Virus record (IMG/VR): IMGVR_UViG_3300022700_000225
Location: 1 to 63,760 of that record
DNA: 63,760 nucleotides
Direction: 5' to 3' (one strand)
Origin: a virus
Taxonomy: Duplodnaviria; Caudoviricetes
The position numbers and the translations under genes were made by a program. Below the pieces are notes generated by a model. It was given only the letters and a program-made list of their open reading frames with translations, was not told where the DNA came from and did no database searches. Positions within the stretch are counted from its first letter, which is position 1. Every line of letters begins with the position of its first letter. Positions 1-63,760 of this stretch are shown piece by piece.

Positions 1-99
1 CCGACGCGGACGTGATTGCCAGCAAACAGGAGCTGTCGGAGCTCAAAGACATTCTCGGCAACCGCTCTTTGGAGGATCACCGCAAGATGATCGCGGCCA
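1..99. repeat. 99-bp terminal direct repeat, left copy (circular assembly overlap)
   Basis: Identical to 63662-63760; lies inside a CDS that stays in frame across the junction. Confidence 0.97.
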
Positions 100-1436
100 A
101 ACGGAAAAAAATCAACGAGCAGATAGAGCGCATCCCGGTCCGCATTGACGAGGTATCTCAGTCCATGCCGGATATTTCCGAAATCGATTCGGCAATGATC
201 CACCGCAATATCGGGCAGCACAAATTTGACAAGGCCGGGGCGGAAAAGGAAAAGCTTGCCCTGGAGTCCGGCGGTCAGGCGGCCGAGCTGACCAAAAAGC
301 TCCGGGAAATCGAGGCCGAAATCCAGAAAGCGGAAAACGATTTTCAGGCTGAAACAAGCAAAAAGATTCAGGCCGAACAGGAAGATCTGGAATCAGCCCG
401 GCAGCAGATCAAGATTTTTGAAGAGACGATCCGGCTTGCCGAACGAAACATCAAATACAATGGACGCAGCATTGCGGAAAAAGAAGCGGAGATCGAAAAG
501 CTGCGGCAACAGTGGCACGATGAAAACGCCAAGGGATTTGAGGCCGAAGGCACCTGCCCCACCTGCGGGCAGGCCATGCCCGAAGAAATTATCGAGGAAT
601 CCCGCCAGCGGTTTAACCGGCAGAAGGCCGACCGGCTAAGGAATATATCCGAAAAAGGCAAGGCCCTGGCCGGGCAGGCGGAAGAACTCCGAAAGGGCAT
701 TGAGGAATACAAAGAAACAATCGAAAAGGCCCGGGAAGGCATTGACCGCTTCAGGCAAAAGGAAAAGGCGGCAGGGGATAATATTTCCCGTCTTAAAAGC
801 TCCGGCCTTGATCTATGGGACCTGCCAGATCAGAAAACCGACCTGGAAAAACAGATCCAGGCCCTGGCCGACGGCGACAACAAGGCTGCCATCGAGGCGG
901 CAGAGGCCAAAATCAAATATTGCGACGAGCAGATCGAGGCCCTTCAGAAAACCCTGGCCAAACTTGACCAGCACAAATCCGCGCAACAGCGCATCGATGA
1001 ACTCAAGGCAGAGGAAAAGAAACTGGCCGCCAAATTTGAAAAAATCGAGCATGAGCAATACCTCACTGACGAGTTTGTCCGGCAGAAAGTCAATCTGCTT
1101 GAGGAGAAAATCAACTCACACTTTGCCCGGGCCCGGTTCAGGCTGTTTAACCAGCAGATCAACGGGGGTCTTGAGGAAGTGTGCACCACCCTTTATCAGG
1201 GCGTGCCCTACCCTTCCATGAACAACGCGGCCCGGATCAACACCGGCCTGGACATCATCAACACCCTTTCAGAACACTACGGGTTTTCCGCCCCCATCTT
1301 CATTGACAACGCAGAGTCCGTGGTCTCTCTGGCCGAAGCAAAAGCCCAGGCCATCCAGCTTGTGGTGTCGGCGGACCACGATGAATTAACCGTTGAAATC
1401 CAGCAGGAGGAACAATGTCAGAGAAAAGCGTCGTAG
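1..1436 (+). CDS. SMC/Rad50(SbcC)-like ATPase, C-terminal part (gene starts at 63142 and crosses the junction; about 651 aa in total)
   Basis: Long coiled coil with central CPTCG zinc hook and C-terminal Walker B-like IFIDNAES; in frame with the Walker A half at 63142. Confidence 0.9.
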   Translation, partial: DADVIASKQELSELKDILGNRSLEDHRKMIAAKRKKINEQIERIPVRIDEVSQSMPDISEIDSAMIHRNIGQHKFDKAGAEKEKLALESGGQAAELTKKLREIEAEIQKAENDFQAETSKKIQAEQEDLESARQQIKIFEETIRLAERNIKYNGRSIAEKEAEIEKLRQQWHDENAKGFEAEGTCPTCGQAMPEEIIEESRQRFNRQKADRLRNISEKGKALAGQAEELRKGIEEYKETIEKAREGIDRFRQKEKAAGDNISRLKSSGLDLWDLPDQKTDLEKQIQALADGDNKAAIEAAEAKIKYCDEQIEALQKTLAKLDQHKSAQQRIDELKAEEKKLAAKFEKIEHEQYLTDEFVRQKVNLLEEKINSHFARARFRLFNQQINGGLEEVCTTLYQGVPYPSMNNAARINTGLDIINTLSEHYGFSAPIFIDNAESVVSLAEAKAQAIQLVVSADHDELTVEIQQEEQCQRKAS

Positions 1437-2302
1437 AAAGGCCGTCCGACCGGCTCAAGAAAGTAATGCAGGACCCGACTGTAAGCGAACAGTTTAAAAA
1501 TTCCCTGGGCGACAATTCCGGATTGTTTGTTGCCAGCCTGATCGACCTGTACGCCAGCGACAGAAACCTTCAGGAGTGCCAGCCCAAGCAGGTTGTTTTG
1601 GAGGCCCTGAAAGCCGCGACACTCAAACTGCCCATTAACAAGAACCTCGGGTTTGCCTATGTCATCCCCTACAAAGACAAGGGAACGCCGGTCCCGCAAT
1701 TCCAGATCGGATACAGGGGGCTTATTCAGCTTGCAATCCGCAGCGGCCAGTTTCGCCGCATCAACGCTGACAAGGTGTTGGAAGGGGAGTTGAAGCGTTG
1801 CGACAAACTCACCGGCGAAATCGAGTTCGGGGAGCCCGCTGGCGACCGGGTTGCCGGATATTTTGCCTTCATCGAAACCGTCAACGGGTTCAGAAAAACG
1901 GCCTACTGGCGCAAGGAGCAGGTGGAGGCCCATGCCAAACGGTTTTCCAAATCTTACGGCGGCAATTACAGCCCCTGGAAAACCGATTTTGACGCCATGG
2001 CCATCAAAACTGTGCTGAAGCACCTGCTCGGGAAATACGGCATCATGTCCGTTGATATGGTGTCGGCCTTTGACGCTGATCGCGATGATGAGGCCGCGGT
2101 GCAGGACGAAATCGACAAAAATGCCAACAAGGATTTTCTCGACATCGAGCCTGAGGCGGCCGCGGCAGCCCCCGGGGCTGCGGAAGACCCTCCGGCCAAT
2201 GAGGGCGACTCTCCCATGACTAAAGAGGAAAAGGCGGAAATTGAACGCCAGGAGGCGGCAGAAGCGCAGGGCATGACCGGAACAGACGGCCCGGGATTTT
2301 AA
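1415..2302 (+). CDS. recT: RecT-family single-strand annealing recombinase
   Basis: LGFAYVIPY..QFQIGYRGLIQLAIRSG and PWKTDFDAMAIKTVLK motifs; acidic tail; AGGAGG RBS. Confidence 0.93.
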   Translation: MSEKSVVERPSDRLKKVMQDPTVSEQFKNSLGDNSGLFVASLIDLYASDRNLQECQPKQVVLEALKAATLKLPINKNLGFAYVIPYKDKGTPVPQFQIGYRGLIQLAIRSGQFRRINADKVLEGELKRCDKLTGEIEFGEPAGDRVAGYFAFIETVNGFRKTAYWRKEQVEAHAKRFSKSYGGNYSPWKTDFDAMAIKTVLKHLLGKYGIMSVDMVSAFDADRDDEAAVQDEIDKNANKDFLDIEPEAAAAAPGAAEDPPANEGDSPMTKEEKAEIERQEAAEAQGMTGTDGPGF

Positions 2303-2305
2303 ATA

Positions 2306-2343
2306 AGAAATGATGGGGGGCATTTTTTGCCCCCACCATTTCT
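2306..2343 (+). terminator. Stem-loop after recT (terminator or stabilising hairpin)
   Basis: AGAAATGATGGGGGGCA...TGCCCCCACCATTTCT imperfect inverted repeat. Confidence 0.45.
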
Positions 2344-2365
2344 GGCAAAAAAGGAGGCAGCCAAA

Positions 2366-2635
2366 ATGACGCCGGAAGTCTTGAAAAGAGGAAACGAAAT
2401 CATCAGAGAGGTCACCAAATTAAAAGAGCGCCTGGAAAAAATGCGGGTGCAAAAGGACTCTTTAGAGAGAAACCACCTGGAGCCCAAAGTTAACCTTGTG
2501 GTTGGCAACTCTGCATCAATAATCCTTCAGGGAGCGCCCGACGCGGACATGATCAACATGGTTTACATGATGGCCGAAAGCAGAATCAAGGACAGAATCA
2601 ATAACCTTCAGGAAGAATTTGAGGCGCTCAGTTGA
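2366..2635 (+). CDS. Hypothetical coiled-coil phage protein
   Basis: AAGGAGG RBS before ATG 2366; stop overlaps the next start. Confidence 0.75.
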   Translation: MTPEVLKRGNEIIREVTKLKERLEKMRVQKDSLERNHLEPKVNLVVGNSASIILQGAPDADMINMVYMMAESRIKDRINNLQEEFEALS

Positions 2636-3333
2636 ATATCCACACCCTTGCATCCGGATCATCGGGCAACTGCTACCGCATTTCAGACGGGCATACTCCC
2701 CTGTTAATCGAGTGCGGCATCCGGTTTTCCGATATCCGGAAAGGGTGCGGTTTCAAGCTGTCGGAAATCGCCGGGTGCCTTGTGTCGCATGAGCACGGGG
2801 ATCATTCAAAAAGCGCCCGGGAGATCATGCACGCCGGCATCGAGCTTTATGCATCCACTGGCACCATTGAAGCCCTGGGGCTTCAAGGTCACCGGCTGCA
2901 CGTTATTTGCGCCAAAAAGCGCTTTTCAGTCGGCACATGGACAATCCTGCCGTTTGAAACCGAGCACGATGCCGCAGAACCCCTGGGCTTTCTCCTGGCC
3001 AGCACCACAGGCGAAAAACTGCTTTACCTGACCGACAGTTTTTACTGCCGGTACAAATTCAAAGGGATCTCACACGTTATGGTTGAATGCAACTACCACC
3101 TGCCCATCCTGCAGGAAAATATCGAGGCCGGGATTGTCAGCCCCGAGCAGAGAAAGCGAATCTGCCGTTCCCATTTCTCACTGGACAACCTGATCACGTT
3201 TTTGTGCAACAGCGACCTTTCCCGGGTCCGGGAGATCCACCTGCTGCACCTGAGCAACGATAACAGCGACGCGGCCCTTTTCCGGACCGAAGTGGAAAAG
3301 GCGACCGGGAAACCGGTTTATATCGCGGGATAA
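2632..3333 (+). CDS. Metallo-beta-lactamase-fold hydrolase (putative nuclease)
   Basis: ASGSSGNC, SHEHGDH (HxHxDH), HDA, ECNY and LLHLS motifs. Confidence 0.92.
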   Translation: MNIHTLASGSSGNCYRISDGHTPLLIECGIRFSDIRKGCGFKLSEIAGCLVSHEHGDHSKSAREIMHAGIELYASTGTIEALGLQGHRLHVICAKKRFSVGTWTILPFETEHDAAEPLGFLLASTTGEKLLYLTDSFYCRYKFKGISHVMVECNYHLPILQENIEAGIVSPEQRKRICRSHFSLDNLITFLCNSDLSRVREIHLLHLSNDNSDAALFRTEVEKATGKPVYIAG

Positions 3334-3341
3334 GGAAACAA

Positions 3342-3683
3342 ATGCCAAGAAACATGAGTTTTGCCATGACCACGGAACAATATCGAAACCGCTCAAAAAC
3401 GGTGACGCGAAGATTCGGCTGGTGGTTTCTGCAGCCCGGCGACGTTTTTATGGGTGTCGAAAAGGCCATGGGCCTCAAAAAAGGCGAGAAGATAAAAAGG
3501 ATTCACCCCTCCCGCGTTCTATCTGTTCGCCCCGAGCCGCTTAATGCCATTACCCCGGAAGATGTGATCAAGGAAGGCTTCCCGGAAATGACTCCGGAAC
3601 AGTTCGTGGAGATGCTGGTGGCAAAATACAAATGCCGCCCTGATGCAACATGCAACCGGATTGAGTTCGAACATATAGAATAA
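3342..3683 (+). CDS. ASCH-domain protein
   Basis: KTVTRR..W and L.AITPEDVIKEGF...IEF pattern typical of phage ASCH proteins. Confidence 0.75.
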   Translation: MPRNMSFAMTTEQYRNRSKTVTRRFGWWFLQPGDVFMGVEKAMGLKKGEKIKRIHPSRVLSVRPEPLNAITPEDVIKEGFPEMTPEQFVEMLVAKYKCRPDATCNRIEFEHIE

Positions 3684-3692
3684 AGGTCAGCA

Positions 3693-4520
3693 TTGGACGC
3701 AGCACAAAAAATAAACAGGCCAGCTCTCAGATATTACGGCGGAAAATGGAAAATCGCATCATGGGTGATTTCTCATTTTCCGGATCACGTGAATTACGTG
3801 GAGCCGTGCGGAGGCGCAGCATCTATTCTGATTGCGAAGAATCCGGCAAAACTCGAAACGTACAACGATATAGATTGTCGAGTGGTCAATTTTTTTCAAA
3901 TGCTCCGGTCCGAACCGGCAGCATTGATCGAGCAAATTCGGCTCACTCCGTGGAGCCGGGCAGAGTTCTATAGATCGAAAGAAGCGGATATAGATCCAAT
4001 TGAGGATGCCAGGCGTTTTTTCGTCTCGTGCTGGCAATCATTTTCAAAGCATGGCGGTAGCTGGCGGTCAATGTATGATTATTCGGCCCGACCAAGGTCT
4101 GCAACAAAAGATATTAAAGAGATAGACCATCTTTATTTAATCGCCGAGCGTCTAAAGTCTGTACAGTTCGAATGTCGTGACGCCATAGAAGTTGTCCAGA
4201 AATACGATACCGAAAATGGGTTGATATATTTTGACCCGCCATACATCCCCGAAGTCCGGGTCAATAAAAAGTATTACACACACGAAGTTGATGTTCAGTG
4301 GCACATCGATGCATCCAATGTTTTAAAAACAGCGAAGGCGCATGTTGTTGTTTCTGGTTACAGGTCAGGCCTGTACGCTGATCTCTTTGAATCTGCAGGC
4401 TGGATACGTAGAGACATAGCTACGGTTGCGAACGCCGGAGCCAAAAGAACTGAAAGTCTTTGGCTATCGCCATCCATACAGGCGGTAAAAAAAAAGCAAG
4501 AGCAAATGAATTTATTCTAA
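3693..4520 (+). CDS. Dam/D12-class N6-adenine DNA methyltransferase
   Basis: RYYGGK, YVEPCGGAAS, YNDID and catalytic DPPY motifs. Confidence 0.93.
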   Translation: MDAAQKINRPALRYYGGKWKIASWVISHFPDHVNYVEPCGGAASILIAKNPAKLETYNDIDCRVVNFFQMLRSEPAALIEQIRLTPWSRAEFYRSKEADIDPIEDARRFFVSCWQSFSKHGGSWRSMYDYSARPRSATKDIKEIDHLYLIAERLKSVQFECRDAIEVVQKYDTENGLIYFDPPYIPEVRVNKKYYTHEVDVQWHIDASNVLKTAKAHVVVSGYRSGLYADLFESAGWIRRDIATVANAGAKRTESLWLSPSIQAVKKKQEQMNLF

Positions 4521-4581
4521 GCAATCGGCCCACCGGACCTAACGGCCGGTGGCCTCAACCGCTGAAATACCCGGACAATAA

Positions 4582-4881
4582 ATGATCACGGAAGCCGACA
4601 TAAAACGCATAGCTCAAGAAATCAAAGCCTGTACTTCTCAAGGCAAATGGATTCGCGGGCTTCGTACGGCTTCGCAGTATGCAAAAATCAACCGCCAGCG
4701 TCTTGAAAAACTGCTCCGCGCCGGGGAAATCCGGGGCTACATTGACACCGAAACCGGCAAGCCAACCTGGATTCTGGACAGGGAAAGCATTGACGCCTAC
4801 CACAACAAGCGCATTGACGGCGACCAGGCAGAGATTGACAAAAAAGTGGTTGCATTTTTAAAAGGAAGCCGTACAAAATGA
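4582..4881 (+). CDS. xis: Putative excisionase / recombination directionality factor
   Basis: Small winged-HTH-like protein (AGEIRG..WILDRESID), ATGA-coupled to the integrase. Confidence 0.6.
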   Translation: MITEADIKRIAQEIKACTSQGKWIRGLRTASQYAKINRQRLEKLLRAGEIRGYIDTETGKPTWILDRESIDAYHNKRIDGDQAEIDKKVVAFLKGSRTK

Positions 4882-5909
4882 CCGGCATGAATATCAAATG
4901 GATAAACGGGTACGCCTATCTGTGGTTTTCCAGGGCCGAATGGCCGCCCAAAGGCAAGCTGTTATCCATGAAAAAGATCGTCGGCTCCCCGGTCACCACG
5001 CAGGATCAGGCTGAAAAGATTTTAAAGTCGGTCAGCAAAAACAAGCTTGAACAAAAACTCATTGAGCTTGAAGGCGGCAACCGGATATCCATTGAAAGAT
5101 TTGCCGATGAATACGTTGAAGGCGTCCGGTCTGATTTCAGCGACAGTTCACTGCGGATGGACCGGGCCGTACTGCGATACCTTCAAGACGTGACCGGCAA
5201 AACCACGTTGCGCCTGATCAATGACGATGATCTGGTGACATTTAAGAATTATTACCTCTCCCGCATCAGTCCGGAAACGCTGAAAGGTTATTTTCGCCGC
5301 ATCCGGGCTGCCCTGAATTATGCAGCAGAACAGGGCTACATCAAAAAGGTTCCCAAAATCCCATCAGTCAAAGCCCCCAAAAAACAGCCCCGCCCTATCC
5401 CGCTTTCTGACCTTGAAAAAATCCTGAATTATGCTAAGGTCCACAACTTTGAAGTCTGGCGATACGCTCAGTTTTCAGTCTGGACCGGATGCCGCCAGGA
5501 AGAATGTATCCGGTTGCAGTATCAGGATATAACGAAATACGATGAGCCGACCCCAGCAGGCGTGGCCGGGGTCTGCCGGATCACTGGCAAGGGCAACAAA
5601 GAACGCACCGCTTACCTGTTGCCCCCAGCAATGGAGGCCATCGGTGAAATCAAGGATATCGGCCCGGTGTTCAGGCAATGGACCGGGACGACCGTCAGCC
5701 ATTATTTCAAGCGGTGCGTCCGTAAAGCCGGGTTTGAGACTCCCCGGTTCCACGACCTGCGTCACACGGCCGCCACGCGCATGGTGACAGCCGGCATACC
5801 GCTGCCAATTGTGCAAAAGATCCTGGGGCATACAGACATCCGGACAACCCAAATTTACGCCGACATTATTGATAAAGTGGTTGAAACCGAGATGGGCAAA
5901 ATGTTATGA
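4878..5909 (+). CDS. int: Tyrosine recombinase, phage integrase
   Basis: Catalytic set TGCR, GKGNKER, HDLRH, LGH..IRTTQIY; adjacent to attP. Confidence 0.96.
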   Translation: MTGMNIKWINGYAYLWFSRAEWPPKGKLLSMKKIVGSPVTTQDQAEKILKSVSKNKLEQKLIELEGGNRISIERFADEYVEGVRSDFSDSSLRMDRAVLRYLQDVTGKTTLRLINDDDLVTFKNYYLSRISPETLKGYFRRIRAALNYAAEQGYIKKVPKIPSVKAPKKQPRPIPLSDLEKILNYAKVHNFEVWRYAQFSVWTGCRQEECIRLQYQDITKYDEPTPAGVAGVCRITGKGNKERTAYLLPPAMEAIGEIKDIGPVFRQWTGTTVSHYFKRCVRKAGFETPRFHDLRHTAATRMVTAGIPLPIVQKILGHTDIRTTQIYADIIDKVVETEMGKML

Positions 5910-5969
5910 CCCCATCTAAAAAATGCCGAAAAAACGCTGAAACGCCCCGTAAAATGGAGGCCGCCTATA

Positions 5970-6017
5970 GCACTCGTAATGCGCAGGCCAGCGGTTCGAC
6001 TCCGCTCGTCGGCTCCA
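5970..6017 (+). mobile_element. attP core: 3' half of tRNA-Thr(CGT)
   Basis: GCA-CTCGTAA-TGC anticodon arm (CGT), T-arm AGCGG-TTCGACT-CCGCT, acceptor end GTCGGCT-CCA; no D-arm or 5' acceptor strand upstream. Confidence 0.9.
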
Positions 6018-6025
6018 TGAATTTT

Positions 6026-6064
6026 AAGGGATTTCGAGATCTTGTCAAGAATCCCTTTTTTATT
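6026..6064 (+). terminator. Intrinsic terminator downstream of the tRNA fragment
   Basis: AAGGGATT...AATCCCTT stem followed by a T-run. Confidence 0.7.
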
Positions 6065-6324
6065 GCGCTGCCGAAAATTGTATCAAATTGAGCCAAATTG
6101 GACACCTTTTGCCGAAAAAGTGTCGAAAAAATTTTTCGGCAGCATGGCCTGAAATACACCCAGCACTTTCTTTTTTCAACCTCAAAACATACCAGCAATT
6201 TGTTAGCAGAAAGAATTGCCCTGAACAACAGTGCCCGGGCATGATTTGCCATTCAAATGGTTATGTGGTAAAAGGATTACGGATTTATTGCTGTCCACTA
6301 CAACCATAGGCCCGTTTCTCGATC

Positions 6325-6771
6325 ATGCTGGTCCGTTATCAAACAGAAGAGAACAGGAGGCTGGCCGAAAAGGTTTTCATGCTTCGGCTGTCAGGCCTTA
6401 CCTATCAAGAAATCGCCAGCAGAACAGGGCTGACCCTCCAGAACGCAAGGCAAATGGAACACAGGGAACGCGCTTTCAGGTGTGAAGCTTTTAAATACCC
6501 TCTCCTTGAATACATCCCCACGCGAACAGAAAAAACCATCCGGAAAGGCTTGGGAGAAACCATTTTGGCAAATCCGGAAAAACTAAGCGAAATCGAGAAC
6601 CTCAAGACGTTGATTTGCTTACCTGGGGTGAGCGACGTGGTTATGAAGAATCTTGCCGATGGGCTTGCCGAGGCCGGGTATGAATCGTTTGATGTGGAAA
6701 AAATAAAGGATGCCATTTTTACCACCAAACGGAAGGCACAGAGCATGCGCCGGGAGAGGTTTGGGGTGTGA
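6325..6771 (+). CDS. DNA-binding protein: sigma70 region-4-like HTH plus RNAP alpha-CTD-like domain
   Basis: GLTYQEIASRTGLTLQNARQME (sigma4-like); IPTRTEKTIRKG...LICLPGVSDVVMKNLADGLAEAG (alphaCTD-like). Confidence 0.55.
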   Translation: MLVRYQTEENRRLAEKVFMLRLSGLTYQEIASRTGLTLQNARQMEHRERAFRCEAFKYPLLEYIPTRTEKTIRKGLGETILANPEKLSEIENLKTLICLPGVSDVVMKNLADGLAEAGYESFDVEKIKDAIFTTKRKAQSMRRERFGV

Positions 6772-6915
6772 AAAGTGAAAAGTTGCAGGATATCACAATA
6801 AATATTGAAAAAAGAATGGTAACTGATCGAAATGAAAATAAAAATTTGAGCTTTGTTTTCCTGGGATATCAAGCGAGATTTGCAGTCTAACTAATGGATA
6901 TGTGCTCTTGGTGAA

Positions 6916-7326
6916 ATGAAAATCGAGCTCCTACAATGGATATACATTGCAATTGTCGCGCCATTGTTTGGTGCAGTCGGGGCTTGGATCTTCGGTATCA
7001 TCCGAGCTCGGCGATCCAGAAAACAGATCGTTGAATACCTCTCGGGCCTTCCAGGCGAATCTAAAGCAGTATTGGTCGAGTTCATTGCTGCCGATAAACA
7101 TACAATGCGAGGCGACCCACTTAACCCACCAGTTCGGGTTCTCCTTGCGCATGGAGTTCTTTCCAGAGGACCCGGCGGCGGAACACATGATGCAGTCGAT
7201 TCCTACTTGTCGGTTTCATCTAAATCCTGGGCAGTCCGGGACAATTGGCTACTTGCTGACCCAGAAGCAATGCAACTACACAATGAATATATGGGTGTGA
7301 ATCAAGATGAACCGCCCCGCACATAA
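6916..7326 (+). CDS. Superinfection exclusion protein B (SieB)-like membrane protein, gene-cassette ORF
   Basis: N-terminal TM helix and basic patch, then LSGLPGESKAVLVEF...NPPVRVLLAHGVL winged-helix pattern resembling SieB; stop abuts attC. Confidence 0.6.
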   Translation: MKIELLQWIYIAIVAPLFGAVGAWIFGIIRARRSRKQIVEYLSGLPGESKAVLVEFIAADKHTMRGDPLNPPVRVLLAHGVLSRGPGGGTHDAVDSYLSVSSKSWAVRDNWLLADPEAMQLHNEYMGVNQDEPPRT

Positions 7327-7418
7327 CGAACAAAAGCTTCAACCCGACGCCGGGTAACTTCCGGGCCGGCAAGGCCGGATTAGGTATGGGGTGGCGCGGG
7401 TTAAGCTAAACGTTAGGC
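7325..7418 (+). mobile_element. Integron attC recombination site
   Basis: R'' AAC ... L'' AGCTT(C)AACCCG(A)CGCC pairs with GGCGCGGGTTAAGCT ... R' GTTAGGC; two extrahelical bases (G and T on the bottom strand) and an unpaired central spacer. Confidence 0.85.
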
Positions 7419-7438
7419 AGTAACCAGAGGATATTACA

Positions 7439-10400
7439 TTGGAAGACTATTCTATTTTTCTAAAAGCTTTGAATTTTAATAAATCAACCTCTAATAGATG
7501 GGTGAGAAGATTCGTCTATCCCTCATCAGGGGAGTATGTCATTACCATTGATACCGCCAAACGGACTATTGATTATCCCAAGCCCATTATTTTAGGTGAT
7601 CGCACCACCAGCAACTTTGACCACCCGGAAAATTTTGTGGTGCTGGAGTGCGTATGCCGTTTGCTTGCAAAAGGCTACGATCCCGCCACTCTCATTCTGG
7701 AAAAGCGATATCAGGTTGGTCGTGGAGCATCAGGCGGCAAGAGTGACATTACCGTGTTAAGACGCACAACCGACCCCAACGATCAAAAAAACGCTTCGCC
7801 CTTGCTGATTATTGAATGTAAGACCTTTGGCGCTGAGCACGACAAGGAAATACAGAAAACTATAGAGGACGGCGGGCAACTTTTCGGCTATCTTGCCAAC
7901 GACCACAGCGCTACTCATCTCTGCGTCTATTCCTCTAAGCTGAATAACGAATGCATTGAATATCGCTCTGATATCATTCATGTGGAGGATACTCCTGAAG
8001 CTAAAGAAAAATTTGCCAAAAAAGAAAAGACCGATGGCTACACTGCCGCCCGCCAAGCCATACCGTTATTCGAGCACGCCCACAACCGAGAAACTTTGCA
8101 CCATGCCTGGAAAACCACTTACGACGGAACATTTCAGTCCAGCGGAATTTTTGAAGAGGAGTTTACTCCCTACGCCATTGGCTACATTCCTTGGCGGGGC
8201 AAAGACCTCAAAGAATTCAACGGACAAAACGGCAGCATTAGGGTTTTCAACAGTTTCATGGAAATTCTGCGCCACAATAATGTATCAGACAAGGAAAACG
8301 CCTTTAACCGCTTATGCGCTATTATTCTTGCCAAATTAATTGATGAAGATCGTGAACCCGCCGCTATCCTCGATTTTCAATGGTTCCCCAACAAAGACAC
8401 CGCTGAAGATTTGATTGATCGTTTGCAACGCCTTTACAAGCGCGGCATGAAAGAAACTCTGGGCGAGGAAATCACTTACTTTGAAGAGCGTGATATTGAT
8501 CAAGCATTTATCGTCCATCGGCGAGACATAGCACGCAATGAGGTTAAAAAAATCTTTCGCGCCCTTAAATTTTACACCAACAACGATTTTGCATTTAAGG
8601 AAGTCCACAACAAAAAACTGTTTGAACAAAACACCCAGGTGGTGCGCGAGATAGTGGAGTTATTTCAGGGCTATCGCATGAAATATACCAGCAAACAGGC
8701 TTTTTTAGGCAATCTTTTTGAGCTTCTACTAAACAGCGGTTTCAAACAGTCGGAAGGGCAATTTTTTACTCCTATTCCCATCGCCCGGTTTATTGTGCGC
8801 TGTCTGCCGTTGCGTGAACGCATGGCAAATGCCATTAAAGCAGGAACTCCCCACATCCTTCCAAAGATAACAGATTATGCCTGTGGCAGCGCCCATTTTC
8901 TTACCGAAATCATTGAAGAAATCCAAGAAGACCTCGACGTGCTGAAACGACCGGAGGCCAAAAATACCACTTGGGCGAGAGATCATGTATGGGGTATTGA
9001 AAAGGACTACCGTCTTGCCCGCACAGCCAAGATCGCCCTTTTTCTCCACGGCGCGGGCGATGCCAACATCCTCCACGATGACGGGCTGGACCATGCAAAC
9101 TCCATCCTGCCCAAACCGGGTACGGTGGATGTGTTGGTGGCGAATCCGCCCTATTCGGTCAAGGACTTCAAACAACACCTGCGCCTACAAAACAACCAGT
9201 TCACTCTGCTGCCACATCTGACCGCTAATTCAAGTGAGATTGAAATTTTGTTTGTAGAACGTTCCGCACAGCTTTTGGCGGTGGGTGGCATGGCCGGAAT
9301 CATCCTGCCCTCCTCCATTCTGAGCAACAGCGGTATCTATCAGCGTACCCGCGCCCTGTTACTTGAAAAATTCTTACTGCGCGGCATTGTCGAGTTGGGC
9401 GGTTCCGCATTTATCGCCACCGGAACTAACACCATCATCCTATTCATAGAGCGTCGTCCAGACTTCCATCGCGACCATTTCAGCATTCGGGCAGATGCCC
9501 TGTTTGACGAGGAGAAAAAACCCAAAGATGCTGATTATGCCGACAGCGACTTGCTGCGGGCCTACTGCGTAGCCGCCGGTCTTGACTTTACCGACTATTG
9601 CCAATGGTTGGCGGACCCACACGGTGAATTGCCGAAAGAATTGGAACAAACCCCCCTTTTTGCAGCTTATCAGCGCGAATTTGACGGCCTGGCCAGCACA
9701 AAAAGGCGCAAAGCGCAAGTAACGTTCAAAAAACTTCCGCATAATGATCAAAAAGCCGAACTGAGGGGAAAATTCCTCCGCCACTGCCGCGAAACCGAGC
9801 GAAATAAATTTTTCTATTTTGTCCTGGCGCATGTTGAAACATTCGAAAAAGGCGAAATAATTCCGCAACGCACCACCATACTGCGTGGCACGGGAAGTAA
9901 AACCGAAGAGCAAACCTTTCTCGGTTACAAATGGAGTCAGCGCCGCGGCTCCGAGGGGATGGTAAATTTGCGTGAACCTTACGACGGCGGACTACTCTAC
10001 ACGCCGGGCAGCGGTAGCCGGATTGAACCACCCACTAAGGCCGCCTACTATTTCCGCCATGCCTTTTTGGGGACGAAAGCGGATGGATTACCGGATGATT
10101 CTCCCCTTAATGGCAAGCTGCGCATCACTTCAACCTCCAGTTGTTTCGACTTCAGTCGCACCGCTTGCGACCTAGCCGTCAATCTATCGCCAGTCGAGGA
10201 AAATACCGCACCGGTGTTTGATACGCAGTATCCCTTGGTAGCGATAGGGACGATTACGGAAATACGCAACGGCGGCACACCTTCATCTAAAATTGCGGAT
10301 TATTGGGACGGTAATATTCCTTGGGCAACACTTGTTGATGTAAAACAAAAAGAAGTACATTCAACCGCTCGTACAATCTCTCAGTCAGGGCTGGAAAAGA

Positions 10401-10780
10401 GCAACGCACAATTATTACCAAAAAATACTGTTCTTCTGTCCAGCCGCGCAACCATTGGCGAAGTAGCTATAGCCCGTATTGAGTTGGCAACGAATCAAGG
10501 CTTCAAAAACTTTATCTGCAATGAGCATAAAATATTGCCGGAATACTTATATGAGGTTTTGGTTTGGCAAAAAGAAAATATTAAAAAACTTGCAGGCGGT
10601 ATGACTTATGGTGAAATCAGCAAAGGTAAAATTGCCAATTTCCTTATTCCTCTGCCTCCATTAGAAGTGCAACGAAAAATCGTACAGGCCATTGAAACTT
10701 TAGAAAAGAAGGCTGAAACCTATGTTATTAAGGATTTGGAAGAACAAAAGCGACAAATCCTGCTCGACGGCATCAGATGA
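7439..10780 (+). CDS. Fused restriction-modification enzyme (Type IIG / Type I-like: nuclease + N6-MTase + TRD)
   Basis: SDI...IIECK PD-(D/E)xK motif; GQFFTP, DYACGSAHF and NPPY MTase motifs; C-terminal HsdS-like TRD (GGTPS...SSRATIG..TNQGF..IPLPPLEVQRKIV). Confidence 0.92.
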   Translation: MEDYSIFLKALNFNKSTSNRWVRRFVYPSSGEYVITIDTAKRTIDYPKPIILGDRTTSNFDHPENFVVLECVCRLLAKGYDPATLILEKRYQVGRGASGGKSDITVLRRTTDPNDQKNASPLLIIECKTFGAEHDKEIQKTIEDGGQLFGYLANDHSATHLCVYSSKLNNECIEYRSDIIHVEDTPEAKEKFAKKEKTDGYTAARQAIPLFEHAHNRETLHHAWKTTYDGTFQSSGIFEEEFTPYAIGYIPWRGKDLKEFNGQNGSIRVFNSFMEILRHNNVSDKENAFNRLCAIILAKLIDEDREPAAILDFQWFPNKDTAEDLIDRLQRLYKRGMKETLGEEITYFEERDIDQAFIVHRRDIARNEVKKIFRALKFYTNNDFAFKEVHNKKLFEQNTQVVREIVELFQGYRMKYTSKQAFLGNLFELLLNSGFKQSEGQFFTPIPIARFIVRCLPLRERMANAIKAGTPHILPKITDYACGSAHFLTEIIEEIQEDLDVLKRPEAKNTTWARDHVWGIEKDYRLARTAKIALFLHGAGDANILHDDGLDHANSILPKPGTVDVLVANPPYSVKDFKQHLRLQNNQFTLLPHLTANSSEIEILFVERSAQLLAVGGMAGIILPSSILSNSGIYQRTRALLLEKFLLRGIVELGGSAFIATGTNTIILFIERRPDFHRDHFSIRADALFDEEKKPKDADYADSDLLRAYCVAAGLDFTDYCQWLADPHGELPKELEQTPLFAAYQREFDGLASTKRRKAQVTFKKLPHNDQKAELRGKFLRHCRETERNKFFYFVLAHVETFEKGEIIPQRTTILRGTGSKTEEQTFLGYKWSQRRGSEGMVNLREPYDGGLLYTPGSGSRIEPPTKAAYYFRHAFLGTKADGLPDDSPLNGKLRITSTSSCFDFSRTACDLAVNLSPVEENTAPVFDTQYPLVAIGTITEIRNGGTPSSKIADYWDGNIPWATLVDVKQKEVHSTARTISQSGLEKSNAQLLPKNTVLLSSRATIGEVAIARIELATNQGFKNFICNEHKILPEYLYEVLVWQKENIKKLAGGMTYGEISKGKIANFLIPLPPLEVQRKIVQAIETLEKKAETYVIKDLEEQKRQILLDGIR

Positions 10781-10888
10781 AAAACAGAATGTTCAAAGAA
10801 TCACACAACGGAACGTGAAAACTGCAGTTTCCATATAATCAAACTCATTTCATACATTTTTATTCCTTTGGTCAAAGCTGTCTAAATT

Positions 10889-11404
10889 TCACTCCCACGA
10901 TTTGGACCCGACAAACCGCCGGTCCCAATAATCCCCGTCAAAAAGCCTTAAATCCACCGGCCCGGTTGAACTGCCAGACTGCCACACCTCCGGCTGCCTC
11001 GCGTGCATGCCGATATGGCCGTAGGGCCGTTGTTCCTGCAATGTCCACCAGATCCAGTCCCCGCATGCCCCCTCTTTCCAGTGCTTTTCACGGCCTGCGG
11101 CCAGGATGAAATACCGGGCGCTGGTGGTCCTGGGCACGGGCCGGCCGATTTTCTTTTGCACATGATAAACCGCCCCTGAGCAATCAAACCCGCCTTCTTT
11201 AAAAGACTCGCCGCCCCACACATACGGCATGCCCTCCATGCTTTCCCACACAGACACGATTGCCGCACAATCAACCTTTTTCCCGGCGTCAGGAATATGG
11301 TCGTCAGCTGGCGACCCGGCTGATGATAATGGCCAGTCCAAGCAGGAAGGCAGACACAACAAGGCTGCCGCCAGTAAACACATTGCCGGAAAACGCTTTT
11401 TCAA
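10889..11404 (-). CDS. NlpC/P60 peptidoglycan endopeptidase with predicted lipoprotein signal (candidate endolysin)
   Basis: PYVWGG, FDCSG and GHIG motifs; LLAAALLCLPSC lipobox-like N-terminus; end of the lysis cassette; start uncertain. Confidence 0.85.
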   Translation of the reverse strand: MKKRFPAMCLLAAALLCLPSCLDWPLSSAGSPADDHIPDAGKKVDCAAIVSVWESMEGMPYVWGGESFKEGGFDCSGAVYHVQKKIGRPVPRTTSARYFILAAGREKHWKEGACGDWIWWTLQEQRPYGHIGMHARQPEVWQSGSSTGPVDLRLFDGDYWDRRFVGSKSWE

Positions 11405-11513
11405 AATCCCACCCCGGAGTCAAGCGGTCAAAAAGTTTAAAGCCGATCAAAAACAGCGCCACGCCCATCACCCCGCCGGCCAGACATGTCATTAAATAAG
11501 ATCCCACATTCAT
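11304..11513 (-). CDS. DUF350-like two-TM membrane protein (holin/antiholin candidate)
   Basis: FKLFDRLTPGWDF...GN...LGLAIII pattern; ATGA overlap with the o-spanin stop. Confidence 0.65.
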   Translation of the reverse strand: MNVGSYLMTCLAGGVMGVALFLIGFKLFDRLTPGWDFEKAFSGNVFTGGSLVVSAFLLGLAIIISRVAS

Positions 11514-11800
11514 TTGCCCATTTCCTCCTTCCATTCCCGAAGCGCCTGCTTGTCGGACCGGTGCAGGCGGTTGATTTCCCACAAGTCAAGAGCCCAGTCC
11601 CGCAGGTTCCCGTTCTTGTCTCCCTCCAGTGCCGGGGCTTCATACGCCTGCAGGTATTGCTCCGGCGGCAGGACATAGACGTATTCAGTCCTGACAATGG
11701 GCTGTGGCATCCCGCAGGCGGTCATAGACAGCATCAGGCATGCGGGCATCAGCCCACTCGCTGATTTCCTGATTCTCTTTTTCCAGCCTTGCCATTTCAT
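11510..11800 (-). CDS. o-spanin (Rz1/LysC-like lipoprotein)
   Basis: Lipobox MTAC followed by a Pro-rich segment; overlaps the 3' end of the i-spanin; start may be 11749. Confidence 0.8.
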   Translation of the reverse strand: MKWQGWKKRIRKSASGLMPACLMLSMTACGMPQPIVRTEYVYVLPPEQYLQAYEAPALEGDKNGNLRDWALDLWEINRLHRSDKQALREWKEEMGK

Positions 11801-12053
11801 TTTTCAGTTCCTTTGCTTCTTTCCGGATCTCAACCGCCCTGGCCTTTTCCCGGGCGGCTGCCGCCTCGGCCGCCTCGCGCTGCCGGGCAAGATCCTTGAT
11901 CCGCTTCTCCCGGTCCTGGATTTCGGCCTGCTGCTGGACAATCGTGGCGGCCTGTTTCGCCTTTTCCTCGATCAGCGCCCGGTTCTGCCAGAACAGAAAG
12001 CCGGCTGCGGCCAGAAGTGCCGCAATGATTCCGATCTTGATTTTAGTCATCAT
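11685..12053 (-). CDS. i-spanin (Rz/LysB-like)
   Basis: N-terminal TM, coiled coil, C-terminal WADARMPDAV motif. Confidence 0.85.
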   Translation of the reverse strand: MMTKIKIGIIAALLAAAGFLFWQNRALIEEKAKQAATIVQQQAEIQDREKRIKDLARQREAAEAAAAREKARAVEIRKEAKELKNEMARLEKENQEISEWADARMPDAVYDRLRDATAHCQD

Positions 12054-12420
12054 GCCTCCTGCCCTTGCCGTTTCCGCCGTTTAAAATCTTGGCCTGCTGG
12101 TCCGGGGTAAGATTGGGCATGTGGGCCACCAGAGACCGCAGCATGTAATACTGAATTTGACTGCTGGCCTTTGCCTCCCGGTGCTGGCGCTCAGTGGTTC
12201 TCCGAAGGTCGGCCAGTTCCCTGGAGACCATTTCAATGTGCTGGTCAGAGGTCTCCCGCTTGCTGTCGCGGAGATGGCCGCACTGAACAATATGCTGGCT
12301 GCACTGGTCGTGCGTGACAAACTTGGATGACATTTTCCAGACAACCGTCACCCCGCCGACCACTGCTGACGCGACCCCTATCGCTATTGTTGCAACCCCA
12401 AAAGCCATGGTTGGTTCCAT
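12043..12420 (-). CDS. Single-TM membrane protein, putative holin
   Basis: N-terminal hydrophobic helix plus coiled coil; first gene of the lysis cassette. Confidence 0.5.
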   Translation of the reverse strand: MEPTMAFGVATIAIGVASAVVGGVTVVWKMSSKFVTHDQCSQHIVQCGHLRDSKRETSDQHIEMVSRELADLRRTTERQHREAKASSQIQYYMLRSLVAHMPNLTPDQQAKILNGGNGKGRRHDD

Positions 12421-12437
12421 CCAATAAACTCCTTTCC

Positions 12438-15400
12438 CTACATCCCTGCCCGCTGCCTCAGCCTTTGCGCATACGGCCGCAGATATTCCGGCGGCTGCCG
12501 GCCCTGCATCCGGGTGGCAATCGAGTGTTTCAGGTCAATGATATATTCAAACCGGCCCCGTTCTGCCTGTTCCCGGTTCCAGTCCGCGACTTCTTTGGCA
12601 ATTTTGCGCACCTCCTTGAAATCGCCCTCATGCACGGCCTTTGCCATGCGGTCGGCAAAATTGCGCTGCTTTCTGACCTTGTAGGCCCGAAGATCCCCGA
12701 TCTTCTGAGTCATTTCCCATGACTTCTGATTTTCCACAGGCTGAAACCCGAAGGCTTTGGCTATCGCCTGGGGTGCAGTAATCCGCCTCGGTTCCACTTC
12801 TCCGGGCAGCACAATGGGCCGGCCCGTATGCGTGTAAAGCCCTTCGGAATAGGCCCGGTGGGCGCGAATCGGGTTGGCGATCACCGGCGGCAAAATGCTT
12901 TCAAGCGCCCGCAGCGGGTCCCGGTTGTATGCCGCGGTCATGGTGCGCTCAATATCGACCAGCATGGAGTAAGGAATGCCGATTGCTTCGGCAAAAAGCC
13001 GGGCGCCCTGCCCGGTGGGCGACTGATCCACCCGGTATCTTGACAAAATGGGCAGCTCCATGCTCATGGAAGATCCCAGGGTGGTGCCGCCGACAGTGGG
13101 CAAACCGTATAAGGCCATGTCCCGCACCCAGTCCATGTCCTCATCATCGGGCAGCAGCTTGTCCACGGTCTTTTCCTCCCAGTCATCGCCTGTGAGCTGC
13201 CGCATCATCGCCATGAAGGTTTTATACAAGGGGAAGGACGTCAGGCCGCCGAACGCCACCACAGCCGCGAGCGAGCGCATAAGCGCCCTCTGGCCGGAGC
13301 CGCCCTGCTTCCACTGCCATTTCCACAAAGACAGCAGGTTGTGGGTGAAAAACCGGAATGTGTAACCGGTGCCGGCCACGTACCGGACAATCGGAGACTT
13401 GTCGGCCCGGACCAGCTCGGGCCGGTTGTGCCGGCCAAAGTCAAAGTTGGTGTCTGTGTTGATCTCGCTGGCAAAGGCCATTGCCTCATCGTATGAAAGC
13501 GCTTCGCCGGCCTTTTTGTTAAACTTCTTCAAGGTCTTCGGGTTGGTGATCTTGCCTTCCCGGGCAATGTTAAAGGCGGCCAGCCCCACGGTGGTCCGGT
13601 TGAACCGTTCCGATATGGCCATGGGAATGCCCAGCAGCTTGACAAACCGGTCCCAGCCGGAAGCTACCGGGTCCCTTGCAATCTGGCCGGAGACTTCTTC
13701 TGTAAACTGGGCGCCGGACAACCCCTTTTCATAAAAGTCATGCAAAAACCGCCGCTGCTCCATGGTCAGGGTCTTTTTGCCGTTTAGCGCGTCTGTCAGC
13801 ATCTTGCCGGTGGTGCCCAGATAGCGGGAATTGGCCCGCTTTGTTTCCATGGACAGCCGGGACGTGCCGGCCACAATCACCTGAGTGAGGTTCAGCACCG
13901 GGGTTTTAATCGATGCTCCCAGGTACTTGGCAAAAAACAGGGACTTCATCCAGGCAATACGCTTGTCGTGCTGATCTGAATTGCGCAGCATGTCAGACAC
14001 ATAGTTTTTGGACGCCTTGTAGAGCTCCGGGTCTTTTTTTGCATCCAGGGTGGCCAGTATTTTGGAATAATCCCGGCTGGCCTCCATCTTGGTCATCCAC
14101 CCGTTGCTGCCGGTCAGATACCGGTAGAGCACCTTCTGGATGTCCCGTTTTTCATGGCCCGGGATGTCGTGCTGGCGGATGGTGTGCGCCCCGAATCCCC
14201 GCATCTTCAGCACGTCTGCCACCTTTTCGGGCAAAATCTGCTCAAATGCGTGGGCAAGATCCGGACCGGCCTGCTGGGCCGCGGTTTTCAGGATCTGTGA
14301 AATGGCATCTGTGGGAATCGGGGTGTCATAGATGGACTCCTCGGGCAGGTTTTCGTTTCTGCCCACCTTGACTTTCATGTTTTTGAACTCGGGGTATCTG
14401 GCAAAGATTTTTTCCAGCTCCTTTGCCGCTGCCCTGCGCTGGCTCAAATTGAGCCTGGCATCAAAATGGGACCGGAACACCACCTCGCCTTCCTGATCCC
14501 GGATCTGGATATAGTGATTGCCGTAGCGCACATGCGGAAAATAGTTTTTCTTGTACCGGGCATCCTTTCTGAATTGATCAATCTGGTTGCGGTCCACTTC
14601 CGATGAGCGGGCCAGCAGGGCGTCAATCTGGGTCCATTTGTTGTCCAGCACCCGGCGGACCTGCACCACTTCTTTGGCAACCTCTTTGGAAACGCCCAGA
14701 TTTTTTACGATCCAGTTTTCCAGCGCCGGATACGCCTCTTCATTGACCTGCAGGCCCTTTTCCGCATCCACTATAAGGCTGTCTGGCACGCCCTTGATGT
14801 CCTGGCCGTCAATGGTCCAGATCACGTCCCGCACCGCCTCCAGGTTTTCGCCCCGCAGCTTCCAGAAGGAATCCAGGGTCACAACGTCTTTGGTGTTTAG
14901 ATCGTTTCGGGTTTCAATGCGCTTTTTGGTGCGGTCATAGAGCTTGCCGAAGGCTTCCGGATAATACTTTGCCATCCATTGCGGCAGCATGAGGGCCCGC
15001 TGCGTGACCCGCATTTTCTTTTCGTCCTTGCCGAAAGTGACATTGGGCGGCAGGTCTCCGGTGCGCAGGAAGTGGGCAAATTCTCTGTCAGGATTTTTGG
15101 GCTGGTATTGTTCGTCACCCCAGGCGGCCCGGCGGATTTGCGCGCCGGAATGTCTTGTCTTTTTGACCGGAGCGCCGTAATCGGAAGCCTTGAGGCCGGG
15201 CGGGAGGTCGCCGGCGCGGGCAAAGCGGGCGCCTTCTGATCCTGCCGGAGGGGTTGTCCCGTCGGGAAGGGAGGTTAAGTCTCGATTTTTGGCCGTGTCG
15301 GTTTTTTCAGAGGGCTGCCGGGAGGCTACTTGCTCTTGAACAGATCCTTGAACTTGCCCCGCGCCTGGTTCGATACCTGCCTGCCGTGCTGCCGCAAGGA

Positions 15401-18400
15401 TTCGATCTCGGAGGTCGTCAAGCGAAGGCTGTCTTGCAATGTAGTGGGCTTCTTTTTGGGTGAGGGCTTCGAGCTTTCCGGCGATGTTGTGTTCCCGGAG
15501 GAATTTTTCTGTTTGCTGTCTGCCATGTTTATCCTCGATCTTCTTGATGATTTGCGTATCTGGCTTGATTTTACTGCCGTATATGCCGGATGTCAATGCG
15601 GAAACAGCCGCCACCTCTCCGCCGTTGTTTTCGATGAAGTGGCGCAGTTCAGACATAGTGCCGCCCTGCCCCAGGGCGTCGTCTATAAGAATGTACTTGC
15701 GTCCGGCCTGGACCTTGCCGTCAAATTCGGGGCGGGCAACAAGCCGGAGCGGGGAGTCTTTTTCTGTGCGGGCTGCCCGGTTGGACTGAACGATGTCAGT
15801 GTTTACCTCGAATCCGGCATCCCTGTAAGCCTCCGCAAGAACACGCGGAATGGCATTTTTTCCGGCCGCCTCTTCGGCATGAGGGGCCACCACAACCGCA
15901 TCCGGATACTGTTTTTTCAGGTTCAAAATCTTTTCCGGCTTGACCAGATCCCGGACAAGGCTGATTGCAGCCCTGGCGTCTCCGGCCTTGGCCTTCTTGT
16001 ATTCCGGATGCCCTGTCAACTTGCTCATGGAGGTGTGCAGCGTGGCATTTGCAAAATCCTTGGGCCAGGACTTAACTGACGTGCGGGCAAAGCGGGTGTC
16101 GGGGCTGGCCGGGTCAAACGTGCCCTGGTTTCCTGTGGCGGATTTGATTTGTTCGGGCTCAAAGGCAACATAGACCCCCGCATGTTGCGCCTCAAAATCT
16201 TTGACTCCATCAAAGTCTGTTACAAGCCCGCCCACGCGCTCATCGTATAAGTCCACATAGGCAGAATCAAACTCATTGGTTCGGAGGCTGCGGTTTTTGT
16301 CTATCTTTACCTGGCCTGTTTTTTTGAGCGTCTCTTTTTGTTTGGCAGTAAGCCGGGTCGGCTCTTCGTGAACATACCCGTCAAAGCCGCTTTCTTTTAA
16401 CCGGGCAGTGATTTCCCGGGTCGTATATTCTTTACCTTCTTTTGATAATTGATTTATGGCTTTAGCAACATCTTTCTTGCTGGCAGGATTTTTAATGGAA
16501 AGATAAAATGCCCGGGTTTCACTGTCGGGCGCATTGGGCCGGCCCCATGGTCGCCGCCCGTGCATATCTGCATCTTCCCGATTCCCGGAGAACCAAAAGC
16601 CCATTACTGGGGCATCAGGATCATGGGAATTTATTTTGCTCTTATCAAATTCAGAGAATCCCGGCGTCGGGCTCCCATGATAGACGACCAAGGGCCCGCC
16701 GTTTTCATCCACCACCTTGGAGGCCTGATCATGCTCTGCCTTGACTTTTCCCAGCCATTGCTTTAATTTTTTATCCATAGGGCCGGATTGAGCATTGATC
16801 CCCGGCGCCCTAATGCCGGCAAGATGATGCTCCGATTCGGCCCTTGTTATTTCCACGCTGGAAACAAAAGCATTGTGCAGCTCGTTTCCTTCCGGCTTGC
16901 TGGCCTCTCTGACGGTAAAGCGGACCCAGTAATCTCCCGTATCCGGATCATTGACCTTTGACAGATAATTGTGATGGGCAATGATGTTGTTGTGTTTTGC
17001 CGGATCTCGTTCGCTTTCCGAATAAATGGGCTCTGCTTTTTCGAGCAGGGGCTTAAACTGCGGTATGATTCTCAGCATCAAGTCCCGCTGACGATGGCCG
17101 AGGATCTTTTTAAAAGCATTGGTTACAAAAAGAATCCTTCTGCCGTCCCGCTGATTGACCGCACTGCCGGCTGCTTTGTATGCCTTGCGCGCAGATTGCT
17201 TGTCCACTGCTGCCGGTTCAATGGACATGGCCGGCATTTCAATCACCCGTCTGTATTGCTCCGCCGATTCCCAATCGCCGAACCATTTCTTGAAATATTT
17301 GGACTGCACGCCCTTTTCGGCCCATTCCCTCCGGGCCTCCGCCCGCTGTGCAGCCTCCGCCCCGGCCTCATCGGATCTGGCAAACCGCACCCCGGCCTGA
17401 TCGTCATAATAAACGGTTGTCAGCACCTCTTCGGGGTTCTGGCCCATTTTCATCAGGCCTTCCCTTTTGAGCATCGCCTCCAGGGTCTTCCATGGTGGCT
17501 CCGCCTTGCGCTTTTCCGGCGACAGCTCCAGGCGCTTTTGGGTCAGCCGGGCCTCGGCCTCGCCGGCCAGGGTAAGGTAGGCATAGCCCCGGGCCACGTA
17601 ATCGGCTTCGCGCTTCAGCTTCACAGCTTCCGCATTGACCTTTGATCGTTGATCCCGGTCCTTGATCTCCATGGCGGTGCGGACTTTGCTATTGGCTTTC
17701 CGGTACAGCTGTTCCGCCCTCGGCACGCCCCGGGCCGGTTCCACGGATGACATGCTGCCGCCCCTGGCAAAGCCCTCCCGCCGCTGAACCGCGTGCTGGA
17801 GTTCGTGCAAAAGGTGGCTTTTCAGTTTCGATGCCGGCACCTGGGAGCCAACCAAAATGCTCTGGTTGTCATGGCTGTATCCGGCCCCGGCTTCGTTGAC
17901 GGGGTGGACCCCGACGCGGATATCCATTAAAGACGGATATGCTTTAAAAAGCGCCGGCGCCTCGATCAATTCATTGAGTTTGAAATATCCCTTTTCCCCG
18001 GCCACCTGCTCTATCACGGCCTGGAAAGGCATGCCCTTCTGGTTGATCCGCCGGTTTAGCCGGACCTGTCCGCTGTCGATTTCAAAGCTCCACTGGCCGG
18101 GCACGATCTCCCACCAGCCGGTTGTCTTCCAAATCTTCTCCCGGCTTGCCGTGCCTTTTTCCTTTGCCAGCTTGGCTTTTTCCAGCATGCCGGTATCTGC
18201 GGTCGCGGCCTTTTTGCCAAGGAACAGAAAACGGGGATCTGCCTTTAAGCCCTGGCCCACAAAGCCGGTTTCGCCCTTTTCAATCACTTGATCCGCCCGG
18301 GAAATGACCATGCGCAGATCCGCCCGGGTCAGCCCTGTGTTGGGAAACAGCTTTCGCACCCATGCGGCAACCCTGGAAACAAACCGGTCAAGCAGGGTCC

Positions 18401-21400
18401 CGGTCTCGCCGGCCCGGATCTTTTCCACCAAAACCTCTTCTGCGGCCATGGCCCGGTTTTCGGCAGTCCCGGAAATGTTGTGCTTTTTTAAAAAAGCGTC
18501 CACGTCGCGCTTGTAGCGGGTGGCCACCTTGCCGAAAAACGCCTGCTTGCCCTTGCGCCCCCCAAGGATCTGATCCAGGGCCAGGTGCCGGCCTTCATGC
18601 CGCAGCAGCCATTCCACATGGGCTGCGGCCATGGCATCCGGGGCGGCAATGTTGTCTGCCACAAAATAGAGCCTGTCTTTGTGGAAAACGCCCAGCCATT
18701 CACCCGACATGCCTTCGGCCTCGATGGTGTCCTGCAGGGTCTTCGGAAGCTCGGATTCATGGTTTAAGATCTCGATCTTGCCCTTGAGCCCGGAGTAAAG
18801 CTCGCCTGTGGCTGCGTCCATTATCTTGTGCAAAACGCTTTTGGGCACGGCCGCACCTTCGGGCACCCGGCGGGCGGTTCTGGCAAAGCGGGTTGAGCGC
18901 ATCTGCTCCCACCGGGAAAAATCCTTGGCCTCTGTATCGTCTGTTTTTTCTTCCTCGGCGCGAAGCTCCCCCAAGACTTCTTCGTGTCTTTTCCAGGCCT
19001 CTTCTAACCGGCCCTCCTGCTCAAACGGGGCATCCACCCGTTCCTTGAGTTTCGGCAGCTCTTTTTTGTTTTGCTCCAGCTCTTTGGCAAGGTCGTCTTT
19101 TAGGGATTCGGCATTGTTTTCGACATAATTCACCTTGTTGTTCATGCGGGAGAAAAACCCGGTGGCTGAAAATTTGTCCGCAAACTTGCCGGTGCCGTCA
19201 ATGACATAGCTTGGCGGGAACAGATTGCCTTTCCGGGTATAGACGTCATATGCCTTGAATTGCGGCTCCAAAACGACCGCGCTAAAATGCCGGGACCGGG
19301 AGGCGTCAAACTCAACGCCCCGAAATGTGACGGTAAATTCCTTTCCGGTTTTTGCTGTCTGCTTCAAGGCTTTTTCAACAGCATTGCCGGCCGCGTCTTT
19401 TGCCCTTTTTAATGCGGACTCGTTGGCTTCGCGGGCAGCCTTGACCTCTTTTTTGTTCTCCCTGGTCTCTTCGGACACCGGAACCAGGTTTTCGGCCCTG
19501 TAGGTCTTGCCGTCCACCGTGATTTCCCAGCCTTCCGGGCTGTCATCGCGGGGATTGTTTTTGACGGTCTCCAGGTCCGCGTTGATATCAGCGGTATAGT
19601 CATCATATCTTTCCTGGAAAGTCTCAATCGCTTTGATCCTGCCCTGTGCGGAAAATCGTTGAGACCTGTGGTTGCTGCGCAGGGACTCCAGTTTCCCGAT
19701 CTCCTGGCGCAGCTGGATCTCTTCCAGGATCAGTGGGTTTCCGGATGCAGCAGCCTTCATGTCGGCCGCATTGGCCGCCTCGCCCACAGAGTCTTCTATG
19801 GACTCGCCCCACTGGTGGTTGCCGGCCCGGAGTTGCTCAATGCTTTTGGCCTTTCGCTCAATGATCTGCCAGCGCCGGGTGTCAAGCGTTTCCTTGGTGG
19901 AATACCGGTGAATGCCGACTTCAAAAATCCCTTCGCCCTTTTCGAGCTTTTCCTTGAAAAACTCGTTTCCCTGCCGGATGATCCTCCCTTCCCGCTGCTC
20001 CAGGTCAGAAGGACGCCACGGGGCGTCTAAGTGGTGAAGGGCCACAAGTTTGTTTTGCACATTCATTCCAGCGCCCATCTTGGAGGTCGAGCCAATCAGC
20101 ACCCGGACCCGGCCGGCCCGGACCTTGCCGAACAAATCCGCTTTCTGCTTGTCGGTATTGGCGTCATGGATAAAGGCAATCTGGTGCTCCGGGACTCCTT
20201 TCTGAATCAGCTTGGCCTTGATGTCGTCATATACGGAAAAGTTTGAATCTGCGGCAATCAGTTCTCCAAAAGAGTATTTGCCGAGCTTTTCGGTTAGCCG
20301 GTTGTATTTGTTTTCCAGTTCCACCGCATTCTCCGGGCTTGCCGACTCCAGAGCCTGCTCTGCCTCCCGGATCTGTCCGCGCAGTTCATTGATCTCCGCT
20401 TTATGCTTTGACGCAGCCTTTTTAGGAACTGACAAATCACAGAAAACAAGCTGTGCGCCCTTCCTGTCATTCCATTGCTGGTAGGTGTCATAGATGTTTT
20501 CAACTGCCAGGTTGACCTTGGAGCCCGGAAAATCAGGCAAATTCGGGTCAATCAGCCGGATATCAAGCGCGGCCTTCATGGCCTCGCCCGTGGCTTTCAG
20601 CGGGTTGTCTTCTCTGGGGTCTTTCGGCATGTTGTCCATGCGGTGAACAATCCAGTCCATAAAGCTCTTCTGGTCCTCGGATCGTTCGGCCACAACGTTT
20701 TCCGGCTTGCCGCCCTTAACGTTGGGGACAGGCCACACATTGCCCTGGCTTTCGGCCCACTCCCGCAAATCTTTTGTGGAAATAACGTCTGCAAAGTCCT
20801 TGTAGATGGACATCATACCGGGCACGTTTTGGAAGGTCAGCTGCGATTGGAGTTTATACCGGGTGCCCGTAGCGTCTACCTGCCAGTCATTTTGAACGCT
20901 GGCAAAAAGATTTGCCCACTGGTCAAAGTGAGCTGCTCCCATCTCCTTTAGCTGGCCATAGGACATATACCGCATCATGGTATACATCTCGGCTATTGAA
21001 TTGGAAACCGGCGTCCCGGTCAGGAAAAATACGCCCCGGCCGTTATTCGCCTCCTGCAGGTATTGGGTTTTGACAAACAGATCAAAGGCTTTCTTTGACC
21101 CGGCCGGGTCTCCAAGGCCGGCCACGCGCGTCATTTTGGTGGCATAAAACAGATTTTTAAACTCATGGGCTTCATCCACAAACAGGGCGTCCACGCCAAG
21201 CTCTGAGAAATCCACGACATCGTCTTTGGTTTTGTCGGACAGGGCTTCGAGCTTTTCCTTTATTCGGTCCCGGGCTTTTTCCATCTGCTTGACCGAAGGC
21301 GTTTTTTTGCCCTCTTCCTGGGAAAGCTCAAGGATGGCCTCTTCGTATTGGCTGATTTGCTCCTGGTAAAACTTCGCCTGATGCTCTGCCGGCATCTTGA

Positions 21401-24400
21401 TAAAGCCAAAGGAGGAATGCGCCATAACCACCGCATCCCATTCTCCCGTGGCAATGCGACCCAAAAACTCCTGACGGTTTTTCTTGGCAAAATCCTTTTT
21501 GCCGATCACAAGGACATTGGCCCCGGGATATAGCGTCTGGAAATCCGCCGCCCATTGATCCACCAGATGGTTGGGGACTGTATACATGGGTTTTTTTGCA
21601 AGCCCCATCCGCTTCATTTCCATGCCGGCCGCGATGGCTGCAAAGGTCTTGCCGGAGCCCACAACATGGTCCAGAAGGCCCTTGCCTTTCTGGATCAACC
21701 GCCATGCCACGTTTTTCTGGTGATCCCGCAGCTGATTGTCCCGGCTCTGGCCGGCGTTGATAATGCCCATGCCGGGAAAGATCATGTGGGAGCCGTCAAA
21801 AGTTCCTTCAATTGTGGTGTTGACTTTGTCATTAAACTCTTTGGCCGCAATCTCGCGGCGGTCCATATCTTCCAGGACCCAGTCCTGAAAAGCCTTGTTC
21901 ATCCGGTCAGCCGCGTCTTTGGCAATATCGGTTTCTTTTTTGTTGAGATAGGTCTTGCCGTCATCGTCTTTGTCCCGGACAACAATTTCCCGGCCTTCCA
22001 GGTTTCTTTGAAACAGCTTCTGTGCTGACATCCGCCGGGTTGAAAACTCTGTCTCGCCGGTGGGCCGGCCAAGGGCTACATGCCATTGGTCAACGCCTTC
22101 TGCATATTTGATTGTGGCCGGCGTTTTCAGCACTTCTTCGGCAAATTGCTCGTAAATGCTTGTCGGCATCCAGGGGGTGCCGATCTTGAAAAATATTTTA
22201 TCCGGAGGGACATCTTCGGGGATAACCTTTTCCAGGGCCTTGATATTTTCGATAAAAGCCGGATCGTCCTGGGCCGCCTCTCTTGCCTCGGCCAGCTTCT
22301 TTTTGACATTGCCGGACAAATAGGTGTCCGCAGTTTCCCATGTCTCTGACGCCGGATCTTTGAAAACAAGGCCGCTCAAGTCTTTTGCGGCCTGGGCCGC
22401 AGAAGCGTCGTAAAGGTCCGCAATGCGGTCCATGCTGACCGCCCCGTCTTCGCGCAAAACAACGGCAAGGGCTTCTTTTGCGTCCTTGGCCTTTTTTACC
22501 GCCCGGTAGGGTTCTCTTGTCCGGACAGAAAAAATAGACGCTTTCTCCGCCTTTGGAGGCCGGGCCTTCTCCCCTGTCTTTTTTGCCTGGGCTTTGGATA
22601 TTCCCGGGTCAAAGTCTTTTTCCAGAGACCGCAGCAGCGGGAAGTCCGTTGGATCGTCCTTCATCAGGTCCTTGTTGGCCGGCTGATTCAGATATCCATG
22701 ATTTTTGACAAAGGCGTCATAGGACTGGTTTAATGCCTTGCGGTAATCTTGCATGCGCGGGTCATCGGCAATCTCGGCCCGGATCAGCCGCCGCACCGCG
22801 TCTCGTATTTTCATAACGCCTTTAAACCGCTCAAGCCGCTTGCCTTCCAGGGGCTTGCCGGCATGCAAAACCGGTTGAAAAACCTGCCGCCCCTCCGAGT
22901 CCGGCAGCCGGCGCACGGCCTGCCCGTTATCGTCAAGCGTATATCCGTAGGGCTTTGCAAAGCCCGGGTCTGACACAACTATTTCCGGGCGCTGCACTTC
23001 TTCAAAGGTCTGCCCCTCCTGGTAAACATTTTCAGGCAGGCGGGAAAGAGCCTTGTCCAGATCGGCCTGGGTATATGTCCCGCTTAACCCGGCAACCGCA
23101 TCATAAACGCCGTCCACCACTTTGCCGGGAAACAGCTTGTTCGGGGCCAGTCGGCCCAGCATCATTTCCGGATGATTTGCAAAATACTCATTGATCCGAT
23201 AAACAACTCCGTCTTTTTCGCTGGCGACATCCTGGAGATTTTGCCACTTGTTACCTTCAATCTTTTCGCCTTCTGCCCGTTTGCGCATAAAAACCAGATC
23301 GGTTGTAACATCTGTCCCAGCCGTGGATCGAAACGCAGTGGAGGGCAGGCGGACCGTGCCGAGCAGTTCGGCGTGCTTGTTGAGCCATTGCCGCTGTGCG
23401 CCGCCGGCTTTGTCCATCATGTGAGAAGACACCACCATGGCCAGAAGGCCGTTTGGCCGCAGGGCCTTAATGCTTTTGGCAAAGAAATAATTGTGGATGG
23501 AAAAGTTTTTCAGGTCTTTGTGTTTGGGGTCATGCAGCTTTTTAGAGCCAAACGGAGGATTGCCGACAACCGCGTCCTTGGAGTTCGGAACAATGTCAAA
23601 ATCCTGAAACGCCGTGTGGGCAAGGTTTTGATTGGGGTACAGCAGCTTGGCAATTTTTGAAGTAAGAGGATCAATCTCAGCGCCGGCAACATGGCTTTTG
23701 CTGCGCATATCGGCCGGCATCAGGCCGACAAAATGCCCGATACCGTAAGCGGGCTCAAGGATTTTGCCGCCCTTAAACCCCATCCGCTGCAGGGTGCTGT
23801 ATATACCCTGAATAATGGGCTCGTTGGTGTAGTGAGCATCCTGAGTAGTTGACCGGGCGGCCTCGTACTCTTGCTGGGTGAGCAGGTCTTTTAACTCTTT
23901 TGCCTCTGCCTCCCAGCCTTTGGCGACAGAACCGTCCGGACGGTAAAAAGCCTGGGGCAGCCCGCCCCAGCCCACATATTTGACCAGCTTGGCCTGCTCT
24001 GCAGGAGTGGCGTAACGGTCTCCGATTTCTTTAACCAGGCGGAGCGCCTCCAGGTTGTCTTTAAACTTCTGCTTGGGCCCGCCTTCCCCGATCCTGTCTT
24101 CGGCGGTGATTTTATAATCTACAGGGCGTAAAGGTCCCTGACCACCACTTCTTCCGCTTCGTAGTCCCTCATCCCGCCGTCCATCAGCTCTTCTTTCTGC
24201 TCCATCGCCTGCTCGCCCTTCATCTTGCAAAACGCCTTGAGATCCCCCGCTTTCCTGAGCCTCTTGTAAAGCTCCGGATCTCTCTCCGGAAGATTGTTCA
24301 TCAGCTGATGCGCGTATCTGTTCATCTGATACCTCCGTTTCTGTGGTTGCAGCCTTCCTTTTATCATTAATAATATCAGATATTTCGCTGGTGTCAAGTT

Positions 24401-27400
24401 CTTTTATGTTGGCCGGATCTGTCATGCCCTTGGCGTCAAAGCCGGGGTAATGGCGCACCGCCTCATACCAGCTTCGCAGATACGATTTTACCGCCTCGCC
24501 CAGATCGGCCATCATGGCCTTTGAATAGGCGGTAAAAGACCTGGCGCCGGCCTCGATATGATAGCCGGCCAGCTGAATGCCGGCCTGCACGATTTCCGGG
24601 TCCAGCCCTGTGCTGACCTGCCCCAGTTTTTTCCGGAGCAACTCCCGGGCCTTGTCTGCGGCATCCCTGGTAAAAACCGTGTTGGTTTCGCCATAGCCGG
24701 ACTCTTGGGCTCCACTTGTTTCAGCAGGAGACGCCTGCTCCTGTGCAGACGCCTCCGCGCTCTGTGTCGAAACATCAGAGGGGGTTTGCGTTTGCCCAGC
24801 CTCACCCTCGCCCAGATGGGGGGTCAGACGGTCTTTTTTGTCCTGGCTTAAATAGTCCCAAAGCGTTTTGGAAAGCTGTCCGGCTTCGGCATCAGAATAT
24901 CCTGCAGTTTTGGCCGCCTGATACCGGCCTTCACCGGTCAACTCGTTGCGCCACGCCTCTTCAGGGATTTTTGCGCTCTGCCCCTCGGTTTCGGCTGCCC
25001 GGCCAGCCCGGTCAACTTCTTCGACAAGCTGCTCGCGGGTTTTGTCCCTGGTGTCGATCCCTTCCTGTTTTGCCACCTGCCGGGCTTTCATTAGGTGGGC
25101 TCGCCAGCCGTCAGGACGGGCGGGTGCCCTTTCTTCGGCTTTGGCTGAAGCCGCCCCCTTTTCAGGGACGGCTTCGGATACCGTTTCAGCGCGTGGCTGA
25201 TCGGCTGATTTGAATCGTTCCACTTCCTCATTGGTCAGGTATTGTGTACGGCCTTTTTCGTATAGCTGTTTCGGAGACTTGACCCCGGCCTCCGGTCCGG
25301 CTCCGGGCACTACATCGACGGGGGCCTGAATCCGGACTCCGTTTTCAACAATAAAACGATTCCCTGCCTTGTCCTGGTAAACGGTCTTGCCTTCGGAATT
25401 TCTACCAACTTTGCCGAATTTTTTTCCGCCGGGTGCCGTTTCAGACAATGCCTGACCTTTGCCGCCTCCAGAATCGTCCAATTTTGCGCTTCTGGCGGCT
25501 TTGGCCTGCAAACCCGCATCTGGCGATGGTTTATAGTCGCCTTCCTCGGCTAAAATCTCATCCATGTCCTGCTGACGGTCCCGGGCAGCCTTTCTTATCC
25601 GGTCCTGGGCCGGGGTGATCCCCCGGGCCTCGCGCGGGCCTTCCAGTGAAGATTCATCCGGCAGGTCTGACAGGTCGGCGTCAAATTCGTCAACTCTGCG
25701 CCAGCCCCACTGATCGTTTCCAAGGTCCACGGGCTCGACGGCTTCCCCGGCCTTCTGCTTGTCGTGCACCAGCTTGTCAATGCCCTTTTTGGTATAGGGC
25801 TTGCCGGACTTCATCACGGCCACGGTGCCGGGCAACGGCTCGCCGGCTGACAGCTCATGGCCGGTATCAATCGTACCGGTTTCGGCCCGGGCCTCTGCGT
25901 CGGCTTCGGGCGTCCGGCCTTCTGGTTCTGCCTGGGACCGGGTTGCCGGGGCGGATTCTTTGCGTGTTGCCGGCACATCTACCGCCTGGGCAATATAAGG
26001 CTGCGGCAGGTTTCTGCCATACAGCTCATGGAGGTGATACAGGGCGTAGGGGTCGCGCTTTTTGGCGTCATTGACATGATCCCGCAGCTCGTTGACCTGC
26101 TGCCAGCCCGGGTCATTGTTGGGTTTGCCCCGCATTTTCCGGCGCATGGATTTCAGGGCGGTCTCGGCGTTAAAGATCACCTTGCGTTCGTCTTTTTTCA
26201 GGTCCGGGGCCTGGCCCTCGGCTTCCGTCAGCTGCGCGTCGGCCCGCTCCTGGTCGGCAATGTCTTTGTCCAGCCCGTCCGGAAACCGGTCCTGCTCTGC
26301 CGGAATGTCGCCCGCGGCCTGGGCCTCGGCCCTTTGCTGCCGGGCCGCCTCCTGCCGGGCAGTGAAAATTTTGGCGTCAATGCCGTCAATCTCATCCTGG
26401 ATCTTTTTCTTTGCCGCCTTGCCCCGGGCCTTCTGCTTTCTGGCAACCGCGTTGTTGCGCCGGGCCTGGAGGTTTTCCACGCGCTTTTCATATCGCGGGG
26501 CCTGCCGGGCGAGGGCTTCTGCCTGCGGCCGGGTCTCCTGCGCCGGCCCGGCTTGCGGTGCGGGCTGCTCTGCGGCTGCCGGCTCTCCCATCTGATCCAT
26601 GGCCTGCTGGTTTAGCTTTTGCCTTGCCAGAACCGGGTCATTAATTTGCTCGGTCTGCCCGGCTGCGGCCCGGGCCTGCTCGGCAACCCCCCGGTTTTCC
26701 GCCTCACCCATCAGGCGCACCATCAGACGGTTGGCCCGCTGGGCCGTGTTCTGATCCGTGCTTTGAAAAGACTGTGCGGTGGCCCCGATGGTCTCCACCA
26801 GTTCATCGTCAGACATTTCCCGGACCACCCGGTCGGTCCAGTCCCGCTCGGCCTGTCCGGCCGCCTGTGCTGTCTGCTGCGCAAGGTCTTTTTCAATGGC
26901 CTGGATCTCTTCTTCTGTGGCCCCGGCCTTCTTTGCCTCATCAATGACCTTTTTGCGCTTCTTGTCCAGGGCCTCCACGGTGCTGCGGCCAAACACGCCG
27001 CCGGCCATGCCGCCTGCCCCGGCTCCGCCGATAATGGCCTCAACAATGCCTTCGGTGAGGTTCCGGGTTTTGTCATAGCCTATCTTGGCAATCGTGTTTT
27101 GCCAGAGGTTTTGAGACGCTTCCTGCATCCCCTCTTCTGCCCCGCCGTTGGCAATGCGCTTGATTGCGCCTTCGGCCGCTTCCTTGCCGGCGCCGCCAGC
27201 CCCGGCCCGTTTCAAGATCCGGGAAATGGGTATGTATTCCAGCAGGGCGGTTCCCATGGTGGAGGCCAGGCCGACACCGGAAGCATACGCCTTTCCCTTT
27301 CCGGCCTCCCGCGCCTCTTCATACTGTGGTGCGCCTTCCAAAAGTCCAAGGGCAGTCGCGCCGCCCGCAGCCCCAATGCCTTCAGCAGAAAGCCCCTTTG

Positions 27401-28181
27401 CACCTGTACGAAGCAGCTGGGCAGCACGGGGAATGCCGGCCCGGGCCGCGGCCCCTGCGGCTCCTGCACTGACAACCATGGCTGCCATCAAAGAGGGCAT
27501 GGCCTCACCAACAATGCCGGCTGCCCGCTTAAAAGACGGGTTTTCCATAAACGTGCCGGAAAAGGTGAACTCATCCGGCGCCGCCCAACCTTCCTGTGCG
27601 GCCTTGTTCCAGTATTTGGACGCGGTTTTGCCCCAGTCAGAAACAGTGTCAATGTTGGTCACATCCCCGGCCCACCGGGTCACGGAGCCCACGCCGGAGG
27701 CAAGGCCCTCTGTTCCGCGCACCAGGCCCTTGCCGATGGTCTCCAGGTATCCGTGCTGGTTTTCCTCCATGTACCGGTTGCCCAGCCATTCAATATCGTC
27801 AATGGTCAAAGGTTTTTCAGATTTGGGCAGACCCCTTTGCACGTTTTCCCGGTACTTGCGGATGCCGGCGGCCAGAACTTTCTGGTCCCGGTCCGGGAAC
27901 TTTTTGGTCAGAGAGTCAAACAGTTTGTCCTGATTGCCGCCCTTGCGTGGCTCCTGCAGATGTTCCAGGGCGGAGCGTTCCGGCGCCGGGGTCTGGTTGA
28001 GCTTTTGCCGGGCAGGGGCCGGGTCGGCCGAAGCTGTTTCCGGCTGCCTGGGCTGCAGGATGTCATATGGTCTTTGCCCGGCCCCGGGTCTCGGGGAAAG
28101 CACGTCTTTTGCCGGCCGTGCAGGGTTGCCGTTATTTCGCAGGCGATTTAACCGCTCTTCCAAATTGGCATTGCTTTGCAT
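12438..28181 (-). CDS. Giant polyvalent virion/ejection protein (5247 aa): DarB-like N6-MTase + SNF2 helicase, metallopeptidase, LPD23, LPD3-like, ADP-ribosyltransferase, PRTase, PLxRFG and LPD38-like domains
   Basis: ILEPAYGIGHF/NPPF (about 23550-23760); HVVGSGKT, DEAH, QREGRIIRQGN (about 19970-21670); HEGRH (about 18590); HELQH..EGFARGG (about 17800); VVYHGS..GFWFS..QIKSATGNQGTF (about 16100-16720); ILIDDALGQGGT (about 15670); YFPHVRYG (about 14530). Confidence 0.92.
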   Translation of the reverse strand: MQSNANLEERLNRLRNNGNPARPAKDVLSPRPGAGQRPYDILQPRQPETASADPAPARQKLNQTPAPERSALEHLQEPRKGGNQDKLFDSLTKKFPDRDQKVLAAGIRKYRENVQRGLPKSEKPLTIDDIEWLGNRYMEENQHGYLETIGKGLVRGTEGLASGVGSVTRWAGDVTNIDTVSDWGKTASKYWNKAAQEGWAAPDEFTFSGTFMENPSFKRAAGIVGEAMPSLMAAMVVSAGAAGAAARAGIPRAAQLLRTGAKGLSAEGIGAAGGATALGLLEGAPQYEEAREAGKGKAYASGVGLASTMGTALLEYIPISRILKRAGAGGAGKEAAEGAIKRIANGGAEEGMQEASQNLWQNTIAKIGYDKTRNLTEGIVEAIIGGAGAGGMAGGVFGRSTVEALDKKRKKVIDEAKKAGATEEEIQAIEKDLAQQTAQAAGQAERDWTDRVVREMSDDELVETIGATAQSFQSTDQNTAQRANRLMVRLMGEAENRGVAEQARAAAGQTEQINDPVLARQKLNQQAMDQMGEPAAAEQPAPQAGPAQETRPQAEALARQAPRYEKRVENLQARRNNAVARKQKARGKAAKKKIQDEIDGIDAKIFTARQEAARQQRAEAQAAGDIPAEQDRFPDGLDKDIADQERADAQLTEAEGQAPDLKKDERKVIFNAETALKSMRRKMRGKPNNDPGWQQVNELRDHVNDAKKRDPYALYHLHELYGRNLPQPYIAQAVDVPATRKESAPATRSQAEPEGRTPEADAEARAETGTIDTGHELSAGEPLPGTVAVMKSGKPYTKKGIDKLVHDKQKAGEAVEPVDLGNDQWGWRRVDEFDADLSDLPDESSLEGPREARGITPAQDRIRKAARDRQQDMDEILAEEGDYKPSPDAGLQAKAARSAKLDDSGGGKGQALSETAPGGKKFGKVGRNSEGKTVYQDKAGNRFIVENGVRIQAPVDVVPGAGPEAGVKSPKQLYEKGRTQYLTNEEVERFKSADQPRAETVSEAVPEKGAASAKAEERAPARPDGWRAHLMKARQVAKQEGIDTRDKTREQLVEEVDRAGRAAETEGQSAKIPEEAWRNELTGEGRYQAAKTAGYSDAEAGQLSKTLWDYLSQDKKDRLTPHLGEGEAGQTQTPSDVSTQSAEASAQEQASPAETSGAQESGYGETNTVFTRDAADKARELLRKKLGQVSTGLDPEIVQAGIQLAGYHIEAGARSFTAYSKAMMADLGEAVKSYLRSWYEAVRHYPGFDAKGMTDPANIKELDTSEISDIINDKRKAATTETEVSDEQIRASADEQSSGERSGALQEAQESGGSQGVLQDEGRAGDGAERRADGRRDEGLRSGRSGGQGPLRPVDYKITAEDRIGEGGPKQKFKDNLEALRLVKEIGDRYATPAEQAKLVKYVGWGGLPQAFYRPDGSVAKGWEAEAKELKDLLTQQEYEAARSTTQDAHYTNEPIIQGIYSTLQRMGFKGGKILEPAYGIGHFVGLMPADMRSKSHVAGAEIDPLTSKIAKLLYPNQNLAHTAFQDFDIVPNSKDAVVGNPPFGSKKLHDPKHKDLKNFSIHNYFFAKSIKALRPNGLLAMVVSSHMMDKAGGAQRQWLNKHAELLGTVRLPSTAFRSTAGTDVTTDLVFMRKRAEGEKIEGNKWQNLQDVASEKDGVVYRINEYFANHPEMMLGRLAPNKLFPGKVVDGVYDAVAGLSGTYTQADLDKALSRLPENVYQEGQTFEEVQRPEIVVSDPGFAKPYGYTLDDNGQAVRRLPDSEGRQVFQPVLHAGKPLEGKRLERFKGVMKIRDAVRRLIRAEIADDPRMQDYRKALNQSYDAFVKNHGYLNQPANKDLMKDDPTDFPLLRSLEKDFDPGISKAQAKKTGEKARPPKAEKASIFSVRTREPYRAVKKAKDAKEALAVVLREDGAVSMDRIADLYDASAAQAAKDLSGLVFKDPASETWETADTYLSGNVKKKLAEAREAAQDDPAFIENIKALEKVIPEDVPPDKIFFKIGTPWMPTSIYEQFAEEVLKTPATIKYAEGVDQWHVALGRPTGETEFSTRRMSAQKLFQRNLEGREIVVRDKDDDGKTYLNKKETDIAKDAADRMNKAFQDWVLEDMDRREIAAKEFNDKVNTTIEGTFDGSHMIFPGMGIINAGQSRDNQLRDHQKNVAWRLIQKGKGLLDHVVGSGKTFAAIAAGMEMKRMGLAKKPMYTVPNHLVDQWAADFQTLYPGANVLVIGKKDFAKKNRQEFLGRIATGEWDAVVMAHSSFGFIKMPAEHQAKFYQEQISQYEEAILELSQEEGKKTPSVKQMEKARDRIKEKLEALSDKTKDDVVDFSELGVDALFVDEAHEFKNLFYATKMTRVAGLGDPAGSKKAFDLFVKTQYLQEANNGRGVFFLTGTPVSNSIAEMYTMMRYMSYGQLKEMGAAHFDQWANLFASVQNDWQVDATGTRYKLQSQLTFQNVPGMMSIYKDFADVISTKDLREWAESQGNVWPVPNVKGGKPENVVAERSEDQKSFMDWIVHRMDNMPKDPREDNPLKATGEAMKAALDIRLIDPNLPDFPGSKVNLAVENIYDTYQQWNDRKGAQLVFCDLSVPKKAASKHKAEINELRGQIREAEQALESASPENAVELENKYNRLTEKLGKYSFGELIAADSNFSVYDDIKAKLIQKGVPEHQIAFIHDANTDKQKADLFGKVRAGRVRVLIGSTSKMGAGMNVQNKLVALHHLDAPWRPSDLEQREGRIIRQGNEFFKEKLEKGEGIFEVGIHRYSTKETLDTRRWQIIERKAKSIEQLRAGNHQWGESIEDSVGEAANAADMKAAASGNPLILEEIQLRQEIGKLESLRSNHRSQRFSAQGRIKAIETFQERYDDYTADINADLETVKNNPRDDSPEGWEITVDGKTYRAENLVPVSEETRENKKEVKAAREANESALKRAKDAAGNAVEKALKQTAKTGKEFTVTFRGVEFDASRSRHFSAVVLEPQFKAYDVYTRKGNLFPPSYVIDGTGKFADKFSATGFFSRMNNKVNYVENNAESLKDDLAKELEQNKKELPKLKERVDAPFEQEGRLEEAWKRHEEVLGELRAEEEKTDDTEAKDFSRWEQMRSTRFARTARRVPEGAAVPKSVLHKIMDAATGELYSGLKGKIEILNHESELPKTLQDTIEAEGMSGEWLGVFHKDRLYFVADNIAAPDAMAAAHVEWLLRHEGRHLALDQILGGRKGKQAFFGKVATRYKRDVDAFLKKHNISGTAENRAMAAEEVLVEKIRAGETGTLLDRFVSRVAAWVRKLFPNTGLTRADLRMVISRADQVIEKGETGFVGQGLKADPRFLFLGKKAATADTGMLEKAKLAKEKGTASREKIWKTTGWWEIVPGQWSFEIDSGQVRLNRRINQKGMPFQAVIEQVAGEKGYFKLNELIEAPALFKAYPSLMDIRVGVHPVNEAGAGYSHDNQSILVGSQVPASKLKSHLLHELQHAVQRREGFARGGSMSSVEPARGVPRAEQLYRKANSKVRTAMEIKDRDQRSKVNAEAVKLKREADYVARGYAYLTLAGEAEARLTQKRLELSPEKRKAEPPWKTLEAMLKREGLMKMGQNPEEVLTTVYYDDQAGVRFARSDEAGAEAAQRAEARREWAEKGVQSKYFKKWFGDWESAEQYRRVIEMPAMSIEPAAVDKQSARKAYKAAGSAVNQRDGRRILFVTNAFKKILGHRQRDLMLRIIPQFKPLLEKAEPIYSESERDPAKHNNIIAHHNYLSKVNDPDTGDYWVRFTVREASKPEGNELHNAFVSSVEITRAESEHHLAGIRAPGINAQSGPMDKKLKQWLGKVKAEHDQASKVVDENGGPLVVYHGSPTPGFSEFDKSKINSHDPDAPVMGFWFSGNREDADMHGRRPWGRPNAPDSETRAFYLSIKNPASKKDVAKAINQLSKEGKEYTTREITARLKESGFDGYVHEEPTRLTAKQKETLKKTGQVKIDKNRSLRTNEFDSAYVDLYDERVGGLVTDFDGVKDFEAQHAGVYVAFEPEQIKSATGNQGTFDPASPDTRFARTSVKSWPKDFANATLHTSMSKLTGHPEYKKAKAGDARAAISLVRDLVKPEKILNLKKQYPDAVVVAPHAEEAAGKNAIPRVLAEAYRDAGFEVNTDIVQSNRAARTEKDSPLRLVARPEFDGKVQAGRKYILIDDALGQGGTMSELRHFIENNGGEVAAVSALTSGIYGSKIKPDTQIIKKIEDKHGRQQTEKFLREHNIAGKLEALTQKEAHYIARQPSLDDLRDRILAAARQAGIEPGAGQVQGSVQEQVASRQPSEKTDTAKNRDLTSLPDGTTPPAGSEGARFARAGDLPPGLKASDYGAPVKKTRHSGAQIRRAAWGDEQYQPKNPDREFAHFLRTGDLPPNVTFGKDEKKMRVTQRALMLPQWMAKYYPEAFGKLYDRTKKRIETRNDLNTKDVVTLDSFWKLRGENLEAVRDVIWTIDGQDIKGVPDSLIVDAEKGLQVNEEAYPALENWIVKNLGVSKEVAKEVVQVRRVLDNKWTQIDALLARSSEVDRNQIDQFRKDARYKKNYFPHVRYGNHYIQIRDQEGEVVFRSHFDARLNLSQRRAAAKELEKIFARYPEFKNMKVKVGRNENLPEESIYDTPIPTDAISQILKTAAQQAGPDLAHAFEQILPEKVADVLKMRGFGAHTIRQHDIPGHEKRDIQKVLYRYLTGSNGWMTKMEASRDYSKILATLDAKKDPELYKASKNYVSDMLRNSDQHDKRIAWMKSLFFAKYLGASIKTPVLNLTQVIVAGTSRLSMETKRANSRYLGTTGKMLTDALNGKKTLTMEQRRFLHDFYEKGLSGAQFTEEVSGQIARDPVASGWDRFVKLLGIPMAISERFNRTTVGLAAFNIAREGKITNPKTLKKFNKKAGEALSYDEAMAFASEINTDTNFDFGRHNRPELVRADKSPIVRYVAGTGYTFRFFTHNLLSLWKWQWKQGGSGQRALMRSLAAVVAFGGLTSFPLYKTFMAMMRQLTGDDWEEKTVDKLLPDDEDMDWVRDMALYGLPTVGGTTLGSSMSMELPILSRYRVDQSPTGQGARLFAEAIGIPYSMLVDIERTMTAAYNRDPLRALESILPPVIANPIRAHRAYSEGLYTHTGRPIVLPGEVEPRRITAPQAIAKAFGFQPVENQKSWEMTQKIGDLRAYKVRKQRNFADRMAKAVHEGDFKEVRKIAKEVADWNREQAERGRFEYIIDLKHSIATRMQGRQPPEYLRPYAQRLRQRAGM
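15326..15526 (-). CDS. Small overprinted protein (66 aa) nested in the +1 frame at the end of the PRTase module
   Basis: GAGG-ATAAAC-ATG; amphipathic C-terminal helix LTTSEIESLRQHGRQ. Confidence 0.45.
   Translation of the reverse strand: MADSKQKNSSGNTTSPESSKPSPKKKPTTLQDSLRLTTSEIESLRQHGRQVSNQARGKFKDLFKSK
24119..24325 (-). CDS. Small overprinted TnpV-like helical protein (68 aa) nested in the +1 frame just before the DarB MTase module
   Basis: GGAGGT-ATCAG-ATG; PELYKRLRKAGDL...AEEVVVRDLY; the host frame is a low-complexity linker here. Confidence 0.65.
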   Translation of the reverse strand: MNRYAHQLMNNLPERDPELYKRLRKAGDLKAFCKMKGEQAMEQKEELMDGGMRDYEAEEVVVRDLYAL

Positions 28182-28202
28182 TCAAATCTCTCCTGGCGCT
28201 GA

Positions 28203-29585
28203 TTACATGTTCCGGCTTGAGGTCCGGTCCCACCATTTCAGGAAATTGCTGATTTCCTCCTTTACCTTCTGCGGGTTCCGCTCGCGCTCAAGGACTTTGT
28301 TCAACCGCTCTTTCATGCTGCGCACCGCAGGCTTGTCATCTTTTTTGACATCCAGGGAAAAACCCTCTGCTGTTTGCCCCATAACGCTTTGTTTCGGGGC
28401 CCGCCCGGTCTGCCCGCCTTTCGGTACAAGGTAGCGCCGGGCTGTGGGTTTTTCGTCTGCCTGCCGGGCACCCTGCTGTTTTCTCTTCGTTTTTTCATTC
28501 TTTGAAACGTTCTGTTTTTTGGCCCGGGGCTTTGCGGCTTCCTCCTGCTTGCCCTCACCCTCGTCCCAAAAAGCAGATGCAGCCCTTTGCCGTAAATCAT
28601 CCCGGCCGGACTGGCCTGCCCCTGTATCCCGGCCCCGCCGCTTCACCTCATCGGACAGGCCTGCATTTTGGCCGGGCCTTTCCTCGCCGCCCCCGGCCAC
28701 ATCGCCAAACACGCCGGTAATGGCCCTGTCCACCGCGCTTGCGGGCTGGCGCTGAATCTCCTGGCGCTGATCGCCAAAGCCAACCGCTGTGACGGATTCC
28801 TGCGGCGGGCGCATGTCCCTGCCGGCGTCCGCACCCCGGCCCTGGTGGGTGAATTTACGGTAAACCCCTTCTTCTCCGGCCCGGCCTGCATCAACCGGGT
28901 TGCCCTTCTCATCCACAAGGGAGGTCATAAGATTCTGATCAAAGTGCTGACGGTTTTTCAGGCTTTCTTCTCTTGCGGTTTGCGCGGACTCCGGCATGGT
29001 GGCCACCTGCCGGCCCTGTTGCGGAACGATCCCGCCGGCAATCCTGGCCTGGTTTTGAAGCCGCTGCTCGGCCACGTAAGCCTGGGCCTGCTCCGGGGTC
29101 AGAGGGTTGCCGGCAGCGTCTTCCTTGGGCAGGTTTGCCCGGGCCGCCGGATCGTTCAAGGCCTCCATGTGATCCCCGGCAGCGGAAAACGCCTTGTCAT
29201 AATCAATCCCCGGTATGCCGGTGCCGCCGCTCCTGGATGTCGTACCGGATCTGCCGCCCGCCTGCCCCCCGCCGCCAAAAGCCTCGGGCCGGGCCAGCAT
29301 CAGGGATTGCGCATTGGGCGATATTTCCAGAAGGGCCTGTCTCGGGTCTTTTCTGCCAGAGCCAACGCCCTGCATCCGGCCCTGGTTGTAATATTTTTGC
29401 ACAACCGGCTCCATGCGCTCTGAACGCCGGTCCTGCCGCTCCTGGCGGAGGATTTTGTTTTCCCGGGTCCGCCGGGTATTGCGTTTGGACTGCTCCATGG
29501 CAAAATTCTTTTTGTTATCCTGCCTGTGACCCCGAAGCGCCCGGATATTTTCATCCACCAATCTGTCAAAAGTATTGGAAGCCAT
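28203..29585 (-). CDS. Putative internal virion / DNA-ejection protein
   Basis: Charged Gly/Gln/Arg-rich 460-aa ORF immediately upstream of the giant protein. Confidence 0.55.
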   Translation of the reverse strand: MASNTFDRLVDENIRALRGHRQDNKKNFAMEQSKRNTRRTRENKILRQERQDRRSERMEPVVQKYYNQGRMQGVGSGRKDPRQALLEISPNAQSLMLARPEAFGGGGQAGGRSGTTSRSGGTGIPGIDYDKAFSAAGDHMEALNDPAARANLPKEDAAGNPLTPEQAQAYVAEQRLQNQARIAGGIVPQQGRQVATMPESAQTAREESLKNRQHFDQNLMTSLVDEKGNPVDAGRAGEEGVYRKFTHQGRGADAGRDMRPPQESVTAVGFGDQRQEIQRQPASAVDRAITGVFGDVAGGGEERPGQNAGLSDEVKRRGRDTGAGQSGRDDLRQRAASAFWDEGEGKQEEAAKPRAKKQNVSKNEKTKRKQQGARQADEKPTARRYLVPKGGQTGRAPKQSVMGQTAEGFSLDVKKDDKPAVRSMKERLNKVLERERNPQKVKEEISNFLKWWDRTSSRNM

Positions 29586-29589
29586 AATT

Positions 29590-30831
29590 TCACCCCTCTT
29601 CGTTATAAAAAGCTATGGGAACAATCACCAGATCCTCGGCAATCTCGCCCTCGTCCTCTGGTAAAACCCGCACCTGGTCCAAAGACAAAAAGGCCATGCC
29701 CTCTTCTTTTTGCTCCCCCTGTGTTTCTGCCATTTTCAAAATGCCCACCCGGTCGTCTTTTTCGTATTCAAAAAAATCAGAAGCATTGATCAGGACCTCC
29801 CGCCCCTGGACCCGGACCGTGTATAGATTGCCGATGCCGCCGTCTGCCCGGTCTGCTTCCCGGACCACTTCTGTGACAACTCCTGACGTCAGATGCCGGG
29901 TTTCAAACCAGCAGCCGGCATACAAAAACGGGGAAGATTTCTGAAACCACCATACATGGGGCGGAACAGCTGCCGGCTTGCACAAGAATCCGATAAACTC
30001 ACCGGGCACCGGGAACCGGTCTTCTTTTCGCAGCCACAGCCGCAGCCAGCCCTTGGGCCGGATGTCTGGATAAATGTCGGCCGGAAAATGCGAAGCCAGA
30101 ATTTCCACGGCTGTTTTTTCCGTTTCCGCCGGCGCATATCCGCTTTCCAGCAGGTGGCGGCCAAAGCAAAGGTTTTCGCCTGCTCTCTCGCGCGGCGGGA
30201 ACATCTCAGGCGGGATCTGGAAAACAGGCAAGGATTCGTCGCGCAGCTCAAAGTCTTCGGCTTCCAGATGGGTTGCCTCGCCGAAAACCGAAATCACCTC
30301 CATTACCCCCAGTTGTCCCATGGGCACTGCAATATATCCGCTATATTGATCCGGGTCGTATCCTTCCGGCCCACGGGACGGAAAATTGATTCCTTCGCCT
30401 TTTATCTGCGTTTCAAACACGGCCTGCTGCACAAAATAAACCCCGTTGTTCTCCCAGTTCTCGCTTGCCCCGTTAAAACTCCACCAGGGAATTGGATCGG
30501 AGCCCAGCTGGGACAGATTCAAAAGCGCACGCAAGGGCCGGATGCCTCCGAGCTTCTCTGCCAAAAACACCAGCTGTTCATCCACATAAGTCCTCCCCCG
30601 GTCCTCGGTGCCCTCTTCTGTCTCCACAAGGTTTACATGGTTGTGCAGATACCAGACATCATAGGCGATGGGCGCGGCCACATTGATTTCAACACCGTCG
30701 CCGCCGGAATAGTCTCCGGGGTCCAGGGTCAGGTGTCCGCCATCCTGCAACTCCCGGAATTTTTCCAGCACATTGCCGGTCCCGGAAATCCCCTTCAAAG
30801 AGGCAATCAGATTTTTTATCTGGTTTGACAT
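29590..30831 (-). CDS. Virion-associated protein with C-terminal OB-fold-like region
   Basis: 413 aa, coupled to neighbours; SGVVTEV...YTVRVQG...DDRVGILK. Confidence 0.55.
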   Translation of the reverse strand: MSNQIKNLIASLKGISGTGNVLEKFRELQDGGHLTLDPGDYSGGDGVEINVAAPIAYDVWYLHNHVNLVETEEGTEDRGRTYVDEQLVFLAEKLGGIRPLRALLNLSQLGSDPIPWWSFNGASENWENNGVYFVQQAVFETQIKGEGINFPSRGPEGYDPDQYSGYIAVPMGQLGVMEVISVFGEATHLEAEDFELRDESLPVFQIPPEMFPPRERAGENLCFGRHLLESGYAPAETEKTAVEILASHFPADIYPDIRPKGWLRLWLRKEDRFPVPGEFIGFLCKPAAVPPHVWWFQKSSPFLYAGCWFETRHLTSGVVTEVVREADRADGGIGNLYTVRVQGREVLINASDFFEYEKDDRVGILKMAETQGEQKEEGMAFLSLDQVRVLPEDEGEIAEDLVIVPIAFYNEEG

Positions 30832-32357
30832 CAGTCCGCCTTGCCGATGGAATGGGTCATGGTGGTTAAAATATCGGCTGACGCCGCAATCTGGGCCGCC
30901 TCAATGGCCGCATCCCGGGACGTGCGCGATGCCGTACGCCGCGCCCGGTACGGCCATTTGGAAGCCGTGTCCATCCGGGGCTGATACTCGTCTTCATGGT
31001 CTGCGGATTCATGGTCCGCCTGCAGCTTGATCCGCCGGTAAAGCAGGGACAGAAGCTGTGCGGTCAGCTGAATGTCCATGCGCTCCAGCCGGTGACGGTG
31101 CCGCGCGTTTTGCTGATTTTGCTTCAATCCGGCAATGGTGTCTTCAATGGCGCGGACCGCCTCAGTATGGGCCACTTCATCAGAAATGGTTTCCTGTTGG
31201 ATCTCTGCCATGGCAACCCGGTAGGCGTAGATCTCCAGGCTTTTTTCCGCCACCTGCTGCCGGATCTCGGCCATGTCCATTTCTTTTTCAAGCAAAGGCG
31301 TCTGGGCGATCTGTTCCCGGGCCCGGGCCACCTGCACTTTCATGTTGGCAATGTCTCTGTCGGTTTTGACTTCCTCCAGGACAACGCCCTTGATCCGGGC
31401 CTCTGTCTGAGCAATATCGGCATCTGTGTTGACACCCCGAAGATCGGCCTCGATAACGGACTGCTCGGCCCGCTTTCTGGCAAGCTCGGCATTGGACAGC
31501 TCCAGGCGCACCCGGTCGGTCTGCAAAATCTTTTCTTCCGTGTTGGCCTGCTCGATCTGGAGCCGGGCCATGTCCCGCCGGTGCTCCACTTCTTTTAATC
31601 CGGTTTCCACAATCTGCATTTGCGTGCGCAAAATGTCATGGCCCGCCCGGGTGATCTGTAAATCTTTTTGCGCCTGCTCCAGTTCGGCCCGGGCAACCTG
31701 CAAATCCTTTTCATCCAACCGCATGTTTTGTTCAAGGATCTGTGTTTCTTTTTGGGCAATGGAAATATCGGTGCGGGCCGCTTCAATATCCTTATAGGAA
31801 AGCTCGGTGTCCTTGGCCGCCAACCGGGTTTCTTTTCTGGCCGCATCCATTTCAGCCCTGGCAATATCGACATCCACCATCTGCCGGTTTACATCTTCGC
31901 CGTAGATCTGCGCCTGCAGCTCTGCTATTCTGGCCCCGGTCTGCTTCTCTCGCTGCTCCAGCCGCACACCAAGGGTCTCAAGGGATTTGTAATCGGCCTG
32001 CAATGCCTCAAACCGGGCGTCCATCAGGGCGTCATCGTCTGCCACCTGCTCTCTGCGGCCGGCCATCTGCGCGTCATGCACGGCTTTGTCGATCCGGGCC
32101 AGATACCGCTTTGTAACAATATCAAGGACCGCCTTTTGCTCTTCTGCGTCCAGGGCCGCCATTTTCTGCTCATAGTCGGCCACGATCATTTCAAGCTCGG
32201 CGTCCTTGTATGCCTGCAAATACTGCCGGCCGTTTAAATAGGCCGAAGCGTAAAGCCCGAACACCAATGCCCGGGCCTGGCGCTGGTCAGCGGTCATGCC
32301 CGGCATGGAAAACATAAAGGGTTTCCAAATTCTGTTTTCGCGGTTTGTCATGCTCAT
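30831..32357 (-). CDS. Long coiled-coil virion protein
   Basis: Heptad-repeat ORF; likely start MSMTNRE at 32357. Confidence 0.7.
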   Translation of the reverse strand: MSMTNRENRIWKPFMFSMPGMTADQRQARALVFGLYASAYLNGRQYLQAYKDAELEMIVADYEQKMAALDAEEQKAVLDIVTKRYLARIDKAVHDAQMAGRREQVADDDALMDARFEALQADYKSLETLGVRLEQREKQTGARIAELQAQIYGEDVNRQMVDVDIARAEMDAARKETRLAAKDTELSYKDIEAARTDISIAQKETQILEQNMRLDEKDLQVARAELEQAQKDLQITRAGHDILRTQMQIVETGLKEVEHRRDMARLQIEQANTEEKILQTDRVRLELSNAELARKRAEQSVIEADLRGVNTDADIAQTEARIKGVVLEEVKTDRDIANMKVQVARAREQIAQTPLLEKEMDMAEIRQQVAEKSLEIYAYRVAMAEIQQETISDEVAHTEAVRAIEDTIAGLKQNQQNARHRHRLERMDIQLTAQLLSLLYRRIKLQADHESADHEDEYQPRMDTASKWPYRARRTASRTSRDAAIEAAQIAASADILTTMTHSIGKAD

Positions 32358-32380
32358 TGCTAAACCTTTTTTTTCAAGCC

Positions 32381-32662
32381 CTACGAACAAAGCCCGCAGG
32401 ATTTGCATTGCTCCTTGAGGCCGCATGCTCCACAACCTCCGCAACCGCGACTCTCATCTTTTTTACTGGGATGAAAGTCCAACTCCAATTCAGCTATCCG
32501 CGCAATGGCAGCCCGCCTGGTCGGCTGCTCTTCGATTTCATGCTTGCTGCTGGTCATATCGGCGTCTGTGCCTTCGACGAGCGTAATCACCCTTTGACCG
32601 TCATGGACAATCCGCCATGCCCGGCCTTTGGCTTGGATTGTCTTGTTTTTGGAAATAATCAT
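32381..32662 (-). CDS. Small protein with Cys-rich C-terminus (fibre-associated?)
   Basis: Follows the LRR gene; tail GCGGCGACGLKEQCKSCGLCS. Confidence 0.65.
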   Translation of the reverse strand: MIISKNKTIQAKGRAWRIVHDGQRVITLVEGTDADMTSSKHEIEEQPTRRAAIARIAELELDFHPSKKDESRGCGGCGACGLKEQCKSCGLCS

Positions 32663-32671
32663 GGATGGGTC

Positions 32672-34027
32672 CTATATATTCGCTGTTACAGTCCAGTCAT
32701 TGGTTTGCAGTGTTTCCAGACAGACCTGCCCTGCCTCGGAAGGAGCTGAATTATTGCCGCCAATATCGAGGGTGCCTCCAGATGCGTCATCGAATCCAGC
32801 AAGGTCACAAAGAAAATCATCGACCTCCTGCTGTGACAGGCCAAGGTTTCTGAATTTTAGGGAGAACCTGCTCCAGGCAGAAGGCCAGTCCAACGTAGTT
32901 GATGTATACGTATCCACGGAGGTGTCGGACAGCTCCAGAGTGTAAAGCGAAGGCATGCTTGCAAGAATTCCGATATCTCCGTGAACACCGGTTCCGGACA
33001 ACCTGATAGTCCAGGTATTAGGCAATGCTGAAAGCGATCCGATATCTCCGTACACAGGCGCATTCGTCAGATCCAGCAAACCAAAGGAAGCGCCGGATAG
33101 ATTGCTGACGTCGCCTGTAACTTGCGTGTCGGACAAGGATAAAGAGCCCATTTTGGATAGATTCGATAAATCGCTAAGATCCCCTGTAACGGAAGTCTCT
33201 TTAAGTGCAATGCGTTCAAGGCCGGACATATAAGAGATGCTGCTCAGGTTGCCATCAATCCCGGAAGAGCTGTTATTGCAAGATAGAACAAGTTCAAGCA
33301 AACCATTTAAACCGGACAAACTGTCAATACTTCCATATACCTGGGTTCTATTCAGACGCAGCCCTGTCAAATCTGGAAAATTGCTCAACACGGCAAGGTC
33401 GCCGCCAAGCGAGGTATTTCCCGCGTAAAGCGTCTGTAACTTGCTCAAGCTGGACAGCGACATGATATCCCCGACAACCGAAGTATGGTGTAAGCGGATT
33501 TCAGTTAAATCCGTCAGTCCCGACAGGCTGCTGATATCACCTGAAACAGAATTATAGTTTAAACGCACAACCTCAAGACACCGGAGCTCTTCGAGGTCGC
33601 TCAGGTCTCCTGTGATGTTTGAAAAGGCCAGATTCAAATGTTTTAACCTTTTCAATTCACCCAACGAGCTGAGGTCTCCTGCCAGGCTATATGCGAGGGT
33701 CACGTATATCCTTTCCAGATAAGGCAACTTTCCAAGATGGAAAAGCCCGTCTCCTTCCATATTTTGGACTCTTGGCAGGTTAACCTCGCGGACATGACCA
33801 TTGCGAACGACAACGCCATGCCAGTTGCCCGGGTTTGAATCTGCAAGCCACCCTTGTTTGGGGTTTTCCCCAATGCTGCTGGACCACTCGGAACCATTTG
33901 TGGCATTGAAAAAACCGACAAGCGCATCCAACTCGCTTTTGGGTATCCGGGGGCGGACGGCCGGATTCCGGCGAATTCCGCCGAAAGGCGGGGCTTGAGA
34001 ATTGGCTGCTGGTGAACTTAACGGCAT
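32672..34027 (-). CDS. Leucine-rich repeat protein, putative receptor-binding/spike protein
   Basis: About 12 repeats of about 23 aa (GDLSxLxxLxxLxxLxLxxTxVT); N-cap ALVGFFNATNG..W...WHGV. Confidence 0.9.
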   Translation of the reverse strand: MPLSSPAANSQAPPFGGIRRNPAVRPRIPKSELDALVGFFNATNGSEWSSSIGENPKQGWLADSNPGNWHGVVVRNGHVREVNLPRVQNMEGDGLFHLGKLPYLERIYVTLAYSLAGDLSSLGELKRLKHLNLAFSNITGDLSDLEELRCLEVVRLNYNSVSGDISSLSGLTDLTEIRLHHTSVVGDIMSLSSLSKLQTLYAGNTSLGGDLAVLSNFPDLTGLRLNRTQVYGSIDSLSGLNGLLELVLSCNNSSSGIDGNLSSISYMSGLERIALKETSVTGDLSDLSNLSKMGSLSLSDTQVTGDVSNLSGASFGLLDLTNAPVYGDIGSLSALPNTWTIRLSGTGVHGDIGILASMPSLYTLELSDTSVDTYTSTTLDWPSAWSRFSLKFRNLGLSQQEVDDFLCDLAGFDDASGGTLDIGGNNSAPSEAGQVCLETLQTNDWTVTANI

Positions 34028-34028
34028 G

Positions 34029-34346
34029 TCACACCCCCGTTAGCCGACCAACGCCCACGCCCACGGGAGCGATGGTTGTCGACTTAACAACGCGAAATTC
34101 CATGGGCCTGTAAATAGACATTGGTGTATCATCTTCAGTCAAAGCCAAAACATTTCCGTCCCGCTTGCAATCTCTCCAATCCTGTCCATCAGGATATTGG
34201 ATTTTCACACTTTCTTCAGCGCCAAGCGGTCCTCCCAGCAAATAAAGCGTTATGCCAGTGGTTGGGGTGTGGTAACCTGAATCCGTGCCATTTTTAATTA
34301 TGCGGCTTTCGCATTGCGCTGTGGTCTTCTCAATAAGTGTTTGCAT
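34029..34346 (-). CDS. Small beta-rich virion protein (spike base/adaptor candidate)
   Basis: 105 aa directly upstream of the LRR gene; AGGGGG RBS. Confidence 0.6.
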   Translation of the reverse strand: MQTLIEKTTAQCESRIIKNGTDSGYHTPTTGITLYLLGGPLGAEESVKIQYPDGQDWRDCKRDGNVLALTEDDTPMSIYRPMEFRVVKSTTIAPVGVGVGRLTGV

Positions 34347-34372
34347 TTATTCCCCCCTTATACGTTTACTAT

Positions 34373-35983
34373 CTACATGCTCAGCAGGTGCTGAAGGTTT
34401 GCGGTGATTTCAGGCGTTGCATTGATCTCTGCGCGCCGGACAGTTGCCTCTTCCTGCCGGTTGGCCACATACCGGGTGGTGCCCTCCTCGGCGTCCTTCA
34501 TGGTGCGGTGGCTTGACAGGGCCCGGTCCAGGGCCTGCTGCAAAATGCTGACCCGGGAGTCTTTTTCTTCTGCCACAACGCTTTGCTCCTCGCTGTTAAC
34601 CCGGTCTGCGTGGACGTTTTCGCGCTCAATCAACTCGTAAATGTCTGAAATGCTCATGGACAAAAGCGTTTTATCAAGAATCATGCGAGCCTGTTCCCGC
34701 CCGTTTTGCGCTGCTGACAATGCCCGGCGCAGCTCTTCGGTCTCAAGGTTCTTTTCAGCCACCTCGGCCTCTTTGTCTGCCCGGTCAAGCGCCACCCGCT
34801 CGGTGTCCACTTTCACGTCCATGGTGTCGGACCTGATCTGGATCTGCTGCTCGATAGCGCCCTCAAGGTTGTCATAGGCTTCGGCCAGATTGGCAATTTC
34901 CGGGACCAGCACTTCGGCCTGATGCTCGGCCAGATTGGCGGATGCCTCTGCGAGCTGCATGGTTGCATCGGCCAGCTGCCGCTGCTTCTCCATCACCATG
35001 CCCAGCTTTTCAAGCCGCTGCTGCTCAAAGTCTGCGGTCTCGCCCTGCACCTCGATAATATCCTGATAAATGGAAATACGCTCGTTTAACTCGGTCAAAT
35101 ACCGCTGATAGACCTCAACAAGATCATCCATGGCCGGGCCCAGTTCGTCCTGCCGGAGCTGTGCCAGGTCGGTTTGGGCGGAAATCAGGTCTTCCTGTAC
35201 CTCGGCGCCGTCTTGCTGAACGTCTAAAAGGCCCCACTCCTTTGAAATAATGCCCTGGTTGGCGGCCACCACCTCGGCGGTTTTCCGGATCACCTCGCCA
35301 ATTTTCTCCTGAAGGGCCTGCTCCTTTTCCAGAAGCGTTTGGGTTTTTCCAAGGATCACGTCGTTTTTGCCGACAAGCTGCCATTCCTTGTCAACAAGGT
35401 CGCGCTCGATTTCCACCAGCCGTTGCAGGTACGGGATGACCTCCAGCTTTTTTTCTGCTGTCAAAAGCCGGGCGTTTGCCAGGGAAACTTCATAATCCGC
35501 GGTCTGTCCGGCCAGGGCTTCGATCTGCTGCTGCAGCCCTTCTTTTTCCACAGCAATGGACGCCTTGGCCTGCCCCAGGGAAAGGCCCCGCCGGGCCACT
35601 TCCCGGGCCAGGGCCTTGATCTGCTCTTCTTCCAGGGCCTGCTCCTGCCTGATCCCGGCAAGCTCGCGCTCCCAGTCGGCAAACAGCTGCTGTTTTTCCA
35701 GTTCCCAGGCCATCAGGGCGTTTTTATAGGCAATGTCGTATTCCAGGCCCGCCTGCTTGATCTCAAGCTCAACGGCGGCCTGGTGGAGCTGAAAGTTTAA
35801 GGCAGACAGCTTCTGCTTGACCTCAAGCTCAATCTCGGTGTGAATGTCATGGAGAAAGCCCGGGGCTGCATAAAACCCCCGGCCTGCGGTCTGGTTTAAC
35901 GCCTGGCGCCGTTTGGCCTGATATTCGGCCAGAACCGGCGTGGCTTCTTTCCTGAATTGCGGTTTGATCTGGTTTTCAGCCAT
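34373..35983 (-). CDS. Long coiled-coil virion protein (paralog-like to 30831-32357)
   Basis: 536-aa heptad-rich ORF with a similar C-terminal motif. Confidence 0.7.
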   Translation of the reverse strand: MAENQIKPQFRKEATPVLAEYQAKRRQALNQTAGRGFYAAPGFLHDIHTEIELEVKQKLSALNFQLHQAAVELEIKQAGLEYDIAYKNALMAWELEKQQLFADWERELAGIRQEQALEEEQIKALAREVARRGLSLGQAKASIAVEKEGLQQQIEALAGQTADYEVSLANARLLTAEKKLEVIPYLQRLVEIERDLVDKEWQLVGKNDVILGKTQTLLEKEQALQEKIGEVIRKTAEVVAANQGIISKEWGLLDVQQDGAEVQEDLISAQTDLAQLRQDELGPAMDDLVEVYQRYLTELNERISIYQDIIEVQGETADFEQQRLEKLGMVMEKQRQLADATMQLAEASANLAEHQAEVLVPEIANLAEAYDNLEGAIEQQIQIRSDTMDVKVDTERVALDRADKEAEVAEKNLETEELRRALSAAQNGREQARMILDKTLLSMSISDIYELIERENVHADRVNSEEQSVVAEEKDSRVSILQQALDRALSSHRTMKDAEEGTTRYVANRQEEATVRRAEINATPEITANLQHLLSM

Positions 35984-37714
35984 TTACCTCCCCCTTGCCA
36001 GCACCACCGGCACCAGGCTGATAAAATCGAGTTCGTCAAAGTCGGCCACGGTCAGGGTCCACTTTCTGCCCACCAAAGACCGGGTTGCATGCACCTGGCT
36101 GTTGTCCTGGATCTCGTAAATGATGCCCGCACCGTCTTCCGTTGCCATTGCCACAACCGGCGTGCTGCCAGAAACGCCCAGGTAAGCCTTCCTGAACCGC
36201 TTGCGGTTGTTGGCGTTAAAATTGGTCTGGCTGAAAATCGCGCCGGTGGGAATCTCTGCGCCCTCATCGGTGTCACCGGCAATTTCATAGATGCCGTCTT
36301 TGCCGGCCGCATAGGTCCGGCCCGCATAGGTGCAAAAAGAGTTAAAGGCAAACCGGGTATAGACTGAAGGCTGGAAATTGGCGGTGTTTAAAGCAAAGCA
36401 CTCCCAGATTTCGCCGTCTTCATCTGCAAACACCACATGCACGTCCATACGGAAGGCGTCTGCAATTGCCACCCCATAGCTGCCCTGTGCAAAAAGCGAT
36501 TCGGCCAGGCCTATTACCTCATCTGCTGTCAGATGCTGCCTGCGGGAGGCGATCATCTCGCCGGACAAACCCATCTGCTCGAACAGGCTACCCGTGGCAT
36601 AGGCCAGAAAAGAAAGCTCGCCGGTCATTGAAAGCACGTCTTCGGCCAGAGCCAGAAGCGCCATGGCAATCTGGTCGGTCATTTTAAAAAGATCGGATGC
36701 CACGCTGTTGTATGCGCCTTTTTTGGATATGGCCCCGGCCATGTTGACGGTTTCTGAAAGCTGTGCGCCAAATCGCGGGGTTGCCGCTGCGTCGGCATTT
36801 AACGTGTCAATCAATGCTCCCAGCCATGAAAGGATGGCCTGATCCGCCAGTTTCACAGAATCATCGGTATCGGCATGAAGCGAAGCTGCGCCAAGCAGCT
36901 CCACCCGGACCCGCAACGCCTCCCGGACCAGGGTAACGAGCTGTGCTGCGGACAGGACATTTAAGTCCAGGGCTTCGGCAATTTCGGCCACAGCAGTGCG
37001 TATCCGGTGTGAGAAATCTTTAAAATCAAGCGTTGATGCAAGCCTGGTTGTCAGGGCCCATCCGGGACCAAGGCTTTCTTGCGCGCGAAAAGAGTCCGGC
37101 AGCAATACGGACAACAGGCCGAAGGTTTCTGCCGAAAACCCGGCCCCGCTCTGCGCCGTCATGGCCCACATTACCTGCGGGGCGTCGAAAAACATAAGTT
37201 GCCGGTCGTGTACGGAAATGATGGGCACTGTTTTGATTTCCGGCGGTGAAACTACAAAGGCGGACACGCTCCCGAAATCCGCCTCGGCGTTGCCGGCGGA
37301 TACCGGGACTGACGTGATGTATGCGGAAATGTCAATGCTTGGCGAACCCGCAACCGCTGCCCCCGGCTCGACAGAGACGGGAACAATAACGGAAACGGTT
37401 GGCGGGGTATCTGCAACGCTCGCGTCCGGGAAAATTTCAACAATGGCTTCGGCAATATATGACCAGACATCCGAGTCTGTTTCAGCCGCACCGGGTATCA
37501 CAGGTATGGAGGCGTCGCCTTCAACAGGTATAGACTCCGGCCCGGCCGCCTCTGCGTAAGAACCAGACAGCAGCACAACCAGGTCACCGGAAATCAGCAC
37601 TTCCGGCGACAGTGTTTCGGCGGCTGCCGGAGAGACCCCGGCGATCTGATCTCTGGGGGGCGCAGTCTGCGAAGCCTGCAAAAAGTTTACTTGTGCGCTG
37701 TAATAATCAGACAT
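35984..37714 (-). CDS. Tail/virion structural protein
   Basis: 576 aa, Ala/Asp/Ser-rich repeats and C-terminal NRKRFRKAYLG domain. Confidence 0.6.
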   Translation of the reverse strand: MSDYYSAQVNFLQASQTAPPRDQIAGVSPAAAETLSPEVLISGDLVVLLSGSYAEAAGPESIPVEGDASIPVIPGAAETDSDVWSYIAEAIVEIFPDASVADTPPTVSVIVPVSVEPGAAVAGSPSIDISAYITSVPVSAGNAEADFGSVSAFVVSPPEIKTVPIISVHDRQLMFFDAPQVMWAMTAQSGAGFSAETFGLLSVLLPDSFRAQESLGPGWALTTRLASTLDFKDFSHRIRTAVAEIAEALDLNVLSAAQLVTLVREALRVRVELLGAASLHADTDDSVKLADQAILSWLGALIDTLNADAAATPRFGAQLSETVNMAGAISKKGAYNSVASDLFKMTDQIAMALLALAEDVLSMTGELSFLAYATGSLFEQMGLSGEMIASRRQHLTADEVIGLAESLFAQGSYGVAIADAFRMDVHVVFADEDGEIWECFALNTANFQPSVYTRFAFNSFCTYAGRTYAAGKDGIYEIAGDTDEGAEIPTGAIFSQTNFNANNRKRFRKAYLGVSGSTPVVAMATEDGAGIIYEIQDNSQVHATRSLVGRKWTLTVADFDELDFISLVPVVLARGR

Positions 37715-37717
37715 TGG

Positions 37718-38719
37718 CTACCAACTTGTGATTTGAAACTCGATTGCCAGAAAAGCGTGCTTGATTTTGGTTTCGCCGGCTTCATAGTCAAAATTATAAG
37801 TTGATCCATATCGGCTTAGACCATGGGCGTTAGAGTATGCGTCGGCCAACTCCCGAAAGTCTCCTTTGTCAGAAATCCACGGGTTAATGTGGAACACGCC
37901 GTTTGAATCGAGAAAATAGTCTAATCCGGCACTTGGAAACCCGCTCCAAACCTCAGCCTCCCCGGATATAATTTTTCCGATTTCAGGCAAAGACAGGGCC
38001 ACGCCGCCCGAAGACGGGTTTCCGTCGTAATCCAAAACGTCCGCAAGCAAAACCAAATTAAAAAAAGCCTCACTGACTATATTGCTTCCGTCTTGATACC
38101 GATCCCAATCAGTAAAGGCTTCAGCATTGATAGACACCCATAAATCTTTTAATGCTGTTTCTTTAATCGGGAGATACCTTAGATACACAATCTTGTCCTC
38201 ATGGGAGGCATTGAATGTAAAGGCCGTGAGAAGCGCCTCCTCCACAAAAGAGGACAGGTCCAGCAAGTCGCGCTCTTCCTGTTCCTGCCACCCGTGCTTG
38301 AGCGGCGGGAACCCGTCCACATCATGCGTTGTGCTCCAGGGCTCATCAAAGCTGTTGTCTGAAAAGGTTTCATACATGATGGCGGACTTGTATTCCGGGG
38401 GATAAAAAACAAACTTGGCGGAATCAATGTCTTTGGGCAGCACAAACTCTACCTCTGTTTTGCCGGAAACCTCGGCTGAATAGGTCCTTGTGCCGTCATC
38501 ATTTTCAACATAACTGTATTCGGCTTTGCTTTTCCCCCCGCCGGATGTGTTCCATACCGTGGGATGATCGCCATATCCCGGCGTTGTGAACTGGATATTG
38601 CGAGGATCATCGCTGTCAGGATCGTCGGTGAACCGCACGACTTCATCATGCCCCGAATCGGAGTTCGTGACATTGACTTCGTAAGACTGCCCGCTCGGGA
38701 CGCTATCCCACCAACCCAT
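37718..38719 (-). CDS. Acidic hypothetical virion protein
   Basis: 333-aa ORF with AGGAG RBS in the structural operon. Confidence 0.6.
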   Translation of the reverse strand: MGWWDSVPSGQSYEVNVTNSDSGHDEVVRFTDDPDSDDPRNIQFTTPGYGDHPTVWNTSGGGKSKAEYSYVENDDGTRTYSAEVSGKTEVEFVLPKDIDSAKFVFYPPEYKSAIMYETFSDNSFDEPWSTTHDVDGFPPLKHGWQEQEERDLLDLSSFVEEALLTAFTFNASHEDKIVYLRYLPIKETALKDLWVSINAEAFTDWDRYQDGSNIVSEAFFNLVLLADVLDYDGNPSSGGVALSLPEIGKIISGEAEVWSGFPSAGLDYFLDSNGVFHINPWISDKGDFRELADAYSNAHGLSRYGSTYNFDYEAGETKIKHAFLAIEFQITSW

Positions 38720-38731
38720 AACGATCTCCTG

Positions 38732-39181
38732 CTATGCAGCCTGGTTTCTGTGCCAGCGAAGCCCGTTGCTCAGGTTGATCTGGAGCACCTTGGTATCCGG
38801 GGTATCGTAATTGGCTTCAAACTGGATATGGAGCACCACGGTTTTGCTGGCATGGGTGTCATTGTAGACAATCGCCGAGCCCGTGGTGGCTATCGCCCCG
38901 CCGCTTGCGGTCCAGGACGGGTTGTCCGCGTCGATTTCCACCCGCTTGTCCGCGGTGTTGATAGATGCTGCCACATTTGCCAGGGTCTGCCCGCCGGCCG
39001 TATAGCCGTTGCCACCTGCGATTTCATCCGCGCTGACATCCGCCCATGTCCCGTGGATTGTCTCATCGAAGCTGAAAGACGGGACCATCAAAGCAACCTT
39101 CAGCGTATCGTTTTCAAGACCGTGTTCCTTGCGCAGCATTTCCAGGAAGAATTGAAGTGAATTTTTAACTGTTGCAGCCAT
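38732..39181 (-). CDS. Conserved phage tail/virion protein
   Basis: DTLKVAL...EIAGGNGYTAGGQTL motif. Confidence 0.7.
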   Translation of the reverse strand: MAATVKNSLQFFLEMLRKEHGLENDTLKVALMVPSFSFDETIHGTWADVSADEIAGGNGYTAGGQTLANVAASINTADKRVEIDADNPSWTASGGAIATTGSAIVYNDTHASKTVVLHIQFEANYDTPDTKVLQINLSNGLRWHRNQAA

Positions 39182-39192
39182 TTGATATCTCC

Positions 39193-41265
39193 TTAGGATA
39201 AATAAATTTTGGGAATCCGGACGTCATCGCCTTCGCCATTCCAGGAAAAGTTTTCGTCCATAAAAGCCTGAATCCCTGCCGCCTCCGGGCCCATAAAAAC
39301 AGGGTCAACGGTTACGGGCGCAAAGCCCGGCCACCTGCCCCCGGCCCGGCCAAACACCTGACAGGCAAAACAAGACCCATCCGGGGCTATTTTGCACGCA
39401 ATGCCCATATCCCGATGGTCAGGGTTTAAAATATTGGCCCAATGGCCTGCCGATCCGGCCCATGAATTCATAAAGCCCCGGGCGGTATATTCGCCAAGTT
39501 CATTGTAGCCAAAGCCCGTGTTCTCATATGCGGCCGGGATATGGCCGGTCAGCCACATTTTGCGGTGATTGGCATAGCCCTCTTCTGCCGCCCGGTCCTG
39601 TGGCATGGACCCGTCCGTGCCTTCGTGGGTGCCCTCCTCTGTTGTTCGGAAAAGCTCTTGATACTGCTCATAATGCGCAACCATGTCATTGGCGTGGCGC
39701 CGGGCCGCCCATTGCAGGTTTAGCTGAAAAACGACCGGCTCAAGATCCCGGCTGACCCTTTCCTGATTGACGAGGCGCAGGATTTCCTGTTCGATGGGAG
39801 TCAAAACAAACTGATGGGATATGCAGCAATAAATATGCAGCCCGTGGCTGTGCTCATCATTTTGATGCAAGTGATAAGCGTCATAAACCACGCGGTTTTC
39901 ACCGCTTTCCGCAATCCCTGCCGTGGTGTTCAGAACCCCGTCACTGTCAGGCACTGCGTTTTCCCCGGAAATGCTGCAGTCCCGCCATGAGTCGAATATG
40001 TTTTCAATGTTAAAACTGGGCCGGGCCAGAAAGGACAGCAGGTTAAACAAAGGGGCAGACTCATAGTCCCATCCGAAAACGGGCACATAAAACAAAAACG
40101 CCCGGGCCTGGAGCATGACGCCGTTGTTTTGGGTAGTTGGCGAAACCCCGGTCAGCGCCTCATACTGGTCCCTGATGTAGGGCACATAGGAGCAGGCAGA
40201 GCCCTGATAGTAATAGACCACCGGATATATCGGCCCCTCCTCTTCCCCCTCTGCGTAATTGCCCCGCACATGGCTGTATTCAAACCCCATTGTCTTGAGC
40301 CAGTCAGCCCGGCCCGTGGTGGCATCTTCAGAGGTCGTAGGGTATCCTGAATTGCCTGCGTCCACATACTGGTGGTCTATTGACGGCCCGTAGCTGTCGC
40401 CCGTGATATAGACGTTTCGCACCCCGTCGCTGTTGGGCTTGATGTAGAAAGTAAATGTCCAGTCCTGAGAGATGGCGTCAGCGCCGTTGTTGATCCACAC
40501 GTGATCCATGTCGAACTCGGCTGCCTCATCGCTTGCATTTACGCTGACAAGCTCCACATTCGTGCTGCCCGCAGTAGTCCGCAAGACAACCGTATCCCCG
40601 GTGCTCCATTTTTTCCGGTGCTCGTTAAACTCTTCATCTTTTTCCGGATCACCGTTGGGTCCAAACGCCAGGGCCCGCCAGAACAGAAAGTTTCTGCCTG
40701 AAGAAGCTTCCAGAATGGTTTGGGCCTGGTCTTCCTGTCCCTCGATAACCGTCACATATGTATATCCATAATCGTCTGCCACCTGAGACCACAACGGGTA
40801 AGAGGCGGTGTGCTGGTATGTCCCGCTTGCATCGGCCAGAACCGGCTCCCGGCTGACCTGCGTTGCAACCGCAGCGTAGGTGTCAAGATCGGCATAAAGC
40901 TCATTGCGGATCACATCCCAGGCAAACGCCTCATCGCCCGACGGCGAGGAAATGATCAATATGCCCGGCCTGCAATATTTGATGCCGCCCATGTGGCCGA
41001 TAACAAAACACTTTTCGCCTGACCGCTGCCGCAAAACCACCACTTCATCGCCTTGCGCAAAGCCCGCAGCCGCCCCTTTCAGCGCCCCGTTCTCCCGTTT
41101 TTCCGCATCCGGGGCGCAATGGTAAAAAATCGGCGCCTCCGCATATGAATGCTCCCCGACAGTCACAGTGCAGGTGTCGGTCTCACAGTCAACCGCATCG
41201 ATCACGCCGGGGACATATTCATACTGCTGAAGCTCGCCAAAATTCTGGAAGTTCTTTTTGGGCAT
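39193..41265 (-). CDS. Virion protein with N-terminal OB-fold-like region and C-terminal CAP (SCP) domain
   Basis: LVNQER...AARRHANDM...HEGTDGS...EN...SWAGSAGHWANILNP..RDMGIA. Confidence 0.8.
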   Translation of the reverse strand: MPKKNFQNFGELQQYEYVPGVIDAVDCETDTCTVTVGEHSYAEAPIFYHCAPDAEKRENGALKGAAAGFAQGDEVVVLRQRSGEKCFVIGHMGGIKYCRPGILIISSPSGDEAFAWDVIRNELYADLDTYAAVATQVSREPVLADASGTYQHTASYPLWSQVADDYGYTYVTVIEGQEDQAQTILEASSGRNFLFWRALAFGPNGDPEKDEEFNEHRKKWSTGDTVVLRTTAGSTNVELVSVNASDEAAEFDMDHVWINNGADAISQDWTFTFYIKPNSDGVRNVYITGDSYGPSIDHQYVDAGNSGYPTTSEDATTGRADWLKTMGFEYSHVRGNYAEGEEEGPIYPVVYYYQGSACSYVPYIRDQYEALTGVSPTTQNNGVMLQARAFLFYVPVFGWDYESAPLFNLLSFLARPSFNIENIFDSWRDCSISGENAVPDSDGVLNTTAGIAESGENRVVYDAYHLHQNDEHSHGLHIYCCISHQFVLTPIEQEILRLVNQERVSRDLEPVVFQLNLQWAARRHANDMVAHYEQYQELFRTTEEGTHEGTDGSMPQDRAAEEGYANHRKMWLTGHIPAAYENTGFGYNELGEYTARGFMNSWAGSAGHWANILNPDHRDMGIACKIAPDGSCFACQVFGRAGGRWPGFAPVTVDPVFMGPEAAGIQAFMDENFSWNGEGDDVRIPKIYLS

Positions 41266-41275
41266 TGCCGGGCCT

Positions 41276-41869
41276 TTAACTGGTGGTGGCCGAAATCTCG
41301 TATTTGACAGCCAGCTCGTCGGTGTCTTCCACGTCCTTTTTGTTGTCAAACCGCTTTGCCGAAATCAGGGCCCCGGAGGTGGATGTTTTGGCCTGACTGG
41401 TCACAAGAAACGCGCCGTAAACGGATATGGCCTGCTTGAACGTAAACTCGGCCCGGCTTGCCGCGTTAGTGCAGTCGGCCGTGGTGGTGGCTGCAATCAC
41501 ATATTCGGGCCGGTTGGTGGCCGGGTCATAATCCGCATCCTGGCATTCGCCGTAAGTTCCCGAAGCGCCCAGCCGGTCAACAGCCGTGTCGCCGGCCACA
41601 GGCGTCACGTTGTTTTTAAAAATGCCAACATAAACTCCGCTCGGCTTGGCCGTGCCGCCGAAAATCACGTTTAAAATCAGCGCCCGGCCCTCAACGGTAA
41701 ACAGGTTCTTGCCGGTCTCTCTGGAAATCAGCTTGCCGTTTCTGAAATGCTCGGCAGTGACCATGCCCAGAAAGTCCAGGCCGGACTCCTGGAGGTGTTT
41801 TAGGGCATAGGCCAGGTCCGGCTGGTCTTTTGCCGGCAGAAAGGGATTGATGGGAAACTGGTTGCTCAT
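41276..41869 (-). CDS. Conserved phage tail/virion protein
   Basis: Start MSNQF at 41869 with AAGGAG RBS; NLFTVEG...VYGAFL motif. Confidence 0.7.
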   Translation of the reverse strand: MSNQFPINPFLPAKDQPDLAYALKHLQESGLDFLGMVTAEHFRNGKLISRETGKNLFTVEGRALILNVIFGGTAKPSGVYVGIFKNNVTPVAGDTAVDRLGASGTYGECQDADYDPATNRPEYVIAATTTADCTNAASRAEFTFKQAISVYGAFLVTSQAKTSTSGALISAKRFDNKKDVEDTDELAVKYEISATTS

Positions 41870-41888
41870 GGGTATAACTCCTTGTTGT

Positions 41889-43196
41889 TTAATCGTTTGG
41901 CAATCCGCCCTTGCGGATCTCTGCATCCACAGAGTCGGAAAACCCGGCAGCCGAAGTGTGCGCCCTGCCGGCCTTAAAAACCATGTCTGTTGCCGCATCC
42001 CCGCCGTCTGACAGGCTTGCAGCAGTGATAAACTGAAACACTCCGCCAACGGTCCGGTACAATGACGCGCCACGGGCCGGGGTTCCCATTCGGAGTTTGT
42101 TCTTGGTGAGATTAAACAGCCGCCCCGCAGCATTTCCGGCCACAACGCCCTCTGCTGTCCGCCAGACCGGCACGTCCACATAACCCTTTTCCGGGGTGCC
42201 GAGCACGTCGCCCAGCTCCGGCAGGTTGTTGGCATAGGCCAGGGTCCCGGGAATACTTGCCGCGCCCGCATCAGACTGCTGCATTTCCTCGGGCACGATG
42301 CCGGCCAAAAACCGGGTGCTTTTCTTCGTGCCCACAAACAGCCCCGTTGGCACCTTGGCAATCACGGTGATCTCCGCATCCATATGAAAATAATTGGATG
42401 TCGGCCGAAACAGCGACAGCAGAAACGGCTCTGAATACACCAGCCGGTCTCCGTCTGCCCCCCACATGCGCCCAAAGGCATAACAAAGCTGAGTCATGGG
42501 CGGCGGGGGCAAGCACATGAAAGACGGCAAAGGCTCGCGCGTGGGCAGGTCCACCACCTTATCCGCTGCGCCGGCCAGATAAAAAATCGGCTCATTGGTG
42601 TCCGTGATCCAAACCAGAGCGTTTGCCGGGCGGTTTAAAATTTCAATGCCGCCCTCAGCTGTCAGCTCGATTTCAGATACCGGACCGTTGCCCGAAATTT
42701 CATCGCCGTCTGCCGCAGTCATGGCGACGCGATAAATCCCGGCAGGCAGGCCGCCGTCTCCGGAAACAACCATAGGCCCGCCCGGAGGGGTCAGCCCCCA
42801 TTTGGTGAGCTCGTTTGTATTGGGATTGAAAATCCCGGTGTTAAAGGCGTTTGCCACATAAACCCGGTCTTTTGTCTCTTCAAACACAACCGGCGAATCC
42901 ATGCCGGCAAGATTGGCAATTGCAACCGCCCCGTCCTGCACGATCCGGTACAAAACCCTGTCGGCCACGCAAAGCATGCACGTCCGGCCAGCCCACAGGC
43001 TGTGCGCCCCGGGCAGGTCCAGGATCTTGGCAAAGCCTTCACGCTTCTGCAGCCTGCCGGCAATGCCGGCATCAGCGTTGATGATGATCCTGGGCTCGGC
43101 CACGCCGTTTTTTGCATCTGCCCAAAACCGGCCCGCAGCTTTCAAATTGTTCATGCCCGAAAAGGCGCGGATGTTAATATCTGAAGACAAAGTCAT
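41889..43196 (-). CDS. Tail tubular/nozzle-like (beta-propeller) protein
   Basis: FSGMNN...N.D...GRLQKREG start and GRMW..DGDRLVYSEP motif; follows the adaptor gene. Confidence 0.6.
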   Translation of the reverse strand: MTLSSDINIRAFSGMNNLKAAGRFWADAKNGVAEPRIIINADAGIAGRLQKREGFAKILDLPGAHSLWAGRTCMLCVADRVLYRIVQDGAVAIANLAGMDSPVVFEETKDRVYVANAFNTGIFNPNTNELTKWGLTPPGGPMVVSGDGGLPAGIYRVAMTAADGDEISGNGPVSEIELTAEGGIEILNRPANALVWITDTNEPIFYLAGAADKVVDLPTREPLPSFMCLPPPPMTQLCYAFGRMWGADGDRLVYSEPFLLSLFRPTSNYFHMDAEITVIAKVPTGLFVGTKKSTRFLAGIVPEEMQQSDAGAASIPGTLAYANNLPELGDVLGTPEKGYVDVPVWRTAEGVVAGNAAGRLFNLTKNKLRMGTPARGASLYRTVGGVFQFITAASLSDGGDAATDMVFKAGRAHTSAAGFSDSVDAEIRKGGLPND

Positions 43197-43878
43197 CATC
43201 CTCCGGAACATGGAACGGGGCCGCATCTTCCCCGGCAAACCGGGCCATTTCCTCCAAAGCGTCAATTACCCGGGACATATGGTATTGCAGGCCGGTTCCC
43301 CGGCTGTTTTCCCCGTCCTCGATCCCTTCTCCGTAAATATCGGCACAGACCGCATGGGTCAGAATTTTGCGCTGCAAATGCTCCGGAATGCCCTCTGGCA
43401 CATCGGTTTCCGCCGCCAGCACAGCCGGCTTCCGGTAAAATTGCAGGGACAGGGTTTCCGGGGTTTCGGGCACGCCCTGATAATACAGGCGACGGCCCTT
43501 TACCGCTGCAATATAGACCGCCCCGGTCTCGGAAAGATCCCGCTCCGGCACCCGGTCCATGAACAGGGCAAAGCTGTAAAAGGTGCCGCCCCGTGGCGCA
43601 TTGACGCCCCACAGGCTCTGCCCGTCCACCCGCTCAAGGTCCCGCTGGTATTCCTCCGGCAGATCGGTCCATGCCTGGCCCTCCACCGTGTCCGCGGTGC
43701 CGATGACAAACAGATCCGGCAAAGGCGGGCTTAAAGATCCCCGCTCGGGCAGCATCACGCCTGCGGCCACGCGCTGGAGCGCCTCGTTGATCCGCTCGTG
43801 AATATCCGGGTCCGGATAGGCCGCCGGGTCCTGCACGATGTCCTGGATGGATTTGGTTATCTGTTTTAATGTCGCCAT
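43174..43878 (-). CDS. Head-tail adaptor protein
   Basis: MATLKQI...INEA...FYRKP..L...TDVPEGIPEHLQ pattern; position after the capsid genes. Confidence 0.7.
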   Translation of the reverse strand: MATLKQITKSIQDIVQDPAAYPDPDIHERINEALQRVAAGVMLPERGSLSPPLPDLFVIGTADTVEGQAWTDLPEEYQRDLERVDGQSLWGVNAPRGGTFYSFALFMDRVPERDLSETGAVYIAAVKGRRLYYQGVPETPETLSLQFYRKPAVLAAETDVPEGIPEHLQRKILTHAVCADIYGEGIEDGENSRGTGLQYHMSRVIDALEEMARFAGEDAAPFHVPEDDDFVFRY

Positions 43879-43900
43879 GCCTGGCCTCCCGCTTCAGGGG

Positions 43901-43930
43901 CCCCGCAGCCGCTATTTAGCAGCTGCGGGG
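43901..43930. terminator. GC-rich hairpin after the decoration gene
   Basis: CCCCGCAGC...GCTGCGGGG; no clear U-tract. Confidence 0.4.
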
Positions 43931-43948
43931 TGTTGGGGGTGGTGGCGG

Positions 43949-44311
43949 TTAAACCTTGCGCCCGTAGGGATCAAACTCCACGGACAAATGGGCGTCTGCC
44001 GCAGCGGCTGCGTTGGCGGTCTCAATGTTGATCACGTCGCCGGCCTCCAGCACGGTGTTGCCGTTGTCGGCATCAAGGGTAAAGGTGCCGGTGCCGCCGG
44101 CCGAAACAGTGTCGCCAAAAGCAACCTCGCCCAGGGCATTGCCCGCGCTGTCCTTGACAGTGATCTCGTTTGCGCCCGTGTCGCCGGGATCGCCCTGGAG
44201 GGCGGCCAGCACATTGCGCAAAGTGCAGCGGTACGGCACCACCATGTAGTGCGCAGCCGTCCCGGTATCCGAATAAGAAACGGTAATTTCTTTGGTAAGA
44301 TCCTGATCCAT
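43949..44311 (-). CDS. Capsid decoration/cement-like protein
   Basis: 120 aa, beta-rich, directly after the MCP; AAGGAG RBS. Confidence 0.55.
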   Translation of the reverse strand: MDQDLTKEITVSYSDTGTAAHYMVVPYRCTLRNVLAALQGDPGDTGANEITVKDSAGNALGEVAFGDTVSAGGTGTFTLDADNGNTVLEAGDVINIETANAAAAADAHLSVEFDPYGRKV

Positions 44312-44348
44312 TTCAAATCTCCTTGAATCGGTGAAAAGTCGGTTAAAT

Positions 44349-44377
44349 CCTGCCGGGTCCCGTCAGGACCCGGCAGG
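44349..44377. terminator. Perfect 12-bp hairpin after the major capsid gene
   Basis: CCTGCCGGGTCC-CGTCA-GGACCCGGCAGG. Confidence 0.55.
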
Positions 44378-44418
44378 GGCCGGAAGCGCTGTAGCAGCCC
44401 TTCCGGGGATGATTACGG

Positions 44419-45390
44419 TTAGCCGGTGATCATGTTGGTATGGCGCACATGAGCTTTCCGGTTGCGGCAGATCAACTGCCCGATCCAGCGCACATTGGCC
44501 ACAGCCACATCCGGCTGATCAATCGGGGACTGCCAGACCGGCTTGGTGAACTGGTAGTCCTTGTGGGTCTTGATTGAGAGAAACCGGGTGTTGAGACCGT
44601 CAATCCGTTTTTCGGTCTGATTGTCGTCGGCCACTACGGGCACGCCGGAAAACAGGATGTTCTCAAAGCCTGCCTGGGCCAGCTTGTGGTCCGAGTACCG
44701 GGCCTGCTGCTGGAGCGTGGCCTCGAACGCATCCTTGAGCACGTCAGTGGTCACGTAAATATCGGGCTTGTTGCGCCGGTTCTGGCCCACCTTGGCGGTC
44801 CGCCGCAGCTGCTGCATGGCCGCAAAAGACATGGTGGTCTCGGTGGAAAGCACATTTGCCTTCCACTCGGCCATGTTGTCTTCTGCAATGCTGCCGTACT
44901 CCTTTGAGGTGGTGGTATCAAACAGATTCCCCAGCCCCAGCATGGCCTTGGCGTCAGAAGCAGAAGCGTAAACATCAGCACCCATCTTTTTGCGGATGGT
45001 CTTTTTGATGTTTTCCAGCTTGCCGTAGGTCATCTTCACAATGGCTGCATCCCCGCTGTTCTGGACCTTGTCGTCCAGATCAATGGAGTTGGCCGCGTGA
45101 TAGCCGGCCCACCGGAAAAGGGCCGCGTTGTAGATTTCCTTTTTTGACAGCGGGATCTTGGTGGTGTTGCCGTAGGTGCCGGAGTGCGCTTCGTCATGCT
45201 CCAGGATGATCTTGATCATCTTGCCGCCGTCCACGGTCTCGCCGGAGTCGGGCCCCACCAGGTTTTCCGCCATCATGCCCTTGCCCATCAGGACATAGAG
45301 CAGCACATTTTCCTCGAAATACACGTCAATGGGCGTTTTCTCGACATAATCGTCGGTGATCGCCTGCAGTTCAGTTAAAGATAAAGGCAT
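44419..45390 (-). CDS. Major capsid protein
   Basis: 323 aa after the scaffold; strong RBS; GFENILFSGVPVVAD...W.GQLICRNR pattern. Confidence 0.88.
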   Translation of the reverse strand: MPLSLTELQAITDDYVEKTPIDVYFEENVLLYVLMGKGMMAENLVGPDSGETVDGGKMIKIILEHDEAHSGTYGNTTKIPLSKKEIYNAALFRWAGYHAANSIDLDDKVQNSGDAAIVKMTYGKLENIKKTIRKKMGADVYASASDAKAMLGLGNLFDTTTSKEYGSIAEDNMAEWKANVLSTETTMSFAAMQQLRRTAKVGQNRRNKPDIYVTTDVLKDAFEATLQQQARYSDHKLAQAGFENILFSGVPVVADDNQTEKRIDGLNTRFLSIKTHKDYQFTKPVWQSPIDQPDVAVANVRWIGQLICRNRKAHVRHTNMITG

Positions 45391-45414
45391 GATTTACTCC
45401 TTATAAGCGAACCA

Positions 45415-46227
45415 TCACCCGCCCCGGGCCGCCTTGAGCCGCTCCATCATCGAGTTCTGAACGTCTTTTGGCGACGTCAGCGGTTGCTGGTTCTTTTGTC
45501 TGATTGTCTGGCCCGGCTTTGACAGCACCTTTCCGGCCGCTGCATCCCCGGACGCCAACTGTTCCATTTCTTTTTTTCCGCGCTGATACGCTTCATCGGC
45601 CGCGGTCTGGGCCTTGTAGGCGTAATAGGCGGAAAAGTCGTCATGCAGGCCCGGCAGCTGTTTCTTGACCTCTTCCAGGGTCCCGGTCTGGCGCAATTCC
45701 TCAAAATCCGGGTGCTCCTTGTGAAACTGGTTTAAAACCTGTTCTGCCTGGGTGTCCTGCTGATACTTCTGGAGCCGTTGCTCCGCGATTTGCTCCGCTT
45801 CCATGCGCGACATCTGGGCCACCACATTGGCTGTCTGAAACATGGCCTCATCCGGGGACAGATCCCCTTCGTCGAGCTGCTTGCGGATGCTCTGCAGCTG
45901 ATCCTGCAGACCCTGGCTTTCCTGCTGGCCCTCTTCGGTCTGCTTCGGCTGCATCTGTTTCAGGGCATCTTGCAATTCCTGGTTCTGCTGCCGCAGAGTG
46001 CCAACTTCATCGCTCTGCTCCCCGAGCTTTTGTTCAAGATGCCTGTAGCGCTCTTCCCAGTTAGGTGCGCCTTCTTTGCCGGCCTTTGCATCGGCCGGCT
46101 CTGCCGCCTGGCTGTTGTCATCAGGTTCTGCTGCGTGTCCCGGGTCGCCCGCTTCGGGGTCATCTTCCGGGGGCAGGTCGCCTGCCGGGTAAAATTTCCG
46201 GTCGTCCAGGTCTTCGGGTCTTGGCAT
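45415..46227 (-). CDS. Capsid scaffolding protein
   Basis: Acidic N-terminus, YRHLEQKLGEQSDEVGTLR coiled coil; AAGGAGG RBS. Confidence 0.8.
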   Translation of the reverse strand: MPRPEDLDDRKFYPAGDLPPEDDPEAGDPGHAAEPDDNSQAAEPADAKAGKEGAPNWEERYRHLEQKLGEQSDEVGTLRQQNQELQDALKQMQPKQTEEGQQESQGLQDQLQSIRKQLDEGDLSPDEAMFQTANVVAQMSRMEAEQIAEQRLQKYQQDTQAEQVLNQFHKEHPDFEELRQTGTLEEVKKQLPGLHDDFSAYYAYKAQTAADEAYQRGKKEMEQLASGDAAAGKVLSKPGQTIRQKNQQPLTSPKDVQNSMMERLKAARGG

Positions 46228-46290
46228 TTTCGCCTCCTTTGCGGGATCGGCTGCCGGCCGGGTGCCCCGCTGCTTGAAAAGTTGTGTGAT

Positions 46291-46348
46291 AAAAAAAAAG
46301 CCCGAATCCGACGGGGGAGCGCATGCTCCGTGTCCATCAAATTCGGGC
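46291..46348 (-). terminator. Intrinsic terminator/attenuator upstream of the scaffold gene
   Basis: Minus strand GCCCGAAT...ATTCGGGC + T9. Confidence 0.75.
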
Positions 46349-46442
46349 CTCTAAGTCCCCCGACAATCGGGGTTTATTGGTAACCGACTTCGCTGCTTTT
46401 CAGGTCGCATTTGCTACTTTTGAAGCAGCAAATGCGGCTTGC

Positions 46443-46649
46443 TTATTTCCGGCTCACCTCTTTTCTGAAATCCTCGCGCAAAAACGCCCTGCCAATGCCG
46501 CCCTGCGACAGGTTGATCTCCATGGTCACAGTCAGGGTTCCGGTGGCTCCCTCCCTGGCTTGAATGCCTTGATAGACCGCATCTTTTGCCAGAATTGCCA
46601 AATGCGCCATCTGGTCGTCGCGCGAAAGTTTTTGCCTGCTCTTTTCCAT
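46443..46649 (-). CDS. Small protein, DUF2292/YezD-like
   Basis: TGATG-coupled to the upstream gene; TGTLTVTMEINLSQGGI beta-hairpin; followed by structured RNA. Confidence 0.55.
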   Translation of the reverse strand: MEKSRQKLSRDDQMAHLAILAKDAVYQGIQAREGATGTLTVTMEINLSQGGIGRAFLREDFRKEVSRK

Positions 46650-46942
46650 CAACACCTCTCCACAATGCCGTGTTTTTCCAGGTGCTGCTTGTACTCGGTC
46701 CGGGTCTCAACCGGCTTTTCCAGGCCGGCGGCCACATCATCATCGTCCTGGATGCAGCCCCGCACCTGATCGTTTAACCAGGTTGGGTTCTCGCTCTGAA
46801 ACCCGCCATGGCCCAGCACGATCACCCGCTTTGCCCATGCCCCGCATTCCGGGCAGGCCACGGCTGTTCGCGGGTGACTGATAGACATGAACAATTCAAA
46901 CTGGTTTTCGCATTTCTGGCACTTGAAGTCATAAAGCGGCAT
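46649..46942 (-). CDS. FmdB-family zinc-ribbon protein
   Basis: MPLYDFKCQKC..FE...CPECG. Confidence 0.88.
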   Translation of the reverse strand: MPLYDFKCQKCENQFELFMSISHPRTAVACPECGAWAKRVIVLGHGGFQSENPTWLNDQVRGCIQDDDDVAAGLEKPVETRTEYKQHLEKHGIVERC

Positions 46943-46945
46943 GTT

Positions 46946-48994
46946 TTAAGCCCTCGCCGGTTCTGGTTGTCCCTGCTGCACAGCTTCTGTAGCGCCTCCC
47001 TGCTGCCCCTGGCCTCCCTCGCTGACCGATTTTCCGGCAGCCGGCTTGCTCTGCGCACCCTTGCCGCCCGGCGGGTTCTGGGGCCGGTTGCCCGGTCCGC
47101 CCTGAGTCTCCTGCAGCACCTGATTGAGCACCTGGGCATTGAACAGGTCATAAATACTGCCGTCACCCGGCGGCTCCTCCGGCAGCCCGGCCTGCACCAG
47201 CAGCTGAATGGCCTGGCCCATCTGCCCTTCGCCCACGCGCTCGATGATCTCCTGGGTGCGCGGAAACTCGATGGCCTCAAGATAAGCCTGCCGGTCAATT
47301 GCTCCGAGCTGATAGGCTTTTTCTGCATCGGCTCGCAGCTGCAATGAAGTCCGCGGCATAGTTGATCCGCTCTCCACCACAAAATTAAAATCCCGGTCCC
47401 GCAAATCCGTGCCCCGGAACTGTCCGATCTCTCCGGCCACCTCCACAGCCTCGGTCTGTATTGAAAACTGCTGGAGCATGGACACAAACGACTGGCCCCG
47501 AAACTCCACCAGCTCATCCACGGCGTTGATCTTTTTTTGAATCAGCACCGCATTGCGCTCCTGCAGGGCCATGATGGCCGCAGCCGCAATCACGCCGCTC
47601 GGCGCCTCGCCCCGATCTGCATCTTCGATCTGATAGATCCGGTCATAGAGGTTGACGAACATATCGAAAAAGTTGAACAGCTGCTGGGGCACATTGGGGA
47701 CCTGGACAAACCGAATCGAATCAGCCACCTGACTGTTTTTGGGCTCCAGCACCAGATTGGGCTTTGACGACACCGCAGACCTCGGAATCCCGGAGTCCTG
47801 GGGTATGATCAACGGCGGGAACATCACGCGGGAGGCCCACCCAAACATCCGGCTAAACACCTGGTCGATCTTGAGGTTGAGATCCCCCACCTGCTCGGCT
47901 GCCGAAAAGCCCCAGATGCTTGTCGGGTCTTCATAGCTGGTGCCCAGCGCAAACGGAAACCGCCAGAACAAAAAACTGTTTTGCGCGTGCTCCCGGGCAA
48001 TGTGCGGGTTGATGTTGGGATTGGGCATATCGGCCAGCAGCTTATGGCCGTTGTTTGTCACGGTGATACACCGGATATTGCCAGGGTACTTTGCCCGCTC
48101 GACTTCCGCGGTGACAATCGCCCCGGTCTCATCGTCCTGGCCCACAACCTCTTCGACCGTTTCCTTGGTATAATCCCGCACCCAAACTTCAACGATCAAA
48201 GCCCGGCGCTCACGGAAATTGCGGTCCGCAAAGTCATGCCGGATCAAAGACGCCTTGTTGTCATAATGGCCTGACGGATTGGCTACCTGCTGCTGGCGCA
48301 CCATGGCCGGCCGGTCTTCCTCCCGGTTTTCGCCCAAAATCGAGTAAACGTCAGACGGCAGAATCCCGTCCACATCATAAGCCGCTTCCACCACTTCCAC
48401 GGTTTCCGGATAGGCATGGCAGGCATAAGGCGCATCCAGGCTGATATCATCGTAATAGCCGGGAGCCGGAAAAAACGCGAAAGGATCAAGCACGGCAATA
48501 TCCGGCCGCTTCTTCTCCGCGTTCCAGTAAGGCTTTTCGATAGTGGCCCCGTAAATCTCCATCTGCAGCACGGTTGTTGACAGCTTGCGCTTTTGCCTGG
48601 AGTCTTTCCACCACTTCAACCCAGAAGCTGTCAGCTTCCGGTCGTTCTGATCCGGATCATCCCCGGACAAAGAGACAACCTCAAACTGCGGATTCCGCGC
48701 CGTGATGTTGGCCTTGGTCCGCTCCACATTGGCAAAAAACAAATTGAGCTCCACCACGTTCTGCGCGTTTTTCATCCGCTGCAGGCTGTGGGTGCCCCGG
48801 TAAAGCTGATAGTTGGTTGACCATCGCTCCGGCAGCCCAAGGCGATCCCGCTCTTCCCTGGCCAGTTCAAACAATTGCCACGCCCAGGCAGCCACATCCT
48901 TGTCGCCCTCAGGCGGTGGATTGGCGATTGTCCATTTCGGGTCCGGCATGGGCGCTGTCGCCAGTGATGCCGGGTGATCAGCCGTTGCTGCCAT
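46946..48994 (-). CDS. Portal protein
   Basis: 682 aa between terminase and scaffold; RGEAPSGVIAAAAIMALQE..., DFNFVVESGSTMP; Gln/Gly-rich tail. Confidence 0.88.
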   Translation of the reverse strand: MAATADHPASLATAPMPDPKWTIANPPPEGDKDVAAWAWQLFELAREERDRLGLPERWSTNYQLYRGTHSLQRMKNAQNVVELNLFFANVERTKANITARNPQFEVVSLSGDDPDQNDRKLTASGLKWWKDSRQKRKLSTTVLQMEIYGATIEKPYWNAEKKRPDIAVLDPFAFFPAPGYYDDISLDAPYACHAYPETVEVVEAAYDVDGILPSDVYSILGENREEDRPAMVRQQQVANPSGHYDNKASLIRHDFADRNFRERRALIVEVWVRDYTKETVEEVVGQDDETGAIVTAEVERAKYPGNIRCITVTNNGHKLLADMPNPNINPHIAREHAQNSFLFWRFPFALGTSYEDPTSIWGFSAAEQVGDLNLKIDQVFSRMFGWASRVMFPPLIIPQDSGIPRSAVSSKPNLVLEPKNSQVADSIRFVQVPNVPQQLFNFFDMFVNLYDRIYQIEDADRGEAPSGVIAAAAIMALQERNAVLIQKKINAVDELVEFRGQSFVSMLQQFSIQTEAVEVAGEIGQFRGTDLRDRDFNFVVESGSTMPRTSLQLRADAEKAYQLGAIDRQAYLEAIEFPRTQEIIERVGEGQMGQAIQLLVQAGLPEEPPGDGSIYDLFNAQVLNQVLQETQGGPGNRPQNPPGGKGAQSKPAAGKSVSEGGQGQQGGATEAVQQGQPEPARA

Positions 48995-48996
48995 GG

Positions 48997-49353
48997 TTAT
49001 TTATCCCCTTTTTGCGCTGCCATGCGCTTTGCCATGCTCTTGCTCTGTGCCGCAATCAGCTGCATGCCAACAGTCACCAGGGCCGCCCCGCAGCCCGGGC
49101 ATTCCATGTGCCCGGGGCCATCGCCAGGCGGCGGCGTGTTGACATCCTGCCAGCCCCAGGACCGGTACGGTTCTTTCAGCCGGACCATGGACGTGTTGGG
49201 CACGCGGGCCGGGTCGTAGTGCTCCGTAGTTTCGTAAAACACCCCGCGGCATTGCGGGCAGATCACGTCTAAGACCGGGCCGGCCCCGGGCTTTTTTGCA
49301 GCCTGCTTACGCTTTGCCGGTTTCGGCTTTTGCGCTTTCTTTGCTTCCGCCAT
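48997..49353 (-). CDS. Zinc-finger hypothetical protein
   Basis: CPQC...CPGC; start MAEAKK with GAGG RBS. Confidence 0.65.
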   Translation of the reverse strand: MAEAKKAQKPKPAKRKQAAKKPGAGPVLDVICPQCRGVFYETTEHYDPARVPNTSMVRLKEPYRSWGWQDVNTPPPGDGPGHMECPGCGAALVTVGMQLIAAQSKSMAKRMAAQKGDK

Positions 49354-49705
49354 CTGCCTCACCTTTCTCCTGGTCCGGCGGCACCGGCGCTTCAAACGGC
49401 TTTGCCGCGCCATGCCGCCCATACTGCTGATAGCCCTCCCCGGCACCGAATATGGTTTCGCCCGGGTCAAAAGACTTCTTGAACCGGTCCATGTGCTTTT
49501 GCACGCTTTCCGGCATCTGCTCGCTCCAGTCCGGCTCCTCTGCAGTCAGGCCGTCATCAATGTGATAGGCCCCGCCCTTGCCTGTGCTGAACAGTCCACC
49601 GGTCTGGCCGGTGGCCTTGTAAACCAGGTGCCCGCCAACCAGCACCCCAGACAGCGTTGCCAACCACGCGAATCCCAAAAGTGCAATTGCGGTTAGAAAT
49701 TCCAT
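49307..49705 (-). CDS. Single-TM hypothetical protein
   Basis: N-terminal hydrophobic helix; GGAGG RBS. Confidence 0.7.
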   Translation of the reverse strand: MEFLTAIALLGFAWLATLSGVLVGGHLVYKATGQTGGLFSTGKGGAYHIDDGLTAEEPDWSEQMPESVQKHMDRFKKSFDPGETIFGAGEGYQQYGRHGAAKPFEAPVPPDQEKGEADGGSKESAKAETGKA

Positions 49706-49718
49706 TTAACCCTCCAAT

Positions 49719-49765
49719 AAAAAAAAAGCCCCATAGAGTCCGGCCTCCGGACCCCATGAGGCTTT
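49719..49765 (-). terminator. Intrinsic terminator/attenuator downstream of terL
   Basis: Minus strand AAAGCCTCATGGGGTCCGG-AGG-CCGGACTCTATGGGGCTTT + T-run. Confidence 0.75.
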
Positions 49766-49842
49766 CGCGTTATGGGCTTGCCCCTGCGCGCTGCCGAAGC
49801 GAGGCACAGAAGCGGTCAATCTTTCATTATTCGGCTATCGGG

Positions 49843-49941
49843 TCAGATCCTCTCCCCCTTCGCCACCTTCTCCAGCAGCGACACGGTAAACTTCAAGCCC
49901 CGGATCAATGCCTTGATAATCTGCCTGGATTCTTCGCTCAT
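49843..49941 (-). CDS. 32-aa peptide MSEESRQIIKALIRGLKFTVSLLEKVAKGERI (not in the ORF track)
   Basis: TGATG overlap with the terL stop; amphipathic helix. Confidence 0.6.
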   Translation of the reverse strand: MSEESRQIIKALIRGLKFTVSLLEKVAKGERI

Positions 49942-51476
49942 CAATCCCCATACCCATCGTCGATATGAAAGGCGCCCGAGTTGTCCGGCGCGTTTAAAAC
50001 CACTTCCCAGTCCTGCTCGGCCTGGGTTTTGGGTTTTCGGTCCTCCGCGATAGCCAGGTGCGAAAACAGGGTGTAAGCCAGGGCGTCTCCAGCATCCGGC
50101 GAAGCCAGGCCCCGCTTTTTCATATCTTCTTTTTTCTCAAGCTGAATCCGGCCCTTGGGATCATACTGATATTCCGGGCCAATCAGATCATCGTAAAGCT
50201 CCTGGTCATCTGCCGGAATCGAACCGCCGGCCCGCAGCCATGCCAGCATGTCGCCCCACATCTCCGCCCGCTTGTTGTAATACACCAGCGGGTCACTGGG
50301 AGCATCTCCGCTAAGCACTTCAAAAATAATTGAGCCGTACCCGAGTTGCCGCAGCCGGTCAATCACGCCGGCGCCGATACCCACTGCGTCAACATTGACC
50401 GCCCTGGGGCCATACTTTTTGATTGTCTCAACCACCATGGCGGCCAGCTGCATGGTGTCCATTTTGAGAAAACGGCGAATCTCGTGCGTCTGCAAGCCCT
50501 GACGAACATAGATAACCGATTTGTCGTCGCCAAACCGGGCCACGTCCACACCGAGAACCACCGGTGCCCAATTCCAGACATGCTCATTCGGCCTGCCATA
50601 ATTGGCTTTTTGCGCTGCCTCCACCACATCGCTGGGAATAAACTGCGCAACAGAAGCCCGGGGAAACTGACCCTTGACACGGACCCGCACAAAGTCAGAA
50701 TCCTCGCCGTAGTCCTCAATCCACTGCTGGACCTGGGCCTTGTTGACCATCTTCGCTGTTCGCGAATCAATCTGCCGGGTGATCCACCGGTGCCGATACC
50801 GTCCAAAACATTCCTTGAAACGCCCGGTGTTCTGGGTCGGATTGCCAAAAGCCACCCACAAAGTTCCCGGCGTGGTCATGGCACCTTCGGCCACCTCCCA
50901 GATGATGTCGTCAATGATGCTGGCCTCATCGAACAAAAACAGCACATGGGATTCATGCGTGCCGGCAAACGCCTCTGACTTGTCTTTTGTCCAGGGGATT
51001 GCCGCCGCAAACCACGTTGACGGATGCTCGTTGTGATAAAACCGGGTCGCGGTCCACTTGAACAAATGCCCGTCCCGGGCCTTTTGGTTCCACTTTGCCA
51101 GCTCGCGCCACGTCTTGGTTTCGAGCTGATTTTTTGTGTTGGAAGTGACAACAATCTGCGGGTGCGGGCGGGTTGCCTCAAACCACTTCAAAATCCAGGA
51201 AATCAGAGCTGTTTTGCCAATGCCGTGGCCGGAAGCCACAGCCAGCCGGACTGACGCCATCTTTTCTTCGGCAGCCCCATACTCACCTGCGGCTGCCAGG
51301 CGCATGGCCTCGCCAATGTCGTTTAAAACATCGGCCTGCCACTTGTCCGGCCCCTCGCCCTTGTCAAAATCCCATTCCCAGTTGAAATACACATAGCCCA
51401 GCGGATCATAGACAAACTCCGCCAGGCACTGTATCAACTGCTCGTCCTGGGATATGTCGCGGGCCGGTTCAGCCAT
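49941..51476 (-). CDS. terL: Terminase large subunit
   Basis: ASGHGIGKT Walker A, FDEAS Walker B, GNPT, GVDVARFGDD and SPDAGDAL nuclease motifs. Confidence 0.96.
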   Translation of the reverse strand: MAEPARDISQDEQLIQCLAEFVYDPLGYVYFNWEWDFDKGEGPDKWQADVLNDIGEAMRLAAAGEYGAAEEKMASVRLAVASGHGIGKTALISWILKWFEATRPHPQIVVTSNTKNQLETKTWRELAKWNQKARDGHLFKWTATRFYHNEHPSTWFAAAIPWTKDKSEAFAGTHESHVLFLFDEASIIDDIIWEVAEGAMTTPGTLWVAFGNPTQNTGRFKECFGRYRHRWITRQIDSRTAKMVNKAQVQQWIEDYGEDSDFVRVRVKGQFPRASVAQFIPSDVVEAAQKANYGRPNEHVWNWAPVVLGVDVARFGDDKSVIYVRQGLQTHEIRRFLKMDTMQLAAMVVETIKKYGPRAVNVDAVGIGAGVIDRLRQLGYGSIIFEVLSGDAPSDPLVYYNKRAEMWGDMLAWLRAGGSIPADDQELYDDLIGPEYQYDPKGRIQLEKKEDMKKRGLASPDAGDALAYTLFSHLAIAEDRKPKTQAEQDWEVVLNAPDNSGAFHIDDGYGD

Positions 51477-52098
51477 TACCGCTGCTCTCCATCATCTTTG
51501 CCTTTTGCTCCAGCGCCCGGCTCAAGGCCTGCTCATGGGTGTGCTTGACTTGGCCCTTGACGGTATGATCATGCTTTTCCGCCGCATAACTGCCCTGGAC
51601 TTTAAACGCCATATCCAGGGACCGCCGCTGCAGCTCCAAATTCTCAACCTCGATTCCAATTAAGCTCTCGGTCTCGGTATAGGCATCGCCCTTGTTGTTG
51701 AGCTTTTCCTGCGATGTTTCGGCTATGATCTCAACGCCCGGCTTGAGCTGCCCTATCTTCCCTTTCAGGGTTTGGAACCTGGTTTCCTTCCCCTCCAAAA
51801 GCGAAATCAGCTTTAATTTCAGGGCGCTTTCGGACAGGCCGGCCTCGTCAAGCCAATTATTAATCTTTTCAGCGAGTTTTGTAGAGTTCTGGCAACCGAT
51901 ATGCCGCAAGTATTCATCGTTTTTTGTTTTGTAACCCGCCGCCCTGGCGGACTCTGTTTTATTGAGAAAAGTCGAAGGGTTGGAGTCGTCCAGATAATAC
52001 TTGAGCCACAGGTCCCTCTTGGTCACCCGGGGCGCTTTTTGTGTTTTCTTTTGTTTTGGAGATGCGGCTTGTTTAGTCATGGCTCCATTTTCCGCCAC
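51469..52098 (-). CDS. terS: Terminase small subunit
   Basis: N.TESARAAGY HTH motif; overlaps the terL start. Confidence 0.85.
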   Translation of the reverse strand: MAENGAMTKQAASPKQKKTQKAPRVTKRDLWLKYYLDDSNPSTFLNKTESARAAGYKTKNDEYLRHIGCQNSTKLAEKINNWLDEAGLSESALKLKLISLLEGKETRFQTLKGKIGQLKPGVEIIAETSQEKLNNKGDAYTETESLIGIEVENLELQRRSLDMAFKVQGSYAAEKHDHTVKGQVKHTHEQALSRALEQKAKMMESSGNG

Positions 52099-52124
52099 AT
52101 TGCACAGAAGGTCAAGAGGGTTGA

Positions 52125-52140
52125 ATACTACATGTAGTAT
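52125..52140. promoter_or_regulatory. Perfect 16-bp palindrome resembling an NrdR box, upstream of terS
   Basis: ATACTACATGTAGTAT. Confidence 0.65.
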
Positions 52141-52158
52141 AGCTGAAAAAATTTTTTC

Positions 52159-52344
52159 TCATTTTTCCGGCCGACCGATCGGTTGGGTTGCTTCTTTCGG
52201 CTCAACCCAATAACTCACCTGTTCATGCGTCACCCATCCCAACCCGCATGTTTTGCAGCGCCGATACCGCCGGATCAGTGTCGGGCTTTTCAGCCTGGAG
52301 TCCTCAACGCAGGTGTGCTGAGATTTACACCTCGGGCAGTTCAT
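52159..52344 (-). CDS. NrdR N-terminal zinc-ribbon-like regulator (no ATP cone)
   Basis: MNCPRC...VEDSR...IRRYRRCKTCG..WVTHE. Confidence 0.8.
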   Translation of the reverse strand: MNCPRCKSQHTCVEDSRLKSPTLIRRYRRCKTCGLGWVTHEQVSYWVEPKEATQPIGRPEK

Positions 52345-52475
52345 TTCGGCCAGACCCTGTACTCGATATGATCCGACAGATCGTTTTTCCGGGCTGCGCT
52401 GCACAAACAGCCGGCCAACAGGCCCAAAGTCCCGCCCACCAACAGACAGACAACAGCCACAATGACATACCACAT
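52341..52475 (-). CDS. Small TM protein (44 aa; not in the ORF track)
   Basis: MWYVIVAVVCLLVGGTLGLLAGCLCSAARKND...; GGAGG RBS; ATGA coupling. Confidence 0.6.
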   Translation of the reverse strand: MWYVIVAVVCLLVGGTLGLLAGCLCSAARKNDLSDHIEYRVWPK

Positions 52476-52492
52476 GCTTATCCCTCCCCCTG

Positions 52493-52801
52493 TCAAACCT
52501 CCTCGATTTTCACCGGATAAATCGATTCAACCATTTTCTTTTTATCGATATACTGCTTTGTGCGGTGCCCCTTGACATCGATAAACCGGACATTGCCCTC
52601 CGAGTCGAACACCTGGAAATCCACCCGGTATGTCACTCCGCCGGGCAGATGAAACGGCACCTGCCTGAGAAAAAAAACAATATTGCCGGCCTGCTGCCGG
52701 AGTTTGAGCTCTTGATAAAACCGCGCTTCTTTTTTCGAATCAAACCGGATGCCATCGGCCTCGGTTGGTTTTGCCCGGAACTTGTGCTGCGGGTATTTCA
52801 T
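52493..52801 (-). CDS. DUF1064-family PD-(D/E)xK endonuclease
   Basis: DGIRFDSKKEA...QVPF.L...YRVDF...DVKG. Confidence 0.88.
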   Translation of the reverse strand: MKYPQHKFRAKPTEADGIRFDSKKEARFYQELKLRQQAGNIVFFLRQVPFHLPGGVTYRVDFQVFDSEGNVRFIDVKGHRTKQYIDKKKMVESIYPVKIEEV

Positions 52802-52878
52802 GCGTAACCTCCCTTTGAAAACCTGTCATGAGGTTTGCCTTCCTGGATATTGCCTTTCGGTGCAGTGCTTTCCATGAG

Positions 52879-53430
52879 CTATCCCTCGATCAATCCGGTT
52901 TCACGTTTTTTCTCTGTATCGCCGATCCCGGAAACAAGTTTCTTCAACCGCTCAGGCGCCGCGAGCTTTTGCACTTCCTCAACCATTTCCGGGCGGCCGG
53001 CGTAAGCCTGATAAGCCTCGATAAACTCTTTTCTCCACCACTTGACTTCATCCTCGGTCACATTCGGAGCCCACCGCTCCCATTTCCAACGGGTTGACAT
53101 TAGATGCGCTGTCACCGGATCTAAAAACTTGGGGTTTATGCGGCTGCCCCGCTGCTGCAGGGTTTCTAAGACAATATCTGCCTGAGCCTGGGCGTTGTCT
53201 TTATTTGAGCCGTTAATTGCTTCAAGAAACTCTGCAAAGGTGGGCATTTTGGAAATAGTCCGGGTTTTTAAAATTTTCAGAGCCGCATACCGGATCTGGT
53301 CCAGGGAGATTCCTTCGGATTCAAAACCCCGTGCCCAAATCTTGACGGTGTTGTTGTCAACCGTATCGCCAAAATTCCCGGCCAGCCCGAAAAGGATTTC
53401 AGCAAGCGCCTGCCGTTCCTGTTTATTCAT
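52879..53430 (-). CDS. Replication-associated protein (helicase loader/inhibitor-like, DUF6475-like)
   Basis: MPTFAEF and WWRKEFIEAY motifs; follows the initiator gene. Confidence 0.6.
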   Translation of the reverse strand: MNKQERQALAEILFGLAGNFGDTVDNNTVKIWARGFESEGISLDQIRYAALKILKTRTISKMPTFAEFLEAINGSNKDNAQAQADIVLETLQQRGSRINPKFLDPVTAHLMSTRWKWERWAPNVTEDEVKWWRKEFIEAYQAYAGRPEMVEEVQKLAAPERLKKLVSGIGDTEKKRETGLIEG

Positions 53431-54190
53431 CCTCGCCTCCGTTTTCGATGAAATCATGCAATACCTGGGCGTTGTGCCGCTGTTTAAAACTCAACACCGA
53501 ACCGCCCTGCCCTTTATTTTTTGGCGGATATATCCCCTGCCAGCCCTTTTCGATTGCCATGTTGATCAAGTCATCCGGCTGATGCCCCTGCTCCATGAAT
53601 TTTTCGAGCTTGTTGATATTGAGCTTTTCAGCATGGGGTGTCATAGGCTTGCCGATTCGCCTGCGGTGTGCCTTAAATTCATTCCATAATTTTTGATTGA
53701 GCCAGTCCGGATAAATCACGCTTTCCCCCTTGGGGGGGTTAGGGGGGGTATTTATTTCATTCTTACATTCTTTCTCATTCTTGTTCTTAGTGTGACCCTT
53801 TTGTTTCCTCCGTGTTTCCTCCGCGTTTCCTTCGCTGTTGCCTCCGTAATTTTTCGGATCTTGATAATAGCTGTAATTTAAAATAGTTATATATATTCCA
53901 TGTGTTGCTTTCGCCGTTTCCACCATGTTTCTTCCGCGTAGCTTCCGTAGAGATTTCGTAAGTTGCGGTTTTGAATATTTCATTTTGCGATATCCAGAGT
54001 ACCAATGCAGGGCTTCCTGGATCTCGCCCAGGTTGAAAAAACCCGTACCTCGTTTGTACTTCCCTTGATCGGTATGGTTAACCCGACGCAACAGGTAAAA
54101 CCACAACTCCCGAACCACCGGGGGCTCGTGCATAATGTCTGAATCATCGATGCATCGGGGTTGGAGGATATAGCCGCCTGGGATCGTCAC
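53423..54190 (-). CDS. Phage replication initiator protein
   Basis: N-terminal winged helix (ITILNYSYYQ), PPNPPKG linker, C-terminal WNEFKAHR...AIEKGWQGIY. Confidence 0.8.
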   Translation of the reverse strand: MTIPGGYILQPRCIDDSDIMHEPPVVRELWFYLLRRVNHTDQGKYKRGTGFFNLGEIQEALHWYSGYRKMKYSKPQLTKSLRKLRGRNMVETAKATHGIYITILNYSYYQDPKNYGGNSEGNAEETRRKQKGHTKNKNEKECKNEINTPPNPPKGESVIYPDWLNQKLWNEFKAHRRRIGKPMTPHAEKLNINKLEKFMEQGHQPDDLINMAIEKGWQGIYPPKNKGQGGSVLSFKQRHNAQVLHDFIENGGEDE

Positions 54191-54435
54191 TCCCCCACCT
54201 CCTGCAAAACTCCGGACGCATGGCCCAGCTCAATGGCCGTCACCATGCCGCGGACCAACAGTTTTCCAGGACTCATGCCCAAAGCGCGGGCCAGCCGCCG
54301 GAAATCTTTTTCAATCTCCCGGCCTTTTCCCGGCTCATGCTCTCCATAATCCGGCTGTAGGGCCGGCTCTGCATGCCTGCGGTAAAATCCTTCAGAAAAC
54401 AAATGCCGGGTGTCCGGGTACGGATTGCTGCTCAT
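54187..54435 (-). CDS. Hypothetical protein, first gene of the leftward operon
   Basis: AAGGAG RBS before ATG 54435; GTGA overlap with the initiator start. Confidence 0.55.
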   Translation of the reverse strand: MSSNPYPDTRHLFSEGFYRRHAEPALQPDYGEHEPGKGREIEKDFRRLARALGMSPGKLLVRGMVTAIELGHASGVLQEVGE

Positions 54436-54494
54436 GATGCGGGCTCCTTTTCGGGGCAGGCGGAAAAGCAACGCCGGGCAAGACGAAAAAAGAC

Positions 54495-54695
54495 AAAAAA
54501 AGCCCGAACCCCGCAAATAATGCGGTATCCGGGCTTTTGTATTTTCAGACGCAGAAAACGGGTTTGACCTGTCCGGGCTACCCGGCGGTCAATCCCCTGC
54601 GCTGGTTTTGCCTCTCTTGTCCTGCCCAACGTTGCTTATTCCCCGCGTTGGGCTTCGGGGAAGGATGAGGATCAGATGATCCTCGGGTGTGGGTG
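54495..54695 (-). ncRNA. Structured leader RNA ending in an intrinsic terminator
   Basis: Hairpins GAGGATCA/TGATCCTC, GCCCAACG/CGTTGGGC, long CGCAG..TTGACC..CCGGG stem; terminator 54495-54538. Confidence 0.55.
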
Positions 54696-54700
54696 TATAA

Positions 54701-54730
54701 AGCTTAAGAAATTTTTGGTGGGGTTGTCAA
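54701..54730 (-). promoter_or_regulatory. sigma70-type promoter of the leftward operon
   Basis: TTGACA-18 bp-TAAGCT. Confidence 0.6.
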
Positions 54731-54852
54731 GGAAATATTTTCGGGCTTAAAGGAGGATAATTTCCGACAACAACCAACCTGTTCAGGAGAGGGTATTTTA
54801 GCTTCTGATTTTCTGGGTTGCCTAAGCTTGGAATCAAAAGTGGAATATTTTA

Positions 54853-54881
54853 TTGACAAATTGCAAAAAACAAAATATAGA
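54853..54881 (+). promoter_or_regulatory. sigma70-type promoter of the XRE-ImmA operon
   Basis: TTGACA-17 bp-TATAGA. Confidence 0.55.
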
Positions 54882-54915
54882 GTTGATAAATCAAACAAAA
54901 AAGGAGATTGCCTTA

Positions 54916-55524
54916 ATGACTTTTTTATCCAAAACCGAAGCTGACACAATTTTACAACCTTATTATTCTGCTTTAAGCAGGACAATAGAAAAAGCCTTTG
55001 ACAGGTATAATAATTTTAAGGATAAGGTTGGACACAGTCCGAGATCTCGAGCCAGCTTGATCCATGACTTTATGGTAAATGAAGCTGAAAAAGAGTTCGA
55101 TGATATTCCAGAGGTATCAACCCATTCTTACCGGGGTCTCTTCGCCTTATACTTTCATGACAAATTGATCATTAGATTTAAAAAACTAAATAATAAATTG
55201 AAAGCGGCGAACATACCCACACAACAGGCTCTTCGGTTTGATGCCCAGGAACAGTTATCTTTATTTCCAGGAGAACCCATTGCCTTGGCAACTCTCACTG
55301 CCGGCTATGTGCCAGGTCAAGCTTGGACAAAAATTGAAAAAATAGCAATTGTATGTTGGCACAATTCCGAACTTCTCTGGTGCCTTCCGATCGAGAAAGA
55401 AGAAAAGAATGTAACAGAATTTCCGCAACAAGCCCAAAACAGCGAATTTAAACGAACAAATACATGGAAAAAACCAAAACATCTTATTAATAAAGAGATA
55501 GACTATGACACAAGTAAACAATAA
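54916..55524 (+). CDS. Hypothetical protein, putative toxin/effector partner of XRE-ImmA
   Basis: AAGGAG RBS; IRFKKL...NIPTQQA..F...LTAGY; 20-nt overlap with the next gene. Confidence 0.75.
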   Translation: MTFLSKTEADTILQPYYSALSRTIEKAFDRYNNFKDKVGHSPRSRASLIHDFMVNEAEKEFDDIPEVSTHSYRGLFALYFHDKLIIRFKKLNNKLKAANIPTQQALRFDAQEQLSLFPGEPIALATLTAGYVPGQAWTKIEKIAIVCWHNSELLWCLPIEKEEKNVTEFPQQAQNSEFKRTNTWKKPKHLINKEIDYDTSKQ

Positions 55525-56560
55525 GATGATAACACTTGCCCGGGAATCTAGGGGGTATAGCCAGCGCGAGCTTTCTCAACTTTTAAAAGTCAGCCAAGGA
55601 AAACTGTCAAAAGTTGAACAAGGCACTCTTAGCGTATCTGATGATATGCTTGAAAAAATGGAAAATTTTTTAAACTATCCCAAGAAGTTCTTTTATGAAC
55701 CCGAAAATATATACCCGCCTATTACTCCATTTCACAGAAAAAGGAAGCGCCTGTCAAAAAAAGCACAGAATTTCATAGAAGCAAAAGCCAACATATACCG
55801 AATCCATATCTCAAAAATGCAACAGTCTGCCGAACTGGACCAGGATATTATATTTTGTGATCTGGATGACTATGGCGGGCAACCGGAAAATATTGCAAAC
55901 GTACTGAGGCGGTATTGGAAACTGCCGAAGGGTCCCATCGACAATTTGACGAATGTCGTGGAACAAGCCGGAATTGTGGTTATATTTTTTGATTTTCAAA
56001 CCAATTTACTTGATGGGTTTACATTTGTCACCCCGAAATCATTCCCAATCATTTTTCTCAATAGTAAATTTCCCGGCGACAGGTTGCGTTTCACGCTTGC
56101 CCACGAACTCGGACACATTGTGATGCATCATGTACCAACTATAACAGCCGAAGACGAAGCAAATCGTTTCGCTTCTGAGTTCTTGATGCCTTCAGAAGAG
56201 ATAAAGCCGCAACTGAAAAGGCTCACCTTGGCCAAACTCGCAAACCTTAAACCCTATTGGAAAGTCTCAATGGCTGCCCTCTTGGTGAAAGCAGGGAAGA
56301 AGGGGCTCAATCTATTAACTTATAATCAGGAAAGGTATCTTTGGCGTCAAATGGCCCCATATAGGACTGTTGAGCCATTGAAGTTAGACATACCCCAAGA
56401 GCAACCTTCCTTATGGAAAGAACTAAATGAATTCCACCTAACAGAGCTTGGATATAACGAAAAAGAATTATGCGATCTCTTAAACCTATTTCCACAGGAA
56501 TACCCAAATTACTATCCTTTTCATCATAAGTTTACCAAAAAGCATTTGAGGATAGTTTGA
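55505..56560 (+). CDS. XRE HTH + ImmA/IrrE (M78) zinc metallopeptidase
   Basis: ARESRGYSQRELS..VSQGKLSKVEQG; RLRFTLAHELGH; EDEANRFASEFLMP. Confidence 0.93.
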   Translation: MTQVNNKMITLARESRGYSQRELSQLLKVSQGKLSKVEQGTLSVSDDMLEKMENFLNYPKKFFYEPENIYPPITPFHRKRKRLSKKAQNFIEAKANIYRIHISKMQQSAELDQDIIFCDLDDYGGQPENIANVLRRYWKLPKGPIDNLTNVVEQAGIVVIFFDFQTNLLDGFTFVTPKSFPIIFLNSKFPGDRLRFTLAHELGHIVMHHVPTITAEDEANRFASEFLMPSEEIKPQLKRLTLAKLANLKPYWKVSMAALLVKAGKKGLNLLTYNQERYLWRQMAPYRTVEPLKLDIPQEQPSLWKELNEFHLTELGYNEKELCDLLNLFPQEYPNYYPFHHKFTKKHLRIV

Positions 56561-56599
56561 GCTGTTGGCAAAAAGTGATAAGCTAAAAAAGTTCTTAGT

Positions 56600-56650
56600 T
56601 AAAGCACAACCCCCGGTTTGTATACATGATAGCCGGGGTTTTGTGCTTTA
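56600..56650. terminator. Bidirectional hairpin between convergent genes
   Basis: TAAAGCACAACCCCCGG...CCGGGGTTTTGTGCTTTA. Confidence 0.65.
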
Positions 56651-56664
56651 TCAAAAAAATCATA

Positions 56665-57068
56665 TTATGAATTGGCAATCCTAAAACGGCTGTCTTTCAT
56701 TATGTCTCTTGTGAGAACATGCAATAATAGGGTCGCCTGAGACTTGAAAAACCATTCGTATTTTTTAATTCGGGAGGGATGATTATCTACATCTTTTAAT
56801 GAAAATCGAAGTATCGCATCGATATTTACAGTAAAAGTCTTTTTATTTTTATCCTTTTGGCCTTTTTCATTTCCGCTAAAGCCATCGATTTGCAAAAATA
56901 CATTTACAAGCAACTCGGTGTCTGTGAATTCGAGACTAACACCCAAGTCTTTACTTACTAAGGGGGCCAAAATTAGATATACATTAAATCTAAAAATATT
57001 TTCAATTATTTTAATGTGTAATACAACCTCTTGCTATGCGTAAACTGCAAATCTAATTTTGCACTCAT
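56665..57068 (-). pseudogene. Possible SecB-like chaperone remnant (frameshifted 5' end)
   Basis: Beta-strands then ATLLLHVLTRDI helix; frame is open upstream of 56970 to a TAG, and the nearest ATG (57068) is in another frame. Confidence 0.35.
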
Positions 57069-57182
57069 TAGTAACTACAAAATTTTTTTCTTATATCTTG
57101 GCAATAATTAATTTATTGTGCCAATATTTCTAACTGTTCCAGGATTCGAGAACTATAAGCTTGAAAGAATATTTAGTAATGA

Positions 57183-57986
57183 TCATCTAAATTTTAAGGT
57201 TACAGTGAATTTAGAATAATTGACACCCTCTTTGCTAAATTGAGGTTTTCCAGAACTAACTTCCAAAGTTCCATTTTCAATCATTACCAAGGTATTGGCT
57301 AGATAAAGTCCAATGCCTTGCCCTGAAACCTTTTTACAACTCTTTGCGCCATTTCCTCGAAATCCACGGTTTATAAGGCATGAAATTTCATAGGACTCAA
57401 CCGTGGGTCCAATAGAGGATATATCTACCTTCACCCTACATCCTGTACTCGGATTGTCCGTAACAAAGATTTTTATATCCTGCCCATCTGGGGAATACTT
57501 AACAGCATTATCGATCAAAACGAAAGGCACCATCTCGAAGGCTGGCAATACGTCAATTTCATTGTGAGATGGACCTGTCAGTTGAATGTTGATTTGGCGT
57601 CTATTTGCGCTGCGAAGAAGAATATGACGAGCCTTATCGAATTTTTTATAAACCCCTGCGCTGTAGCGAGGCTGTCTTGTAATAGCTTCAGGATTAAGCT
57701 CGAAATCGGTAAATGCCAGGCGAGATGAAAGTATGCCAGATTTATAGAAGACATTACCTGCCTCTTCCGAAGCTTGCTTGTAGTCAAAGTTACTGATGTG
57801 CTTGGATATCTCTTCGCATGCATTCTCAATTTCAGAGTTCAACCTACGCGTATCGTGCATGATGCCGTCGAGAATTTTGTAAAGCCTTTGACAATCCTCT
57901 TCAGCTTTTTCAGCGGCAGCAATCGCTTCATTTCTTTCTTTTTTGAATTTCTCTATCTTACGGTTCTGCTTATCGTAGTTAATCAT
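57183..57986 (-). CDS. Sensorless histidine kinase (HisKA-like + HATPase_c)
   Basis: H-box MHDTRR, N-box IDNAVKYS, RGFRG, G2 GQGIGLYLA; no TM segment. Confidence 0.88.
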   Translation of the reverse strand: MINYDKQNRKIEKFKKERNEAIAAAEKAEEDCQRLYKILDGIMHDTRRLNSEIENACEEISKHISNFDYKQASEEAGNVFYKSGILSSRLAFTDFELNPEAITRQPRYSAGVYKKFDKARHILLRSANRRQINIQLTGPSHNEIDVLPAFEMVPFVLIDNAVKYSPDGQDIKIFVTDNPSTGCRVKVDISSIGPTVESYEISCLINRGFRGNGAKSCKKVSGQGIGLYLANTLVMIENGTLEVSSGKPQFSKEGVNYSKFTVTLKFR

Positions 57987-58641
57987 AATTTGTATAACTT
58001 TTGATGATTTGTATAAGAGATATTCTGGCGAAAGTTATTGCTATTTCCTTGATCTCCTCTGGGACCTTCTCCACTTTGAACTTGGATGCATCTCGCTTTT
58101 CAACAGCTTGGATGAATCTTTGCTCCATTTCGAATATGTCATGGAGTTCAACACCTTTTTCCAAAAGCATCTTTCGCATTCTAATCCAGCGTTCCTTTGG
58201 GTTTCCCACCTTTTCAAGCCCGTTTTCTAAGGTCGATACCCAATGCTCGGTTGGGGAATCTTTATTTAGCGAGACGTCTACGCCCTTAAGGGACTCATTA
58301 TAACTTGCGTCAAAATGCGCCCCAGTATAGGAAACGAGGAATTTGTCTGGATAGGCTTTGCGTATCTCGGATAAAAGATGAGCACCTTCAAGAGAACAAT
58401 CTAGTGCTCCTCCAACCCCTCGGATATCACAAACCACGATCGGGAATTCGGCTACTTGATCAACTGTACGGATGTCTCCAAGCTCTACAAGATTAAATCG
58501 ATGAGCGCGAAGTGCGTCGGCTTTCACGAAAGCTTCGTCGTCAATCACAGCGATCTGGTAGTGTCGCTTTAAATATGCCTTATCCTGAAGTACGACAGGA
58601 AGTGAAGATAATCGCTTGGGCTTTCCAATTTGGAAGTACAT
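57979..58641 (-). CDS. Response-regulator receiver-domain protein with helical C-terminal extension
   Basis: IAVIDD, VVCDI (phosphoacceptor), SYTG, LNKD; overlaps the kinase start. Confidence 0.8.
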   Translation of the reverse strand: MYFQIGKPKRLSSLPVVLQDKAYLKRHYQIAVIDDEAFVKADALRAHRFNLVELGDIRTVDQVAEFPIVVCDIRGVGGALDCSLEGAHLLSEIRKAYPDKFLVSYTGAHFDASYNESLKGVDVSLNKDSPTEHWVSTLENGLEKVGNPKERWIRMRKMLLEKGVELHDIFEMEQRFIQAVEKRDASKFKVEKVPEEIKEIAITFARISLIQIIKSYTNYD

Positions 58642-58796
58642 AGGATCTCCAGAAAGAGCTACACGGCAAATAAGTTACGCCATTTTTTATATCGGCCGAA
58701 CTTGCGAATAGCTTGGTTAAGCAGCCGGTTGGATTACCCCAACTGATTTTAGTATGGGTTCTCTGCACATCATCAAACACTATTGAAATTCCTTGA

Positions 58797-59006
58797 TTAA
58801 GCTAAATTTTGAACATTCGCTTGGAGCAAATCAGCCATTGCTTGAAATTCTCCCTGAGTGCCGGTGATAGTGATTGTCTTCGTTCCTGTGCGCGTCGGCT
58901 GGGTGATTGTCAATTCACCAGCGTCACGCATATGCTCGATATCGCTCTGATCAAGTGTGACCACATGGGGGCCTTCGCTTGTACTGTATCTCACTTCAAT
59001 TCTCAT
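58797..59006 (-). CDS. Small hypothetical protein downstream of cI
   Basis: AAAGGAGG RBS; 69 aa. Confidence 0.7.
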   Translation of the reverse strand: MRIEVRYSTSEGPHVVTLDQSDIEHMRDAGELTITQPTRTGTKTITITGTQGEFQAMADLLQANVQNLA

Positions 59007-59061
59007 CGGTCCTCCTTTAGGTTATTCTGACGCCCTTGTACTTTATTATGCTTTAAATCTT

Positions 59062-59859
59062 TTAAGCCTCCTCCAAATCCCGCCACATCCAAACCACCCG
59101 GCCGATGACAAGATCGTTCCATTCCGCGTCCGTGATGATGGGAAGGTGGTCCCGGTTTTCGCTCACCAGGGCGAACCCCTGGAATCTTTCCTGCTCGATT
59201 TTCCGGACCCGCTTGACCATGGACACCGGGCTTGACGGGTCCGGGTCCCTGGGGTCCCTGACCGCGTAAATTTTTTTGTCAATACACTCCCTGTCATTGA
59301 GATCCACCACAACGATGGACCCGGCCGGCATGATCGGCTCCATGGAGTCGCCGCCGATTCTCAGGGCTCTAAGATCGTGGCGGACCCTGCCGTGAAGCTC
59401 GGGCCGGTAAACCACCACCGTGGACTCGGGGATTTCGTTTTCATCAAAGGTGTATCCGCCAGAAAAGGCGGCCAGTTTTCCGGATTCGTACAGGGGGACG
59501 CCGCGGTAATGATCGGCGTGTTCTTCGAGGTGGATTTTTTCAAAGCCGTTGAGGACTTCGACGACGAGGTTTTGGTCTGAATGCGAAGTTGATGAAGATT
59601 TTTTTTCCTGAAGACCAATCATTTCTTCATACGAAACGCGGATATATTCAGCAACCTCTCTTCTCCATTTTTCGGTGCTTCCCCTTCTTCCTTCAAATAT
59701 AGCATTAAGTGTTGATTGGCTGACCCCAAGATCTTTCGCAAACTTCGCCTGTGAAACCCCTTTGTTTTTAATCTTTTCTTCAAAGTGGTCCCTGAGTTTT
59801 TTCCCGAAATATCTTTCTATCTCGGTAATTTTTGTGTCTGGGAGCTTTGGTCTTTTCAT
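59062..59859 (-). CDS. cI: CI-like repressor (XRE HTH + S24 autopeptidase)
   Basis: SQAKFAKDLGVSQSTLNAI; GDSMEP (Ser) and MVKRV (Lys); divergent from cro. Confidence 0.92.
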   Translation of the reverse strand: MKRPKLPDTKITEIERYFGKKLRDHFEEKIKNKGVSQAKFAKDLGVSQSTLNAIFEGRRGSTEKWRREVAEYIRVSYEEMIGLQEKKSSSTSHSDQNLVVEVLNGFEKIHLEEHADHYRGVPLYESGKLAAFSGGYTFDENEIPESTVVVYRPELHGRVRHDLRALRIGGDSMEPIMPAGSIVVVDLNDRECIDKKIYAVRDPRDPDPSSPVSMVKRVRKIEQERFQGFALVSENRDHLPIITDAEWNDLVIGRVVWMWRDLEEA

Positions 59860-59933
59860 TACAGATTGTAATACCACAAGCTTTAATTACAATGTGTGAT
59901 TTTTTTATTGACATATTAATTACAATTTGTAAT
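59858..59933. promoter_or_regulatory. Lysis-lysogeny switch: three operators ATTACA-N3-TGT(A/G)AT and divergent promoters
   Basis: Operators at 59858-59872, 59886-59900 and 59919-59933; TTGACA at 59908-59913. Confidence 0.85.
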
Positions 59934-59943
59934 TAATGCCACC

Positions 59944-60183
59944 ATGAAATCGATCCCGGTTACACATATCGCAAAGAGCGCGTCTATTTCCCAAAGTCAC
60001 TTGAGCTTGATCCTTTCGGGCAACCGCCGCCCATCCTGGCCTGTCTCCCAGCGCCTGGAAAAAGCCACCGGCATCAGCGCCGTGGACTGGATCGACGGGC
60101 GGGTTGACCGCGAGTACCTGTTTGAAAACTACTGTCCCGCTTCGGGGTTATCCAACGAAAAAGCCACCAGGGGAACCGTATAA
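59944..60183 (+). CDS. cro: Cro-like HTH regulator
   Basis: ISQSHLSLILSGNRRPS....LEKATG. Confidence 0.85.
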   Translation: MKSIPVTHIAKSASISQSHLSLILSGNRRPSWPVSQRLEKATGISAVDWIDGRVDREYLFENYCPASGLSNEKATRGTV

Positions 60184-60644
60184 TGGCCGATTCTCGAATC
60201 TCAAGACTGCTCAAGGAAATCCTTGTCTACAAACATCCGGGCGCGATTGAAAAGGTCGCCGACTGCCTGGGAGAAACCTACGACCATATCTGGAGCCAGA
60301 CCCATGGCCGCGTGAATCCAAAAATCGAAGTGGTCAAGGCTGCGTTTATTGTTACAGGCGACCAGCGCCTGAAACGGGAGCTTGAGCCAGAGGGCTACGA
60401 ACTGGTCTGGGAGCGCGCCGCCCCGGTGGGCCTGAAGGACGCGGAGGCAGAATTGACCGACATTGTGCTGGCCTCCGCCCGGGTAATTACCCGGTTGCGG
60501 GAATCGGCCCCTGACGGGCGCATGACCGCGGAGGCGCTTGACGATCTGGAAAGGTGCTTTTGCGACCTTGAAAAAGAATTTATCGAGGCCCGGCACGCCA
60601 TCCGCAACATGTCGGACAGAAGGGGATTTCGGGCCGTAAAATAG
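60183..60644 (+). CDS. CII-like regulatory protein
   Basis: Coupled to cro; N-terminal HTH-like region and C-terminal DGRMT..E helical bundle. Confidence 0.55.
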   Translation: MADSRISRLLKEILVYKHPGAIEKVADCLGETYDHIWSQTHGRVNPKIEVVKAAFIVTGDQRLKRELEPEGYELVWERAAPVGLKDAEAELTDIVLASARVITRLRESAPDGRMTAEALDDLERCFCDLEKEFIEARHAIRNMSDRRGFRAVK

Positions 60645-60736
60645 AACCCGGCTTCGGGGGAAGGAAAAGCGGGTGTGGGGCTCGCCTTAGACTTTAAACC
60701 ACAAGCATTTTCACACAACCAACCAAAGGAGGATTT

Positions 60737-61144
60737 ATGCATTCTAAACACTACATCGGCGTGAAGCAGGTTCAGGCATGGCCCGAGGAAAGAAACGGAC
60801 AGGAAGGCTACGGGGTCATGTATCTGGGCGGCTACGTGTCCTGGAGCCCGAAGGAAGCCTTTGAAAAGGCGTATTTCCCCATGGGCGATGATCCCACAAA
60901 GGTTTCGCAGGAAATGGTGGATGCCTTTACCAAGGAAGATGTTTTCAGGTTCGGCGAAAAAACCACCCTGGTCAAGGCCAAGGCCCTCACTGGCTTTACC
61001 ATGATTGAAGCTTCATCCTGTGTTGACCCTGAAAATTTCAACACGGAAACCGGGCGGAAAATCTGCGCCGAGCGCATTGAAAACAAGGTCTGGGAACTGC
61101 TCGGCTTCGTGCTCCAGTGGGCGCGTAACGGCCTGGGCCGCTAA
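60737..61144 (+). CDS. Fusion of a YIG.K..SWSPK..FE.AY domain and an N4 Gp49/Sf6 gp66-family domain (candidate anti-defence sponge)
   Basis: HYIGVKQVQA...GYVSWSPKEAFEKAY; GFTMIEASSCVDPENFN.E.G.KIC...IENKVWELLGF.LQ. Confidence 0.8.
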   Translation: MHSKHYIGVKQVQAWPEERNGQEGYGVMYLGGYVSWSPKEAFEKAYFPMGDDPTKVSQEMVDAFTKEDVFRFGEKTTLVKAKALTGFTMIEASSCVDPENFNTETGRKICAERIENKVWELLGFVLQWARNGLGR

Positions 61145-61233
61145 CCCTTTTAAGCCCTGCCCCGTCTGAAGCCTCATGGTCCTCCATGGGAGATTTGTAG
61201 GCCGGGGCTGGGGCTGACCCGTAAACCAAGGGG

Positions 61234-61443
61234 GTGAAATTGAAGGGATTACCATTTGCCGAACTGGTTGCTTACTTGCTCAAGCAGCGAAGGAAAACAC
61301 CTTCCGTGATGGTCACAAACCACGGCCAGTTGCATAACAACTACTTTTATCGCGCCGGGCAGCGGTCCGGACGATTCAAGGCCAACCAGCGCAAGGAACG
61401 AAAAGCCGCCCGGCGGCGCAAAATGCCGCCGAGGGCAAGGTAA
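61234..61443 (+). CDS. Small basic, Arg-rich protein
   Basis: C-terminal RFKANQRKERKAARRRK; start uncertain. Confidence 0.45.
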   Translation: MKLKGLPFAELVAYLLKQRRKTPSVMVTNHGQLHNNYFYRAGQRSGRFKANQRKERKAARRRKMPPRAR

Positions 61444-61472
61444 TAAAACATAACAAAGTCGGAGGTTCGAAA

Positions 61473-61820
61473 ATGGAAAGACTCTCACTTGCAACTCTGT
61501 GCAACGGCTCCGCAATAGAGCGGTTCGACCACGAGCTGCAAAAAATCCTGGAAAACATCAACGACCCGAACACCGAACCTACAGCCGCCCGGGAAGTCAC
61601 CCTGACGGTCAAGATCAAGCCGGACGAAGACCGGGAAATGTTCCGCACGGAAATGACCGTCAAGCCCAAACTCGCAGGTCTGGCGGCGGTGTCGTCCATG
61701 GGTGTCATGGGCAAAGACATCCACGGCAACGCCGAGGCCCATGAATATCCGCGGCCGAAGCAGCAGGAACTGGAATTCGGCCAGAACGTCACCCCCATGA
61801 AAAAGGAGCAAAAACAATGA
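61473..61820 (+). CDS. Conserved phage early protein
   Basis: ELQKILENINDPNT....REVTLTVKIKP motif; GGAGG RBS. Confidence 0.8.
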   Translation: MERLSLATLCNGSAIERFDHELQKILENINDPNTEPTAAREVTLTVKIKPDEDREMFRTEMTVKPKLAGLAAVSSMGVMGKDIHGNAEAHEYPRPKQQELEFGQNVTPMKKEQKQ

Positions 61821-62551
61821 TCAAACAGGCAATGGAACATATCGAGGCGATCAGCAAGCCGCAGCTTTACGAAGTCAATGGCCGGACCTACACGGACAGA
61901 CGGCTGGTCAACCTTCCGGACCGGAAGGTCCCCGCCCCTCTTGAGGTCAACACCCTCACGGGCTTTCGCGATTACATCAAATCCAACTTTGACGTGGAAA
62001 TGGAAAGCTGTCTGCTGATCCATGTCGCCGCCCACAATCATGTGGCCCTGATTACAGAACTGTTCGGCACAGACAACAGTCAGCGGGCCGCCATTGTTGA
62101 AGCCTGTACAGGGGCGATCCTGCATCATGGCTTCACCTTTGACCGGTTCATGTCCATTCCCGAGTTCATCATCGGCCTGCAGGCCAATTTTGCGCACACC
62201 GAAGACAGGCAAACCCTCCTGGAGCTGGTCAGCAACATCAAGGCCGAGCAGAGCCAGTCCTACCTGGACACCGGCTATTCCCAGGAGGTTGCCGCAAAGC
62301 GCGCAACCGGCTCATCGCTGTCCACCCGGGTCCAGGTGCCCAACCCGGTCACGCTCAAACCCTACCGGACATTCCTGGAAGTGGAACAGCCAGAATCCAG
62401 CTTTGTTTTCCGGCTCCGGTCAGGCGACGAGGGCAATTCGCCCGCATGTGGACTGTTTGACGCCTCCGGCGGTGCCTGGAAGCTCAACGCGATTATGAAC
62501 GTCCGCGAATGGCTGGAAGGTCAAGAACTCGGAATTCCCATTATAGCGTAG
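61817..62551 (+). CDS. Conserved phage protein (partner of the upstream gene)
   Basis: VPNPVTLKPYRTFLEVEQPESSFVFR...GGAWK motif; ATGA coupling. Confidence 0.8.
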   Translation: MIKQAMEHIEAISKPQLYEVNGRTYTDRRLVNLPDRKVPAPLEVNTLTGFRDYIKSNFDVEMESCLLIHVAAHNHVALITELFGTDNSQRAAIVEACTGAILHHGFTFDRFMSIPEFIIGLQANFAHTEDRQTLLELVSNIKAEQSQSYLDTGYSQEVAAKRATGSSLSTRVQVPNPVTLKPYRTFLEVEQPESSFVFRLRSGDEGNSPACGLFDASGGAWKLNAIMNVREWLEGQELGIPIIA

Positions 62552-62576
62552 CACAGACCCGTAAAAGGAGGCTTCA

Positions 62577-62768
62577 ATGCCTGAAGAACAGGAAAAATAC
62601 GGAGAGCTCAAACAGCCGTCTTTCAAGATTTGCCCGTTATATCAGGAGTGGTGCAGAGAAGGGCGCTGCGCCTGGTGGGTCACACACTGGGCCGGCACCG
62701 AATATGAACACTCCGAGTGCGCGATTGCAAGCCTGTCGCTGCTCAACGATATCTCCTTGAACGGTTAA
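62577..62768 (+). CDS. Small Cys-rich hypothetical protein
   Basis: CPL...C....CAWW...CAI; AAGGAGG RBS. Confidence 0.7.
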   Translation: MPEEQEKYGELKQPSFKICPLYQEWCREGRCAWWVTHWAGTEYEHSECAIASLSLLNDISLNG

Positions 62769-62777
62769 GGGGGGCTC

Positions 62778-62969
62778 ATGGTTATCGAACTGCAAAAAGA
62801 AAAGACCCGCCGGGCCATCGGCTCGGCGGTGATCGAATGCCCGGTATGCGGAAAGCCGCTGTCTTTCCGGGATGAAATCCCGTTTTGCAGGGCAGAAAGC
62901 TGCCCGCTCAACAAATGGTATGACGGCAGCCGCGCGGCACACATCATTGAAACCATCCGGAGGTGCTGA
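62778..62969 (+). CDS. Small zinc-ribbon protein
   Basis: CPVCG...FC...C. Confidence 0.6.
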   Translation: MVIELQKEKTRRAIGSAVIECPVCGKPLSFRDEIPFCRAESCPLNKWYDGSRAAHIIETIRRC

Positions 62970-62972
62970 GAA

Positions 62973-63176
62973 ATGGAACAACAACCCATCACGGCATACG
63001 ACCGCCTGCAAAGAGCCGGCAATATCGCAGACAAAATCCTGCAAAAATACAACAAGCCGGGCAATCCCATGTGGGAGGCCCTTTTGCAAATCAGTACTGA
63101 ACGCATTGAATACAACAACACCATCGGCATGGGGGAGCGGCATGAAAACAATCAGGCTCAACAATCTGCGGCTTAA
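62973..63176 (+). CDS. Hypothetical protein
   Basis: GGAGG RBS; 67 aa. Confidence 0.5.
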   Translation: MEQQPITAYDRLQRAGNIADKILQKYNKPGNPMWEALLQISTERIEYNNTIGMGERHENNQAQQSAA

Positions 63177-63760
63177 AAACTTCAAGGGCGTCAAAAGCCT
63201 TTACCTGGATCTCCAGGGCTGCGACGCGGCCGTCTACGGCAGCAACGCCACCGGAAAGACCACAATTTACGACGCCTTTCTGTGGCTATTGTTCGGCAAG
63301 GACTCCCAGGGAAAGGCGGATTTCGACATCAAAACCCTGGACGAAAACAACAACCCCATATCCGGCCTGGAACACGAAGTCGAGGCCGAGCTGGATATCT
63401 CCGGCGAGGCCCTCACCCTCAAAAAAGTATTCCGGGAAAAGTGGACCAAAAAGAAGGGCGCGGCAACCCCGGAATTTACCGGCAACACCACGGAGCATTT
63501 CATAAACGGCGTGCCGGCAAAGAAAAAGGAATGGGACGCCAGGATAGCCGAAATCACAGATGAGGAAACCTTCAAGCTGCTTACCGGCTCCAGGTATTTC
63601 AACGAGCAGCTCCACTGGCAAAAGCGCAGACAAATCCTGCTTGCTGTTTGCGGGGATGTGCCCGACGCGGACGTGATTGCCAGCAAACAGGAGCTGTCGG
63701 AGCTCAAAGACATTCTCGGCAACCGCTCTTTGGAGGATCACCGCAAGATGATCGCGGCCA
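63142..63760 (+). CDS. SMC/Rad50-like ATPase, N-terminal part (continues at position 100 on the circle)
   Basis: Translated by hand: MKTIRLNNLRLKNFKGVK...GSNATGKTTIYDAFLWLLFGKD (Walker A); open to the contig end; absent from the ORF track. Confidence 0.9.
   Translation, partial: MKTIRLNNLRLKNFKGVKSLYLDLQGCDAAVYGSNATGKTTIYDAFLWLLFGKDSQGKADFDIKTLDENNNPISGLEHEVEAELDISGEALTLKKVFREKWTKKKGAATPEFTGNTTEHFINGVPAKKKEWDARIAEITDEETFKLLTGSRYFNEQLHWQKRRQILLAVCGDVPDADVIASKQELSELKDILGNRSLEDHRKMIAA
63662..63760. repeat. 99-bp terminal direct repeat, right copy
   Basis: Identical to 1-99. Confidence 0.97.

Follow-up and report, generated by a model that had tools for sequence, protein, structure and literature searches.

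What would a temperate phage gain from a histidine kinase without a sensor domain and a partner receiver protein without a recognizable effector domain? This question is raised by two overlapping genes in the 63.7-kb window, i.e. the entire stretch of DNA analyzed here, which is a complete temperate phage genome with integrase, terminase, portal and a 99-bp terminal repeat. Combining gene anatomy, predicted folds, residue conservation and the contexts of related genes, we suggest that the somewhat more probable answer is a prophage-carried phosphorelay module for defense or exclusion.

Genomic setting of the gene pair

The pair is part of a leftward string of genes headed by a cI-type repressor and lies downstream of this repressor on the same strand (Table 1). 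The island that contains it (54700-59060) has a GC content of 39.5%; in 1-kb windows GC is 0.376-0.392 at 55001-58000 and 0.44-0.63 elsewhere, and the pair itself has 41.8% GC vs 54.7% in the rest of the window. The end of the receiver gene and the start of the kinase gene overlap by 8 nt, suggesting that translation of the two genes is coupled. The original prediction had described overlapping receiver and kinase genes of phage origin in an AT-rich island downstream of cI, and open reading frames, GC content and the Pfam matches of the repressor all agree with this description, as does the completeness of the phage genome with the origin.

Table 1. Features in and around the gene pair, in window positions, and parts of the two proteins, in residues.
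Feature	Position	Strand	Basis
cI-type repressor, HTH plus S24 self-cleaving peptidase	59062..59877	-	Pfam Peptidase_S24 1.7e-10, HTH_3 1.2e-6
69-aa ORF between repressor and receiver	58797..59006	-	ORF list
Receiver protein, 220 aa	57979..58641	-	ORF list
Histidine-kinase core without sensor, 267 aa	57183..57986	-	ORF list
8-nt overlap, receiver stop/kinase start, junction ATGATTAA	57979..57986	-	ORFs and sequence
101-aa ORF, 196 nt downstream of kinase	56665..56970	-	ORF list
Strong hairpin separating the pair (leftward) from the convergent RmrA-like genes (rightward)	56601..56650	.	Folding energy
Receiver: conserved N-terminus	residues 1-28		
Receiver: CheY-like domain	residues about 29-147		
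Receiver: family-specific helical tail	residues 148-220		
Kinase: helical hairpin with H44 (MHDTRR)	residues 4-65, 69-97		
Kinase: N box	N160		
Kinase: SSIGP	residues 190-194		
Kinase: conserved arginine	R210		
Kinase: G2 box	G222-G226		

The small genes on either side are not shared with the relatives of the pair. The 69-aa ORF has no Pfam or PHROG match at a useful E-value and its homologs are absent from 21 related loci; likewise, the 101-aa ORF has no counterpart beside the pair in these 21 loci and, not being kept with the pair, is probably outside the cassette. Beyond it, the hairpin has a minimum free energy of -25.2 kcal/mol (z -5.18; equally stable shuffles 0/200) and is a possible two-way transcription stop, the U-tract not being canonical. 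An RmrA-like gene (2.4e-58) adjoins the pair in the window. Other conflict genes of the phage include one for a polyvalent protein that combines ADP-ribosyltransferase and methylase domains. Megablast of 24 kb of the window against phage records returned no relatives, and relatives of the repressor were absent from the viral contigs searched. Public sequencing runs comprised no listed RNA run and one DNA run with a word share of 0.05.

The receiver protein and its helical tail

The predicted structure of the receiver protein is a receiver fold followed by a helical tail, the C-terminal helix of which is confidently packed in a bundle. The catalytic residues D34 D35, D72, T106 and K127 are invariant in the relatives, and W152, R156, E173 and Q174 are conserved in the tail. 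VIA and Foldseek lists for the protein are dominated by the receiver domain. The tail has no Pfam family, a profile search of PDB sequences with it gave nothing below E 0.06, and in a structural search of the Atlas its own family alone scored above TM 0.8; parts of transposases and hydrolases at TM about 0.5 in that search were not trusted. ANTAR, HPt and LuxR-type HTH were rejected as identities of the tail, given that it has no Pfam match to them at E<=1 and no conserved histidine.

The maximum 19-residue hydropathy of the two proteins is 1.25 and 1.44. As no 19-residue window reaches 1.6 in either of them, both are predicted to be soluble. Family-wide, 21 of 63 receiver C-termini exceed 1.6; a membrane-inserting C-terminal helix is not favored for the window receiver, given its hydropathy and the packing of this helix in the model. 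No recognizable effector domain was found in the window proteins. A prediction of the kinase/receiver complex scored 0.08, a value given no weight in either direction.

Thus, invariant residues and predicted fold both support the earlier description of a receiver that retains the DD/D/T/K residues and has only a helical tail. That the pair has no DNA-binding output, as also proposed, stands in part: neither Pfam nor the Atlas search of the tail detected an HTH or other DNA-binding domain, but the tail may contain a cryptic DNA-binding fold.

A kinase core that lacks the G1 aspartate

In Pfam the kinase matches HATPase_c (6.1e-9) and has no HisKA match. In its structural model (pLDDT 91.6), helices 4-65 and 69-97 precede an alpha/beta domain. 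In Foldseek this model matches HK853 and other kinase cores with E-values down to 4.5e-14 (345 matches at E<=1e-3), and its fold agrees with the cores of HK853, YycG and CusS, including the dimerization hairpin bearing the phospho-accepting histidine. Among 59 kinase homologs, H44 and N160 are invariant, as are K163, Y164 and R210; G222 and G224 of the G2 box are likewise found in 59/59 and G226 in 58/59. The residue at H+1 is E or D in all 59. A Thr or Asn at His+4 is needed for HisKA phosphatase activity, and five of the 59 kinases have one at this position.

The N and G2 boxes are present in the window kinase, and the G1 box does not have the DxGxG form. In the alignment to solved kinases, S191 of the SSIGP motif sits opposite the adenine-binding G1 Asp. 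Throughout the family this position is Ser (56 kinases) or Asn (3) and never Asp, and P194 of the motif is found in 59/59. With the G1 Asp absent, the kinase may fail to bind ATP. This family-wide loss would bear on nucleotide recognition by GHKL-type ATPase domains.

Ahead of H44 the model contains a coiled coil and no sensor domain, and the least conserved part of the kinase is this N-terminal coiled coil (residues 1-38). The short form of the kinase (249-272 aa) is common to 50 of the 59 relatives, indicating that the window kinase is not a truncation; the other nine, more distant kinases (325-367 aa) bear an N-terminal extension that is Cys-rich in the five aligned. Conservation in the homologs and the predicted structure bear out the original prediction of a kinase with H, N and G2 boxes, SSIGP replacing DxGxG and a short coiled coil as its only input, and the concern raised with it, that the pair is a truncated chromosomal system, fails for the close family and leaves the nine distant kinases as longer forms.

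A mobile two-gene cassette

In 21/21 fetched loci the receiver gene is directly followed by the kinase gene, and the same adjacency is found on a conjugative plasmid and in E. coli. Receiver and kinase alone recur among the proteins within 7 kb across the 21 loci, with no third gene, and in all of these loci the GC content of the pair is 4.8 to 24.5 points below that of its flanks. Together the two genes form a self-contained cassette that moves by horizontal transfer. A profile search retrieves 244 protein clusters at E<=1e-30, a number that rises to 1167 at E<=1e-3, and relatives with named sources are mostly bacterial chromosomal copies. The pair was present in 2/401 genomes sampled from a single class (including the centre genome), in 1/50,697 phage records and in 1/72,556 plasmids. 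The degree to which residues are kept in distant relatives far exceeds what chance would give, and the invariance of the phosphorelay residues argues that their chemistry is under selection.

The contexts of the relatives are mixed. In one viral contig (L018), and at 100% identity in 4/5426 complete E. coli genomes, psu and int of a P4-like satellite flank a relative (38% receiver identity) with no other annotated cargo between them. The psu-int locus of E. coli P4-like satellites is described as a reservoir of anti-phage systems in the accessible text of PMC9122126, the main text of which, as far as accessible, mentions neither a histidine kinase nor a receiver. An integrase gene lies directly downstream of the pair in three of the six viral loci (L017, L018 and L019), and a reverse transcriptase gene directly upstream in another locus (L006). 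The 109 flanking ORFs of the 21 related loci include methylase and specificity subunits of type I systems as well as DrmMII, in uncontrolled counts per family rather than per locus, and the flanks also hold ordinary metabolic genes (TPP enzyme, PhyH, SHMT and G6PD). The window pair itself is neither within nor beside a BREX, DISARM or type I R-M locus.

Some relatives of the receiver are fused to additional domains. TIR domains and membrane helices are classic cell-suicide effectors. Two receiver relatives (P0191 and P0240) have an N-terminal CAP12/Pycsar TIR domain (PF10137, 3e-32 and 2.9e-33), and P0191 also matches the PADLOC models for the CBASS TIR effector (2.3e-50) and PycTIR (2.8e-39); a third (P0148) has two N-terminal hydrophobic, membrane-like segments. 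All three retain receiver and tail. In 93 metagenome or viral loci retrieved with TIR-derived patterns, TIR proteins were found alone, with no relative of the receiver or the kinase.

A proposed model for phosphorelay-based defense

We favor anti-phage defense as the function of the pair because both proteins match the PADLOC models PDC-M43A and PDC-M43B (see below), the P4 psu-int hotspot is occupied by a relative, some relatives of the receiver are fused to TIR domains or membrane helices, and the two genes together form a mobile cassette. In addition, the genome is that of a complete temperate phage, in which the pair follows the repressor on its strand and has an RmrA-like gene as a neighbor. 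Counted against this explanation are the partial PADLOC matches, the mixed neighborhoods, the lack of an effector domain in the window proteins, the missing G1 Asp of the kinase, the absence of receiver or kinase relatives from the 93 TIR loci and the negative result of the literature search for a phenotype (see below).

In the model that we infer, the temperate phage would carry the pair as cargo that is expressed in the lysogen and excludes competing phages or aborts their infection. The soluble kinase would dimerize via its helical hairpin, and an infection cue would act on it, the N-terminal coiled coil (residues 1-38) being the candidate contact surface. The kinase would then autophosphorylate on H44, using a nucleotide pocket without the usual adenine-binding Asp, and the phosphoryl group would be transferred from H44 to D72 of the receiver. 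Phosphorylated receiver would change its state through the tail, probably by assembly or target binding, and in that way stop phage growth. In the rare fused relatives, the receiver-plus-tail module would drive the N-terminal TIR domain or the membrane helices.

In a bolder version of this model, the effector would be the receiver's own helical tail or an assembly driven by phosphorylation, the TIR- and membrane-fused relatives would identify receiver-plus-tail as a general phospho-activated switch, and a nucleotide other than ATP could couple immunity to a nucleotide pool that is disturbed by phages. We consider it possible, and rather doubtful, that all of the following hold jointly: that the pair is the smallest phosphorelay immune system, that receiver-plus-tail is a general switch for suicide effectors, and that the kinase has a new mode of nucleotide binding or uses a nucleotide other than ATP. 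The defense hypothesis is open to direct testing, as E. coli has a relative of identical architecture in its P4 satellite hotspot.

Alternative functions of the pair

Alternatively, the pair could be a selfish addiction module, similar to toxin-antitoxin systems, in which an unbuffered kinase is harmful, the receiver serves as a phosphate sink, and the module stabilizes its carrier without a dedicated anti-phage role. A two-gene, low-GC and highly mobile cassette, probably translationally coupled and without a third partner, would suit such a module, and the stand-alone receiver DtcB is proposed as a phosphate buffer in the accessible text on the Detocs system (10.1101/2023.01.24.525353). We nevertheless regard addiction as unlikely, given that fusion of receivers to TIR domains or membrane helices suggests a triggered effector and not a buffer, and that the placement in the P4 psu-int hotspot favors defense; moreover, many addiction modules also defend, so that this explanation overlaps with the one that we prefer.

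The position of the pair in the immunity region, directly downstream of the repressor and on the same strand, could also reflect regulation of the lysis-lysogeny decision of the carrier phage, with a cytoplasmic cue being relayed to repressor maintenance or induction. This is quite unlikely: neither the repressor nor the 69-aa and 101-aa ORFs are beside the pair in the 21 other loci, a DNA-binding domain was not detected, and the GC content of the pair marks it as recently acquired cargo. Among the three functions originally put forward, anti-phage defense is by far the most supported, and lysis-lysogeny tuning and cross-talk with host signaling fit poorly with a cassette that is also found in P4-like satellites, a conjugative plasmid and chromosomes without a conserved partner gene.

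A third alternative is counter-defense or host take-over, in which the pair would interfere with host two-component signaling or with phosphorelay defenses, e.g. as a decoy phosphate sink. The pair is phage-encoded, the same phage has other conflict genes, and phosphorelay defenses such as Detocs exist (10.1101/2023.01.24.525353, accessible text). Yet relatives with named sources are mostly chromosomal, a gene pair placed downstream of the repressor is more likely to be expressed during lysogeny than early in the lytic cycle, and suicide effectors fused to the receiver would be pointless in counter-defense, leaving this alternative very improbable. Finally, that the pair is a decayed relic with a pseudokinase and no current function, as the replacement of the adenine-contacting Asp by S191 and the lack of sensor and effector domains might suggest, is the most improbable of all, since Ser or Asn at the G1 position throughout the family, together with the invariant catalytic residues of both proteins and the G2 glycines and the 244 clusters at E<=1e-30, argues for purifying selection and not for decay.

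Comparison with known systems

The preferred explanation, a phosphorelay defense or exclusion module, sets the pair beside several known systems. With classical two-component systems the pair shares the His hairpin and the receiver residues, and it differs from them in having no G1 Asp, no sensor and no detected output domain. In phage lambda, the two exclusion genes rexA and rexB immediately follow cI on its strand and are expressed in lysogens; their likeness to the pair is positional only, the chemistry being entirely different. In CBASS Cap12 and Pycsar, the TIR domain is activated by a domain that senses cyclic nucleotides. The TIR type of CBASS Cap12 and Pycsar PycTIR is the one fused to two receiver relatives, in which it adjoins a phospho-receiver instead, and the window receiver has no TIR domain. 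As far as described in the accessible text of Iyer et al. 2021 (PMC7824862), cREC is a divergent receiver of NAD/ADP-ribose conflict systems that is missed by standard models and never occurs with histidine kinases. In this sense cREC and the pair's receiver are both divergent receiver domains in phage conflict systems; however, the latter adjoins a kinase in 21/21 loci.

The closest catalogued system is PDC-M43, a multi-gene entry among the phage defense candidates (PDC) of PADLOC-DB v2. PDC are 145 candidates embedded in BREX, DISARM or type I R-M loci, according to the accessible text of Payne et al. (10.1101/2024.01.29.577857). The receiver matches PDC-M43A (2.9e-14) over residues 19-139, corresponding to positions 71-195 of the 203 in the profile, and the kinase matches PDC-M43B (1.6e-17) over residues 155-266, corresponding to positions 233-341 of 347; the only other matches of the pair to PADLOC defense models are weak ones to the JetC coiled coil. 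Like PDC-M43, the pair is a mobile receiver-then-kinase cassette of two genes, and it matches both models; R-M and DISARM genes are among the flanking ORFs of its relatives, in the uncontrolled counts given above. In contrast to full-length agreement, however, only the receiver and ATPase cores are matched: the C-terminal helical tail of the window receiver (85 aa) lies outside the matched profile, and the long forms have an N-terminal domain of roughly 95 aa, Cys-rich where aligned, that is absent from the window kinase. The long-form relatives match the PDC-M43 models too, likewise partially. We read the pair, on the basis of these profile matches, as a probable sister family of the candidate PDC-M43 rather than the modeled family itself, so that the original view that it could not be assigned to a named system gives way to kinship with a catalogued candidate. 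A literature search covering papers without their supplements found no published phenotype for the family of the pair or for PDC-M43.

The system closest in principle is Detocs (DtcA/DtcB/DtcC). According to the accessible text of 10.1101/2023.01.24.525353, it is a validated anti-phage system based on His-to-Asp phosphotransfer, and its three genes encode a kinase equipped with a TPR sensor, a receiver that serves as a buffer, and a second receiver bearing a PNP or other effector at its C-terminus. Dtc models are absent among the PADLOC matches of the pair, in a library that may not contain Detocs models. As far as that text describes Detocs, its swappable effectors on the receiver protein are mirrored by the TIR- and membrane-fused relatives of the pair, whereas the effector is C-terminal in Detocs and N-terminal in these relatives, and the pair consists of two genes without TPR, buffer receiver or effector domain. 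In the literature searched, Detocs is the sole validated phosphorelay-based anti-phage system. If the cassette defends, it would represent a second, much smaller phosphorelay design that is found in phages, satellites and plasmids and lacks any obvious sensor or effector.

The receiver-kinase pair in its phage genome

The receiver and kinase genes are present exactly as described in the original prediction, both on the minus strand and with an 8-nt overlap (junction ATGATTAA), and the low-GC island downstream of cI in which they were placed is likewise evident. The GC content of the pair is 41.8%, versus 54.7% for the remainder of the window. Beyond the repressor in the leftward direction come a 69-aa ORF, the receiver, the kinase and a 101-aa ORF, followed by a strong hairpin that faces a convergent RmrA-like gene.

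The RmrA-like module in the same island converges on the kinase-receiver string. Its 351-aa HTH and M78-peptidase protein matches PADLOC RmrA (2.4e-58), the RosmerTA antitoxin, as well as Pfam Peptidase_M78 (6.1e-22) and HTH_3 (2.1e-9). This gene is preceded by a 223-aa ORF that overlaps it, matches no family and is a possible toxin partner, and the two genes together are a candidate for a second defence module of the island.

The window is a whole IMG/VR record, the genome of a temperate tailed phage, 63,760 bases long and with an estimated completeness of 100%. Its two ends carry the same 99 bases as an exact direct repeat, so that the genome is complete and either closed or terminally redundant; the early operon runs from the right end on into the left end. 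For 24 kb of the window there was no megablast match among 50,697 phage records. In the late region, one ORF of 5247 aa combines an Eco57I-like methylase with an SNF2/ResIII helicase, the "large polyvalent protein" domains LPD23 and LPD3, and an ART-PolyVal ADP-ribosyltransferase (2e-23), and looks like a giant polyvalent anti-restriction protein that is probably injected. The two methylase genes of the early arm are further self-protection or conflict genes of the phage.

Features of the window and of two related loci
Feature	Positions	Strand	Remarks
Direct terminal repeat	1-99 and 63662-63760
D12-class Dam-like methylase	3693-4520	+	early arm
Integrase	4878-5909
N6 DNA methylase/type I specificity domain fusion	7439-10780	+	1113 aa; early arm
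5247-aa ORF	12438-28181	-	late region
Major head protein	44419-45390
Portal	46946-48994
Large terminase	49941-51476
O-like/DnaD-like replication protein	53423-54190
Low-GC island	54700-59060		39.5% GC
RmrA-like module	54853-56560	+
Hairpin	56601-56650		-25.2 kcal/mol, z -5.18
Histidine kinase	57183-57986	-	267 aa
Receiver	57979-58641	-	220 aa
cI-type repressor	59062-59877	-	Pfam Peptidase_S24 1.7e-10, HTH_3 1.2e-6
sce7725 family and sce7726 family genes	L119 564-2344		E. coli FORC_081
Reverse transcriptase	L006 7403-9867		Herbaspirillum contig; RVT_1 3.3e-21

A mobile two-gene cassette

The receiver profile was used to fetch 21 loci (15 genome contigs and six viral contigs), of which two are cut by contig ends. 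In all 21, the next gene after the receiver, at most a few bases away and on the same strand, encodes a kinase relative, and the GC content of the pair is below that of its flanks by 4.8 to 24.5 points. When the 281 ORFs within 7 kb and the genes of the window island were compared all against all, only the receiver and the kinase recurred across loci, except in the near-identical viral loci L020 and L021 and in four two-locus matches, three of which linked the viral loci L016, L017 and L019 with one another. The pair was found in two of 401 sampled genomes of one carrier's class (that carrier counted), in one of 50,697 phage records and in one of 72,556 plasmids, a conjugative Phaeobacter plasmid in which the kinase gene adjoins. 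Carriers named in the records are Xanthomonadales, Burkholderiales, Halomonas, a Francisella-like bacterium, Verrucomicrobia, Bacteroidales and a candidate-phylum bacterium. In total, the receiver-kinase pair is a mobile two-gene cassette.

The viral copies occupy cargo positions. In L017 and L019 the next gene downstream of the pair encodes an integrase, in L020 and L021 the pair comes after the lysis amidase, and in L016 it has a DNA methylase on one side and an N-like antiterminator on the other. In viral contig L018 it is flanked by a Psu-like gene and an integrase, and the same 1733 bases are present at 100% identity in four of 5426 complete E. coli genomes. The annotation of E. coli FORC_081 reads, in order, primase-helicase, Icd-like, ogr/Delta, polarity suppression protein, hypothetical protein (218 aa), ATP-binding protein (358 aa), integrase and tRNA-Leu; sce7725 and sce7726 family genes lie just past the primase end of this P4-like satellite. 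The psu-int interval of such satellites is described as a reservoir of anti-phage systems, in an article whose main text does not mention the kinase-receiver cassette (PMC9122126).

The 109 flank ORFs of the 21 loci are a mixture: alongside plainly metabolic genes they encode five integrases, TniQ/TniB, a Psu protein, components of type I, II and IIG restriction-modification systems, DrmMII, and a reverse transcriptase of the retron type together with its PRTase partner. A pooled PADLOC scan of all flanks identified a type III-A retron reverse transcriptase and its PRTase partner, which probably come from L006, where a reverse transcriptase gene is directly upstream of the pair.

Conserved relay residues in short proteins

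The window receiver has no Pfam match even at E<=1 and no PDB match by sequence. Its AlphaFold2 model (pLDDT 90.0, pTM 0.87) shows a CheY-like fold of five units, with three helices after it. The phosphorelay residues D72, S/T106 and K127 are kept in all 68 homologs, as are W134 and W152, and the acidic pair D34/D35 in 66, the other two being gaps in fragments. A search with the receiver-family profile returned clusters formed at 50% identity: 1167 with E<=1e-3, of which 707 reach E<=1e-10 and 244 reach E<=1e-30. Among the best 150, the majority are full-length proteins of similar size.

The kinase matches Pfam HATPase_c (6.1e-9). In its model (pLDDT 91.6), a helical hairpin (4-65, 69-97) precedes the ATPase domain. 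The model matches cytoplasmic kinase cores, among them those of HK853 and YycG, with E as low as 4.5e-14 and 345 matches at E<=1e-3. Residues were counted in 59 homologs, leaving out the seven weakest of 66 matches, four of which have Pfam HisKA and were therefore taken for ordinary kinases. H44, N160, K163, Y164, P194, R210, G222 and G224 are invariant, and the position of the adenine-binding Asp of the DxGxG box is Ser in 56 and Asn in three homologs, and Asp in none.

The window kinase has no input domain, as anticipated, and neither protein has a membrane-like segment. The alternative that a longer sensor kinase has been truncated fails, since 50 of the 59 kinases have 249-272 aa and 63 of the 68 receivers 216-237 aa. 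The remaining nine, more distant kinases (~25-33% identity) have 325-367 aa with an N-terminal extension of ~95 aa, Cys-rich in the five that were aligned. Long-form partner kinases (P0117, P0120, P0122, P0124 and P0127; loci L012-L015 and L018-L021) have 325-380 aa. The extra domain conserves four Cys, gives only a weak match to zf-TRAF_2 (0.0078) and is likely a zinc-binding sensor that is absent from the short form of the window.

Effector fusions and a model for the cassette

Five over-length matches among the best 150 of the receiver profile search were scanned for fusions. P0191 and P0240 have an N-terminal CAP12/Pycsar-type TIR domain (3e-32 and 2.9e-33), P0191 also matching the PADLOC CBASS TIR effector (2.3e-50) and PycTIR (2.8e-39), and P0148 has two hydrophobic segments at its N-terminus. 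All three, each a singleton cluster, retain the receiver residues and the tail.

Because the phosphorelay residues are invariant, we argue that the His-to-Asp relay is likely to be functional. The N-terminal coiled coil (residues 1-38) is the least conserved segment of the kinase (mean conservation 0.44 versus 0.56-0.60 elsewhere), and we therefore expect that a variable trigger would contact the kinase there. Thr or Asn at the His+4 position is needed for phosphatase activity of HisKA kinases; given that only five of the 59 homologs have either residue, the kinase may be a one-way switch. Since the effectors are fused N-terminally and the tail is always kept, the receiver with its tail looks like the actual phospho-switch. 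Assembly is the general mode of activation for TIR effectors, and for this reason our preferred output is that phosphorylation would drive receiver assembly through the helical tail. The window pair contains no obvious effector; in this and other unfused forms, the assembled receiver itself might bind or sequester a target, which is the weakest step of the model.

We suggest that the pair is most likely a candidate variant of phosphorelay defence. Alternatively, it could be an addiction module. Lysis-lysogeny tuning of the carrier phage, which the original prediction had entertained beside defence, and a counter-defence decoy both fit poorly with a cassette that is independent of any neighbouring gene and has relatives fused to suicide effectors; the interpretation given in that prediction is thus supported in part. 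The conservation of kinase and receiver residues argues against a dead relic.

Relation to known systems

The pair had been considered unassignable to a named system. In PADLOC, the receiver matches PDC-M43A (2.9e-14) and the kinase PDC-M43B (1.6e-17), with nothing else of note, although PDC-M43 is itself only a candidate, the PDC systems being described as 145 candidates discovered by embedding in BREX, DISARM or type I restriction-modification loci (10.1101/2024.01.29.577857). In the window proteins and long-form relatives alike, these matches are limited to the receiver core and the ATPase core, and we therefore treat the family of the window as a sister of the modelled family, from which it is set apart by the C-terminal helical tail on the receiver. 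The window pair belongs to this large family, which is allied to PDC-M43, as a phage-borne short form. Detocs, the validated phosphorelay defence, is different in the account given in 10.1101/2023.01.24.525353: it has another number of genes, a TPR sensor, and a receiver with a C-terminal effector.
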